From Mobula hypostoma (taxonomy: Eukaryota): 64,000 nucleotides of DNA. Position 1 is the stretch's first letter. Every line of letters begins with the position of its first letter. The position numbers and the translations under genes are program-made. The DNA lies in contig NC_086097.1 in the NCBI RefSeq assembly GCF_963921235.1, positions 169,386,001-169,450,000 on the forward strand. Reading direction: 5' to 3'. Under the pieces are notes generated by a model, which did not search any database, was not told the origin of the DNA, and saw only the letters and a list, made by a program, of their open reading frames with translations. Positions 1-64,000 of the stretch are shown one piece after another.

Positions 1-170
1 CTGGCAACTGTATGGGCATCTGCTGAGACTGGATATGATGAGATAGATAGCACACACTGAAAAACACCAGCCTGGCGTGGAAGGAACATCAGTTTTAAAT
101 CTTCAGTAACATGAGGGCCAATTATAGTTTTGTTCTTGAATATCCAGCACTGGTGAGCAAATGCATCCAT
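1..170 (-). CDS. CEP192: CEP192 exon, cut by the window edge (MDAFAHQCWIFKNKTIIGPHVTEDLKLMFLPRQAGVFQCVLSISSYPVSADAHTVA...)
   Basis: Acceptor tatactttccag|ATG (phase 0); resembles remembered human FKNKAIIRPHATEEIKVLFIPSSPGVFRC. Confidence 0.93.
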   Translation of the reverse strand, partial: MDAFAHQCWIFKNKTIIGPHVTEDLKLMFLPRQAGVFQCVLSISSYPVSADAHTVA

Positions 171-489
171 CTGGAAAGTATAAAATAGATAAAAGTGAAC
201 TGAACAGTTAATTGATAGCTGATAAGCTACTGCATCAGACATCCAAACATATTAAAAGTACTGACTCTGAGTTCAACTTGTTAAAGTCAGGCTGCTTACT
301 TCGACTTAAAATTTTAATAATCTCTGAAAGCAACCTCAGAAACAACATGTTTAATGAAATTGTTAACTTGGTGTAGGGTGCATTATTACTTTATTTGCTG
401 ATTGGCACCATGTAGTTCTAGGTAGTACAAATTTCACTGGTAGCAGGGTGAGATTGAAGTTTTTCCTAGAATGTCCAAAAATATTTTTG

Positions 490-1020
490 CAAGTTGTTAA
501 CTAAAGGAGTTCTCCCTATCAAATTTCAAGTTAAACTCACTGGTTCCTGAGGGTTCTATTACCTTAAGCTCCCTAATTGCCTCCAGTTCATTACATAACG
601 TCCAATCCAGTATGCTGATCCCCTCGTAGGCTCAACTGCAAACAGCTCTAAAAAGCCATCTCTTAGGCATTCAACAAACTCACTCTCGAGATCCATTACC
701 AACCTGATTTTCCCATAGACCTGCATGTTAAAATCTCCCATGACTACCATAACATTGCTGTTTTGACACACCTTTTCTATTTCCTGTTGTAATTTGTGGT
801 CCACATCACAGATACTGTTTGGAGGCCTGTAGATAACTATCATTAACATCCTTTTACCCTTGTAGTTTCTTAAGTCAACCCACAAGGATTCAACATCTTC
901 TGATCCTGTCACATTTTTCTACTGATTTGATGACATTTTTTGCCACACCATCCCCTCTGCTGACCTTCCTATCCCTCTGATATAATGTGTAACCTTGGAC
1001 ATTCAGCTCCAAACTTCAAC
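490..1020 (-). mobile_element. CR1 LINE fragment, APE endonuclease region, degraded
   Basis: ESLWVDL, VIYRPPNS, VVMGDFN motifs in ORF 559..912; boundaries approximate. Confidence 0.85.
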
Positions 1021-1025
1021 TATCC

Positions 1026-2120
1026 ATAAGACCATAAGATACAGGAGCAGAAGCGGGCCATTCGGCCCATCGAGTCTGCTTTGCCATTCAATTATAGGCT
1101 GATCCAATACTTCCAGTCATCCTCACTCCCCTGCCTACTCCCCATTCCCTTTGATGCCTTGGCTAATCAAGGACCTATCTTTCTCTGCCTTAAATGCACC
1201 CAATGACTTGGCCTCCACAGCTGCTCGTGGCAACAAATTCCTCAGATTTACCACCCTCCGACTAAAGTAATTTCTCTGCATCTCTGTTCCAAGTGGACGT
1301 CCTTCAATCCTGAAGTCGTGCCCTCTTGTCCTGGACTCCCCTACCATGGGAAATAACTTTGCTATATCTAATCTGTTCAAGCCTTTTAACATATGAAATG
1401 TTTCTGAGATTTCCCCTCATTCTCCTGAACTCCAGGGAATACAGCCCAAGAGCTACCAGACGTTCCTCATATGGTAACCCTTTCACTCCTGGAATCATTC
1501 TCGTGAATCTTCTCTGAACCCTCTCCAATGTCAGAATATCCTTTCTAAAATAAGGAGCACAAAACTGCACACAACACTCCAAAAGTGTGGTCTCATGAGT
1601 GCCTTATAGAGTCTCAACATCACATCCCTGCTCTTATATTCTATACCTCTATGCCAATATTGCATTCGCCGCGTTCACCATCGACTCAACCTGCAGGTTA
1701 ACATTGAGGGTATCCTGCACAAGGACTCCCAAGTCCCTTTGCATCTCTGCATTTTGAATTCTCTCCCCATCTAAATAATAGTCTGCCTGTTTATTTCTTC
1801 CACCAAAGTGCATGACCACACACTTTCCAACATTGTATTTCATTTGCCACTTTTTTGCCCATTCCCCTAAACTATCAAAGTCTCTCTGCAGGCTCTCTGT
1901 TTCCTCAACACTACCTGCTCCTCCACCTATCTTTGTATCATTGGCAAATTTAGCCACAAATCCATTAATCCCATAGTCCAAATCATTGAGATACATCGTA
2001 AAAAGCAGCAGTCCCAACACTGACCCCTGTAGAACTCTACTGCTAACCAGCAGCCAGCCAGAATAGGATCCCTTTAATCCCACTCTCTGTTTTCTGCCAA
2101 TCAGCCAGTGCTCCATCCAT
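1026..2120 (-). mobile_element. CR1 LINE, 5'-truncated (RT C-terminus plus 3' tail)
   Basis: QGSVLG, KFANDTK, VERVQRRFTRMIP-like and RTRGH motifs; tail ...cttatggtcttat. Confidence 0.92.
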
Positions 2121-3090
2121 ATCAGTAACTCTCCTGTAATTCCACAATCAGTTCTTTCATCTTACTAACATTGAGTGCCAGGTTGTTGCTGCAACACCAC
2201 TCCACTAGTTGGTGTACCTCGCACCTGTACGTCCTCTTGTCATCACCTGCGATTCTACCAACAATGATTGTATCATGAGCAAATTTATAGATGGCACTTG
2301 AGCTATGCCTAGCCACATAGTCATGGGTCTCGGGAGAGTAGAGCAGTGGGCTAAGCACACATCCCTGAGGTGCACTAGTGTTGATTGTCAAGGATGAAGA
2401 AATGTTATCAACAATCTGCACAGATTGTGGTCTTCTGGTTATGAAGATGAGGATCCAATTGCAGGGGAGGTACAGAGGCCCAGGTTCTGTAACTTCGCAA
2501 TCAGGATTGGGGGAATGATGGTATTAAATGCTGAGCTATAGTCGATGAACTATAGCAGTCAGAGGTTGAAAATGTCCTTAAATACTCCCACCAGTTGGTT
2601 GACACAGGTTTTCAGAGCCTTACAAGGTACTCCATTGGGACCTTCCGCCTTATGAGGGTTCACTCTCTTTAAAGACAGCCTAACATCGGGCTCTGAAACA
2701 GAGATACAGGGTCATCAGGCACAGCAGGGATCTTCATAGATGTAGTTATATTCTCCCTTTCAAAGGGGGCATAGAAGGCGTTGAGTTCATCTGGTAATGA
2801 AGCATCGTTGCCACTCATGCTATTGGGTTTGGCTTTGTAGGAAGTAATATCTTGCAAACCCTGCCACAGCTGTCATGCATCCGATGTTGCCTCCAACCTC
2901 ATTCAAAATTGTCTCTTCACCCTTGAAATAGCCCTTCGCAAATCATACCTGGTTTTCTGGTACAGGCCGAGGTCATCAGACTTGAATGCCACAGATCTAG
3001 CCTTCAACTGATGACGTACCTCCTGGCTCATCCATGGCTGCTGGTTTGGGAATGTACATTAAGTCTTTGTAGGCACACACCCATCTACAC
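2121..3090 (-). mobile_element. Rex1/Babar-like LINE RT fragment, degraded
   Basis: [44 protein letters not shown]. Confidence 0.8.
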
Positions 3091-4544
3091 AGGTAGCATT
3101 AGAGATTGCGGTGGCATTAGAAATGACCTTTCAAAAATCATTGTACTCTGGCATGGTGCCAGAAAATTGGAAAATTGCAAATGTCACTCCACTCTTTAAC
3201 AAAGGAGGAAAGCAGCAGAAAGGAAACTATAGACAAGTTAGCCTGACCTCAGTGGTTGGGAAGATATTAGAGTCAATTGTTAAGGATGAGGTGATGGAGC
3301 ACTTGGTGACACAGGACAAGATAGAACCAAGTCAGCATGATTTCCTTTAGGGAAAATCCTACCTGATGAACCTGTTGGAATTCTTTGATGAGATTACAAG
3401 TAGGATAGATAAAGAGGATGGTGCACACATGAGGCTGCTTACCAAATTAAGATACCATGGTATTAGAGGAAAGTTACTAACATGGTTGGAGCATTGTCTG
3501 ATTGGTATGAGGCAGCTAGTGGGAATAAAAGGACCCATTTTTGGTGGCTGCCAGTGACTGGTGGTGTTCCACAGGGGTCGGTGTTAGGACCATTTTTTTT
3601 TATGCTGTATATAAATGATTGAGTTGATGGAATAGATGGCTTTGTTGCTAAGTTTGCAGGTGATACAAAGATTGGTGGAGGGACAGGTAGTGTTGGGGGA
3701 TCAGGGAGGATGCAGAAAGACTTAAATGGATTAGGAGAATGGGCAAGAAAGTGGCAAATGAAATATAATGTTGGAAAATGCATGGCCATGCACTTTGATA
3801 GTAGAAATAAATGTGCGGACTATTTTCTAAACGGAGAGAAAATCCAAAAATCTGGAATGCAAAGGGACTTGTGAAGAACAGCCTAAATATTAACATGCAG
3901 GTCGAGTCGGTGGTGAGGAAGGCAAATGCCATGTTAGCATTCATTTCGAGAGGTCTAGAATACAAGAGCAAGGCTGTGTTGCTGAGGCTTTAGAAGGCAC
4001 TGGTGAGGCCTCACCTTGAGTATTGTGAACAATTTTGAGTCTCTCATCTTAGAAAAGAGGTGCTGGAATTGGAGAGGGATGATTCCAGGAATGAAAGGGT
4101 TATCATATGAGGAACATTTGATGGCTCTGGGTCTGTACTCGCTGGAATTCAGAAAGATGAGGGGGGAGGGGGGGATCTCATTGAAACCTTTCGAATGTTG
4201 AAAGGCCTAGACAGAGTAGATGTGGAAAGGATGTTTCACATGGTGGGAGAGTCTAGGACAAGAGGGCACAGCCTCAGGATACAGGGGCGCCCTTTCAAAA
4301 CAGAGATGCAAAGAAATTTCTTTAGCCAAAAAGTGGTGAATTTGTTGCCACGTGCTGCTAGAGGCCATGTCGTTGGGTGTATTTAAAGTAGAGACTAATA
4401 GGTTCTTGACTGGACATGGCATCACAGGTTACGGAGAAAAGGCCGGAAACTGGGGTTGAGGAGGAGAAAACAGGATCAGTCATGATTGGCGGTGTAAACT
4501 CGATGGGCCAGATGGCCTAATTCTGCTCCTATATCTTATGGTAT
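3091..4544 (+). mobile_element. CR1 LINE, 5'-truncated, degraded RT plus 3' tail
   Basis: WKIANVTPLF, GNYRQVSLTSVVGK, VPQGSVLGP; tail cctatatcttatgg. Confidence 0.92.
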
Positions 4545-7100
4545 GTGTCGAGAAACTTTGGATTTAGTGATCAAAATTCCATTGCTTTTAAGATAATTAT
4601 GGAGAAGAATAGGACAGGTTGTTCGGTTGAAATTCTATATTGGAGAAAGGCCATTTTTTATAGCAACAGAAAGGATCTGGTATGTGTGGTTTGGGATAGG
4701 TTCCTTTCTGGCAAAGGCATGCTTGGTAAGTGTGAGGCCTTCAAAAGTGAAATTTCAAGAGTGCAGAACTTGCATACTCCTGTTACAATAAAGGGCAGGT
4801 TAAGGGAACCTTGGTTTACTTGGGGTATTAAAACCCTGGTCAGGAAGGAACTGGTGCATTGCATACAGGCAGGCAGGAACAAATGAGGTACTTGAGTATA
4901 AGAAGTGCAAGAGAACATTCAAAAAGTAAATCAGGAGAGCTAAAAAAAGGCATAAAGTTACTCTGGCAGACAAGGTGATGGAAAATCCCAAGCACTTCAC
5001 CAAATATAAACAGCAAAAGGATAGTCATCATCATCATTATGTGCCATGTCATATGACATGAGTGATCATGGTCTATGACCACTTGTACTTGGCAAATTTT
5101 TCTACACAAGTGCTTTGCCATTGCTTTCTTCTGGGTAGTGTTTTTCCAAGACAGGTGACCCCAGCCACTATCAATACTCTTCAGTGATTGTCTGCCTGTC
5201 ATCAGTGGTCACATAACCAGGACTTGTGATATGCACCAGCTGCCCATATGACCATCCACCACCTGCTTCCATGGCATCACATGATTCTGATCAGGGAGCT
5301 ACACAGGTGGCACACCTTACCCAAGGGTGACCTGCAGGCTAGTGAATGGAAGGATCATCTCACACTTCCTTTCGTAGAGACAGATCTCCAACTTGCCACC
5401 CAAAAAAGGATAGTAAAGGACAAAATTGGTCCACTTGAATATCAGCGTGGTTATCTATGCATGGAGCTGAAAGAAATAAGGGAAATCTTAAATGGATTAT
5501 TTTGCATCTGTATTTACTTGGAAAATGAATGCAGTCTAAAGAACTTAGGCAAAACAGTAGTGAGGTCATGGACCATATCCAGATTACAGAGGAGGAGGTG
5601 CTTGCTGTCTTGAGGTAAATTAGTGTGGATAAGTCCCAGGGCCTGACAAGATAGTCCCTTGGACCTCATGTGAGGCTACTGCAAAAACTACAGAGGCCCT
5701 GGCAGGTATGGTGCCAGAGGACACGTGGATAGCTAATGTTATTCCAATGTTCAAGAAAGGCTCTAAAATAAACTTGGAAATTATAAGCTAGTGACATCGG
5801 TAGTGGGTAAATCATTGAAACGTGTTCCAAAGGAAAGAATATACAAGTATTTGGATAGATGAAGCCGTTAAGGGATAGTCAACATGGTTTTGAGAGTGGT
5901 AGGTCATATTTAACCAATCTTATTGAGTTTTTCAAGGATTTAACCGAGAAAGTTGATGAAGGCAAGGCAGTGGATATCTACATGGACATTAGCAAGGCCT
6001 TTGATAAAGTCCTGCATGGGAGGCTGTTCCAGAAATTTCAGTAGATTGGCATTGAGGATGAAGTCATAAACTGAATTCATCATTGGTTTTGTGGAAGAAG
6101 GTAGAGTGGAAGCAGATGGTTATCTCTCTGACCGGAGGTCTGTGGTGTGCTGCAGCAATCAGTGCTGGATCCGATGTTGTTTGTCATCCATATCAACAAT
6201 CTGACATGCTAAACCTGATCAGCAAATTCACAGATGACACCAAGACTGGGTGTGTAGTGGACAGCGAGGAAGGCTACCATAGCTTACAGCAGGATCTGAC
6301 ACATTGGAAAAATGGGTTGAGAAATGGCAGATGGAATTTAATGCAGACAAGTGTGAGGCATTGTATCTGGGGAGGATTAACCAGGGTGGGACATACACAG
6401 TAAAAACTAGGGCACTAAGGAGTACAGTAGAGAGAAGGATCTGGGAATACATAAACTGGCATCACAGGCAGATATGGTTGTAAAGAGAGCTTTTGGCACA
6501 CTGGCCTTCATACATCAGAACACTGAGTACAAAGTTGGGATGTTATGTTAAGTTGTATAAGACGCTGGCACGGCTAAATTTGGAGAATTGCGTGCAGTTC
6601 TGGAAACCTGCCTACAGGAAAGATATCAATAAGATTGAAACAACACAGAAAATTTACAAGTATATTGACTTGAGTTTAAGGAAAAGTTGAATAGAGGAGT
6701 TCTGTATTCACTGGAGCAAAGGAGAATGAGAAGAGATTTGATAGAGATAAACAAAATTATGAGAGGTATAGACAAGGTAAATGTAAGCAGGCTTTTTCCA
6801 CTAAGATTAGATGAGATCAGAACTAAAGGCCATAAGTTAAAGGTGGAATGGGAAATATGAAATATTTAAGGGGAACTTTTCTTTTACTCAGAGGGTAGTG
6901 CAAGTGTGGAACTAGCTTCCAGTGGAAGTAATGGATGCAAGTTCAACTGAAACATTTAAAAGTTGTTTGGATAGGTACATGGATATGAGAGGTATGGCGT
7001 GCTAAGGTCCAGGTGTGGCTCAACGGCAGAATAACAGTTCTGCATGAACTAGATGGCCCGAAGGCCCCATTTCTATGCTGTTGTGCTCTATGATTCTATT
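4545..7100 (+). mobile_element. Older CR1 subfamily copy, heavily degraded, interrupted at 5026-5403
   Basis: SQHGF, TNLIEFF, YMDISKAFDKV, SKFTDDTK, CVQFW; tail tctatgattctat. Confidence 0.82.
5026..5403 (-). mobile_element. SINE-like retroposon with (ATG)n tail and 11-bp TSD
   Basis: AAAAGGATAGT at 5015-5025 and 5404-5414; CAT repeats at the left end; the host CR1 is continuous across the insert. Confidence 0.8.
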
Positions 7101-7769
7101 TAACCAGTGTTGAAATCTACCAAACATCATGTACAAAACGCAAGGAATACTAATATTCTTTCCAGCGTTCCAAAGAACATTATTTTAAAAAAACAAAAGC
7201 AGTGGTAACAATCTACTATTTCCTGGAAGTACGCAAAAGAAAACAGAGCAGACAGCAACAATGATGTACTTGGATGAGGATAGATGGGACGGAGCAGGTT
7301 AGAAAAGATCAGTAATGCTACCGTGGATTGGTTGGGCTGAATAACCTTTCTGTCCCGTATATCAGCAAATAAACAGCACATCTAATACAACACTAATGCA
7401 GAAATCTCAAAAACAAATTATTAATCTTAGAATATTATTAACAAATGAACCCATATGGCTTGTGTAACTGAGCTGGTTAACAGCTACACTGCCTTGTGTC
7501 ACTTCCCAGCATCAAGTCTGAGTTCTTCAATATATGTGGGACTTTCAAATAATTTTGCTAAAAGCTCTGTCTACGTCTGTGATGGAAAATAGCACTGAAA
7601 ATGTGCACCTTCACACAAGACAATTAGAGAATGATGTCATGGGGACGAGTTGGATTGAACAATGTTTTCAACTTCAGCAAAACAGATCTTCGTCTTAAAA
7701 TTAGCATCACTTGCATTCAGCACAACCATGTAATTTCCAAATCAGTGTAAAGTTTCAGATCAGCATCAG

Positions 7770-8925
7770 GTGTAATATCACCAGAAAATGTTGTGAAATT
7801 TGTTAACTTAGCAGCAGCAGTACAACGCAATACATGATAAATATCAGAAAAAATAAATCAAGTATGTATGCACATATTAAATTGTTAATTCAAAAATCGT
7901 ACAAAAACAGAAGAAAAAAAAGTGAGGTAGTGTTCATGGGTTCAATGTCCGTTTAGAAATCCAATGGCAGAGGGAAAGAAGCTGTTGCTGAATCACTAAG
8001 CATGTGCCCTCAGGTTTCGGTACCTTCTTCCTGAAGGTAACAATGTGAAGAAGGCATCCCCCAGCTGGTGAGGGTCCTTAATACTGCCTTTCTGAGGCAC
8101 TGCTCCTTGAAGATGTTTTGGATACTACAAAGGCTAGTATGCATGATGGAGCTGACTAATTTTACAACTTTCTGTAGCTTCTTATGATCCTGCGCAGTAG
8201 CCGCACCCCCCCACCCCCATACCAGATAGGGATGCAGTCTGTCAGAATGCACTCCACGTGACAAATGTTTTAGGTGACAAACCAAATCTCCTCTAACTTT
8301 TAATGCAATTTTCTTGCTGTTGCCTTCTTTATAGCTACATCGATATGATGGGACCAGGTTAGATCCTCAGATATTGACACCTAGGAACTTGAAATTGCTC
8401 ACCCTCTCCAATTCTGATCCCTCTAATGAGGATTAGCTCACGTTCCCTTGTCTTACCCTTTCTGAAGTCACAATCAGCTCTTTGGTCTTACTGATTTTGA
8501 ATGCAAGATTGTTGCAGTGACACCACTCAACTAGCTGGTATATCTCACTCCTGTACACCCTTTCGCCTCAATTTGAGATTCTACCAACAATAGTTGTATC
8601 ACCAGCAAATTTATGACATTTGAGCTATGACTAGCCACATAGTCCAAGGTGTAGAGAGAGAGAAGAGCAACGGGCCAAGCACACATCCTTAAGGTGTGCA
8701 AGTGTTGTTCGTCCGTGAGGAGGAGATGTTATTACCACAGATTGTGCTCTTATGGTTAGGAAGCTGAGGATCCAATTGCAGAGGGAGATCCAGAGGCCAA
8801 AGTTCTGTAGCTTTTTGATCAGGACTGTAAGAATTATGGAGTTAAATGCTGTGTTATAGTCAATGAACAGTATCCTGACATGGGTGTTTGTATTGTCCAA
8901 GTGATCTAAGGCTGCGTACTGTATG
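7770..8925 (-). mobile_element. Rex1/Babar-like LINE 3' portion, degraded
   Basis: HVRILFIDYNTAFNSI, LCNWILSFLT, KKLQKVVK; AT-rich 3' UTR. Confidence 0.8.
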
Positions 8926-9138
8926 GAACTGTACCTTCACTACAAAAATATGAAATATGTATTCAGGAATAAATAGTATACCAGTACTAAACCAACCTTT
9001 GTCAGCCATAAGAGTACATTCAAGGCTAGTAATGGCTGAAAACAGAACAAAATGCCTGAAATTCTCCAAAGTGTACGCATATATTAACCCTAACTAATTG
9101 CAAAGTTCATCTGCTTACATGTTGAAAATAATACAAAC

Positions 9139-9287
9139 CTTCTCTCCATTCAGTGAAACACTAACTATTCCAATTGATAGTTGCATCCACCGTTCAGTTG
9201 GATTGCACATGTGAAGTGATGTTTGAGATGCTATTCCAACACAGCAAGAATTTGGAATCCTCAGTTCCTCGGGGACCAACACATGAC
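9139..9287 (-). CDS. CEP192: CEP192 exon (GHVLVPEELRIPNSCCVGIASQTSLHMCNPTERWMQLSIGIVSVSLNGEK), start of the ASH/PapD-like domain region
   Basis: Acceptor tttgaattag|GT (phase 1), donor AAG|gtttgt (phase 0); 149 bp. Confidence 0.93.
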
Positions 9288-9301
9288 CTAATTCAAACGT
9301 T

Positions 9302-9410
9302 AAAGTTCAAAGTCAATCCATTATCAAAGTCACCATATACAACCCTGAGATCCGTTTTCTGGAGGACATACACAGTAAGTCTAAGAAACACAATAGAATC
9401 AATGAAAGAC
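9302..9410 (-). mobile_element. 3' tail of a non-LTR retroelement next to a CEP192 acceptor
   Basis: Visibly similar to the LINE tail at about 63091-63200 (aaagttcaaagt...catatacaaccctgagat...ttttct...aatagaatc). Confidence 0.65.
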
Positions 9411-9934
9411 CTGTTGGAAACTACTGCCTTTAACAGTTTTGTACTTTTGAACTAACATATTTTTCACACTCACTGGCAGAAAGTGGTATAGCAGCTAAAC
9501 TAACATTAGCACATTACCCATGTGATATAATTGTTTTCATTATGTAGCCTATGAACTAATTTAGCTCTCAGGAATTTCTCTTATCTACAAAAGTGATAGA
9601 TTTTTCAGAAACACCATCTTTATTCTTTTGTCTTGCACTCCTTAGCATCATTTCCCAGCTCTTATTTAGTTTGTTTATTATTTATATATTTGCTTGTACT
9701 CCAAAATAAACTAAAACCTTGGAATTAAGACTGCTTGCATATTTGACTCTGGGAAAACCCCTTGAAGGATCAGAAATTAACCAGAGATCCAGCAGACTAC
9801 ACCCACAAGATAGGCAAACAATCAATATGCAGAAGACAACAAACTACAAACGCAAAAAGAAAAAAATACAAAATATTATATTAAAGTATATAAATGGATA
9901 AATGGGAAATGGACAGTTGATTTTAGGGTGATAC

Positions 9935-10025
9935 TCTTCCTCTAGTTCAGATGAAACATCTTGACCTGAAATGTCAACTATACTCACCCTGTATAGATGC
10001 TGCATGATCTGCTGAGTTCCTCCAA
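9935..10025 (+). mobile_element. PLE terminus with degenerate hammerhead motif
   Basis: tagtt-cagatgaa...gaaatgtc-aacta, then tagatgctgcatgatctgctgagttcctcc as in other PLE termini. Confidence 0.6.
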
Positions 10026-10730
10026 AGTCTCCAAAGTTTTGGATGCCTACTTTTACTCACTTCAAAGATTAGGTGTCTTATGAATGCAGTCAAATCCCAT
10101 TTTGTCAAAGGTAGTATACAAATTCATGTCAGTAGGCTGAAGAGTCAGCAGATAATGCATTGAGTTCCTCAAACTACCTTGATTAAGATTATTTGATTTA
10201 ACTGACCATAGGTCTACTATTTTCCTTAATGAGGGCTTAAAACACAAAATCAAATATTAGATTTGTAGCTATGCCTTTGTTGCAGGGGGTGGCTTCACAA
10301 GTCGGGAACACTACTTATGGAAGGACGGGAAATGAAGAAATGCTCATACTATTTGGCTTGTAGACATTCTTCAGCAATCATTTTTCTGCTGATTCTGAAA
10401 TTTATAGAACTCTTCAAAAACAAAAAGGGCTCACTGCTAGTCTATTAATTACCTTCTTGAAGAGAACAGGTGAAATTTATCTTTGCTTATATATAGAACA
10501 GGACTAATTGACATCAATATATCTAGTTGCCCATATTTTCTCAATACATTTTGTACTAGTTTCAAATTAACAAGGGCTTTAATTATTTAATACTGGGACA
10601 ATGCTATTCAAATATTTACATATTGCAATGTGTCCGACAAGTAATTTTAGATATCCGTTTACTGTAGATATAGTGATCGTTTAACAACATATCATTTTAA
10701 AAAAAGCAACATCATCTTTAAAATACTTAC

Positions 10731-11607
10731 CAGCATCTCTCATCTGAAGTCCACCTGGCCAATGATCAAGCATGTCCATTCTTGAAGACTGATAACCAAC
10801 GGGTTGTGTTTGAAAATTAGAATCCAGTGGCATAGCATGTGTATTGTACAAATGAGCTGGGTTCTGCATCCTCATTTCTAATTTAGGATCATTATGAGTT
10901 CCAAAAGCTTGAATATTCCCCATGAATATGTTAGCACCTGGCAAACCACCTGGAAGGCTACATATATTGGATGACAAAGTGCTCCCCAAGTAACATGAAG
11001 TTAAAGGTACATTTAGGGAATTTGAACTGGTGGTCAAATTGCCCAGATATTGCTGGGCCAGTGGAGTTGTTAATAATGAATTTGCAGTAAGTAATGTAGG
11101 AACTCCAGGTATATCTGAAATAGCTTCATGTGGTTTAAAACTTGAAATAGGCATATATTTGCTCGTCATTCCAATGGTATTTATGGAGGCTGCATTCAAG
11201 GATTCTACACAAATCCTTTCATTCATCTTGGTCTTGAGAGGTGCACCAAAATTATCAGTTTGCTGGCGTGCAGGTGATCCTTTATACATGACTGACTTGC
11301 CTAACACTGATGGAGATGCATCGAATTGCTGCAATTTGATATTTTCAGATTGTGGAGAAGGTAACTTATTGGATTTTAATAAACTCTGTCTGTCTTCCTG
11401 TTTACTCACAGGGCTTCTGTTTTCATTGCTTTCCTGCTTATCATAACATGATTTTCTTAGTTGTGGACTAGAATTCAAAGAACCATTTGTACATCCATCC
11501 AACGAAGTTCGGAAAGTCATCTCACTTGTATTGACTATACTTTGATCTGGTGTTGTAGAGGGACTTGCTCGAATAATTGTTGTGCTTAATTCAACAATTT
11601 TATCATT
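10731..11607 (-). CDS. CEP192: CEP192 exon (NDKIVELSTTIIRASP...VPTLLTANSLLTTPLAQQYLG...QMRDA)
   Basis: Acceptor ctttcttccatag|AAT (phase 0), donor CTG|gtaagt (phase 1); 877 bp open. Confidence 0.95.
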
Positions 11608-11914
11608 CTATGGAAGAAAGAGAAATGTTTTTTTTAAATTTAGGTACCGTGTGAGTTAAGTTAAATTGAAGGGCTGTCTAAATATGCAATAGTAATAATA
11701 ACAGCATGGAATAAAAATCATTGGGTGCTGATAACTTCATACACAGTTATGGGTTCTATACCATTATTTGGTCTTCTGGGTTTTAGGAAGTCAATACCCA
11801 ATATCATTTAGTTAGTTTCAGAACTCTGGGTCACTGTGTGACCAGTCAATTACATCCACAAATGTCATTTTTAAGTACACAGTTTGACAGATTTGAAGAA
11901 AATAATAGCACAGC

Positions 11915-12200
11915 CTTAGGATAGAGGGGCGTCCATTTAAAACAGACATGCCGAAAAATTTCTTTAGCCAGAGGGTGGTGAATTTGTAGAATTTATTACC
12001 ACAGGCAGCTGTGAAGGCCAGGTCATTGATTGTACTTAAGGCAGAGCTTGATAGATTTCGATTAGACATGGCATCAAAGGTTACGGGGAGAAGGCTGGGA
12101 AATAGGGGGGTTAAAAATAAAAGGATCAGCCATGGCTAAATGGTGGAGCAGACTCAATGGGCCTAATAGCCTAATTCTACTTCTATGTCAAAGGTCTTAA
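11915..12200 (+). mobile_element. CR1 3' end fragment
   Basis: Matches the 3' end of the copy at about 4270-4544. Confidence 0.85.
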
Positions 12201-13406
12201 ATTCACAACACAGGACTTTACAATGTTCTTCAAATAATGAAGTCTTAGGAACAGTAACCCAAATGTGTCTTGCTAGTCTTAGTTTAGGGATCAGGAGGAT
12301 CTTACAAATCAGAAAAGAATGGTCAAATAATTAATAGAGAAAATGAAAAAGAAAGCAAGGAAGAGGATGCCAGTGTTAAGTCAGTAAAATATCAAGCCAT
12401 AATTGCGAATGCTACAAATTTGAAATAAAAACGAAAAATTTAAAACACTCAGTAAGTCAGGCATCATCGACAAAAACACGCCAAGTTGTAGTCTGAGAAC
12501 TAAGAAAAATTTGAAACCCAACACATGTTCAAGCGTGAAAAGTAAATCAATAGGAATGCCTGTGGTTGGAGAACAACAGAAATAATGACACAAATAGTAT
12601 TAGAGCAGAGGCAGGGTGTCTTGCTAACTGCAAACGATCTGTCTGGAGGAAATGAAAATAAAATAACAAGTGAGATGGGAAAAAAATAGAACGACAATGT
12701 TGGAAATGCTAGCTACAAAATGGAAATCATAAAAGCAGCAGATGTGGAAATCCGACACCGAGTCACAGTTATACTACATAGAATAGCCCTTTGGCCCACC
12801 ACATCAACCATGATGCCCTCTATACGAATACCGTGTCCAAATAGGTCCTTATCCTTCGATACCATGTCTATAAGTGGACATTTGTATTCCTCTTAAATAC
12901 AGTGACTCAAAAATGACTGCAAACTCTTGAAATGTTTTCCCTGAAAATATTGTGGATGCTTGGTGTTGGAGAGCATTCGAGTCAAAAATCGTTAGATTTT
13001 TGGATACCAAGGGATATAGGAATGCTGAATTCCAACTATTTGCCTGGTATCCTGTGTTTCATGACTGATTTCTGAATAGTCAATGCAGATTTATGTGCTT
13101 TTTGCTAAATGCTCAACCTGGCTTTCAGACTTGTCTCTAAGTCTTGTGACCTCTCCCAATCTTTGAAACATGAGGTTAATGCACACTTCCCTTGGCTTTT
13201 ATTATTCATTTCTAATGCCACTACTTTCAACTTCTCTAATTAAAAATGTTGGAATTCCCTTCCTAAATCTGCCATACTATCTGCTTATGTATCTCAAATA
13301 CTTTGCTGTTAATGTTTTTTGTGAAGTGTTGTGGAACATAAAGTATTAACACTAAAAGGGAATTGGTTCAGCCAAGAATCCAATATAAATTTCAAAAATT
13401 TCTTAC

Positions 13407-13518
13407 CTTAATAGGGTTCACCAGACCACCAATGGCTGTGCTATTCTGCAGTGTTGTATCAATAGCAGAAATATAACTCAGTCGGCTTAGATTTGAGCTG
13501 CAGTACAAAGAGGATGAA
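13407..13518 (-). CDS. CEP192: CEP192 exon (SSSLYCSSNLSRLSYISAIDTT...NPIK); alternative start at 13521
   Basis: Tandem acceptor ttcccagcag| (phase 2), donor AAG|gtaaga (phase 0). Confidence 0.92.
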
Positions 13519-13679
13519 CTGCTGGGAACAAAGTACTATTTTCAGACAAAGAGCAGCATTGCCATTGACTATAATTCATAATAAGATCAATGAAACCATG
13601 TGCCAGTTTTTTTCCTCTTGATTATTGTTCTGTGTCCCTCGCTACTTTGACACTGATTGACCTCTCACAGTTACTCAAA

Positions 13680-14667
13680 TGCTCTCCTATCAGATTTCTT
13701 CTTCTCTAGCCCTTTACTTTTCCTATCCACGAAGTTTCACCTATCACCTTCTAGCTCAGCGGTCCCCAACCACTGGGCCGCGGACCGGTACCGGGCCATA
13801 AAGCATGTGCTACCGGGCCACGAGGAAATGATACGAGTCAGCTGCACCTTTTCCTCATTCCCTGTCACGCACTGTTGAACTTGAACACAGGATTGCCAAC
13901 TGTCCCGTATTTGCCAGGACATCCCGTATATTGGGCTAAATTGGTTTGTTCCATATGGGACCGCCCTTGTCCCGTATTTCCCCTGCTAAGGTAGAGTGTT
14001 CCTATGAAGTCGTTTGTGCCGAAATGGCTTAAAGCGCAGAAGCAATTACCATTAATTTATATGGGAAAAGTTTTTCAGCGTTCCCAGACCCAAAAAATAA
14101 CCTACAAAATCATGTCAAATAACACATAAAACCTAAAATAACACTAACGTACAGTAAAAGCAGGAATGATATGATAAATACACAGCCTATATAAAGTAGA
14201 AATAATGTATGTACAGTATAGTCGGGAAGATTAAGCCAAAACCGATTTGTGGGAAAAAAATCAGCATGTATGCGCATGCACACACAGGTGCTCACACAAG
14301 GCCTCATGGTCATGGTAGTCTTTCCTGGGGTAAACACAAGTGTCCCGGGATTTGACTGCTAATTTTGTCCCTTATTTGGGAGTGAGAAAGTTGGCAACCT
14401 TAACTGTAAAAGACATGTTGAGGTGAGTTTAACCCAACTTGAACCCCTCCCCCCCTACCCCGGTCAATATTAAACCGGTCCGCGGTGCATAATAGGTTGG
14501 GGACCCCTGTTCTAACTAGTCCTGCTTCCCCTCCCCCACCTTTTTATTCTAGCATTGCCCCGTCCTTTCCAGTCCTGAAGAGTCTCGGCCCAAAACATCA
14601 ACTGTTTATTCATTTCCATAGATGTGCCTGACCTGCTGAGTTCCTCCAGCTTTTTGTGTGTGTTGCA
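13680..14667 (+). mobile_element. PLE 3' terminus split by a hAT MITE
   Basis: Pyrimidine-rich tail, cagtcctgaagagtctcggcccaaaacatcaactg and gacctgctgagttcctccagc; continuous across 13757-14509. Confidence 0.7.
13757..14509. mobile_element. Non-autonomous hAT (Charlie-type) MITE with an internal second TIR pair at about 13889-14400
   Basis: TIRs CAGCGGTCCCCAACC / GGTTGGGGACCCCTG; 8-bp TSD TTCTAGCT / TTCTAACT; internal AGGATTGCCAACT / AGTTGGCAACCT. Confidence 0.88.
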
Positions 14668-15639
14668 TGAAACAAGGAATTTCAGCCAGGTACTCAACCA
14701 TGCAGAGTACAGTGAACAACCTAACCTGATCCTTATTCTTGGAGGCAGGACACATTGTACACAGAGGTGATTGCCATCAGAGTGGATCCCAATTCATCTG
14801 TGATTATCAGACTCAACTTAAGACCAGAAGTCAATTTGGACTCTGATCAGTTTGGTTTAATTCTACACCAGGTATTATCTAAGAAATCATTAAAATATAG
14901 ATATTTACCACAAAGAACATTAAATCATAAATTATTTCGCTCACAACCAACTTCAATTTTAATCCTAAATGCCACAATATTTCTATTTACTTTGCTGTTC
15001 ATAAAGACTCAAGAAATGAGATGATAACAAGATCAGTTTTGAATCCATGGCAGAGCGTTATATAGAATCTTGAAGGACTTTGACAAACTGAAAGAGCTAA
15101 TGGTCCATTACTACCGGTCAAGATGGCGCCAGCAAACAATGATTTCTCGGGCAAAATCTTCCAGACAGCTAATCTTTCCAATTATTTCACTTCTCCACCT
15201 TCTGCTTGTTCTTCTCATCTCATTTGTGTTATGGAAACTGTTGGAGCCTGAGAAGTAGTTTGGAACTCGATCGAAGAATCCACCACAATGCTGTGTCCGG
15301 ACAGCTGCCTCGTAGAGATCACACTCGGGAGGCGAAAAGGATTGAGGACACAAGCTGACTCATGGAATTGAGCAGAGACGAGGCACGGGGTTATGAGGCA
15401 TCGAGGTGAATGTGGCAGGGGTTCAGCAGCCTGACACATTCAGCCCTGGATTAGCAGTGTTCGGACCCATGTTTTTACTGAAGGACTGAGTTCGTGTGGC
15501 TGCTCTCATTGTACGCAGATGAAAAGTTTCCGATATTCTGAGATCTATGTGATTATTGAACCATACTTTTTATTGGTTTCCTTTAATTCTTTGTTTTCTT
15601 TCTTATGGCTGATTGGTGCTACTGTTGCAAGTGACAGGG

Positions 15640-15833
15640 TCAGGTTCTCTTTTTTTTTCTGCAAGTGATGGGGTTGGGGACTGTTAATATCACTTTTTTT
15701 TTTGCAAGTGATGGGGTTGGGGACTGTTAATGTCACTTTTTTTTAAAGCAAGTTACAGGGTTGGGGACTATTATTGTTATTGGGTTTTTTTCTCTGCGAG
15801 TAACGGGGTTGGGGACTGTAGCTGTTTTTTTTC
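15640..15833 (+). repeat. Imperfect tandem repeat of about 45 bp (Tn-GCAAGTGATGGGGTTGGGGACTGTTAAT), 4 units; diverged units continue at about 21755-21850
   Basis: Units visible directly in the sequence. Confidence 0.85.
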
Positions 15834-16190
15834 TTTCTTTCTTTTTAAATCTTTTTATTGAGTAAGTATACAAAAAAGGTAAGCCATATAAACATTAATA
15901 CAATGTTAAAGTATAATAAAATTCCAAAAGATAACAATACCAAAAAGAAAATACTACAAACAATGTAATTTAAGCATAAGAAACCAAGATAACATAATAG
16001 TATACTAGATTTTATATATATCAATGGAAAAAAAGAAAAAAAAAACCCCAAAAAAAAACCCACCGTGCAACTAACTAAAAGCAAAACAAAGCAATGGGCT
16101 AACTTGAAACCAAACAGAGTTAAACTTAAAATCACGTCCTCAATCCCGACCTCCATTAAAACAGTGAAAAAAAAACAAGAAGGGTAAATA

Positions 16191-16887
16191 TTACATTAAA
16201 TGAAAATATCGAATAAAAGGTCCCCAAATCTGTTCAAATTTAAATGAAGAATCATAAAGGTTACTTCTAATTTTCTCCAGATTCAAACATAAAATCGTCT
16301 GAGAAAACCAAAAAAAGGTAGTTGGAGCATTAAGCTCTTTCCAATGTTGTAAAATACATCTTTTCGCCATTAAAGTAAGAAATGCAATCATTCTACGGGC
16401 TGAAGGGGAAAGATTACTAGAAATTTTAGGTAGTCCAAAGATAGCAGTAATAGGGTGAGGAGAGATATCTATATTTAATACCTTAGAAATAATATTGAAA
16501 ATATCTCTCCAAAAAGTTTCCAAAGTAGGGCAAGACCAAAACATATGAGTTAAAGAGGCTATCTGCCCCGAACATCTATCACAGAAAGGATTAATATGCG
16601 AGTAAAAACGCGCTAACTTATCTTTGGACATATGTGCTCTATGAACCACTTTAAATTGAATTAGGGAATGTTTAGCACAAATAGAGGAAGTATTAACTAA
16701 TTGTAAAATCTGCCCCCAATCCTCCACAGAAATGGTAAGCCCCAATTCCTGTTCCCAATCTACCCTAATCTTATCAAATGGAGCTTTCCTAAGTTTCATA
16801 ATAATATTATAAATCATAGCCGATGCACCTTTCTGACATGGATTAAGGTTAATTATCGAATCTAAAATATATATAGGAGGAAGCATT
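16191..16887 (-). CDS. L1 ORF2 C-terminal part (Cys-rich CDRC...HMFWSC), displaced by the inversion
   Basis: QFKVVHRAH, CDRC, LTHMFWSCP, W..F ending; open to the stop at 16191. Confidence 0.88.
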
Positions 16888-17047
16888 CCATAGGACTTCC
16901 GGTAGCGCTCATGGAGTGAAGTCGCGTTCTTGACTCGCTCCATTACCTCTGAGTTTTTTTTTCTCTATGGTCAGCTACACTTTAATTAACCATTAAGGCA
17001 TCAATTTTTACAATACTTTGAATTAAACTGAATTCTCTGACAATTGG

Positions 17048-17947
17048 ATGATACTTAGATCTGCTATGTCTAAGAACGGGAAAAACGGCAAGGATGGTAA
17101 ACCTCCGGTTAAACCGAAAGCTACGGATCTCCCTCCGACTGAATCACCGGTGACTTTGAAAGCGATATCGGAGTTAATTCAGAGGGAAATTTCAACCTCT
17201 GTTAGGGAGATGATTCGTACGGAAATTGCAGGCTTTGTTAAAGACCTGATTCATACGGAAATCTCAACTAATTTCCAGAAAATTGCCGATTTAATTGATA
17301 AGATGCAAACATGTATTGCGGAACATCAGTCGGCTATATCTGATCTTCAAAAATTCGCGCAACAAAGTGAGCTTAAGATGGGGAAAATCGAAGAAACAAT
17401 TAATGTAATGAAGAAGAAACTTGACTTTTTGACTTTTAAAAACTCTGACTTGGAATCTAGAATGCGACGGCAGAATTTACGAATGATTGGCGTGAGGGAA
17501 GCCGTTGAAGCTAACAACCCCATGAAATATTTCTCTCAGCTTTTAAAAGATGCATTCCCTACTGTATTTCCTGACCAACCACCGCTACTGGATCGTGTTC
17601 ACAGAATCCCATCATACTCGTCTAGGTCAGATAGACCTAGGCATGTTATCTTACGTTTTCATTACTTTCAAGACAAGGAGAGACTGTTTCGATTCGCTCG
17701 ATCTAAAGGTTTCATTGATTTTTCGGATCTTAGGTTCCGATTCGTGGAAGATTTCAGTAAACCAATCTGGGACCAACGGGTCCGTTACAGATCCGTGATG
17801 TCGGAATTCTATAAGATGGATTTAAGACCAGCGCTGCTGTACCCTGCACGTCTAAGGATTCGCATGTTAGATGGAGCCCTTCGTTTTTTTGATTCTCCAT
17901 CGGATGTCCAGAGTTATCTGGATCAACTTTCATCTTCAACATCTTAA
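17048..17947 (+). CDS. L1 ORF1p (coiled coil, RRM, CTD), intact, 299 aa
   Basis: DLESRMRRQNLRMIGV, LDRVHRI, PRHVILRFHYFQDKE, EDFS, LLYPARLRI. Confidence 0.92.
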   Translation: MILRSAMSKNGKNGKDGKPPVKPKATDLPPTESPVTLKAISELIQREISTSVREMIRTEIAGFVKDLIHTEISTNFQKIADLIDKMQTCIAEHQSAISDLQKFAQQSELKMGKIEETINVMKKKLDFLTFKNSDLESRMRRQNLRMIGVREAVEANNPMKYFSQLLKDAFPTVFPDQPPLLDRVHRIPSYSSRSDRPRHVILRFHYFQDKERLFRFARSKGFIDFSDLRFRFVEDFSKPIWDQRVRYRSVMSEFYKMDLRPALLYPARLRIRMLDGALRFFDSPSDVQSYLDQLSSSTS

Positions 17948-18669
17948 TTGCCTTTTTTTTAATTTTCTCCGTTGATCGGAGGCTGTGAATTGGTTGGTTT
18001 TAACTTTTCTGTGCCCTATTTGGGCAGAAAAGTTTACTTTTGATTTCTTAATATGGCTGCTAAACTTTCTTTTTAACTGCGTCATTTCTTTCTTTTCCCA
18101 GGGGATTCTGGGTGGTTACTTCCCTTTTGTCATCTTACGTATTTCCTGTGCGGCCTTAAATTTTGTAGTTTTTTTTTAAATTTTATTCTGTTTTGCTTTT
18201 TATAATCACTTTATGTTAATAATCCTATTTTTTTTTGTTGCTGTGTCTATTCATGAGTTTGAGGTTTATTGTGGTTTTTTTCAATATATATTTTCCGGCT
18301 TTTGTTCTGTTCTGTGTGTATTCTAATTGAGCTAACTTTTTTTTACTTATTTTTTTACTGTTTTACAATTAGCTGATCCTTTTCATATTTATACCTTTTT
18401 TTTAGGGAGCGTATACCGGAAGTCATGGGGGTAGTTTTAGCGCTTGCTTCTTTCTGGCGGGTCTGCTTTAGATTTTGCCTTGGGGTCTTGGGGTGGCGGG
18501 TGGTGGGAGGGGCTTCACGTTTTAGTTTGTTTTTCTTTGGGCTATATACATTATTGAAGTACTGGTTGCGTCCTTTTCCCCGGTATCTTTTGTATGTTCT
18601 GTTTCCTCTCCGGGTTTGTGGGTCGCGCCTATTGTCAATCCTCCTTGTTGTGGGTTGACTTTAGGATTT

Positions 18670-21600
18670 ATGGAGTCTATTATTAATTTTGTCTCCTGGA
18701 ATACTAATGGTCTTAATCATCCTATTAAAAGAAAAAAAGTTTTTAAAGTGTTCCGGAGACTTAAAGCACAAATTTTATTTTTACAAGAGACCCATGTACG
18801 GAGGGGGGACAGACTACGTTTTTTCAAATTCTGGAAGGGTCAACAATTTCATTCGAACTCCAATGCTAAGATTCGAGGCGTCTCTATTTTTATAGATTCC
18901 TCAGTTACTTTTATACAACAGGATATTATCTCTGATCCGAATGGTAAATTTTTATTGGTTAGTGGTTTACTATTTAATAAAAAAAGTAGTTTTGGTTAAT
19001 GTTTATGCTCCTAATATGGATTGTCCGGAATTTTATAAATCATTGTTTGATCAGTTTCCGAATTTGAACGAGTTTTCATTGATTTGGGGCGGAGATCTTA
19101 ATACCTGTTTATCTCCAGCTTTGGACCGTTCGGCTCCTTTACGGACTTTACCTAATAAATCTGCAAATTTGATTAATTTTTTCCTTTCTGATTCTGGGTC
19201 GACGGACATTTGGCGTTTTCTGCATCCTCAGGAAAAAGATTTTTCCTTTTTTTCACATGTTCATCATTCCTATTCAAGAATTGATTATTTTTTTATTGAT
19301 TCTCGTCTCATTCCTTCAGTGATTAAATGTGATTATGATTCTATAACCATTTCGGATCATGCTCCACTTAAGCTTTCTATTAAAATTATGGCCAATATAC
19401 CAAACAATAGACAATGGCGTTTTAATTCGCTGTTGCTTCAGGACTCGGATTTTGTTAATTTTATGAATGATCAGATTGAGCTTTTTTTTACAATTAACCA
19501 TACAGAAGATATTTCGGTTAACACTCTTTGGGACACTTTTAAAGCCTATATTCGGGGTCAGATTATTTCGTATTCCGTTGCTTTGAGGAAGAAACAGAAG
19601 CAGGAGGAGATGGCAATTGTGGACAAGATTAAAGAAATTGATAAGAAATATGTTATGGCTCCTTCTGAGGAGCTATACAAACAAAGAACTGAACTTCAAA
19701 TGGAACACAGTTTACTACTCTCGTCCTCGATTGTAAACCAATTAAAGAAAACAAGAAGTGATTTTTATGTTCACAGTGATAAAATTGGCAAGCTGCTGGC
19801 TAATCAATTGAAATCTAATTATGTTAAATCTCAAATCAATCAGATTTATAACCAAAATGATCGATTGATATTGAATCATGTGGGGATTAATCAAACCTTT
19901 TGTGATTTTTATTCTTCTTTATATCAATCAGAGTCTCCTCGAGATTCTAAATATATGAATGATTTTTTAGATAAGTTAGACTTCCCTCAGATTTCACAGG
20001 ATATGTCTTCTTTATTAGATACTTCCATTACAATGGATGAGATTAAGAATGTTATTTTTTCTATGAATCTGGGGAAAGCTCCTGGCCCTGATGGGTTTAC
20101 CGTTGAATTTTATAAATGTTTTGCTTCTTTATTGATTCCTTGGCTCTATAAGGTTTTTGAGGCTTCTTTGAAACTTGGTAAACTTCCGGAATCTTTTAAT
20201 AGAGCATCAATTTCTTTAATACTAAAGAAGGATAAAGACCCTGCTCAATGTGCATCTTATAGACCAATATCTTTATTAAATGTTGATTCTAAAGTTTTTT
20301 CTAAGTTATTAGCAAATAGACTAGAAAAAGTACTTCCTTCTATTATTTCGGAAGACCAAACGGGTTTTATTAAAGGTCGTTACTCTTTTTATAATATTCG
20401 TACATTGTTAAATATCGTTTATACTCCCTCACAAAATGTTCCTGAGTCTGTTATTTCTTTAGATGCCGAGAAAGCTTTTGATAGAGTAGAATGGCCTTAT
20501 TTATTTAAGGTGCTTGAAATGTTTAATTTTAGCTTGAAATTTATATCCTGGATTAAACTGTTATATCACTCCCCTGTAGCCTCGGTTCGTACTAACTCTT
20601 TAAACTCACCTTTTTTTCCTCTCTTTCGTGGTACTCGACAAGGCTGTCCTCTTAGTCCCCTATTATTTGATATTGCATTAGAACCTCTTGCAATTGCTAT
20701 TCGAGAATCTTCAAATATTACTGGGATAACTCGGGGATTAAAGTCCCATAAATTATCACTCTATGCTGATGATTTACTTTTATATATTTCTAATCCTGAG
20801 AGATCTATTCCTGCTGTTTTAGAGTTATTAGCACAATTTGGTCTTTTCTCAGGTTATAAATTAAATCTTAGTAAGAGTGAACTTTTTCCGATTAATAAAC
20901 ATCTTCCCTTATATTATAAATTTCCATTTAAATTGATTAATAATTACCTTTCATATCTTGGGATTAAAATTACTTGTAAACATAAAGATTTATTTAAGAC
21001 TAACTTTTTACCATTAATAGACCATATTACTCAACTTTCATCTAAATGGTTTCCCTTATATTTAACTTTGATTGGTCGTATTAATGCAGTTAAGATGTTT
21101 TTTTTGCCAAAATTTTTATATGTGTTTCAGGCATTACCAATTTTCGTTCCTAAATCTTTTTTTGATAAAGTCGACTCTAAAATTTCTTCATTTATTTGGC
21201 AGAATAAGAATCCGAGACTGGGTAAAATACATTTACAGAAAGCTAAGAGAGATGGAGGTTTAGCATTACCTAACTTTAGATTTTATTATTGGGCTATTAA
21301 TATTCGACATATGAAATTTTGGTTACTTGACCGGGATATACTATCTATTCCTAAATGGGTAGCATTGGAATTACAATCTGTTCAGGGTTATACACTTGGT
21401 TCTATTTTAGGTTCATCTCTTCCTTTTGATTCGAAACGCCTTAAGCAGGTCTCTAACCCGATCGTTAAATATGCTTTGCGTATTTGGTTTCAATTCAGAA
21501 AATTTTTTGATCTCAATCAATTCGGGTTAGCGATTCCTATTTTAGGTAACATATTTTTTCCTCCCTCTTTTACGGATCGCGCTTTTCAAACTTGGAAGAC

Positions 21601-21754
21601 TAAGGGTATTTTACGGTTTTTGGATTTATTTTTAGATGGTTCCCTTATGTCTTTTGAACAATTATCTAATAAATATAACTTATCAAGAATACATTTTTTT
21701 AGATATTTACAAGTTAGAAATTTCCTAAGTACTATACTTTCTTCCTTTCCAATG
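18670..21754 (+). pseudogene. L1 ORF2p, endonuclease plus RT; one +1 frameshift in the A7 run at 18979-18985; truncated by the inversion
   Basis: SWNTNGL, LQETH, NVYAPN, GGDLN, SRIDYF, SDHAP; APGPDG, YRPISLLNVD, LDAEKAFD, RQGCPLSP, YADD. Confidence 0.92.
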
Positions 21755-21995
21755 TTTTTTTTCCAGCGAGTGACTGGGTCAGGAACTGTTAAGTGTCACT
21801 TTTTTTATGTCAGCGATGGGATCAAGGATTATTATTGTCCCTGTCATTTTTCTTACTGTTCGGCGAGCATTTTTGGGGTCAGCAAGTTCTGTTTCTTTTC
21901 TTTTCCATGCCGGGGGGGGTGGGGGTTGTTGATGTCCTTTATTTCATCAACACCCAAGGTTTTTCTGTATTTAATAGCTATCTATAGTATATAAA

Positions 21996-23033
21996 CTAGA
22001 TAGCAGGGTGACCCGTTGGGGTACCCTTTAAGAGAAGGGTAGTGCAGCCTGATATGACCAGAATGAACATTAAATTTTCCTGAATGCTATTGGTATCGCT
22101 TTGCTTTGGAAACTGAAGTAGAAAACCTCAGTTTATTAAAAAAGGACACGTAGCAAAGGAAATATAGCTGCTCCTCATTTAAAGAAGGACACTTTTGATG
22201 GCATCATTTCTGGCTTATCTGCCACCCTTGTGCCTCTCGTTGTCATTCTGGAGACATGCAGTCCTTTCATCCCCCATCTCTTCAGCTGTTTGTTATTTGT
22301 CTCTGATCCTGGAGACGTGCATGCCTCTCCTCCGCCTCTTCTTCTCTCATCTTTTTTTGCCCTGACTCTTTGATCCTGGAGTCGTGCAGCCCTGGCCTCA
22401 TCCGATCCTTGTTCTCTCCCTCTCCTTGCCGCTTCCCGACAACGTTTGGCGTCATCTCTTGACCACGGCCCCCTTCCCTTTCCTCGCGACATAATTAGGC
22501 TGACCAATTTTTTCTTTACCCTAATGCTGGATAGAAGATACGAAGCAGTAACACCAAAGGATGCTGATTATTCTTGATGATGTGGTTGGTGCTCTCCTAA
22601 ATGGATGTAATATAATCACCGCTGTCCTTTGACTGCAGCAAAGGGTTTGATGGCTGTCTCGAAGTACGTCATTACAATAAGATCTTTTATTGATGGGTGG
22701 CAGTTAAATCTGTCCCAATCCAGCACATGCTGATGGTGATTAGCAGAATGTGACCCCTCGAAATAGAGCTGCCCTGCCCTTTTGCTCTAGTAGGTGTCAC
22801 CGCTGAGGCTGGCCACGCACATGCGTCGGGCTGTCGCGTCCCGATTTCTATGATGGCAGATTGGCTCTTGGGTTAAAAGGGAGCCTGTTGATTTTGGCGA
22901 ATGAGTAATTTTATACGAATATATAACCCTGAACTTTGCCTGCATTCTGTAAGTGCCGCTGTAATGCACTGTTTGTGCTAATTGGAGGTCACAAACTGAC
23001 AGACAGAGCATGTGAGTTTTAGTAGTATATAGA
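21996..23033 (-). mobile_element. Non-autonomous Helitron, 1038 bp
   Basis: On minus: A|TCTATATA start; hairpin GGGTACCC-caac-GGGT(C)ACCC; CTAG|T end; no TSD; relic of RepHel-like N-terminal repeats (EARAARLQDQR). Confidence 0.88.
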
Positions 23034-23450
23034 TATCGAGTTGTATTGTACATTCATACTTTGACAATGAAGTGAACCTTTACTGACAAAATTACCCAAG
23101 CCTGACTGGATTGTTATGCTACTAAATATGATTTTTTTTTTGGACAAGAACTTGAAGAAGTTTCAATATAATAGCCAAATGTGAATAATTGATGACAAGT
23201 TATACCAAATAGTTATTTAGGAGGCAGAACAAAGGGGCAACAACTGAATAAGATTCCACCTTCAAATGAAAGAAGCAGAGTCATACTGCTCAACTATGTA
23301 GCCAACGTGAAGCCCAAGTAATTCAGAATCCGCCTGTAATTATGTGCATGATTCAGGGTTATGAGGAGCATTCAATTCATAAAATGAACCAAAGACTTTT
23401 GTTCTTAACTATAGTTCTTTGTAAATCATTCAGAGAAAGACTACATGAAC

Positions 23451-23600
23451 CACAAACAAGAGAAAAATCTGCAGACGCTGGAAGTCCAAAGCAATACACA
23501 CAAAATGCCAGAGAAACTCAGGCCAGGCAGCATCTGTGGAAAAGAGTAAACAGTCGATGTTTCAAGCCAAGACCCTTCATTAAGGTCGAGTCCTGATGAA
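23451..23600 (-). mobile_element. Short PLE terminus with degenerate hammerhead, plus a small inverted stub
   Basis: Minus: ...atgaagggtcttggcttgaaacatcgactg...gatgctgcctggcctgag; plus stub gagtcctgatgaa. Confidence 0.7.
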
Positions 23601-24058
23601 AGACTGTTTGAATATTATTGCACAGCAGCCTTTTTCAATCCATGAACTGATTTATGAAGTATCAAGTTATTAAAATCTAACCACCTGAATGAAATTAAAA
23701 TATACTTAACGTTTATTTCAGACATTAAGCTACAGTACAACATTTCTTCTTGGTACAATTGCCATCTGAAGATTAAAAAGGGTCCCATGGTAATTCCTTA
23801 AATGGCTTCAACTACACAATGACTAGGAATCTCATTACTAGATTGCTGCCCCAGCATTCTGCTACCATTTCAACATAAAAATTGACATAGCCAACAACTG
23901 ACTTCAACTGCTGTTCACAGGCATTTTGTTAAACAAATATTTTCTAATATACTATTCAATAGAATTGCATATAAGAAATGGGAAAATGAATGAAATATTT
24001 ATTTGATAGGAAAGTATATTTCTAAAATAAAAAATATAGAACAAAAGGATTTCTTTAC

Positions 24059-24158
24059 CTGGTAGCAGTTGGTAGCTCTGTGACTTTGGTTGGTGAAGAA
24101 TGAATCAATGGAGAAGTTGATGGCCTCAAACTTAGCTGATTTGTAACAGGTACACGCT
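24059..24158 (-). CDS. CEP192: CEP192 exon (ERVPVTNQLSLRPSTSPLIHSSPTKVTELPTAT)
   Basis: Acceptor ctttcaatatag|AG (phase 1), donor CAG|gtaaag (phase 2); 100 bp; conserved RPSTSPLxHSSP. Confidence 0.92.
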
Positions 24159-24411
24159 CTATATTGAAAGATATATGTGCTGAAAATTATGCATATTAAT
24201 GTTTCAGGTACAGCACTAAGCAACATTGTTAAGTGTAATATGACACCAAAAGTGCCACGATCTTTTAGATAGCTTTTTAAAGTTTTTTTCCCCCTGATCA
24301 TTAATTACACCAGAATTAAAACAAATTTTATTCAGCCAACTTCTGTCATAAAAAAGTCTTGAAAGTAAATTGGAAAATAATAAGAACTAACTATAAGAGC
24401 TGCTACAAGTA

Positions 24412-25839
24412 CAGTGCCTATAAAAAGTATACACCCCCCCGCCAAACTAATCAACTGCATAAGTATTCACTCCATTTAATATGACATGCCAAATCGTCAC
24501 TAGTGCAGCCAACTGGTTTTAGAGATCATATAATTAGTTAAATGGCGATCACCTGTGTGCAGTCAAGGTATTTTAATTGATTGTAGTAAAAATACACCTG
24601 TGTCTGGCAGGTCTAACTGCTGGTGAATCAACATCCTGGCAAAAACTACACCATGAAGACAAAAGAGCACTTCAGCAACTCAACAAAAAGATCATTGAAA
24701 AGCACAAGTCAGGAGATGGATATGAGAAAATTTCCAAGTCCCTAAATATCCCTTGGAGTACTGTTAAGTCAATCATCAAGAAATGGAATGAATATGACAG
24801 CTGTAAATCTGCCTAGAGCAGGCCGTTCTCAAAAGCTGAGTGACCATGGAAGAAGGGGACTACTAAGGGAAGCTACCAAGAGACCTATGACAACTCTGGA
24901 GGAGTTACAAGCTTCAGTGGCTGAGATGGGAGAGACTGTGCAAACAACAACGGTTGCCCAGGTGCTTCACCAGTTGCAGAGTGGCAAAGAAAAAAACCAC
25001 TGATTAAAAAAAACATGAAATCTCAGCTAGTTTGCCAGAAGGCATGTAGGAAACTCTGGAGTCAGCTGGAAGAAGATTCTATGACTTGAAGAAACCAAAA
25101 TTGAGCTTTTTGGCCATCAGACTAAACACTATGTTTGGCGTAAGCCAAACACCGCATGTCATCAGAAACACACCATCCCTACTGTGAAGCACGGTGGTGC
25201 TGCATCATGCTGCGGGATGCTTCACTACAGTAGGCCCCGGAAGGCTTGTGAAGGTAGAGGGTAAAATAAATGCAGCAAAATACAGAGAAATCTTGGAGGA
25301 AAATCTGATGCAGTCTGCAGGAGAACTGCGACTTGCGAGATTTGTTTTCCAGCAATGACTCCAAGCATAAAGCTGAAGGCTTAGGAATGGCTTAGAAAAC
25401 AACAAAGTTAATGTCCTGGAGTGTCCAAATTGGAGTCCAGACCTCAATCTAATTAAGAATTTGTGGCTGGACTTGTTCACTCATGATCCCCATGCAATCT
25501 GACTGAGCTTGAGCAGTTTTGTAAAGAAGAATGGGGGAAAATTGCAGTGTCCAGATCTGCTAATCTGATAGAAGCCTATCGACACAGACACATTTGCTGC
25601 CGAAGGTGCATCCACTGAATACTGACTTAAAGGGGGTAAATAATTGTGCAATTAATTATAGTGATTTAATAATTCTAATAAATTTAGACCAACTTGTAGG
25701 AATTTGTTTTCACTTTGACATGAAAGTATTTTTTCTATTGAACAATGCTAATAAAGCCAAATTAAATCCACTGTGATTCAATGTTGTAAAACAAAGCATG
25801 AAAACGTTCAAGGAGTGTGAAATCTTTTTATAGGCAGTG
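24412..25839 (+). mobile_element. Tc1 transposon (IR/DR type) with degraded transposase
   Basis: TA|CAGTGCCTATAAAAAG start and matching end ...TTTTATAGGCAGTG|TA; HKSGDGYEKISKSLNIPWSTVKSIIKKW; SPDLNLIKNLW. Confidence 0.92.
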
Positions 25840-25971
25840 TATATTAAAAGAGAAGAACTAAAGTAAACATTGATATATTTAAGTAATAATAGAAAATGGA
25901 GAAATGGCAGATACATTTTGGATCAGTCTTCATAGTGAAAATCACTTAAAAGCATACTGTTATTTTAGTAA

Positions 25972-26131
25972 CACAAACACGTGAAAATCTGCAGATGCTG
26001 TAAATCCAAAGGTAACAAAAAATGCTGGAGGAACTTGACATCTCTGGAAAAGAGCAAATAGTTGACTTTTTGGGCCAAGGCTCTTCATCAGGATCAAGAC
26101 ATCAACCAATTGTTCTTTTCCACAGATGCTG
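25972..26131 (-). mobile_element. Short fold-back PLE terminus with degenerate hammerhead
   Basis: Minus: tcctgatgaagagccttggcccaaaaagtcaac; followed by an inverted copy ...ttttccacagatgctg. Confidence 0.65.
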
Positions 26132-26154
26132 AAAACAAAATACTGGACTTGAAA

Positions 26155-26520
26155 ACTAAGAAGTCCCTGAGACTTGATGACCTACATCCTTAGTCTTGAT
26201 GGAAGTAGTTACAGAGAAAATGTGCGAATTAGTTGTAAATCTATCAAAATTTCCAGGGATTTGGCAAACTACAAATATAACAACACTATCCAAGGAAGGA
26301 GATAGAAAATATAGACCAGTTAGCTTAAGACTGGGAAAATGCTGCAATCCTTTAATTGAAATAGCAGGACATTTAAAAGCATAAGTCAAACAAACAGAGT
26401 TGACAGTTTTATGGACAGGTTAATATGCTTGACAAATTTGCTAGAGTTCATTTATGATCCAAGAAATGATGAACAAGGGTAACAAGATGATATAGTGTAT
26501 TTGTATTTTCAGAATGTATG
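26155..26520 (+). mobile_element. Old CR1 RT fragment
   Basis: KYRPVSL and LTNLLEF remnants. Confidence 0.65.
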
Positions 26521-26651
26521 ACCTCCAGTAAGACAGTACTGTTAAGTGGTGACTCTGCTGGCAGCTCCAATGGGAATCATCGAATACCATGGCTATGACT
26601 ACCACCACTGAAATCAAGTCGTAGCCATGGTAAGCAGCACTGTTTTAAGAT

Positions 26652-26837
26652 CGCAAACACGAGGAAATCTGCAGATGCTGAAAATTCAAGCAACACACAC
26701 AAAATGCTGATGGAACGCAGCAGACCAGACAGCATCCATAGGAAGAAGCATCCCTGGCCTGACGAAGGGTTTCGGCTCGAAACGTCAACTGTGATGCTGT
26801 CTGGCCTGCTACGTTCCACCAGCATTTCATGTGTGTC
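26652..26837. mobile_element. 186-bp fold-back PLE-derived mini-element with hammerhead core
   Basis: 15-bp TSD GCACTGTTTTAAGAT (26637-26651, 26838-26852); about 47-bp inverted arms; CTGACGA-AGGGTTTCGGCTC-GAAACGTC at 26759-26786. Confidence 0.85.
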
Positions 26838-26989
26838 GCACTGTTTTAAGATGTTTTTATTTTTAAACCTATTGATGCTCAACATCAACAAAACCCAGAT
26901 GACAGACTTGGGTTGCAAGTGCTTTTCCCCTTTAAGAAAAAGGAAGTGGAGATACTGTGCCAGTCTACAGGTACGACTGAAACACAAGA

Positions 26990-28295
26990 GTCCTGTGACT
27001 TCTACTCCTGACAATCCTGATGGTGAACGTACAGTCCTTGGAAAATAAAACTGAAGACCTCAGAGCAAGACTGCATTACCAGAGGACATCAGGGACTGCT
27101 GTCTACTCTGCTTTATAGAAACATGTTTGACGGCTTGTGGAACCAGAGGAGTGAACACACTTGACAACTGTTATACCACCATCAAGAACACTTACTGTGC
27201 CATTCCACACCTACACCTTGTAAAGTCCAATCACCTGGCTGTACTTCCACTCACAGTGCATAGAAAGGGACTAAAGACCGCAGCACCAGTGGTGAGGTAG
27301 GTGGAAGAGCACTTACAGGACAGTTTAGACTCAGTGGACTAGACAATATTCAAGGATTCATTTTCAAGTCAGAATGAATACACCAGTTGTCACCGACTTC
27401 ATCAAGACCAGTGTGGGTGAGTATGTGCTTTTGAGAAATACCGATCATACCCAAACCAATAGCCATGGATGAAACAGGTGATTTGCAGTCTGCCAAGGGC
27501 TAGACCCGGAACATTCAAGACCGGTGATCCAGAACTATACAAAGGTGCCCAGGTACAACCTTCATAAGGCTACTTTAAGGGCGAGAAAACAATTTTGATT
27601 GAGGTTAGAGACTGAATCAGATGCACATCATCTCTGGCAGGGTTTGCAGGCCATTTCTTCCTACAATGTGAAACCTAACATGAAGAATAGCTGTGATGCT
27701 TCACTTGCAGAAGAGCTCAACCTGATCAGCCTTTAATGCACGCTTTGAAAGAATAAAACTGCACCTGTGTGAATCCCTTCAGCATCTGGTGACCCGATGA
27801 TCGGTGTCTCGGAGCAAACATCAGAACATCTTTCAAAAGCGTGAACCCTCGCAAAGCATTAGGCTTTAATGGTGTGTCTGGGAGGCCTCTGAAAACCTGT
27901 GCCAAACTACTGGTGTGAATGTTCAAGGACATCTTCAATCCATCACTGCTGCAATTGGAGGTTTCAACGGACTTCAAAAGGGTGACAATCATATCAGTGC
28001 CCAAGAAAAACGGTGAGCTGCCTCAACAACTATCACCCAGTGACAATTACATCTACTGTGATTGAAGTGCTTTAAGCAGTTGGTTGTGGCTAGATGGTCA
28101 GAACACCACCATCAGATTTCTGAATTGACAATCAATTCATAAACACTACCTATTTTTTCCTCTTTTTGCACTACTTAGTTAATATATTATATACTTCTCA
28201 TTGTAATTTATTGTTTTTACTATGTATTGCACTGCACTGCTACCGCAAAACTGCAAATTTCATGACATACGCTGGTGATGTTAAACCTGATTTTG
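26990..28295 (+). mobile_element. Rex1/Babar-like LINE, degraded, with internal deletions
   Basis: YPNQxPWM, DASLAEELN, VFKDIFN, CLNNYHPV remnants; 3' UTR ending aaacctgatt. Confidence 0.75.
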
Positions 28296-28674
28296 AAAGG
28301 GCATTTGATTAGGTGCCACTTGGAAGGTAATTGCACAAGATCTGATCACACAGAGGCTTGGATATTATATTGCCATAGTTAAGAGACTAGCTGACTTACA
28401 TCAATGTTGGGGTATCCTTGGATTGGCAAACAGTAATTAGTGCATTACTACGAGCATCAGTGATGGGGTCCTAAGTATTGGTTGTGTTCCAGTTGGCTCT
28501 ATATTTCATTTAAATACATAATTTGTTACTCAATTTGTCTTTTTTATACCTCTTTAGCTATTTGTACAGCTGCTTAAGTGGGCCAAAATATACTGGCAGT
28601 GATGTGTCCTGATTAACTGGAATCCACTGTATTCAAGGCAGAGATGGAAACTAGAGAGGAGTCAAGGTATTAGA

Positions 28675-29606
28675 TACAGAAAATACTGGAAAATCTCTGT
28701 AGATCTGGCAGCATATTTGGGCAAGAGGGGGCAGATGAGAGAAAACAAATTGAGTTTAAGTTTCAGAAGGTCAGGGAGACAGCAAAGGAATACCTCTGAT
28801 CGGGCAAGGCATGGTTGCTGTGAGGTTAATTTGAGGAGGTCATCAAATTCTCTCCAGTTAGAGAGAATACTGAGAAAGAAACATGACAAATCTGAACTGC
28901 AGGACTGTACAACATGCCTTACTAGTCAGGCTGTACCGATAGAGAAAGAAAAGTTGAACCAATATAACTTTAAGGAGAAGTGGCCAATGAAACAGTCCGA
29001 AGTTACAGAATATGATATGGGGTCCAGGTGATTCCAGTTACTCCGATGGATGATGAGGTTCTGTGCCTCAAGTTTACATTAGTTAGAGTTACAAACAGAT
29101 AGATCAAAATGGGAATGAATGGAGAGCTAAAATGGCAGGGCACAGGAAGCTAAAGGAAGCTGTGAAGACTGAATGTAATTGAGTCAACAAACCAGTCAAA
29201 CAATCTTTGTTTGATTTCTCCAATATACAGGGGGTCATGTTGCGAACACAAATGGAAAACACAAGATTGGAAGTTATGCACATGATTCACTGCATCACAG
29301 GAAGAATGATTTGGCCACCTGGATGGTGGGAAGGGAAGAGGTAAAAGGACAAATGTGGCACAGGCTACAATTGCAAGGGAAGTGCCTTAAGGGAAGCTGG
29401 TGGCAGCAAAACAAAAACAGAAGGGAGCGATTCCTTTGAAATGCGGAAAGGGGTGATGTATTTGGTTGTGAGATTTTGTTGATATTGGCATAAATTGAAA
29501 AGGATAATACACTGATCTGTCTTCTTACAGGGATGCAATCCTGTCTGCTCAGCGCTTCCAGCATTTTCTGCTTTTATTACAGATTTATCGCATCTGCAGT
29601 CTTTCT
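28675..29606 (-). mobile_element. Old PLE (GIY-YIG remnant) with an inverted terminus at about 29530-29606
   Basis: Minus-strand LYIGEIKQR remnant near 29200-29230; PLE terminal sequences in opposite orientations at the two ends. Confidence 0.65.
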
Positions 29607-29941
29607 TTGATTTTTCAAGGAAAATACAGGAATGGAAAATTGAGAGTGAAAACAGGAAATCAGGATAGAGGCCAAATCTGGATCAACCATAATAATACTA
29701 AACATTGGTGCAGGTTTGAAAAACCATTGCCAAATCCTCCATCCGTTTCTAATGCAAAAGTTGTCCCTCTAATAAAAATCATGCATTCTGATTGCACACA
29801 CTCCACTTAATGAGAAATTATTGCAGTTCCTAAATAATCACGACTTCACAGCAGGTTCCCTTCGACATGGTTTCCAAATACATTGGTCATAATGGTCAAT
29901 ATCAGAAATGAAGTTTAATGCACGACATATTAAAAGCTCAC

Positions 29942-31085
29942 CAGATTTACAGATTTTTGGTGTAGCTGGAGTGCAGTTGGATTGCTCAGGGCTGATGCTC
30001 TTTTGTTGGTCGCCAAGATCTGGAATTTCTTGCACATTTCTTTCCAAGTGTGGCTTAAAAGTTTTAAGTATTGCTGTATTGTCTTTATATATTGTCTCAC
30101 TTGTTGATTCCGCAAATCTTTGCTCCACAGATTCACTTGGGCAATGCTTGGAACTACTTGTTGTTACACCTTGAACAGCAGAGGGTTGAGAAGTAATAAT
30201 CCCTTCAGTTACATTTTGTAATGTTCTGGACACGCTCCCAGATATCCTTTCTGAGGTCTGCTCTTCAATGACTTGCTTCATTTGTTCTCCATTTTCAGGT
30301 TTTGTTCTATGTGCAGTTTTATCCAAACTTGATTCATTTCTCCTTAAACAAATATTATTCTTTTTGACTTGTTTCACTGCATTTATGGCTGTGTCATTCA
30401 TGGATGGTATTTCATGGGCTTCATCAAAACTTGAAAAAAGCGTACTATCACATGAACTTCCACTTACCACTGAATTGCCAATCAACTTACTATTATGTAT
30501 GGGCCCAGATGGTTTTTCAGTCTTAAGTACACAGGCTTCATTTTTGTGCTCATTCTGACCACAAAACCCAACTTCATCTTCAACTGATCTCTGTGAATTA
30601 CCTATTTCAACAACGTTTAGTTTCTGCATCTTCTCTTTTGAGTGTACTGTTTTCCTCTTTTCCTGCTTTTTGGTGCTATTTTTGATGAATTCCACTGAAA
30701 ATGAATTTGACATACTTTGAGGATTCCTCAAACTTTCAGATAAATCAGTGGAACTTAAATTATAAACAGATTCAGACAAAGGCTTGAATTCAGATTTGAG
30801 AATCTCACTCGTACTGCCCTCTGAGTTTTCAGGCTTTTTCTCCACATCAATAGCATTGCTTTTCTGGCTCTTCACTTCTGCACTGAATTCTTTACCAGTT
30901 GCCGCAGGCATATTTTTCTTCCTGTTTTTATTAGAAAGCTCCAAAATCATAGATGCCAACTGAGCAGGATCTGCACTTACAGAAGCATCAGCTATAGCAG
31001 AAGCAATTGTACTTATGCTCAAGACTGAATCTGTGGTGTTCAGTTTAGTTTCTTCAACCTTCGGATTCAAACTCAATCGTGTATT
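29942..31085 (-). CDS. CEP192: CEP192 large exon (NTRLSLNPK...SISTIASAIADASVSADPAQLASMILELSNK...PKICKS)
   Basis: Acceptor tttctttctttag|AAT (phase 0), donor CTG|gtgagc (phase 1); 1144 bp open. Confidence 0.95.
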
Positions 31086-31502
31086 CTAAAGAAAGAAAGT
31101 AAACAGTTCTCAGATATATTTCCAATGCAATTTGAACTAAATAATATTCTCTGAAAGCTATACCACTACACAATCTATCCACACTCTGCATCAAACACAT
31201 CATAGCACACCTGTGACAGAACCTGCAAGTTTTAGATTGGCCTCTGCACACCCCTTGGAACCCACAGACCAAAACATCAACAATTCCTTTCCCCCCCACA
31301 CCTCCCTATAGATGCTGCTTGACCTGCTGAGTTCACCTAGCAGATTATTTGTGAACTGGTGGAACCAACTCATCCACAATCCCATACAGATTAAAGTTTT
31401 CACTGGAGGTCGTTACACCGAGGATACTGGAAGACAGAAGGGGGCGGGGGGGCGACGATGAGCAAGGAAAGGATGCTTTAAGTACAGGAGACCCCGGGGG
31501 AT

Positions 31503-32141
31503 GTGCCTCTTGTAAAAAGGTTCACCCTCTTGGAAGCTGTCAAGACAGAAGATGATGCCAGCCTGAGAGGCAGTCAGGTCTGCGAGTCAACAATTGGTGC
31601 TGAAGCAAAGCCGAGGAGACAGACATCAGGCAGAGCCTTGGTAATAGGGGACTCCACAGTGAGAGGTACAGAAAGGGGTTTCTGTGGCAACAGGCGAAAT
31701 TTAAGGATGGTGTGTTGCCTCCCTGGTGCCGGGATCCAAGATGTCACGAACCCATTGCAGGGAATCCTCAAGAGTGAAGGTGAACATCCGGAAGTGGTGG
31801 TGCATGTCGGCACAAATGACGTGGGGAAGAAGAGGAAAGACATTCTACAGCGTGACTTCAGAGAACTCGGAAGAAGGTTGAAAAGCAGGCCTTCCAGGGT
31901 GGTTATCTCCAGTTTGCTTCCAGTTCCCCGTGCTGGACTGGTCAAGAACAGGGAGATAATGGATCTGAATGTGTGGCTGAGGAACTGGTGCAGGAAGCAA
32001 GGATTTACATTCTTGGACCACTGGGGTATGTTTCGGGGAAAGGATGAATTGTACAAAAGGGACAGGTTGCACCTCAATAAGCGGGGCACCAGCATTCTGG
32101 CAGGCAGGTTTGCCTCTGCAACACGGGTGTGTTTAAACTAA
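31503..32141 (+). pseudogene. CR1 ORF1 SGNH/GDSL esterase domain, 5'-truncated
   Basis: VIGDS, CLPGA, VHVGTND, DRLHLN blocks. Confidence 0.88.
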
Positions 32142-34064
32142 GTAGTGGGGGGGAGGGGACGAACTGGAAATATAAAGATGGAGATAAAGGGAAAGTGAGA
32201 ATAAGAAAAGTTAAGAAAGACAGCAGAATCAACAGAGCAGGAAGCTCAAGAAGGGATCGTACAGTATGGCCAAGTGATATAGGAATTGATATGGGAGGTG
32301 AGGGGAGTAATGAATTAAAAGTATTGTATATGAATGCACGGAGTATAAGAAATAAAGTGGATGAGCTTGAGGCACAGTTGGAAATTGGTAAGTATGATGT
32401 TGTGGGAATAAGAGAGACATGGCTTCAAATGGACAGGGCCTGGGAAATGAATATTCAAGGGTATACGTCCTATCAAAAGGACAGACTGATATGCAGAAGG
32501 GGTGGGGTGGCTCCGTTGGTGAGGAATGATATTCAGTCCCTTGCGAGGGGGGACATAGAATCAAGAGACGTAGAGTCAGTATGGATAGAACTGAGAAATT
32601 CTAAGGGTAGAAAGACCCTAATGGGAGTTATCTACAGGCCCCCAAACAGTAGTCTGGATGTAGGCTGTAAGTTGAATCAAGAGTTAAAATTGGCATGTCA
32701 CAAAGGTAATGCTACAGTTGTTATGGGGGATTTCAACATGCAGGTAGACTGGAGGAATCAGGTTGGTACTGGACCCAAGAAAGGGAGTTTGTGGAGTCCC
32801 TCCGAGATGGATTCTTAGAACAGCTTGTACTGGAGCCTACCAGAGAGAACGCAATTCTAGATTTAGTGTTGTGCAATGAACCGGATTTGATCAGGGACCT
32901 CGAGGTAAAGGAGCCATTAGGAGGTAGTGACCATAACATGATAAGTTTTAATCTACAATTTGAGAGGGAGAAGGGAAACTCGGAAGTGTCAGTATTACAG
33001 TTGAACAAAGGGAACTATGGTGCTATGAGGGGGGAGCTGGCCAAGGTTCAATGGAACAATACCCTAGCAGGGATGACAGTGGAACAGCAATGGCAAGTGC
33101 TTCCGGGAATAATGCGGAAGGTGCAGGATCAGTTCATCCCAAAGAGGAAGAAAGATCCTAAGGGGAGCAAGGGGAGGCCGTGGCTGACAAGGGAAGTAAT
33201 GGAAGAAGTGTAACATAGCAAAGACGAGTGGGAAACCGGAGCATTGGGAAACAAAGAGCAACAGAAGGTAACTAAAAAGGCAATACGCGGTGGAAAAATG
33301 AGGTACGAAGGTAAATTAGCCAAGAATATAAAGGAGGATAGTAAAAACTTCTTTAGGTATGTGAAAAGGAAAAAAATATTTAAGACCAAAATTGGGCCCT
33401 TGAAGACAGAAACTGGTGAATTTATTATGGGAAACAAGGAAATGGCAGACCAGTTGAACAGGTATTTTGGATCTGTCTTCACGAGGGAAGACACAAACAA
33501 TCTACCAGATATAATAGTGGCCAAAGGACCTAGGGTAATGGATGAACTGGAGGAAATTTATATTAGGCAGGAAATGGTGTTGGATAGACTGTTGGGTCTG
33601 AAGGCTGATAAGTCCCTAGGACCAGATGGCCTGCATCCCAGGGTACTTAAGGAGGTGGCTTTAGAAATCGTGGACGCATTGGTAATCATTTTCCAATGTT
33701 CCATAGATTCAGGATCAGTTCCTGTGGATTGGAGGGTGGCTAATGTTGTCCCTCTCTTCAAGAAGGGAGGGAGAGAGAAAATAGGGAATTATAGACCAGT
33801 TAGCTTGACGTCGGTGGTGGGAAAGATGCTGGAGTCAATTATAAAAGATGAAATTACAACACATCTGGATAGCAGTGACAGGATCAGTCCAAGTCAGCAT
33901 GGATTTATGAAAGGGAAATGTGCTTGACTAATCTTCTGGAATCTTTTGAGGATGTAACTATGAAAATGGACAAGGGAGGGCCAGTGGATGTAGTGGGCAA
34001 AATTAGGGCACATGGTATTGGGGGCAGAGTACTGACATGAATTGAAAATTGGCTGGCTGACAGA

Positions 34065-34480
34065 GTTACAAAATACACGTGGACTAAGGTGTTAACTGTC
34101 CTGTGCTATCACCAGTGGGATCATCAGTTGATCTGCCACCTGTCTTCAGGAGTTTTGGCCCGCTTATGATCAAGACTCCCTCGAGGTGGTGGGCCAGCAG
34201 TGCTAAAGCACCACCTCCCACTGGTGAGCTTAAAAACTTGGTATCTGCCTCTATCAGAGTTGTTGGTCACTTCCATCCAACAGATAGTCTACTCTTCAGG
34301 TGTCTATGCAACTACTGAAGGGTTTGCAAGATATGTATACACTGTCTGACTATCTGCCCCTCTGGACATACTTGGTCCACACCCATGCTGATCCTTTCTC
34401 TGCTGCCTCAGCTACAGCCCTGCTGGTTGACTTGATCTCTCTTCTAGTGAAGCCAAGGTCACGCAGCACTTCTGGAGAGC
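34065..34480 (-). mobile_element. 5'-truncated fragment of a probable HERO-clade (restriction-like endonuclease) non-LTR element inside the CR1
   Basis: TSD GACAGA (34059-34064, 34481-34486); minus frame VLRDLGFTRREIKSTSRAVAEAAEKGSAWVWTK...stop, then a 3' UTR. Confidence 0.72.
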
Positions 34481-35604
34481 GACAGAAAACAAAGAGTAGC
34501 GATTAATGGGTCCCTTTAGGAATGGCCGGCGGTGACCAGGGGGTACCGCAGGGTTCAGTGCTGGGACTGCAGCTGTTTACAATATATACTAATGATTTAG
34601 ATGAGGGAATTAAAAGTAACATTAGCAAATTTGCTGATGACACAAAGCTGGGTTGCAGTGTGAAATGTGAGGAGGATGTTATGAGAATGCAGGGTGACTT
34701 GGACAGGCTGGGTGAGTGGGCAGATGCATGGCAGATGCAGTTTAATGTGGATAAATGTGAGGTTATCCACTTTGGTGGTAAGAACAGGAAGGCAGATTAT
34801 TATCTAAATGGAGTCAAGTTCGGAAAAGGGGAAGTACAACGAGATCTAGGTGTTCTTGTATATCAGACACTGAAAGCAAGCATGCAAGTACAGCAGGCCG
34901 TGAAGAAAGCTAATGGCATGCTGGCCTTCATAACAAGGGGAATTGAGTATAAGAGCAAAGAGGTCCTTCTGCAGCTATACAGGGCCCTGGTGAGACCACA
35001 CCTGGAGTACTGTGTGCAGTTTTGGTCTCCAAATTTGAGGAAGGACATTCTTGCTATTGAGGGAGTGCAGCGTAGGTTCACAAGGTTAATTCCCGGGGTG
35101 GCGAGACTGTCATATGTCGAAAGATTGGAGCGACTGGGCTTGTGTACTCTGGAATTTAGATGGCTGAGAGGGGATCTTATTGCAACATATAAGATTATTA
35201 AGGGATTGGACACGCTGGAGGCAGGAGGCATGTTCACACTGATGGGTGAGACCAGAACCAGAGGCCACAGTTTAAGAATAAGGGGTAAGCCATCTAGAAC
35301 GGAGTTGAGGAAAAACTTCTTCACCCAGAGAGTGGTGGATATATGGAATGCTTTGCCCCAGAAGGCTGTGGAGGCCAAGTCTCTGGATGCTTTCGAGAAA
35401 GAGATGGATAGAGCTCTTAAAGATAACGGAATCAAAGGTTATGGGGATAAGGCAGGAACTGGATACTGATTGTGGATGATCAGCCATGATCACAGTGAAT
35501 GGCGGTGCTGGCTCGAAGGGCCAAATGGCCTCCTCCTGCACCTATTGTCTATCGGATTTAAACCGAAGTTAATTATTCAAGACTCAAAAGCAAACGTCAC
35601 TGAC

Positions 35605-35732
35605 CATACTTTCAGTCTGTTGCATATTTAAACTTAGTCCTTTGTTCAAGCTGTGATTTTCTTTTTGCTTATCAACCAGAAATGTAGTTGAATTCTCTGT
35701 TGGAGTTCCATTGAGCGTTTGATCCAGATTTT
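35605..35732 (-). CDS. CEP192: CEP192 exon (ENLDQTLNGTPTENS...QQTESM)
   Basis: Acceptor ttttcatgcag|AA (phase 1), donor ATG|gtcagt (phase 0); 128 bp; needed to reconcile the phases of the flanking exons. Confidence 0.82.
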
Positions 35733-37213
35733 CTGCATGAAAATGAATACTTCAATGCATCATTACGTATCATGAACAAACAGCTGCTTCAGTGCAATAT
35801 TGTTTGTTGGTCATATGTTTCAAACAATAAACAAGTGAAATGTTTATCAGGCAATACAGAACTACTTAGCAATTAACCTAGTGAAAACAGATTATTTGAC
35901 AATTTAAAACAAGTCAACAATTTCAAGTTTCCAAATTAAATTTAATAAAACTGCTTTAGAAAGCAGTTTAATGTTAATATCAAGTTTTGTGTAATTTTCC
36001 CACTAGTCAAATGGAGAATACAGTTAGCACTACAAAAACCTTCAGCCAGTTAAACATGTCTCAATTAGATACATACGCAAATGAGGAACAGCTGAATTTC
36101 CCTCAATATCCAAAAGTCCAATCTCCAGAGCTGCAGAAGTTCTCAAGTCTGGCTGCTTTCTACATCTTGAAGGTCAGCTACTCATTGGGTCTCTTTGACC
36201 TTGTATTGGAATTTTTAATACTTATTCTAAGCAAGCTTTATTCAGTCTAGCAACAGCATCTATTTCGTAATAGCAAGGTGTTTAATTAATCCACCAAAAG
36301 AACATTGGTAGAATGATGAAAGTTATTCAACTTGATTCTCAAGTGGTCTCAGGACTACTTGGCATGGATAATAAATGTTGCTCTGCCAGTACTACCTACC
36401 TTCCAAGAAGCAATCGAAAAGCTTAAGCCTCATCTCCTGAACGCTTTTTATTGAAACAGGATTCAATTTCTCTGACCCAGAATCCTGTTCACCATTGAAT
36501 TAAATCACAGCTAATCTCAATATCAACTCTATCAAAGAAATATCAGTAACTGAATAAGTAACGGTTTTAAAATTACCAACCCATCTACAACTCCAAACAG
36601 TAGTTTGGATGTGAGAACTCCATACTTTTTCTTTTTAAGCGTTTCTAAGTATCACTCCTGAATAATTTTAGATGACATTTATCTGTTATGAATAATCCTC
36701 CCAGAAGAAACTTTTTCTCTTTGCAAAACTTATTTCAATTGCTCAATTCGGTTACTTCTAAATCTTCTGCACAGACAGTCCCTGTTATGCCCTATTGGGC
36801 AATAGAAATCACCATTACAGAATTCACAAATCACTATTCAAAAACTTGAGATCAGGAATAAAATTCGCTCACAGAATTTCTAGAGAAAAAGTAGCTTTTT
36901 TCCATTCTATTCATGCACAGATGATGTGGCTTTGCATTACAAAAAAATTGTGATATTGATTGTTTTCTAAGAACCAAACCCCTCCACTGTAACCTTGGGT
37001 CATTTGTACAAAAATCTCATTGGTATTTTCTAGTGTATCTGCATATGACCTTCCAAAGTGCGTACTTCTTGGAGTCCATGCAATGCAGTCCAACCAGAGC
37101 ACAATGCACCTGGGACACAATTATCACCTATTTGTACCAAATTTTAAAAATTTTATCACATGCATATTACAGTATTTTTAAAATGCATAAAGAAAAGCTT
37201 AGTTTTATTTTAC

Positions 37214-37340
37214 CTGACCGAAGTGTGTCACCACTGCACAACTGTCTGCCTTCTTCCTGGATTTCTGACAAATCAGTAGGTTGAATTAAAGGTACTGGTG
37301 TTCCGTGTTTTGGTGATGTTATGGAATATCCAAACGAAGG
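37214..37340 (-). CDS. CEP192: CEP192 exon (PSFGYSITSPKHGTPVPLIQPTDLS...TLRS)
   Basis: Acceptor aaatttcctag|CCT, donor CAG|gtaaaa; 127 bp, phase 0 to 1; completes KR|PSFGY. Confidence 0.92.
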
Positions 37341-37345
37341 CTAGG

Positions 37346-37760
37346 AAATTTGGTAAATTGGTTTATTATTGTCATATGTATTATAGTACAGAGAAAAAAT
37401 ATTTTGTATGCCACCCATACAGATCACTGCATCACATCAATACAAAGGAAAAGCAACAACATAATGCAGAATAAGTGCTATAGTTACAAAACAGCAGTGC
37501 AGACATACAAATAAGATGCAGGCTATGTCAAGCACATTGTGAGGAGAACAGCCCAGTTTATTGTACAATGGAACCACTCATTATGACAGCAGGATAGAAG
37601 CTGTCCTTAAGACCGGTGGTATGTGCTTTCAGTCTTCTATATCTTCTGCCCAATGGGAAGGAGGGAAAGAAAAGAATATTTAGGGTACTTGACTACCTCC
37701 CTGAAGCAGTGAGAGCTGGTTTCATGATGTATTGCGCTATGTACACAACTTAAAGCAGTT
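37346..37760 (-). mobile_element. 3' end of a Rex1/Babar-like LINE next to a CEP192 acceptor
   Basis: Minus RLKDSFYP remnant, AT-rich UTR, tail gacaataataaaccaatttaccaaattt. Confidence 0.7.
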
Positions 37761-40700
37761 GAATTTCATGAAATTTTACCAAAATACATCTTTAGCAACA
37801 TATATAAACAGGTGTTCAAATGTGTCCTTTTAATTTAGACAATACCCTCCCACTATTTCACAAGGATGTCTTGTTTACCTAAATTATCCAAGTAATCAAA
37901 GTTCTACTTAAAAAAGAAACAGCCAGAAAGCTATCTAGAAACTCCCCTACCCCCATCTCCCTTGAAGGCAAATCTCCAAAATTGAAAAGAATGCAAAATA
38001 CCACCCACAGTCAAAACATTGAGAAAAGAATGCCATAAAAAACACCAAACAAATGTTTAAAAAAAACAGCCGTTTGCAAAACACTTTGAAAGGTGAGATC
38101 TTGGAAAGTGAAACAGAGTACAATCTTACTAATATTTCAGGAAGAAAAAACAACCACCGAATCAGATTCTTAACTATTTTCAAAAACGAACAATTGAAAA
38201 TAATAAGATAAAATAATAAAGGAAAAAAACTTTAACATAAAAGCACGATAAACATTCATACTCCAAAACAAAGTACGAATATTATCAAACCAAGGGCAAA
38301 ATTCTTCAAACTTAAGTCCAGACCTATAAACTGGTTATTAACTTATAAAGCAAATGATTACAGACATGAAGAAACAGTAAATTTATTAAACATTGATCCT
38401 CAAGGAATTGATGAGCTTCATCCACGGATTTAAACCATTTATGTGATTTAACAGGCAGAATAACCCCTAGGCGAAGTGGAAATAGCAGAGTTGGTTGGAA
38501 CTTTCTTTGATAGAGCTCGGACATCACTGGTTTAAAAAGCGATCTTTCTCGCATTACCTCAGTACTGTAGACAAAACTTGAGGTCTCCGTGTTCAATAAC
38601 CCCTTTCCGACGGGCAATTCAAATTAAATGCTCCTTGCTATGCACATAGTGGAATTGGAGTATAACAGGTCGAGGCTTCAACTCTTTAGGAGGTTTTGCT
38701 CTTAAAGTCTGATGAACACGGTCAGGTATAGGGGGAGTAGAAAAAACTTCAGAGCCGAACACATCCATTAAAAATTGAGAAAAGAATTTAGTAAGGTCAC
38801 CAGTCAATGTCTTTACGGAGTCCTGTTATTCGCAAATTCTGTCTACGACTGCGACTTTCCAGGTCAATAATCTTAACTTTATACCGTTCCAATGTTTGAG
38901 TGGTCGAAGTGAATTTCTTTTCCAACAAATCCAGTCTATGATCTCTCTGTCTACCAGCTTCATCGAGTTCGGAAATTTGTTGTTGTTGTTTTTCACTCTC
39001 ACGCTTAAGTGCTCCCAGTCTACCTTTGATCTCCTTTAACAATACTTCCAAAGTAGAAAATCTTTTATCGAATTTATCATCCAGGAGCTTCGACATAGCC
39101 TCCAAAGTGAGCTGAGACTGTTTAGGATCACCTTCTCTCCTTCCATTTCCATTACCCGCTTCCTTGCTTTCGGCTGATGCCTTTTTCCCCTCTGGTATCC
39201 ATTTCCAGCGATTAAAAATCAAGGTCCAAGCATATAAAAGTGCTATAAACACTTCAATATAGATAGTAAAAGGGTGGTAAAAAGATTGAAAAATGAACAG
39301 AGCAAAGCCAAAATGCAACTTACTCCATCTAGTGCCCCAAGAGAAGTCTTTTGTGGGTGGTGGGTGGGGCTATTTTTAGTTTAGTTTTTTTTCACCTGGG
39401 CTGATCTGAAACTACAAATATGTCTGAATTGTCGTAACTTCTGTTTCCCCTTTAAACCTTTTTCCCTCTTCCTGATTCATCAATTTCCTATGCAGTAAGG
39501 TTAACCCTTTGCATACCATATGGCTTATTCAAGTAAAATGGATATTATTATTAACTTTGTTTCATGGAATACGAATGGTTTGAATCATTCGATTAAACAG
39601 AAGAAGATTTTTAAAGTTTTTCATAGATTGAATGCTCAAATTATCTTTGCCCAGGAAAGTCATGTGAGGAAGGAGGATAATCAGCGTTTTTTTTGGTTTT
39701 GGAAAAACTAACAATTTCATTCCAACTCATAAGCTAAGGTGTAAGGAGTCCATTTTTATAGTCTCTTCAATTTCATCTGTTCACTATGAAACAATCTCAG
39801 ACCTGAATGGTAGATTTCTGTTAATTACTGGTTTACTTTATAACTAAAAAGTTGTCATGGTTAATATCTATGCACCAAATACTGACTATCCTGAATTCTT
39901 TAAGCATTTATTTGCATCTCTTCCTAATTTAAATGACTATCTGTTGATAACAGGCTGAGATTTTAACTGTTGCCTGAATCAGTTGATGGACAGGTCTGTG
40001 CCCAATCAGGTACTTCCAAACAAAACTGCTATTTTTATTAATTGCTTTTTAGCTGCCTCCAGAATTTTAGAAGTTTGGTGGTTTTAAGATCCTAACGATA
40101 AAGAGTTCTCACTCTTTTCTCATGTATATCATAATTACTCTAGAATTGATAACCTTTTTTTTTTAATCCACTCTCGATTAGTTTCGTCTGTTACAGCTTG
40201 TGAGTACGATGCAAATGCCATCTCTGATCATGCGCCCTGAAAACTATCAATCAAATTAACTGATGTAACTTTCAGTGCTAGACAATGGCGGTACAATTCT
40301 ACTCTGCTTCAGGATTTAAACTTTGTTAACTTAATTAAAGAACAGATTGTCTTTTTCTTTTCAACTAACTTTACCGAAGAAATTTCCAGTGAGATTATGG
40401 GATACTTTTAAAGTATATATCCATGAGCAAATTATTTCATATTCTGCTGGATTGAAAAAATGAATTAATAATAAAACATGTACATTGGTTGATAAGATTA
40501 AAGAAATTGATAAAAAGTATTCTGCTGCTCCTAATCTGGAGTTTTATAAAAAGAGAGTTGAACTTCAGATGCAACAGTTTGTTATTAACATCCCCAACTG
40601 AAGATCAATTACTTAAAACTAAGAGTCAATTTTATATAATTACATGGTGATAAATCTGGTAAATTACTGCCCAACCAATTGAAAGCTGCTTCAGCTAACC

Positions 40701-41515
40701 GTCAGATTATTAAAGTTCGTAAACCGGATGGTATTTTGACGGTTGACCATGAAATTAATAAATCTTTTCAAGAATTCTATACCTCTTTATACCAATCAGA
40801 ATTTCCTGACAATTCTACCATAATGCATGAATTTTTAAGGAAATTTAATATTCCAAAATTACCACAATGAATGTTTAGCACGAGACGGACCCATTACGGA
40901 AGAAGAAATAAAGAAAGCAATTTATTCGATGAATTCTGGTAAAGCACCCGGTCTGGATGGGTATACAGTAGAATTTTTTAAATCTGTTTTCAAATCTACT
41001 TTCTCCTTGGTTATGTAGAATCTTATTTGTAGAGAAATTACCACAATCCTTTGATGAAGCATCTATTTCTTTAATTCCTAAAAAAGATAAAGACCCCACT
41101 GAATGTGCTTCATATAGACCTATATCCTTGTTCAATGTGGACTCCAAGATCTTTTCCAAAATATTAGCTATTAGATTGGAAAATATATTGCCACAAATTG
41201 TCTCTGACGACCAGAGAGGGTTTATTAAAAATCATTACTCGTATTTTAATGTTAGGAGGTTAATGAACATTGTATATACTTCTTCATCTCAAACTCCAGA
41301 ATGTGTTATTTTGCTTGACGCCGAGAAGGTGTTTGATAGAGTTGAATGGAAATATTTATTTAACATTCTTGAGAAATTTAACTTTAGCCCAAAATTCATA
41401 TCGTGGATTAAATTGACATATCATATATATACCTTTGGCTTCTGTACTTACCAATAATCAGGGCTGTCCTTTAAGCCCTTTACTGTATGACATTGCCTTG
41501 GAGCCCTTGGCAATC

Positions 41516-41827
41516 ATAGTCATACTTTATTGATCCCGGGGGAAACTGGTTTTCGTTACAGTTGCATCATAAATAATAAATAGTAATATGTAAATTATGC
41601 CAGTAAATTATCAAATAAATCCAGGACCAGCCTATCGACTCAGGGTGACTGACCCTCCAAGGGAGGAGCTGTAAAGTTTGATGGCCACAGGCAGGAATGA
41701 CTTCCTATGACGCTCTGTGCTGCATCTTAGAGGAATGAGTCTCTGGCTGAATGTACTCCTGTGCCCACCCAGTACATTATGTAGTGGATGGGAAACATTG
41801 ACCAAGATGGCATGCAACTTAGACAGC
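41516..41827 (-). mobile_element. Short 3' fragment of a Rex1/Babar-like LINE inside L1 ORF2
   Basis: SHPLH...RHRKSFLPVAIKLY; tail caataaagtatgactatg; interrupts L1 LEPLAI|ALHDSPNI. Confidence 0.8.
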
Positions 41828-41956
41828 ATCGCTCTTCATGATTCACCCAATATATCTGGCATTATTCGTGGGAATGGGACGCATAAGGTATCACTATATG
41901 CAGATGACCTGTTACTATATATCGCTAACTCAGAGAAATCCATCCCTGCAGTAATA

Positions 41957-42881
41957 CGCAACACACATAAAAGTTGCTGGTGAATGCAGCAGGCCAGGCA
42001 GCATCTCTAGGAAGAGGTACAGTCGACGTTTCGGGCCGAGACCCTTCGTCAGGACGAACTGAAGAAGAGCTGGTAAGAGATTTGGAAGTGGGAGGGGGAG
42101 ATCCAAAATGATAGGAGAAGACAGGAGGGGGAGGGATGGAGCCAAGAGCTGGACAGCTGATTGGCAAAAGGGATATGAGAGGATCATGGGACGGGAGGCC
42201 GAGGGAGAAACAAAAGCGACCCTTCGCCTGTGAGTCGGCTGGGGTGATATACTGCGTCCGGTGCTCCCGATGCGGCCTTCTATATATTGGCGAGACCCGA
42301 CGCAGACTGGGAGACCGCTTTGCTGAACACCTACGCTCTGTCCGCCAGAGAAAGCAGGATCTCCCAGTGGCCATACATTTTAATTCCACATCCCATTCCG
42401 ATGTGTCTATCCACAGCCTCCTCTACTGTAAAGATGAAGCCACACTCAGGTTAGAGGAACACCACCTTATATTCTGTCTGGGTAGCCTCCAACCTGATGG
42501 CATGAACACTGATTTCTCTAACTTCTGTTAATGCCACACCTCCCCCTCGTACCCATCTGTTATTGCCCATCCTCTGGGCTCCCCCCCCCTTCTTTCTCCC
42601 AGACCTCCTGTCCCATGATCCTCTCATATCCCTTTTGCCAATCACCTGTCCAGCTCTTGGCTCCATCCCTCCCCCTCCTGTCTTCTCCTATCATTTTGGA
42701 TCTCCCCATCCCCCTCCCACTTCCAACTCTCTTACCAGCTCTTCTTTCAGTTTGTCCTGACAAAGGGTCTCCGCCCAAAACATCGACTGTACCTCTTCCT
42801 ATAGATGTTGCCTGGCCTGCTGCGTTCACCAGCAACTTTTGTGTGTTGCTTGAAATTCCAGCATCTGCAGATTTCCTCCTG
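41957..42881 (+). mobile_element. 5'-truncated PLE (GIY-YIG C-terminus plus pLTR) with an inverted pLTR at about 41957-42215
   Basis: 12-bp TSD CCTGCAGTAATA (41945-41956, 42882-42893); GVIYCVRCSRCGLLYIGETRRRLGDRFAEH...RLEE...QPDGMN. Confidence 0.93.
42020..42061 (-). ncRNA. Minimal type I hammerhead ribozyme motif, intact core, in a PLE pLTR
   Basis: Minus: cagttcGTC-CTGACGA-A-GGGT-CTCG-GCCC-GAA-ACGT-C-GACtg; stem I GUC/GAC, 4-bp stem II, palindromic ACGU in place of helix III. Confidence 0.72.
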
Positions 42882-44919
42882 CCTGCAGTAATATGACTTT
42901 TCTGGTTATAAATTGAATCTTAATAAGAGTGTGCTTTTACCATTAAATATGCAAGTTCCAATCTATAGACAATCACCATTTAGACTGGTTACCGATTATT
43001 TTACTTATTTGGGTGTTAAAGTTACTAAGAAGCACAAGGATCTATTTAAAGCTAACTTTTTACCCTTAATTGATCATGTTAAACAACTGCCTACTAAAGA
43101 GTCCCCATTGTCCTTATCATTGATTGGTTGAATTAATGCTATTAAGATGATTATTTTACCTAAATTTCTGAATCTATTTCAGACAGTACTAATCTTCATC
43201 TCTCAATCCTTTTTTGATACTATTGATTCTAAAATTTCTTCATACATATGGCAGAATAAAAATCCTAGGTTAAGTAAGAAATACTTACAGAAATCAATAA
43301 AGTATGGCAGTTTGGCATTGCTGAACTTTAGATTCTATTATTGGGCAATTAATATCCAATATCTAACATTCTGGACACAAGATTTGGATGAAATTCAATG
43401 TTCACGATGGGCGAACCTCGAGTGCGAGTCTGTACAGGGGTTCTCATTGGCTTCTGTTTTAGGGGGTTCGCTTCCCTTTGCACTTACTAAACTGAATAAA
43501 CAAAACGATTAATCCAAAAACTAAACATACAATACGAATATGGTTTCAATTTCGTAAATTTTTTGGATTGAATAAATTTATCCTATCAAGTCCAATTATA
43601 TCCAATTTTTTCTTCCAACCATCCAGGACTGATCAAGCTTTTATTTTAAAATGGAAAAGGAAGGGATGTTTTCGTGATTTATTTATGGATAATTGTCTCA
43701 TGACTTTTGAAGTTGTCCAATAAATATAATTTGCCTAGATCACATTTTTTCAGGTATTTACAGATCAGAAACTTTTTGAATGTTATTTTACCTACTTTTC
43801 CGATACTGCATCAAACTGAAATTACAGAAAAAAATTTAGGTTTAAACGCCTATCAGAAGAGTTTAATTAGCAATTATTTATGATTTATTTACAAAAATAC
43901 GTCTAGGTACATCTGATAAAATTAAGAATATCTGATAAAATTAAGAATGAATGGGAAAGAGAACTTCAGGTATCTTTACCTATAGAGAAATGGGAGAAAA
44001 TTCTCCAACTAGTTAACACCTCTTCAATGTGTGCTGGACATGCTTTGATACAATTTAAGGTGGTTCATAGGGCCCATATATCTAAGGATAAGTTAGCTCG
44101 TTTTTATTGCCATATAAATCCTATCTGTGACAGATGTAATTCTGAGGTAGCTTCCTTGACACATATGTTCTGGTCTTGCCCTCTTTTGGAAAAATATTGG
44201 AAAGATATTTTTGATATTATTTCATTAGTTCTGCGTCTTGATTTACAACCTCATCCTATCACTACAATTTTTGGATTACCAATGATGGACTCTAGTCATT
44301 TATCCCCTTCAGCTTGCCCTTTGATTGCATTTGTTACATTAACAACCAGCAGATCCATTTTATTTAAATGGAAAGATTCTAATCCCCCTACTACATTTCA
44401 ATGGTTTTCCCAAACCGTAACATGTTTAAGTTAGGAGGGGTACTATCCATCCTCTTCAGTTAAATTTGAAGAAACTTGGAGGCCATTTATTCAACATTTT
44501 CATATGATGTAAGCTGACCTTTTCCGAATCCTTTTCAATAACTTTTTTGTATGGAGGAGCGGAGTTAATGACAAATAATGATTTTAACCGATGAAACATG
44601 GCTGCCAGCCTTTGTTTTGTTGTGTTTTGGTTTTTTTTTTGCTGTTGTTTTTTAAAGTGTAAGGGGACTTTACTTTGTAAAAATTTTTTTGAATCTTTTT
44701 CATGTTCAGTTATTAAGAGATTGGGAGGCTTAAATTAAATTACATATATTACTCTGAGTCTGTGTCTGTATACGTTAACCGTTATTAATGTAATCCCGAT
44801 CTCTTTGTATCATTATCGTTATGTTTATCAATTCAAAACTTAATAAAAAAGATTGAAAAAGAAAAAGAGAAATAAAACTAGAATTAATGGCGATTGTAGC
44901 AGTTGAATATGGAACTAAC

Positions 44920-45123
44920 CCGTTTTATGTCACTGTTTTTTTCCCCAAGACATCCAAGAGCCTCTGATCTTTCACTAAAGAACTCTCCCAGAGTGAGCTG
45001 AAGGCAACTTTGATCTTGCACAAAGTCAGATGTTGCTGGCGATACTTCCAATTTCACATTAGAAGGCATCTTCCATGAATCATTTCCAAATGACTCACCA
45101 GTAATCATATTCATTTTATCTTC
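44920..45123 (-). CDS. CEP192: CEP192 exon (EDKMNM...LQLTLGEFFSERSEALGCLGEKNSDIKR)
   Basis: Acceptor tttgtttgcag|GAA, donor CGG|gttagt; 204 bp, phase 0 to 0; conserved GEFFxxRSEALGCLG. Confidence 0.95.
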
Positions 45124-48100
45124 CTGCAAACAAACACTTAAATTAATGAGATAATAAACTTAGATTAATGAGAAACTTCGCATTTTGCACTTTGCCAAAA
45201 GTTGATCGAATTCTAACTTTGCTCAGATACTGAACAATAATGATTGTAGCTTTTACAATTAGGTAATTTTGCCAGTGGATACACTGATATATTTGCATTA
45301 CTGTGTTCAAAATATGCAGATACTTTGCTGTAAAAAAAAAACAAAAAACCTTTACTCTTAGCAGTGGAAAGCTTTTAGAATTTGGCACACTTTTAATATA
45401 ACTGATAGAACAGAGAAGGGAAAACCAGTTAGTGTGGTGTATTTGGATTTTCAGAAGGCCTTTAATTTTACCCAACTTAAAAAATTAATGAGCAAAATTA
45501 AAGCACATGGTATTGCGAGAAATACACAGGCATGGATTTAGAATTAGTCATAGGGCACTGCAGCACAGGAACAGGCTGTTCAGTTCATCCAGTCCTTGGC
45601 AATTTGTTTTTCTTCCTTGCCCCATCTAACTCCACCTACAACATACCTCTCCATCCTACTTTCAGCCACATACCCATTCAAACATCTCTTAAAAATTTGC
45701 AATTAGAGTTGCATCCATAACCTTGTCTGGCAGCTCATTCCACATTCACAGCGAAGAAGTTTCCCCTGAAGTTCCCACTAAATACTTTATCTTTCAGCCT
45801 AAACTTACGAGCTTTAGTTCCTGTGTAACGCAGCCTCAGGGGAAAAGCCTGCATCTATTTACCCCATCTATAACCTTCATAGTTTTGCATAACCCCTTAT
45901 TCTCCGCGCTCCAGAAAATGAAGTCTAAACTATTCAACATTTTCCTGTCACAAAGGTCCTCAGGAACCGACAACATCCTTGTAAAATTTTCTCTTCAAGC
46001 TTATTGGTATCTTTTCAGTAGGTAGGTGATCAGAACTGCACACAATACTCCAAATTCAAACTCATTGAAGTCTTACACAACTTCAGTATAACATCCCAAC
46101 ATGATCCTATCTACCTGTGATGTTGTTTTCAAGGATCTCCTTGTTCTACCATACACCTCAGTCCCCCACCATTCACTGCATGGCCTACTCTGCTTCGTAA
46201 TGCCAAGGTACAACACCTCACACTTGTCTGCATTAAATTCCATCTGTCATTTTACAGCCAATTTTCTCATCTAGTCCAAATTCCACTGTAAACATGGATA
46301 GTCTCTCTTGCTGTTCCCAGTCTTGGTGTCACCCACAAATTTGCTGATCAGTTCAGCATGTTATTATCTAAATCAGGGTTCTCTTCCTGGGATCCACAGA
46401 GAGATTACGTGGGCATCTGTCAACATGGATGGGAAAAAAATTTACATCTTCATTTTCACTAACCTCTAACTGAAATTTAGCATTTCCTTCAATTATGAAT
46501 GTAGGCAACAAACAGTAGTATTAACAGTACCAGTGACTTTGTTACCAATAGAAACAAAAGATATTTTCATATCACATTACAAGTTGTTACAAATATCTCA
46601 AAATATCATTTATGGCATGCTCATCACTACTTCAAAAACATGGTAGTTGTTAGATCTGCTTCCAGATCCAACGTGATTACAGTCTTTCTGTATGCAGACA
46701 CTCGTGTAATGCACCTGGCCAACTACTGGGCAGCCCTGCATGCTGAAGTTGCATGTCCTCGCATTTGTGACCCAGACATCTACGTTACTCTGCATTATTC
46801 CCCATCTACAACTGCTTGTTGATCAATGGGTCAAAGCAGGTGAGTCACTTTTATTGTTTGTTAAAGTTTTGTAAAACTGGACAGTTGAAATGCGAATTGT
46901 TATCTCTTCGTAAGGCCACGGGGTCTTATGTAATACCATGCAATTCCATGCGCAACAATAGTCAAATTCCAGGAAGGACACCACGCCTGAGCTACAGCTA
47001 TAATCATTGCATCTTTCAGAGTATCTAAAAGCCATCAAAAGTCTTAAAACTTTGTAAGGCCCGTCTTATTTTACTATTTATATTTTTTGCAGACCTAATT
47101 TAAATTGAAATGTCGTAAAAAAGTATGACGGAAACAAGTGGTTTCATTGGCATTAAAGGATGTGATGAGCCACAAAAGCCAGTGTTTATTGTGTGGGAAA
47201 ATGCTTACAAATGGAAGAATGAACCCAGCAAAACTGAAAGAGCACTTCACATCTGTTCCTCCTGAAAATGCATCTAAAGATGTGGGTTGTTTTTCATGCG
47301 AAGAAAACTGAATTTGAAAAAGTTGGAACACTTTTAAAACTTGGATTTGCCGTTTCACAAAAACCTTCTCTTGAAGCATCCTATTAAGGTGCTTACCATA
47401 TTTCCAAACAAAAGAAACTCAACACTATTGGAGAGAAGTTAGTTAAGCCATATGCACTGGAGATTGTTCAGCTGGTTTGTGGACTGGAACAGGAACAAAA
47501 TGGAAGCGATTCCCTGATCAAATAATGTGATATGTTCTAGAATAGTTGATATTTCATTTAACATTTTGAAGCAGGTCATTGAGGAATTGGCAGCCTCACA
47601 ACTCTCAGTCAGTATGCAACTGGATGAAACTACAGCCATTTCTCAATGCTTATTCATTATGCGCATGCTGAAGCCAAAGAATTTGAGTGCCTCTTTTGGA
47701 AAGTACAAAGGCCGTTTTCGAAATGCTAAAAAAGTACTTTTTTTGCCAAATAGAAAGCTTGACTGGAAAGGAAAACGTCATACTTTAAGCACAGATGGAG
47801 CTCCTGTGATCCTTGGTAATACATTTTTGCTAAATTAGTCATCACTTATTGTTGTTTCTTCTGGCCCCCCACCCCCTACACAGACATGCACCGGCAACAA
47901 AAACTCTTAACCCTCAAAGAAGTTATGTCAGCAGCCATAAAAGTCATCAATTTTATTAGAAGATCTCTGAATAACCGCATTTTTAAAAAGACTGTGTCAA
48001 GAAATAAGTACAGAATATAAAGTGCTTCTCTACTACACAGAAGTTCAATGGCTTTAAGAGGGCAAGTCTTGAAGCACATTCAAACTAAGGACAGAAGCTT

Positions 48101-48692
48101 CACTTTTTCTAAAAGAACAAGAAAACCCACTCTTGGAACAGTTTGGAAAAAAAAAGTATTGTATCAATGGGTTGCCTTACCTAGCAGACATTTTCAGCCA
48201 TATGAATGAAATAAATCTTTCAAGGTTCTGAAGTGACCACTATGGATAGTACTGAAAAGTTACAAGCATTCTTGTCTAAGCTGCCGATATGGAAGAAGAG
48301 AGTAGAGGCTGACATCTTTGCAAACTTTCAAATGCTGGAGGAAGTGCTTTACCAAGATGGAGTTGAGATAGAAAATTTTCTGTCAATTTCTTTGAAGAGA
48401 CACTTCAGAACACTTTCAAAAGTTATTTCCATCCTGATGGTATTAAAGTTGAACCATAGATCTGCAATCCTTTTCTTTCTGATACAAATTGTATCAAAGA
48501 TGTAGATCTAGCCAAAGCTGAACTCATTGTTCTTAGGACAAAAAATGTACTACAATTGGAGTTAACTCAAAAACCCTTAGATAATTCCAGTGCTTCTTGA
48601 GAGAAGCCTATTCGGCATTGTAAAGCAAGCTATACAAGCTTTAATTCCATTTGCAACAACTTATCTTTGTGAATTAGGATTCTCAATACTTA

Positions 48693-50836
48693 CTATACAA
48701 TGGGGTGACCCGTTGGGGCACCATTTGAGAGAAGGGCAGTGCAGTCTGATGTGACTAGAATGAACATTAAATTTTCCTGAACGTTATCGGTATTCCTTTG
48801 CTTTGGAAACTGAAGTAGTAAACCTTAGTTTTATTAAAGAAGAACGACACGTAGCAAAGCAAATATAGCTCCTCCTCGTTTAACGAAGAACATTTTTGAT
48901 GGCATCATTTCTGGCTTATCTGCCATCCAGGACATCTCAAATGTCCTCTTTCTTTAAGGATCATGGTTTCCCTTCTGCTGTCATCAATGATGCCCTCACC
49001 CGCATCTCCTCCATTTCCCGCACTTCGGCCCTCACCCCATCCTCCTGTCACCACAACAGGGATAGAGTTCCCCTTGTCCTCACCTACAACCCCACCAGCC
49101 TCCGGATCCAGCACATTATGCTCCGCAACTTCCGCCACCTTCAACAGGACCCCACCACTAAAAACATCTTTCCCTCTCCACCCCTCTCTGCTTTCCACAG
49201 GGATCGTTCCCTCCACAACTCCCTGGTCCACACGTCCCTCTCCATGGATCTCCCACCCGGCACTTATCCCTGTAAGCGTAAGTGCTACACCTGTCCCTAC
49301 ACCTGCTCTCTTACCACCATTCAAGGCCCATAACAGTCCTTCCAGGTGAGGCAGCACTTCACTTGTGAGTCTGTTGGGGTCATCTATTGCATCTGGTGCG
49401 GCCTCCTCTGCATCGGTGAAACCCAACGCAGACTGAGGAACCGCTTCGTCGAGCATCTCCGCTCCATCCGCCACAACAGACAGGATCTCCCGGTTGCCAC
49501 CCACTTCAACTCCGCTTCACATTCCCATTCAGATATGTCCATGCATACCCTCCTCTACTGCCATGATGAAGGTAAACTCAGGTTGGAGGAGCAAAACCTC
49601 ATATACCGTCGGGAAGTCTCCAGCCCCTGGGCATAAATGCTGAATTTTGTAACTTCCGGTAATTCCCTCCCCCTCCCTTCCCCCCAACCCTGTTTCACTC
49701 TGCCCCCTCCCCCAGCTGCCTATCACCTCCCTCATGGTTCCATCTCCTTCTATTACCCATTGTGTTTTCCCCTATTCCTTCTTCACCTTTCCTGCCTATC
49801 CCCTCCCCCACCCTTTTATCTTTCCCCTTATTGGTTTTTCACCTGGCACCTACCAGCCTTCTCCTTCCCACCCTCTCCCCACCTCCTTTATAGGGCCTCT
49901 GTCTCCTCCCTCTTCAGTCCAGACGAAGGGGTCCAGCCCAAAACGTTGACCAATCATTTCCACGGATGCTGCCCAACTTGCTGAGTTCCTCCAGCGTGTT
50001 GTGAGTGTTGTTCTGCCACCCTTGTGCCTCTTATTGTCATTCTGGAGACATGCAGCCCTTTCATCTCTTCAGCTGTTTGTTGTTTGTCTCTGATCCTGGA
50101 TACATGCATGCCTCTCCTCCTCTGTCTCTTCTTTTCTCATTTTTTCTGTCCTGCTTCTTTGATCCTGGAGTCGTGCAGCCCTGGCCTCATCCAGTTCTTG
50201 TTCTCTCCCTCTCTTTGCCGCTTCCCGACAACGTTTGGCGTCATCTCTTGATCACGCGGCATAATTAGGCTATTTTTTTTTACCCTAATGCTGGATAGAA
50301 GATACGAAGCAGTAACACCAAAGGATGCTGATTATTCTTGATGATGTGGTTGGCTCTCTCCTAAATGGATGTGATATAGTCACCGCTGTCCTTTGACTGC
50401 AACAAAGGGTTTGATGGGTGTCTCGAAGTACGTCATTACAGTAAGATTTAATTATCTCTTATTGATGGGTGGCAGTTACATCTGTCCCCATCCTGCACAT
50501 GCTGATGGTGATTAGCAGAATGTGACCACACGAAATAGAGCTGCCCTGCCCTTTGGCTCCAGTAGGTGTTGCTGCTGAAGCTGGCCGTGCGTAAGCGTCG
50601 GGCTGTCGCGTCCCAATTTCTATGATGGCGGATCAGCTCTCGGGCTAAGAGGGAGCCTGTTGATTTTTGCGAATGAGCAATTTTATACAAATATATAACC
50701 CTGAACTTTGCCTGCATTCTGTAAGTTAGCACATTTTAATTCGGTTTAGCCAAAAAAGTGCCGCTGTAATGCACTGTTTGCTCTAATTGAAGGTCACAAA
50801 AAGACAAAGAGCATGAGAGTTTTAGTATTATATAGA
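48693..50836 (-). mobile_element. Non-autonomous Helitron, same family as 21996-23033, interrupted by a PLE
   Basis: Colinear with the first copy; inserted between A and T inside the hAT frame (GFSIL-A|TA-SI); TC start at 50836, hairpin end, terminal CTAG with one substitution. Confidence 0.88.
48929..50011 (+). mobile_element. 5'-truncated PLE (GIY-YIG part plus pLTR with degenerate hammerhead at about 49915-49950)
   Basis: DRVPLVLTYNP, GVIYCIWCGLLCIGETQRRLRNRFVEH; TSD TCTGCCA(T/C)CC at 48919-48928 and 50012-50021; the empty site is visible in the other Helitron near 22218. Confidence 0.92.
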
Positions 50837-52905
50837 TAAGCATAGAAACAAAAAAAACTGAAATTGATTGGATGTCCAACATGACGTGTGTTGCTTCGTC
50901 AAAGACCACTCCACAGTTTAATGTTCTTATTTAAGTGAAGCAACAAGAGCCCTTGATGTCTTTAAAAAGTTTAATTTTTACTTGCCTATATTTTAAATGC
51001 AAAGTATTATTTAATAAAGAAGCATATATATTACTACATCACATATGCGTTTAAAAAAAAAATTGGGTAAGTATTTCAAAATACTTGGTTTCCTTCGTAA
51101 TCCTACATATTTCATTTTATATATTTAAATACATGATTCTGAGATGGGGTCCATAGGCTTCACCAGACTGACAAAAGGGGTCCATGGCATAAAAAAAATG
51201 AAGAACCCCTGATATAGATCATTAATATAGTTAAATAATGGACCCAGTGTAGATCCCTGTGGAATACCACTCGTCACAGGCCTACAGACAGAAAGAGAAT
51301 CATCTACTATGATTGTCTTCTCCTGCTAAGCCCAATGCTGAGTCCAATTTACAACTTCATCTTGCATGCCAAGCAACTGAACCTCTGACTCACCTCCAAC
51401 ATGGGCACTTCACAGACCTTGCTAAAGTCCATGTAGACAACATCCAGTCTTTCATCAACCTTCCTCGTAACCTCCTCAACAAATTCTATACAGTTGGTTA
51501 GACGTGAATTACCATGCACAAAACCATTATCCCTAATCAGCTCGCTAACACTGAATCACAGTGGATTTTATTTAGCTTTTTTTTTCCCCCAACACTGATC
51601 AACAGAAAAAGACAAAGTGAAAACAAATCTCTACAAAGTGATCTAAATTAATTACAAATATAAAACATAAAATAATTGACTGCATAAATAGTCACCCCTT
51701 CCAAGTCAGTATTTAGTAGATGCACCTTTGACAGCACTTACAGCCTTGAGTCTGTGTGGATAGATCTCTATCAGCTTTGCACATCTGGACACTGCAATTT
51801 TCCCCCATCCTTCTTTACAAAACTGCTCAAGCTCTGTCAGATTACACGGTGATCATGAGTGAACAGCCCTTTTCAAGTCTCACAAATTCTCAATTGGATT
51901 GAGGTCTGGACTGACTTAGTTACTCCAGGATATTAACTTTGTTGTTATTTAAGCATTCCTGTGTAGCTTCAGTTTTATGATTGGGGTCATTGTCTTGCTC
52001 GAAAACAAATCTTCTCCCAAGTCGCAGTTCTCTTGCAGACTGCATCAGGTTTTCCTCCAGGATTGCCCTGTTATTTTGCTGCATTCATTTTACCCTCTAC
52101 CTTCACAAGCCTTCCAGAGTCTTCTGCAGCGAAGCATCCCCACAGCATGATGCAGCCACTGCCACGCTTCATGGTAGGGATAGTGAGTTTTCGATGATGT
52201 GTGTTGTTTGGTTTCTGCCAAACATAGCGTTTAGACTGATGACCAAAAAGCTCAATGGTTTCATCAGACCATAGAACCTCCTTCCAGCTGACTTCAGAAT
52301 CTCCCACATGCCTTCGGGAAAACTAGAAGAAATTTCATGTTTTTTTTCTCCCAACAGTGGCCTTCTCCCATAAAGCTGCAACTGGTGAAGCACCCTCAGG
52401 CAACAGTTGTTGCATGCACAGTCTCTCCCATCTCAGCCACTGAAGCTTGCAACTCCTCCAGTTGTCTTGGGTCTTTTGGTAGCTTCCTTCACTCATCCCA
52501 TTCCTGCATGGTCACTCAGTCTTTGAGGACAGCCTGATTTTGGCAGATTTACAGCTATTTCCTGATGATTGACTTAACCGTACTCCAAGGGATATTTAAT
52601 GACTTGGAAATTTTCTTGCATCCATCTCCTGACTTGTGCTATTCAATATTTTTTTTTGTGGAGTTGCTTGTTCTTTTGTCTTCAGGATGTAGTTTTTGCC
52701 ATGACTCACCAGCAGCTGGACCTTCCAGATACAGTCATACTATAATCAATTCAAGCAAGTTGGCTGCACGTCTCCAAAGATAGATTTCCATTTAACTAAT
52801 TATGTGATTTCTAAAACCAATTAGCTGCACCAGTGATGACTTGGTATGTCATAATAAAGGGGGCTGAATACTAATACAATCAAATATTTTGTTTTTTATA
52901 TTCTA

Positions 52906-55753
52906 CAAACCCCATTTCCAGAAAAGTTGGGATATTTTCCAAAATGCAATAAAAACAAAAATCTGTGATATATTAATTCACGTGAACCTTTATTTAACTG
53001 ACAAAAGTACAAAGAAAAAATTTCCAATAGTTTTACTGACCAACTGAATTGTATTTTGTAAATATACACAAATTTAAAATTTGATGGCTGCAACACACTC
53101 AAAAGTTGGGACAGAGGCATGTTTACCATTGTGTTACATCACCTCTCTTTTTAATAACACTCTTTAATCGTTTTGGAACTGAGGATACTAATTGTAGTAG
53201 ATCAGCAATGGAAATTTTGTCCATTCTTGCTTGATATAAGACTTCAGCTGCTCAACAGTCCGTGGTCTCCGTTGTCTGATTCTCCTCTTCATGATGCGCC
53301 ATACATTTTCAATAGGAGATAGATCTGGACTGGCAGCAGGCCAGTCAAGCACACGCACTCTGTGTCTACAAAGCCATGCTGTTGTAGCCCGTGCAGAATG
53401 TGGTCTGGCATTGTCCTGCTGAAATAAGCATGGTCGTCCCGGGAAGAGACGTCGCCTTGATGACAACATATGTCTCTCTAAAATCTTAATGTACACCTCA
53501 GAGTCGTACCTTCACATACATGCAACTCACTCATGCTGTGGGCACTCATGCACCCCCATACTATCACAGATGCTGGCTTTTGCACCTTTCGCTGATAACA
53601 ATCTGGATGGTCGTTTTCATCTTTGGCACAGAGAACTCGACGCTTTTTTCCCCAAAAATTAGCTGAAATGTGGACTCATCTGACCACAGCGCACGGTTCC
53701 ACAGTCTTTCGGTCCATTCTGAGATGAGCTCGGGCCCGGAGAACTCGCCAGCGTTTCTGCATAGAGTTGATGTATGGCTTCCTCCTTGCGTAATACAGTT
53801 TCAAGTTACATTTCTGGATGCAGCGACGGACTGTGTTGAGTGACAATGGTTTTCCGAAGTACTCCCGAGCCCAGGTGGCGATAATTGTCACGGTAGCATG
53901 ACGGTTTCTTAGGCAGTGCCGCCTAAGGGCTCGAAGATCACGCGCATTCAACAGTGGTTTCCGACCTTGCCCTTTACGCACGGAGATGTCTCTGAATTCA
54001 AAAGTCAAAAGTCTTTCAAAAGTCGATAGATTCTAGCATGGTTCCGGAGGACTGGAAGATTGCAAATGTCACTCCGCTATTTAAGAAGGGGGCAAGGAAG
54101 CAAAAAGGAAATTATAGACCTGTTAGCTTGACATCGGTGGTTCGGAAGTTGTTGTAGTCGATTGTCAAGGGTGAGGTTACAGAGTACCTGGAGGCATATG
54201 ACAAGATAGGCAGAACTCAGCATGGATTCCTTCAAGGAAAATCCTGCCTGACAAACCTATTACAATTTTTTGAGGAAATTACCAGTCGGCTAGACAAGGG
54301 AGATGTAGTGGATGTTGTATATTTGGATTTTCAGAAGGCCTTTGACAAGGTGCCACACATGAGGCTACTTAACAAGATAAGAGCCCATGGAATTACAGGA
54401 TAGTTACATACATGGATAGAGCGTTGGCTGATTGGCAGGAAACAGAGAGTGGGAATAAAGGGATCCTATTCTGGTTGGCTGCCAGTTACCAGTGATGTTC
54501 CACAGGGGTCCATGTTGGGGCCACTTCTTTTTACATTGTACATCAATGATTTGAATTATGGAATAGATGGCTTTGTGGCTAAGTTTGCTGACGATATGAA
54601 GATAGGTGGAGGGGCCGGTAGTGCTGAGGAAACGGAGAGCCTGCAGAGAGACTTGGATAGATTGGAAGAATGGGCAAAGAAGTGGCAAATGAAGTACAAT
54701 GTTGGAAAGTGTATGGTAATGCACTTTGGCAGAAAAAATAAACGGGCAGACTATTATTTAAATGGGGAAAGAATTCAAAGTTCTGAGATATAACGGGACT
54801 TGGGAGTCCTCGTACAGGATACCCTTAAAGTTAACCTCCAGGTTGAGTCAGTAGTGAAGAAGGCAAATGCAATCTTGGCATTCATTTCTAGAGGAATAGA
54901 GTATAGGAGCAGGGATGTGATGTTCCCATGATGGGGGAGTCTAGAACGAGAAGGCATGACTTAAGGATTGAAGGGCGCCCATTCAGAACAGAAATGTGAA
55001 GCAAGTTTTTTTGTCAGAGGGTGGTGAATCGATGGAATTTGTTGCCACGGGCAGCAGTGGAGGCCAAGTCATTGGGTGTATTTAAGGCAGAGATTGATAG
55101 GTATCTGAGTAGGCAGGGCATCAAAGGTTATGGTGAGAAGGCGGGGGAGTGGGACTAAATGGGAGAATGGATCAGCTCATGATAAAATGGCAGAGCAGAC
55201 TCGATGGGGCGAATGGCCGACTTCTGCTCCTTTGTCTTATGGTCTTAATTCTCTGAATCTTTTCACAATATTATGTACTATAGATGTTGAAAGACCTAAA
55301 TTCTCTGCAATTTTGCGTTGAGAAACGTTCCTTTTGAACTGAGTAACAATTCCCTCACGAATTTTGGCACAAAGGAGTGAGCCACGACCCATCCTTGCTT
55401 GCAAAGACTGAGCCTTTGATGGCCGCTACTTTTATACCCAGTCATGATATCTCACCTGCTACCAACTAGCCTGCTTAATGTGGAGTCTTCCAAACCAGTG
55501 TTACTTGAATATTCTGTGCACTTTTCAATCTTATTTTAACTCTGTCCCAACTTCTGTTGAGTGTGTTGCAGCTATCAAATTCTAAATTTGTGTATATTTA
55601 CAAAATACAATTAAGTTGGTCAGTAAAACTATTGAAAATCTTTTCTTTGTACTTTTGTCAGTTAAGTAAAGGTTCACGTGAATTAACATATCACAGATTT
55701 TTGTTTTTATTGCATTTTGGAAAATATCCCAACTTTTCTGGAAATGGGGTTTG
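52906..55753 (-). mobile_element. Younger Tc1 transposon with near-identical TIRs of about 200 bp, interrupted by a CR1
   Basis: TA|CAAACCCCATTTCCAGAAAAGTTGGG at both ends; GQGRKPLL, FQQDNARPH, WPAASPDLSPIENVW. Confidence 0.94.
54000..55246 (+). mobile_element. 5'-truncated CR1 with an internal deletion, inside the Tc1 transposase
   Basis: WKIANVTPLFKKG, FQKAFDKV, VPQGSMLGP, KFADD; tail tttgtcttatggtctt. Confidence 0.92.
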
Positions 55754-56754
55754 TAATTAATTTAGATCACTTTGTCTATATCTGCTTTCACTTTGACACT
55801 AAAGAGTTTCTTTCTGTTGGTCAGTGTCAAAAAAAAAACCCAAACTAAAGGTACTGTGATTCAATGCTATAAAAACAATAAAACATGAAAACTTCCAGGG
55901 GGTGGGGGGGGGGGGATGAATACTTTTTATAGGCACTGTATCCTGTAGAATACTTTCCAATAATTATCGGCTCACTGGCCTACAAATTTCCCAGCTTATT
56001 CTTAGAGCTTTTCTTAAGCAGCAAAACAAAATCTTCAATCCTCCAGTCTCTGGACCTCACCTGTGGCTAACTATGTTTAAATATCTCTGCCAGAGCCCCT
56101 GCAATTTCTTCACAAGCCTCCCACAAAATCAGAGGGGACAACTTTTCAGGACCTGGGATTTATCCACACTAATTTGACTCAAAACAGAAGCACCTCCTCT
56201 TCTGTAATCCAGATGTTGCCACTACTCTTATCTCAGTTGTATAGACCCTGTGTCTGTCTCCCAAGTAAAAACAGTAAAAAAAAACTTGTTCAAGATCTCC
56301 CAAATTGACTGGCAGGTAGGTAACTGCACTAAGTGGGGCTCTCAAAATGGCAAACAGTGACTAGCTGGGTAAGTAAGGAATTCATGCTTGGGTTCAGTGA
56401 TTTACAACAATGGTTTGATGAGGGCAATTACACAATAGAGTGCAATCCTGATATCTTCATACTGTTCCTCTGAGTAGATACTGATGGGCTCTCTATCCAT
56501 GAGAAGATCAGTTTGATTCTTATCACCCCGTAGGTTGGAGCTTTGGGCGTTTCGACTGTAGATGCCCTTGTCAGGACTGAAAAACTCATGCACTCCATGG
56601 TTATCAACAGGGTTAAGACTTTCGCATTTTTAGTACCAACTATCTGCTGTTCTGGTCACTTTTTTAATGTTAGACCAAAGTCTTCAAGTCCTAACTTGTT
56701 CTTAAGGGCATCAACAACTGAGTTTACATGAAAAAGAACAACAATCTTGCAAAC

Positions 56755-56819
56755 CTGAATAAACTTGTGCTCTTCCTCAAATTCTTCCTGATCTTCTTCA
56801 ATTAATGCAGCAGCTCTGT
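56755..56819 (-). CDS. CEP192: CEP192 exon (DRAAALIEEDQEEFEEEHKFIQ), Aurora-A binding helix
   Basis: Acceptor gttttctacag|AC, donor CAG|gtttgc; 65 bp, phase 1 to 0. Resembles remembered human LIAQDEEEFNKEHQFIQ. Confidence 0.95.
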
Positions 56820-56901
56820 CTGTAGAAAACACCGAAATTAAATCATAACAATCTTTTCAAAAGTAATTCTTTAAAGGTATTTTAATTGACAAAAATCTTA
56901 C

Positions 56902-57051
56902 CACCACTTATAAATTCTTCTTCTTTAATACTATTAGCCAGATCAGTCGGAAGATTGAACTGACTCTGCTCTTGATCCAGTGAATGATAATAAGCTAGAT
57001 CAGTCATCCAGCACCCTCCTTCATTTTGGTCAACCACACCAGATTTCATCT
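56902..57051 (-). CDS. CEP192: CEP192 exon (EMKSGVVDQNEGGCWMTDLAYYHSL...EEEFISG), first part of the Aurora-A binding region
   Basis: Acceptor ttttttcttttacag|AG, donor GTG|gtaaga; 150 bp, phase 1 to 1. Resembles remembered human VVYQNEEGRWVTDLAYY. Confidence 0.95.
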
Positions 57052-57311
57052 CTGTAAAAGAAAAAAGTATCCATTGTGTTTTTACTATTCTCCTTTCTTG
57101 GATTTATATTACAACTTTATATTACAATTCTTGATAAGAACAATCTTCTTTGACTAACTCTTCAACCTCAATAATTGACAGAAATAAGTGGATTGGACAG
57201 TCTCCTCACTTGATATGATCACACATGATTATTGGATCTTATCAGAAGCCATAGCCTTGATCTTCAGTTCCAGTTGTAAAAGATCTGTTCATGCTTTTAC
57301 AACTTACTAAA

Positions 57312-58130
57312 TTTAGTTCAAGTTTAATTATCATTCAACCACACGTAAAGATCAATTAATATAGTCAAATGAAACAGCATTCATCCAGGATCAAAAGTAC
57401 AAAACACATCATCAATAGTCATACATAGCACAAGGCATAGATAGCCCATATAAGATAACAAGAAAACAGTCACACAAAAAAAATAGCCCAAGTCCCCAAA
57501 TGACATGTCCTGTAAACAGATGGTGCATGGGTGTTATCAGCAAGAACAAGCAGTTCTCAGCAGTCCGCAGATGAACGTACACACGCACACAATCCAGCTT
57601 GTCCTTCCACCGATCAAGCACTGGATGGCAGTGCTGACAGGAGGGGCCACCCAAGACCCTGCATCAACACCACGCTACACCACCTCCAGCGTTTCCTCTC
57701 CTGGACTGATACAACAGGCAAGCATGTGGCTTGAGGCCTCGTCCTTGCTACAACCAAAGCCACACAGCTCCCCAGCATCTTGTCTTGCCTATAAACAAAG
57801 GAAAAAAACTTGCTATATTTTACATTACCAACATCCAACAGGACCTTGCGATTGCAAAAGGTATGTCCAAAACAGTCAGTCACTGTTAGACTGCCTACTG
57901 CTTTCGCACACCGACTCTGATGCCTTGCTGTAAAAGGCAATAAAGTTCCACACCAAGTCCAGCTCTTTCAGCTACTCTGCTAACAAGCAGCTCTCTGATG
58001 GAGTAGACCTCCAGTACCTGATGTTCCTAACGTCCAGTATTTTCTTGCGGTCATAAAAAGATTTAAAAAAAGACAAGACCACCTTTGCTTGGCTCCCAAG
58101 AGGCCACTGCGTCTGAACACACTACCATCA
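57312..58130 (-). mobile_element. Probable non-autonomous retroposon of unknown family
   Basis: Minus-strand tail gaatgataattaaacttgaact resembles LINE tails; more GC-rich body with no recognisable ORF. Confidence 0.4.
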
Positions 58131-58231
58131 TACCGAAGTCTTATATCCGATAGTATGAATTTCAACTGTCCACGGTAATTTTTATGTAGCACTTAATGTG
58201 CTTTCTGGAAATCTTCGGTCTTGCAGATCTT

Positions 58232-58528
58232 CACGACTTCAGGATTGAAGGACATCCATTTCAAACAGAGATGCAGAGAAACTACTTTAGTCAGAGGGTG
58301 GTAAACCTGTGGAATTTGCTGCCACAAGCAGCTGTGGAGGCCAAGTCACTGGGTGCATTTAAGGCAGAGATAGATAGGTTCTTGATTAGCCAGGGCATCA
58401 AAGGGTATGGGGAGAAGGCAGGGGAGTGGGGATGACTGGAAAAATTGGATCAGCCCATGACTGAATGGCGCAGCAGATTCAATGGGGCGAATGGCCTACT
58501 TCTGGCTCCTATATCTTATGGTCTTATC
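58232..58528 (+). mobile_element. CR1 3' end fragment, same subfamily as 1026-2120
   Basis: HDFRIEGHPFQTEMQRNYFSQRVVNLWN; tail tcttatggtcttat. Confidence 0.9.
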
Positions 58529-59095
58529 TCTTTTACTTTAAAGGGAGTTTGAAAGGAGCATGAATAGAGTTTTAAGAAACTCTTTTGATGCCAAGGGTAA
58601 ATGAAGTGTCCTCTGGTTGAATATAGCATTTCTCAGTAATCTGTAATAGGACTTCTGCTTTGCATCCAATGTATAAAATTATTCCTTTGCGTAATACATA
58701 AAAGAACATTAACTGTCAGTATGCAATTAACAAATAGGAGCCATGAAGTTCAGAAGATAGAGCCAGAAAACTACACATGAGCACATACATGATAAAACTG
58801 TAAGGCTAGAAGCCAAAAAGATTAATATATAAAAATTATTAAAAGCTGGAGCATACTTATATGTGCCATTTAAAAACTGTGGTACCAGCTACAGGCAAAA
58901 TGTGTTTTTACTACATCATCCTCCAAATGCAACATTCACAGACCAAAAACTTTGAGGTGGTTAGGGTAAATCTGTCAGAATATTGTCAGCTACAAACATA
59001 ATTTTATCTATAGCAAAAAGCACAGAAGAATAAACAAACAACTGGCAGCTACAGTTGAGGCCACATTCTCTGGAAACAACAATTGCAATTAATAC

Positions 59096-59492
59096 CTTTG
59101 CTATTATGTGTTTGGGAGCATCCAGTGCTGTATTCAGCTTTCTGCTGGTTGAGAAATAAGTTACTTTTTGAGGAATCTTGCCACATCCCTTCTGTGCTTT
59201 CATCTGGATACACAGGGGATAAGTAAACAGCTGCCAGAGGTGGGCCTGAAACTCCAGTCAAGGTCTGGTCAGCATCATCACTTTCTGTAACATTTGTCTG
59301 TTCTACTGCTGCACCCCCACAAGGTCCATCTCTAAGACCCAAGCTGTTGTCACAACTTGGTGAGCAGATGATCTGTGATACATGAAGTGGTGTGGAAAGT
59401 GACTGGTCAGGTGCGGTAGTATTACCACCGCCAGAACAAAAATATACAGAATCCAGCTTCATTCCATCATTCAAACCAGAATCAAGAGTATC
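59096..59492 (-). CDS. CEP192: CEP192 exon (DTLDSGLNDGMKLDSVYF...SQTHNSK)
   Basis: Acceptor tgtgttctacag|GAT (phase 0), donor AAAG|gtatta (phase 1); 397 bp open. Confidence 0.88.
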
Positions 59493-59759
59493 CTGTAGAA
59501 CACAATAGATAGCTGTTATTGGTACAAGATAAATATTTGAATCATAATTAAATTATGAAATGCCAAATATCCCAGACCTTGCAGCAAATAAGACAATCAA
59601 TTGGACACACTAAAGACTTCCTAACTCTAAAGAGCAAAATCAAGGTTACCGCAATGTTACTTCATTGATCAAAATCATGTTTACCATCACTGGCATACAT
59701 CATGAAATTATTTTTTTTTGCACCAGAACTACAGTGTAATACATAGAAAACTATAACAA

Positions 59760-60240
59760 ATGCAAGTATTCACCCCCTTGAAAGTTTTCATGTTTTATTG
59801 TTTTACAACATTGAATCATGGATTTAATTTGCTTTTTTTTTGACACTGATCAACAGAAAAAGAGTTTAATGGCCAAGTGAAAACAGATCTCTACAAAGTG
59901 ATCCAAATAAACTACAAACATAAAAACACAAAATAATTCATTGCAGAAGTATTCACCCTCTTTAATATGACACACCAAATTATCACTGGTGCAGCTAACT
60001 GGTTTTAGAAGTCACATAATTAGTTAAAAGGAGATCGGTTTTTGAAGATCTGTGTGCAGTCAGGGTGTTTCAATTGATTGTAATAAAAGTACACCTCCAT
60101 CTGGAAAGTCCAACTGCTGGTGAGTCAGTATCCTGGCAAGAACTGCACCATGAGGACAAAAGAACACAACAAACTCTGTGTAAGGGTTATTGAGAAGCAC
60201 AGTCAGGAGATGGATACAAGAAAATTTCCAAGTCACTGCA
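59760..60240 (+). mobile_element. Tc1 5' fragment, family of 24412-25839
   Basis: IR/DR sequence aagtattcacccc twice; MRTKEH... transposase start. Confidence 0.82.
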
Positions 60241-60353
60241 GAGAAAATGCAGTTGATCTTTTGGATCACTTCAATGGTGTAATGGTGTTACATTGTTTGA
60301 CAAATTGAGAACTTCTAATAGGGAATATGTGAGTTGCAAATCAGAGGTTGGAA

Positions 60354-60419
60354 ACACACACACACACACGCATATATACACATACATACACAACACACAT
60401 ATGTATACACACATACACA
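60354..60419 (+). repeat. Imperfect (CA)n/(CATA)n microsatellite
   Basis: Visible directly. Confidence 0.9.
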
Positions 60420-60521
60420 AATACTTCTTGCAATGCAGAATCTTGAAGGTAGCTTTAAGAGGAGAAGTGAGCAAGTAAAATAAACGTAAGTAAACTTACA
60501 AAGAACACAACATACAATCAA

Positions 60522-61012
60522 TTTAATAGGTACACCTGCTTACTCATGCAAATATCTAGTCAGCCAATCATGTGACAGTAGTTCAATGCATAAAAAAAAT
60601 GTAGACACTGTCAAGAGGTTCAGTGGTTGTTCAAACCAAACATCAGAATGAGGAAGGAATGTGATCCAAGTGATTCTGACTGTGGGATGATTATTGGTGC
60701 CAAACAGGGTAATCTGAGTATCTCAGAAACTGCTGATCTTCAGAGATTTTCACATACAAGTCTCCAGAGAATAGTGAGAAAAACAAAACACACTTAGTGA
60801 GTGGCAGTTCTGTGGGCAAAAACATCTTGTTAATGACAGGTCAGAGGAGAATGGCCTGACTGGTTCAAGCTGACAGGATGGTGACAATGCATTACAACAG
60901 TGGTGTGCAGGAGTGCATCTCTGAATGCACAACACATCAAACCTTGAAATGGATGGGCTGCAGCAGCAGAAGCAACAAACGTACACTCAGCGGCCACTTT
61001 ATTAGGTGCAGG
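60522..61012 (+). mobile_element. Tc1-like non-autonomous remnant
   Basis: ttaataggtacacct and cactttattaggt terminal-type motifs; ISETADL HTH remnant. Confidence 0.6.
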
Positions 61013-61472
61013 AGGTAAAAAGTATAAATAAAATTTAGAACACATTTGGATAACTTTGTGAATGTTGTAAGTATCAGTGATAAAATGCTGAAACTGAAAA
61101 CTGCAGCTCAAGAATTGTGTAACCAAAAACATAACCATAAAATAATATCACATAATGCCATGAGGATATTCACAGTCTGAAAAAAAATGCATGCTCCTCC
61201 CTCAGTATGGTGCCTTTGCAGTTGCTTAATAAAATTTCTCACTATTCTGCACGACTACTATTGGAGAAGCTGACTGCTACTCCAGGAAAACTGGTCATGA
61301 TTTCCATTGCCCATTTAACTTAAACAAACTTGGGCATAAAAATTAAAAGATGCAGAAAGGTATGGTTCTACAAATTGTGATGATTCCAAACCAACTGATC
61401 AGCATAATTCAACTCATCAGATGCAACATAAAGCTTTGCAAATAAGGGAGAATAGTAACCTTATTTTCCTAC

Positions 61473-61747
61473 CTCATTTTGACCAGGGATACATTCTCTA
61501 TATGCTTGCAAAGGAAGTGCATCAAACGTTTGATCTTGCCCAGCGATATTCCTATCCACTATTCTAAGGTCTTGGAAATTATTAAATATCACTTTATTAG
61601 AAGACACATTTATCATATTATCATCTTCTTCTCCAGCTATATTCCTGTCAACTATTTCACTTTCCCAACGATTGGAGGCTGCAGATTGTCGAGGTGACAC
61701 ACCATTTCCATCTTCTTCATTCCCACTGCTACCATCTCCTCCATCAC
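61473..61747 (-). CDS. CEP192: CEP192 exon (GDGGDGSSGNEEDG...CIPGQNE)
   Basis: Acceptor gatgttttag|GT (phase 1), donor GAG|gtagga (phase 0); 275 bp open. Confidence 0.85.
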
Positions 61748-62686
61748 CTAAAACATCAGTGCACATTTTTAATGTATAATCACAAATTCATACTTTAAAA
61801 TTAGCTTAACTACATTTATCATTGTTTTCACCCATAACTAAAATTCAATGTAGTAACTATCACAGATAAAGGGAAATTACTTTTAACACTTGAAGATAAG
61901 GTGGTAAGCTGAAGGAAAAAATGCAATGGTAAGTAGTCACGCTCAAGATAGATTCATCCACAATATAGATGGCAGACAACTTACTTAAGTCATGATATTG
62001 GAGAAGGTAGCCAATAGCATTCACTCTAATCAAGATGTATTTAAATATAAGAGTGAATAGCAGCAAAATAAACTCTGACCACGGTCTCTATTAGGGAGGC
62101 AAATAGAACATGAATCTTTGAAGAGTGGTTCTCAAAAGGTGTTGAGCAAATAAAAACCTGTATTATTCTTGGTAGTAAATCAGATCAATCACAGTCAAGG
62201 AAGTGTAACAATCTCCATTTCCTCCATTCAAGCTGTGAAACCCAAGTGCAGTGAGAACAAATTGTAAGAGATACCAAGCCAATATACCTTGAACCCAAAA
62301 TAGTATTGAAACATGCTTTCCATTAAACAAGACAGACAAATGTCATCATATCTTGAACACCTAAAGTGCTACAATTTAAAGTTTGCTCCCCAGTTAAAAT
62401 GGAAATTGAAAATTTTCAATTATCTGCAATCTCAGGTTTTCAAATATAATTGACAATTAAATAAGCCAATTCCAAGACTGCAGTGTTGATCATGTCAAGT
62501 TTTTAACAGAAATCTCAAAAGAGAGACATCTGAAAAATCAGAAATCCATTTGATAATATTTATTTTAAAAATAAATGTTGGATAAACAAATTCAGAATAA
62601 TCTTTCAATTTTAGCTATACCCAATTATTCTATCAAAATTAAATTCAAAGAACATTGTTTGCTGGAATATTTAATTTTGTGCTTAC

Positions 62687-62885
62687 CTACAATTGGCGAG
62701 TTTATGACCCGACCCTCTACTGATCTTCTGAATTCAAATCCAACCTCACTTAGCTCATCAAGCGGTCCAATGGACTCATCAGAACTACCGCCTTCCAATC
62801 CTGGCCGGAAGATGGGTTGATTGCTCTCTCCTGGCTGAAATGGAAATTCATGCACAGCAGGTTCACAAGTTATTCCTAGACTTTT
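62687..62885 (-). CDS. CEP192: CEP192 exon (KSLGITCEPAVHEFPF...VINSPIV-G); acceptor position uncertain
   Basis: Donor GTAG|gtaagc at 62686 is phase 1, matching the next exon. The frame is open back to an in-frame TAG at 62886-62888 that could be the acceptor (ttgttcgttag|); other AGs are possible. Confidence 0.65.
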
Positions 62886-63090
62886 CTAACGAACAATGTT
62901 GGAGATTCAGGAATTATAGAATGATGTGAACTATAACAAGCATTAGTTCAAACAAGAACAAGTCTTCAGTTCAAATGTAAATTGCAAGCAGTAAACAATT
63001 TGAAGTTGAAAAGACAGCTTTGTAAACAAACCGCACTGCCTACAGAACATAGGCTACTGGCCTTCAGAACATAGGTTACTGGCCCACAGA

Positions 63091-64000
63091 AAAGTTCAAA
63101 GTAAAATTATCAAAAGTAGGTATACATCATCACATACTACCCTAAGATTCATTTTCTTGCAGGCATTCACAGAAAGAATATAACAGAATCGATAAAAAGC
63201 AATCAACGTGCAAGAGACAAACTGCAAATACAAAGAAAGACAAATAAAAATAATAAATAACTCATGAGTTGTAGAATCCTTGAAAGTGAGTCTTCAAAGT
63301 AGAATCAATTCAGTGACGAGTGAAGTTATCTACGCTGGCTCAAGAGCCTGATGGTTGAAAGGCAATAATTATTCCTGAACCTGCTGGTGTGGGAACCAAG
63401 GATCTTGTACTTCTGTGGTGACAACAATAAGAGACCATGACCTGGATGGTGGTGGTCCTTGATGATGGATGCTGCTTTCTTGTAGCAGCACTCCTTGTAG
63501 ATGTGCTCAATGTGCTTCCTGTGATGGACTGGGCTGTAGCCACTATATTTTGTAGGCTTTTCCATTCTTGGGCATTTGTGTTTCCATCCCAGGCCATGAT
63601 GCCACCAATCAGTATACTCGCCACTGTGCCTCCGTAGAAGTTTTCAAGATTTTCGGTGACATGCCAAATCTGCGTAAACTTCTAAGAAAATAGAAGCACT
63701 GCCATATCTTCTTTGTGATGGCACTTACACAGGGCAGATCCTCTGAAATGAAAACTTCAAGGAATTCAGAGTTACTGACCCTCTCCACCTCTAATACCCT
63801 AACAAGAACTGGCTCATGGACTTCCGGTTTCTTTCTCCTGTGGTCAATAATCAGCTCTCTGGTTTTGCTGACGTTGAGTGAAAGATCGTTGTGCCACCAT
63901 TCGACCAGATTTTCAATTTCCCTCCTATATGCTGATTCGTCACCACCTTTGATTCGGGCAACAACAGTGGTGTTGTCAGCAAACTTAAATATGGCACTGG
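63091..64000 (-). mobile_element. Rex1/Babar-like LINE 3' portion running off the window
   Basis: IFKFADNTTVV, KTRELIID, SILIGGIMAWDG, IIKDHHHPGH, RFRNN; tail ending ctttgaacttt. Confidence 0.82.

Follow-up and report, generated by a model that had tools for sequence, protein, structure and literature searches.

The 64,000-nt window analysed here, the whole stretch taken from contig NC_086097.1 of Mobula hypostoma, carries at 26637-26852 a short insertion of 186 bp (26652-26837) bracketed by two copies of GCACTGTTTTAAGAT. This TSD is exactly 15 bp long, is not extendable and has no further occurrence on either strand within the window. Exact 15-mer direct-repeat pairs spaced 60-1200 bp apart were found five times in the 64 kb, and only the GCACTGTTTTAAGAT pair flanks an insert; the remaining four belong to a G-rich repeat (two) and to the shared PLE tail (two). 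The insert consists of two 5′-truncated PLE repeat ends arranged head to head, with a 38-bp tail at one end only. Its parts, and a larger insertion used as comparator, are as follows.

26637..26651, plus strand: left TSD copy, exact repeat of 26838-26852; a contig of organism E joins the left flank to 26838 onward.
26652..26689, minus strand: 38-bp PLE tail, present at this end only, aligning with that of the larger insertion (about 42850-42881).
26690..26748, minus strand: left arm, the pLTR end in antisense orientation; it may reach 26750, and family contigs align up to 26746-26748.
26749..26757, no strand: inversion junction, 7-9 nt of filler between the left arm and the sense pLTR piece.
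26758..26792, plus strand: minimal type I hammerhead remnant with helix I lost, from the motif scan.
26793..26837, plus strand: right arm, the pLTR end in sense orientation and tail-less, from the inverted-pair search and alignment.
26838..26852, plus strand: right TSD copy, exact repeat of 26637-26651.
41945..42893, no strand: comparator, a larger, separate head-to-head insertion of the same PLE family and layout (0.9 kb).

The inverted arms (26690-26736 and 26793-26839) are 47 nt long and 87% complementary, which makes them the longest among 26 inverted pairs in 22000-29000, and the final 2 nt of the right arm are at the same time the initial 2 nt of the TSD. Both 3′ ends of the insert point outward, and the truncated 5′ ends meet centrally. 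The RNA fold of the insert was computed at −80.2 kcal/mol (z −7.95), and 0 of 200 shuffles were equally stable. Aligned with the pLTR-end repeat at 42794-42881, the insert showed 86.5% identity over 89 nt, tail included. The left arm is truncated a few bases before the ribozyme cleavage site, and the sense pLTR piece begins precisely at the ribozyme core (26758). At the junction itself, overlapping 7- and 8-nt words that recur within the element (26731/26747 and 26754/26801) are suggestive of templated end joining, though chance could also reach them. Thirteen nucleotides are absent between 26792 and 26793, a stretch that the left arm retains at 26737-26749; none of the 9 other window segments in the alignment has this deletion. 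The lost 13 nt formed the innermost stretch of the original palindrome, which makes it likely that they were removed later in a hairpin-related event. Outside the insertion, a 16-bp inverted repeat (94%, 16-nt loop) at 26585-26632 stops 4 bp short of the left TSD.

The hammerhead motif comprises the core at 26759-26765, an extra A at 26766, helix II at 26767-26778, GAAA at 26779-26782, an ACGT palindrome at 26782-26785 and C17 at 26786. Conserved core, extra base 9/10.1, helix II and palindromic helix III, as expected of a PLE minimal hammerhead, are thus present at 26759-26786. The usual helix I of 4-5 bp is missing: filler replaces its 5′ strand, and the base after C17 is A, versus G in the intact copy. 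That copy (about 42019-42060, minus strand) keeps its helix I partners and cofolds via ACGT, whereas the copy at 26759-26786 does not. Rfam gave no match at E ≤ 1 across the whole window, so the ribozyme call at 26759-26786 rests on the published features of minimal HHRs, namely an additional base following position 9, the G10.1-C11.1 pair and a 15.2-16.2 palindrome that lacks loop III (PMC4209133). All of these it has in common with the PLE minimal type I HHR; it differs in the missing helix I and in a helix II of 4 bp with two G-U pairs, and is a remnant. The same source describes single minimal-HHR motifs as inactive and dimers as weak, and places minimal HHRs mostly as single motifs in truncated PLEs, with opposite-strand dual motifs 100-700 bp apart also noted (PMC4209133). 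In the one reconstituted PLE, ribozyme mutants are reported to be without effect on in vitro insertion (PMC11167929). In our reading, the hammerhead at 26759-26786 is a pLTR passenger that the truncation point has separated from helix I, and with helix I absent the 26652-26837 copy could not excise a unit-length RNA.

Much of this anatomy had been described in an earlier note on the same DNA. Its perfect 15-bp TSD around a 186-bp insert, its imperfect inverted arms of about 47 bp and its hammerhead core in the loop with a broken stem I (core 26759-26786) were all borne out. Its inverted PLE termini hold for the arms, but the one-sided tail at 26652-26689 had been missed and the left-arm homology runs on to about 26748-26750. 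The note saw no ORF, which is correct for the insert as such, but on the minus strand the tail-bearing arm can be read without a stop from an ATG, within frame 26577-27059. This putative coding start fits the description of pLTR and tail as encoding the first ORF residues (PMC3846280). Similar termini had been indicated at 25972-26131 and 23451-23600, and these turned out to be only partly alike: the former has a 34-nt inner inverted pair and a junction unlike 26749-26757, the latter combines a tail arm with about 13 nt of ribozyme in sense orientation and lacks an outer inverted arm, and the TSD search at both places gave only matches of 5-8 bp (the best being 6 and 8 bp), none convincing.

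The comparator at 41945-42893 has a 12-bp TSD (41945/42882) and arms of about 260 bp that are 90.9% identical over 263 nt, with the tail on the right end only. Its junction, near 42214-42222, adjoins endonuclease coding and differs from the junction at 26749-26757. A hammerhead is found in each arm, of which the minus-strand one near 42019-42060 looks intact. Both insertions show what is expected of EN+ PLEs, that is, an inverted 5′-truncated copy with a one-sided tail of 30-40 bp (38 bp, left only, in the small insertion; the mirror case in the comparator) and a TSD of variable length (15 and 12 bp), with a matching empty site for the TSD at 26637-26852. Further material of the same group includes a 5′-truncated PLE of a related subfamily at 48884-50010, with RT thumb/linker and cysteine finger, an interrupted endonuclease and a pLTR that bears a degenerate hammerhead and no tail, and decayed pLTR-end fragments at 9940-10035, 14560-14672, 31255-31353 and 29557-29605.

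No intact PLE ORF was found within the 64-kb window. In the comparator, the stretch 42223-42528 encodes a GIY-YIG C terminus (Pfam PF01541, E 3.8e-5, above cutoff); the pLTR lies downstream of it and the homologues carry RT motifs, which links the pLTR to RT and GIY-YIG coding. The best 5 of 41 protein matches to the comparator endonuclease came from Mobula and Hypanus, with 74-88% identity, and by these names the host is probably a ray. The top match, P0001, has an RT YIDD motif, a CxxxxCxxC-type linker finger and a GIY-YIG domain. The zinc finger in the RT-EN linker reads CKRNKCYTC in P0001 and P0002 and CNRRKCYTC in P0007, and the window fragment 48884-49333 carries a CKRKCYTC finger. According to 10.1101/2021.04.23.441226, such a finger marks the Neptune and Nematis clades. 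By this motif, the inserted family likely belongs to the Neptune clade, with Nematis sharing the same finger.

Several other features surround the insertion. Long non-repeat frames on the minus strand (10681-11607, 29838-31085 and 59049-59552) may be exons of one host gene, in which case the PLE insertion would be intronic and antisense; a search for the identity of that putative host gene gave a best Atlas score of 0.80 and Pfam matches for 0 of 4. An element of about 1.4 kb with 30-bp terminal inverted repeats lies at 24410-25841, which we take to be a decayed Tc1/mariner transposon, as we take 53188-54032 to be another Tc1-like frame. On the plus strand, 17027-21994 contains one frame of 306 aa and one of 1032 aa, presumably a near-intact L1-like LINE with an ORF1-like protein (306 aa) and an endonuclease/RT (1032 aa), to judge from motifs.

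Related genomes were compared by aligning 4 of 24 contig-form runs (X1, X5, X13 and X15, i.e., organisms A, B, D and E) to 26475-27014 at 80% likeness; the contigs aligned numbered 27,291, 25,904, 16,978 and 29,561, respectively. The site is filled in A (X1 record 1, 26475-26672, 0 differences) and in B (X5 record 24, 26475-26679, 3 differences). It is empty in E: in X15 record 17, a contig of 772 nt, positions 397-541 correspond to 26475-26619 and, 14 letters further on, positions 556-731 to 26838-27014, an empty site with a single duplication copy. Since a contig of one relative carries the empty site, the 186-bp insert is a true insertion. In D the site is probably empty too, as the alignment of X13 record 9 breaks off at 26636 and leaves 58 of its letters unplaced. 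Divergence in the flanks was 3/205 to B, 14/303 to D and 31/322 to E. The two arms differ from each other at 6 of 45 positions, all transitions, and the probability of at least five mismatches between them was 0.059 at the distance of D and 0.43 at that of E. The arms are thus somewhat more diverged than expected if the insertion postdates the split from D, which counts somewhat against the reading as a single insertion; CpG decay or two different RNAs could account for the excess. The insertion is a presence/absence marker among related species.

The earlier note had asked whether many copies share the inversion junction, and contig alignment took the place of BLAST here. Summed depth at the junction base 26749 was 16, 24.2, 14 and 14 (X1, X5, X13 and X15), compared with 7.39, 11.1, 4.6 and 9.1 on the unique flank; at 26752 it was 112.1, 67, 34.6 and 62, and in the bins of the tail and left arm (26655-26744) it ran from about 65,000 to 4.6 million. 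Summed contig depth is not a copy number, and rare variants drop out of contigs. Members of a junction-sharing family would be aligned over the junction at 80% likeness and raise the depth by orders of magnitude, so depth near that of the flank argues against such a family. To the extent that contigs reveal it, the junction is close to single-copy in each of the four runs, and a few siblings may exist. The 15 inner joints listed, of 83, are all different and occur in 1-3 contigs per run each; nine of these 15 leave the left arm or the tail and resume in the loop or the right arm, and among those listed the joint 26709 to 26793 recurs in three of the four runs. A single contig of X1 (depth 9.28) has a seemingly near-identical junction, in which the base at 26749 is changed and the sequence at 26752 is shorter by 6 nt, when its depth-9.28 entries for the two positions are taken as one record. 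It may represent a second locus, and the junction would then not be strictly unique.

The outer ends behave differently from the inner junctions, for this PLE end is present in tens of thousands of contigs per run with outer ends fixed and inner junctions variable. At 26653-26655, contigs stop by the hundreds, with unrelated A-rich flanks beyond (564 + 378 in X1; agreement 0.38-0.39), and further ends, likewise against unrelated A-rich flanks, lie at 26665 (hundreds) and 26689 (202 in X13). That the family ends at three clusters (26653-26655, 26665 and 26689), not two, hints at a third RT start site or a subfamily with a shorter tail. An opposite-strand joint from 26654 to 26691, between tail end and tail-less end, was seen in 4 of 4 runs (2-3 contigs each), possibly a tail-to-tail arrangement or an old shared locus. 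In X15, 280 contigs bear the 13-nt stretch missing from the insertion as a loose end before 26793. The tail motif was also met at 14 loci in metagenome contigs, all 14 matching only over the 19-23 nt of the motif, and these were dropped as chance. Pattern scans of viral contigs, of metagenome contigs for the junction and of prokaryote genomes gave 0 matches, which is no evidence, as these collections are unlikely to hold ray DNA.

We consider it very probable that 26637-26852 is a single dead insertion made by a Neptune-type PLE through staggered double nicking, two-ended priming, early stops and head-to-head joining. Most likely, the GIY-YIG endonuclease would have introduced one nick into each strand of an AT-rich site, 15 bp from each other, and each free 3′ end would have primed reverse transcription on PLE RNA. 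The tail-bearing arm would then reflect priming from a distal start site, which we place at the tail (26652-26689), and the tail-less arm priming from a proximal one. Both cDNAs would have halted after about 80-100 nt and been joined head to head via a short filler, gap fill-in would have produced the 15-bp TSD, and the 13-nt deletion and point changes would have arisen later. The two-ended priming, the mode of joining and the timing of the deletion are what we infer in this scheme. Both arms have a T at 26729/26800 that none of the 7 other aligned segments spanning this position within the window shows, and from this private T it follows that the arms come from one source copy. Two-ended priming also has a parallel outside PLEs: in L1 twin priming, both nicked target strands prime reverse transcription, leading to an inversion within one TSD. 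In L1 twin priming the two parts copied from the one RNA are different, whereas the 26652-26837 insert contains the same stretch twice. For PLEs, the Poseidon protein of the anole is reported to cut and extend both target strands, favouring DNA that is AT-rich, to be a predicted dimer, and to begin reverse transcription at two sites delimiting the tail (Frangieh et al., PMC11167929). Our model of two-ended priming is borrowed by analogy from this Poseidon-clade biochemistry, a different clade from the family at 26637-26852, and may be said to fit it.

The contig data bear on the idea that the 186-nt hairpin, once joined, is transcribed in its own right and inserted anew by PLE enzymes, as a small non-autonomous fold-back lineage of which a few siblings share the junction. 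With the RT start region at both ends of the hairpin, a joined fold-back could be copied as a unit, and both non-autonomous PLEs (PMC9977147) and pLTR-derived retrozymes (10.64898/2026.07.22.740005) are described. The X1 contig with its near-identical junction would be a sibling, the junction is about 1.5-3 times deeper than the flank, including in the organism with the empty site, and a few further joints are common to several runs (26709 to 26793, in three of the four). Yet junction depth remains thousands to hundreds of thousands of times under that of the arm and tail bins, the 13-nt deletion is private (0 of 9 other segments), 23000-28000 contains no tandem array, and the loss of helix I deprives this copy of any unit-length RNA; recurrent joints across related species can also be orthologous old insertions or microhomology hot spots. 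We regard such a lineage as unlikely; if true, it would be a ribozyme-independent, inverted-repeat class of non-autonomous PLEs, distinct from tandem retrozymes. Within the reach of contig data, the same observations do not support the earlier note's proposal of a non-autonomous retrozyme-like family and match the outcome that the note had named as refuting it, differing junctions among the copies; they agree with its other option, an extreme 5′-truncated inverted PLE insertion, to which PLE homology, one-sided tail and empty site all point.

One priming event could also have sufficed, if self-priming or a template switch on one template gave a pre-formed palindrome that was then integrated; this would change the mechanism and not the classification. 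Its attraction lies in the private T of both arms, which indicates one source copy, in the short words from within the element that the junction repeats, and in the argument for self-priming from palindromic junctions made in PMC3846280. A single source copy is equally compatible with two RNAs of one locus on a dimeric enzyme, however, the junction at 26749-26757 lacks a perfect palindrome, and the outer ends match two of the family's end clusters (26653-26655 and about 26689-26690), as expected for separate RT starts, so that we find a single priming event decidedly unlikely. Highly improbable, finally, is a MITE-like DNA transposon or the chance pairing of two separate insertions. Short length, non-coding character and inverted repeats with a TSD would suit it, but the inverted arm is set in by 38 bp from the left end instead of being terminal, the family's TSDs differ in length (15 and 12 bp), the arms consist of PLE pLTR sequence in continuity with GIY-YIG coding, and the empty site lacks both arms together.

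The single two-ended insertion thus preferred is of a kind known from other PLEs. For canonical PLEs, an inverted 5′-truncated copy with a tail of 30-40 bp, usually on one end, is reported (10.1101/2021.04.23.441226; PMC8969392), and for rotifer PLEs inverted pLTRs in head-to-head orientation, a 31-bp tail and TSDs of 8-10 bp (PMC3846280). In Chlamydomonas, new PLE insertions are given a median length of 128 bp (PMC9977147). Descriptions of the head-to-head layout in PLEs exist (Arkhipova 2013; Craig 2021), and two-ended priming (Frangieh 2024) is compatible with it. By title and abstract we found no description of this ray PLE family or of a fold-back non-autonomous PLE class; the family may be catalogued in repeat collections (Repbase, Dfam), which lay outside this search.

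Animal retrozymes, in contrast, are portrayed as head-to-tail tandem units with complete ribozymes (PMC7229834; 10.64898/2026.07.22.740005). The insertion resembles animal non-LTR retrozymes in being non-coding, with a type I hammerhead, in its relation to pLTRs and in the proposed movement by PLE enzymes. It differs from their tandem arrangement with a working ribozyme per unit by its inverted pair, one broken ribozyme and near-unique junction. Head-to-tail units, each with a complete type I HHR, were sought in 23000-28000 with 0 tandem arrays found, and a multi-copy family with one unit structure is contradicted by junction depth near that of the flank in 4 of 4 runs and by the differing joints among those listed. 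With the inverted-pLTR insertions of EN+ PLEs (PMC3846280; 10.1101/2021.04.23.441226) it shares the inverted 5′-truncated copy, the tail at one end, the variable TSD, the hammerhead in the pLTR and the tail and pLTR end open from an ATG; here, however, both arms are <100 bp without coding body, and the TSD is 15 bp versus 8-10 bp in rotifers. Because this layout has already been described for PLEs, the insertion at 26637-26852 is real but ordinary: a cleanly bounded, dead PLE insertion of known layout. As one dead insertion the locus alone matters little, and the wider population of PLE ends to which it belongs is the more useful object.

What the first reader, a model, noticed from the sequence alone, without database searches (positions are those of the whole stretch)
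37910..44872. Second, independent full-length L1 with the same 5'-inversion architecture in the same gene
Seen: ORF1 and the 5'UTR are on minus and end at 39348 in sequence similar to the 5' end of the first L1 (gacttctc...gatggagtaagttgc vs ggacttccgg...catggagtgaagtcgc). ORF2 and the tail are on plus. The breakpoint is in the inter-ORF spacer: comparison with 18421-18545 shows the two sides are neighbouring spacer segments with roughly 30 nt lost. Inference: two of two L1s here, of different ages and breakpoints, are full-length inversions, so this may be a common integration mode for this lineage, perhaps because its U-rich RNA offers many internal priming sites for A-rich target overhangs. 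The TSD is not resolvable in the A-rich flanks.
Basis: partly seen in the sequence, partly recalled or inferred. Interest (0 to 1): 0.72.

Follow-up and report, generated by a model that had tools for sequence, protein, structure and literature searches.

The report
Front-flipped full-length L1 in CEP192 intron
An old, dead L1 jumping gene in a ray-like fish was pasted into an intron of the CEP192 gene whole but with its front quarter flipped, the known 'twin priming' accident of human L1 seen here in a distant vertebrate, and two such copies in one gene do not show that this is the lineage's usual way of inserting.

Summary
Observation confirmed. A decayed L1 fills a CEP192 intron: 37920-39348 (5'UTR, ORF1, most of the spacer) lies on minus and 39349-44862 (rest of spacer, ORF2, tail) on plus. 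The flipped part reaches the lineage's 5'-end motif. Its left edge is marked independently by a family contig and by a relative's apparent empty site. The two halves map about 31 nt apart on the neighbouring L1 and have decayed alike. Best reading: one twin-primed insertion (0.85). The neighbouring L1 (15834-21754) is a second, cleaner case. Not supported: the U-tract idea (the one testable priming site pairs no better than average) and 'common mode' (2 of 2, picked for being odd; no genome was held to count copies). No unflipped family copy was seen, so same-RNA origin is inferred. The scan earlier noted a twin-primed RTE LINE in this genome and twin-primed LINEs in other genomes. Known mechanism, new host lineage; full-length retention differs from most human cases.

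The parts
37908..37913 (+). L1 endonuclease-type site TT/AAAA at the left edge
   Evidence: read from sequence; consensus as in PMC2912911
37910..37921 (+). left copy of probable 12-nt target-site duplication AAAAAAGAAACA; its last 2 nt (CA) are probably shared with the L1 (priming microhomology)
   Evidence: single-copy contig of organism H fits up to 37921, multi-copy family contig of organism C fits from 37920
37920..39348 (-). inverted 5' segment, 1429 nt: 5'UTR, ORF1, about 465 nt of spacer
39322..39348 (-). 5'-end motif of this L1 lineage (GACTTC...ATGGAGT)
   Evidence: same motif at 16894(+) and at the 5' ends of L001 and L002
38385..39202 (-). ORF1 remnant, 3 frameshifts, 1 stop in 254 aligned codons (3' end approximate)
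39349..39537 (+). start of the non-inverted segment: last 189 nt of the spacer, beginning with a G-rich block
39538..44512 (+). ORF2 remnant (endonuclease, RT, C-terminal zinc region); 12 stops in 1244 aligned codons, at least 10 frame changes
41513..41827 (-). later 315-nt insertion of a very high-copy repeat with a (GACTAT)n-type tail; ATC shared at the ends
   Evidence: family contigs skip 41512>41828 in 3 of 4 runs; flanks; strand inferred from the tail
41957..42881 (.). later Penelope-like insertion with GIY-YIG remnant and inverted arms; exact 12-nt TSD at 41945-41956 and 42882-42893
44513..44862 (+). 3'UTR, AATAAA and short A-rich tail
   Evidence: tail resembles that of the first L1
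44863..44874 (+). right copy of probable TSD AAAAGAGAAATA (10/12, two transitions)
37341..44919 (-). host intron of CEP192 between consecutive exons (donor GTTAGT at 44919, acceptor AG at 37341); the L1 makes up about 92% of it
15823..21763 (.). companion young L1: inverted 16893-21754 (+, 4862 nt), non-inverted 16887-15834 (-, 1054 nt), 4-nt overlap AATG, 5 extra nt at the joint, 11/11 TSD TGTTTTTTTTC inside a 43-nt tandem repeat

Best explanation
One retrotransposition event by twin priming. (1) ORF2p nicked the lower strand at TT/AAAA and copied the RNA from its A-rich 3' end for about 4.3 kb, through ORF2 to a G-rich block in the spacer (end points shown by sequence; enzyme action inferred). 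(2) The upper strand was nicked about 12 nt away; its 3' end ...GAAACA paired by about 2 nt with the same RNA some 30 nt upstream of where the first copy stopped and primed a second cDNA (TSD probable; microhomology and 'same RNA' inferred). (3) The second cDNA ran 1.43 kb to the very 5' end of the RNA (shown by the motif). (4) The two cDNA ends were joined, fixing 5'UTR-ORF1 in reverse: every part present, but dead on arrival because the promoter faces away from ORF2 (inferred). (5) Neutral decay and two nested insertions followed (shown). That the flipped part is complete probably reflects processive copying by a short-5'UTR non-mammalian L1: lizard L1s either stop within 1 kb or tend to finish (PMC5389967, passage), an analogy not tested here. 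Two such copies in one gene are best read as chance plus selection of an odd window.
For: Geometry is that of twin priming: internal spacer point at the target, 5' end at the central joint. The halves are neighbours on the L1 map and do not overlap (31-nt gap; inverted end vs forward start unlike, p 0.6); spacer total about 655 nt against 722, 531 and 553 nt in the first L1, L001 and L002. Same decay: stops 1/254 vs 12/1244, P 0.30; displayed family contigs differ by about 10-20% over both halves. One TSD pair around the whole, at TT/AAAA; the inverted piece has no A-tail or TSD of its own. Organism H: a single-copy 1659-nt contig fits 37354-37921 and its other 1134 letters do not fit, as for an empty site (record 18). 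The companion L1 shows the same build with an exact TSD and no loss at the joint. Human parallels: 2-5 nt microhomology in about 70% of inverted L1 (PMC2912911); short internal deletion in 66% (10.1101/2024.08.27.596794).
Against: No unflipped copy of this family was seen: the joint 37920-to-39349 that full-length relatives should show is not among the 15 of 388 joints or 12 of 73 between-letter rows displayed. The central joint 39348/39349 is not bridged by any of the 32 displayed pieces (67,446 hidden). ORF1 of the two window L1s is only 27-44% identical while ORF2 is about 60%; the intact pair L001/L002 gives 53% and 62%, so the halves could come from different families. The TSD lies in A-rich DNA with two mismatches. 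The far side of organism H's contig was not seen. Stop counts fit 4-10% decay, somewhat more than half of H's 6.6-7.8% flank difference.
Confidence: 0.85

Rival explanations
1. Same event, two RNAs: the lower nick primed on the tail of one L1 RNA and the upper nick primed inside a second RNA of another L1 family, giving a chimera within one TSD.
For: ORF1 is more diverged from the first L1's ORF1 than ORF2 is from its ORF2; no colinear family copy seen; bridges made of two L1s are described in tumours (10.1101/2024.08.27.596794, passages).
Against: Independent RNAs would not stop within about 30 nt of each other on a 5.8-kb map (roughly 2-3% by chance, my estimate); fast ORF1 change between L1 families is common (own knowledge).
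Confidence: 0.07
2. Two separate insertions at different times: a 5'-truncated plus-strand L1 and a tail-less 5' fragment of another L1 in the opposite orientation.
For: The TSD is imperfect and A-rich; the map position of the inverted end is only modestly significant.
Against: The minus piece has no ORF2, tail or TSD of its own; its 5' end abuts the forward piece exactly; equal decay; complementary halves.
Confidence: 0.04
3. A normal full-length L1 whose first 1.43 kb was inverted later by DNA repair, or was mis-assembled.
For: The central joint is not bridged by a displayed contig.
Against: One break would have to fall exactly at the target/5'-end junction, in two elements; no inverted repeat pairs the two breakpoints among the 25 longest of 208 pairs shown; the left joint is held unchanged by a contig 37621-37948 (that run may be the assembly's source, and only 29 letters lie beyond 37919).
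Confidence: 0.04

Closest known systems
Twin-primed (5'-inverted) L1 insertions of human and chimpanzee (model of Ostertag and Kazazian 2001, not read; described in PMC2912911, PMC5668948, PMC12016303, 10.1101/2024.08.27.596794)
   Same: Inverted 5' part plus tailed 3' part within one TSD of 10-20 nt at TT/AAAA; short loss or overlap at the inversion point; about 2-nt match at the priming joint. Rates there: 30.9% of 2068, 18.2% of 1634, 18-22%.
   Different: Host is a cartilaginous fish (inferred from homologue names). The inverted part reaches the 5' end, whereas human cases are typically also 5'-deleted (median 5' end at 4.5 kb, inverted part 0.54 kb in tumours; 0.75 kb in germline). Sizes here: 1.43 kb inverted + 4.3 kb forward, and 4.86 + 1.05 kb in the companion.
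Non-mammalian vertebrate L1 with short 5'UTR (intact relatives L001, L002; Anolis L1 of PMC5389967)
   Same: 5'UTR about 150 nt, ORF1 about 290 aa, spacer 530-720 nt, ORF2 about 1270 aa, shared 5' motif; ORF2 47% identical to L001/L002.
   Different: L001 and L002 are colinear. In the passages seen, PMC5389967 reports truncation, not inversion.
De novo inserts of human L1, zebrafish ZfL2-1 and Nimb-2_DR in cultured cells (PMC4245944, passages)
   Same: Inversion goes with TSDs of 10-20 nt; one Nimb-2_DR inversion shows it is not confined to human L1.
   Different: There inversion was seen almost only for human L1 in human cells; here two germline cases sit in a non-mammalian L1 lineage.

Membership tests
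twin-primed 5'-inverted L1 insertion | 5' segment inverted, 3' segment forward with A-rich tail; internal point faces the target | tested here: met
twin-primed 5'-inverted L1 insertion | one TSD pair (about 10-20 nt) around both segments | tested here: inconclusive
   12 nt, 10/12, A-rich; left edge marked by two contigs. Exact 11/11 in the companion L1
twin-primed 5'-inverted L1 insertion | endonuclease site TT/AAAA at the tail-side nick | tested here: met
   CTACTT/AAAAAAG at 37904-37916
twin-primed 5'-inverted L1 insertion | segments adjacent on the RNA, with a short loss or overlap | tested here: met
   about 31 nt gap measured on a paralogous family; forward end firm, inverted end modest
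twin-primed 5'-inverted L1 insertion | 2-5 nt microhomology between target end and RNA | tested here: inconclusive
   CA at 37920-37921 is fitted by both the apparent empty-site contig and the family contig; their letters were not shown. 2 nt read directly in the companion
twin-primed 5'-inverted L1 insertion | both segments copied from one RNA (one family) | tested here: inconclusive
   equal decay but no colinear family copy displayed; ORF1/ORF2 divergence disparity
twin-primed 5'-inverted L1 insertion | microhomology at the inversion joint | not testable with these tools
   needs the family's own spacer sequence; no genome held
twin-primed 5'-inverted L1 insertion | empty site in an outgroup | tested here: inconclusive
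   organism H contig leaves the stretch at 37921 for 1134 unfitted letters; the 3' flank was not in the stretch laid
L1 clade | ORF1 with L1-type RNA-binding domain | tested here: met
   PF02994 E 1e-9 for the companion's ORF1; this ORF1 remnant matches it at E 1.6e-22 but two pieces scanned alone gave no PF02994 hit
L1 clade | ORF2 with N-terminal endonuclease, RT and C-terminal zinc region, closest to L1 ORF2p | tested here: met
   companion ORF2 vs human ORF2p E 7e-160, R2 1e-24; RVT_1 and zf-RVT hits; this ORF2 about 60% identical to the companion's

The most novel reading that the evidence does not exclude
In ray L1 lineages twin priming is a main fate of long reverse transcription: a large share (say over 40%) of full-length inserts are flipped and hence dead on arrival, primed from upper-strand ends that finish in ...AAACA on a UG of the RNA (seen in the companion, inferred here). 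Inversion rather than 5' truncation would then be the chief brake on L1 amplification in these genomes, and such copies would be missed or split by repeat annotation.
Probability: 0.12. Interest if true: 0.62.

Novelty: new member of a known kind. Interest (0 to 1): 0.34.

Why it matters
It extends twin priming, studied almost only in mammalian L1, to a cartilaginous-fish L1 lineage and shows the internally primed cDNA running to the RNA's 5' end, in two families and at two ages. I found no report of L1 5' inversion in sharks or rays in six answered literature searches (one search returned nothing relevant); subscription papers are largely missing and Kojima and Okada 2009 was not held. If the share proved high it would bear on whether inversion depends on element or host (raised in PMC4245944). 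As it stands it is two examples.

Tried and rejected
Genome-wide count: no genome held. Relatives of this ORF1 in metagenomes: 0 of 591 candidate stretches. With the companion's endonuclease: 26 loci from 396 candidates in metagenomes, of which only L001 and L002 carry a matching ORF1 and were used; 0 of 192 in prokaryote genomes and 0 of 19 in viral contigs. Read laying (4 of 24 listed runs, 36900-41900) was swamped by high-copy repeats and gave neither the colinear joint nor an inversion count; the tool states that contig depth is no copy number, so none is claimed. No RNA holder is on record; no evidence either way on expression. An overlap (duplication) at the inversion point: rejected, the two ends are unlike, although one scoring placed the last 60 nt of the inverted part on the downstream block without significance (p 0.47). 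U-tract priming: rejected for the companion, untestable for this copy. Dating by stop codons: too loose (4-10%). PMC4476161, PMC9719517, PMC12350158 and PMC3747384 (passages only) gave nothing on non-mammalian or full-length inversions. Look-alikes among earlier scan notes by sequence and in relatives: none; one word search gave 0.
Full report
Setting. The window holds exons of CEP192 on the minus strand (best named hit whale-shark CEP192-like, E 8e-29; exon map). An ORF1 piece matches a Hemitrygon akajei gene model at 76%, so the host is a ray-like cartilaginous fish (inference). Two L1-clade elements lie in its introns; BLAST of both against the rest of the window found no third (the three weak RT hits, 27-29% identity, are taken to be other LINE clades). 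No whole genome is held.

Anatomy. ORF1 reads on minus from 39202 to about 38385, ORF2 on plus from 39538 to 44512, followed by AATAAA and an A-rich tail to 44862. Two later insertions interrupt ORF2: 315 nt at 41513-41827, skipped by family contigs in 3 of 4 runs laid, and a Penelope-like piece at 41957-42881 with a GIY-YIG remnant and an exact 12-nt TSD. Without them the element is 1429 nt inverted plus about 4275 nt forward. It fills about 92% of the intron 37341-44919 and ends 45 nt from the splice donor.

Is it full length? Two intact colinear relatives from metagenome contigs, L001 and L002 (ORF2 47% identical to the companion's), begin with G[AG]CTTC...ATGG[AC]GT about 150 nt before ORF1. 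That motif occurs in the window only at 16894(+) and 39348(-) (pattern chosen after the fact). A family contig also begins at 39343 (record 15). So the flipped part reaches the 5' end within a few bases.

Are the halves neighbours? On the companion's spacer the forward half starts near 18492 (no shuffle reaches the score) and the inverted half ends near 18460 (two exact words on one diagonal, 0.001 of 5000 shuffles, and only in the last of 16 tiles; local alignment alone p 0.06-0.64). The gap is 31 nt on a different family, so its size is soft. The two ends do not resemble each other (p 0.6), which excludes an overlap. Decay is alike in both halves. Against: ORF1 is relatively more diverged from the companion than ORF2, and the colinear joint expected in family copies is not among the 15 of 388 joints displayed.

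Target site. After CTACTT comes AAAAAAGAAACA (37910-37921); after the tail, AAAAGAGAAATA (44863-44874), 10 of 12. In one search a multi-copy contig of organism C fits from exactly 37920, and a single-copy 1659-nt contig of organism H fits 37354-37921 and then carries 1134 letters that do not fit, the simplest reading being an empty site (its far side was outside the stretch laid). The 2-nt overlap of these fits, CA, is where the priming microhomology should be. A contig of organism A crosses 37621-37948 unchanged, but that run may be the assembly's source; no displayed piece (32 shown, 67,446 hidden) crosses the central joint.

The companion L1 (15823-21763) is young (ORF1 open, one frameshift in ORF2). 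Its inverted part is 4862 nt and its forward part 1054 nt, contiguous on L001's ORF2 with a 4-nt overlap, inside an exact 11-nt TSD in a 43-nt tandem repeat. Its primer end is also ...AAACA on a UG.

Mechanism. All this is what twin priming predicts, as described in PMC2912911 (parts 1-3 of 5 read), 10.1101/2024.08.27.596794 (passages and part 1 of section 4), PMC12016303 (passages and section 8) and PMC5668948 (passages and section 12). Shown: orientation, end points, 5' motif, target site. Inferred: order of nicks, one RNA, microhomology for this copy. What differs from human cases is completeness: human inverted copies are typically also 5'-deleted. Anolis L1s either stop early or tend to finish, about 40% complete (PMC5389967, passages); if ray L1s behave so, inverted copies that keep the 5' end need no special rule. 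Supplements of these papers were not read and may list full-length inverted human copies.

U-tract priming: the RNA is U-rich (52 runs of five or more U in the companion), but the companion's site pairs 5 of 11, the median for sites with a 2-nt end match, and 21 far better sites were not used. One site, so a weak test, but against. Common mode: untested. An unchecked scan note puts a flipped RTE family in this genome at about one in ten long copies; if true, inversion is ordinary here but not dominant.

Verdict. Real, correctly described, and most likely one twin-primed insertion: a known mechanism in a host lineage for which I found no report. Interest is modest unless a genome-wide count shows a high share.

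Noticed in passing
window 37920-37921 and 21753-21754: Both L1s seem to have been primed by an upper-strand end finishing in ...AAACA on a UG of the RNA (read directly for the companion, inferred for this copy); n = 2.
   Followed up: partly
window 15649-15833 and 21753-21870: The companion L1 sits in the T-run of one unit of a 43-nt tandem repeat whose units continue on both sides.
   Followed up: partly
window 16888-16892: Five extra bases (CCATA) between the forward part and the 5' motif of the companion L1, like the 5' extra nucleotides of full-length human L1.
   Followed up: no
window 18418-18547 and 37920-37964, 39349-39408: The inter-ORF spacer of both families has two successive G-run plus TTTAG-like blocks, the best kept non-coding part of the spacer; the inversion point lies between them. 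Function unknown.
   Followed up: partly
P0001 residues 186-258: A Hemitrygon akajei gene model named CatSper epsilon-like ends in 73 residues of this family's ORF1 (73-76% identity): an exonised L1 piece or an annotation artefact.
   Followed up: no
window 41957-42881: Penelope-like insertion with arms of about 260 nt, 91% complementary, around a GIY-YIG remnant: a possible long hairpin within CEP192 pre-mRNA.
   Followed up: partly
window 43911-43948; about 41440-41450; about 44430: Small changes after insertion in ORF2: exact 19-nt tandem duplication and two short deletions.
   Followed up: no
window 37374-37660: High-copy short repeat in the original part of the intron, present in all four runs laid.
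   Followed up: no
window 31482-35550: Long remnant of another LINE type on plus with an esterase-like first ORF by eye and an RT; not scanned.
   Followed up: no
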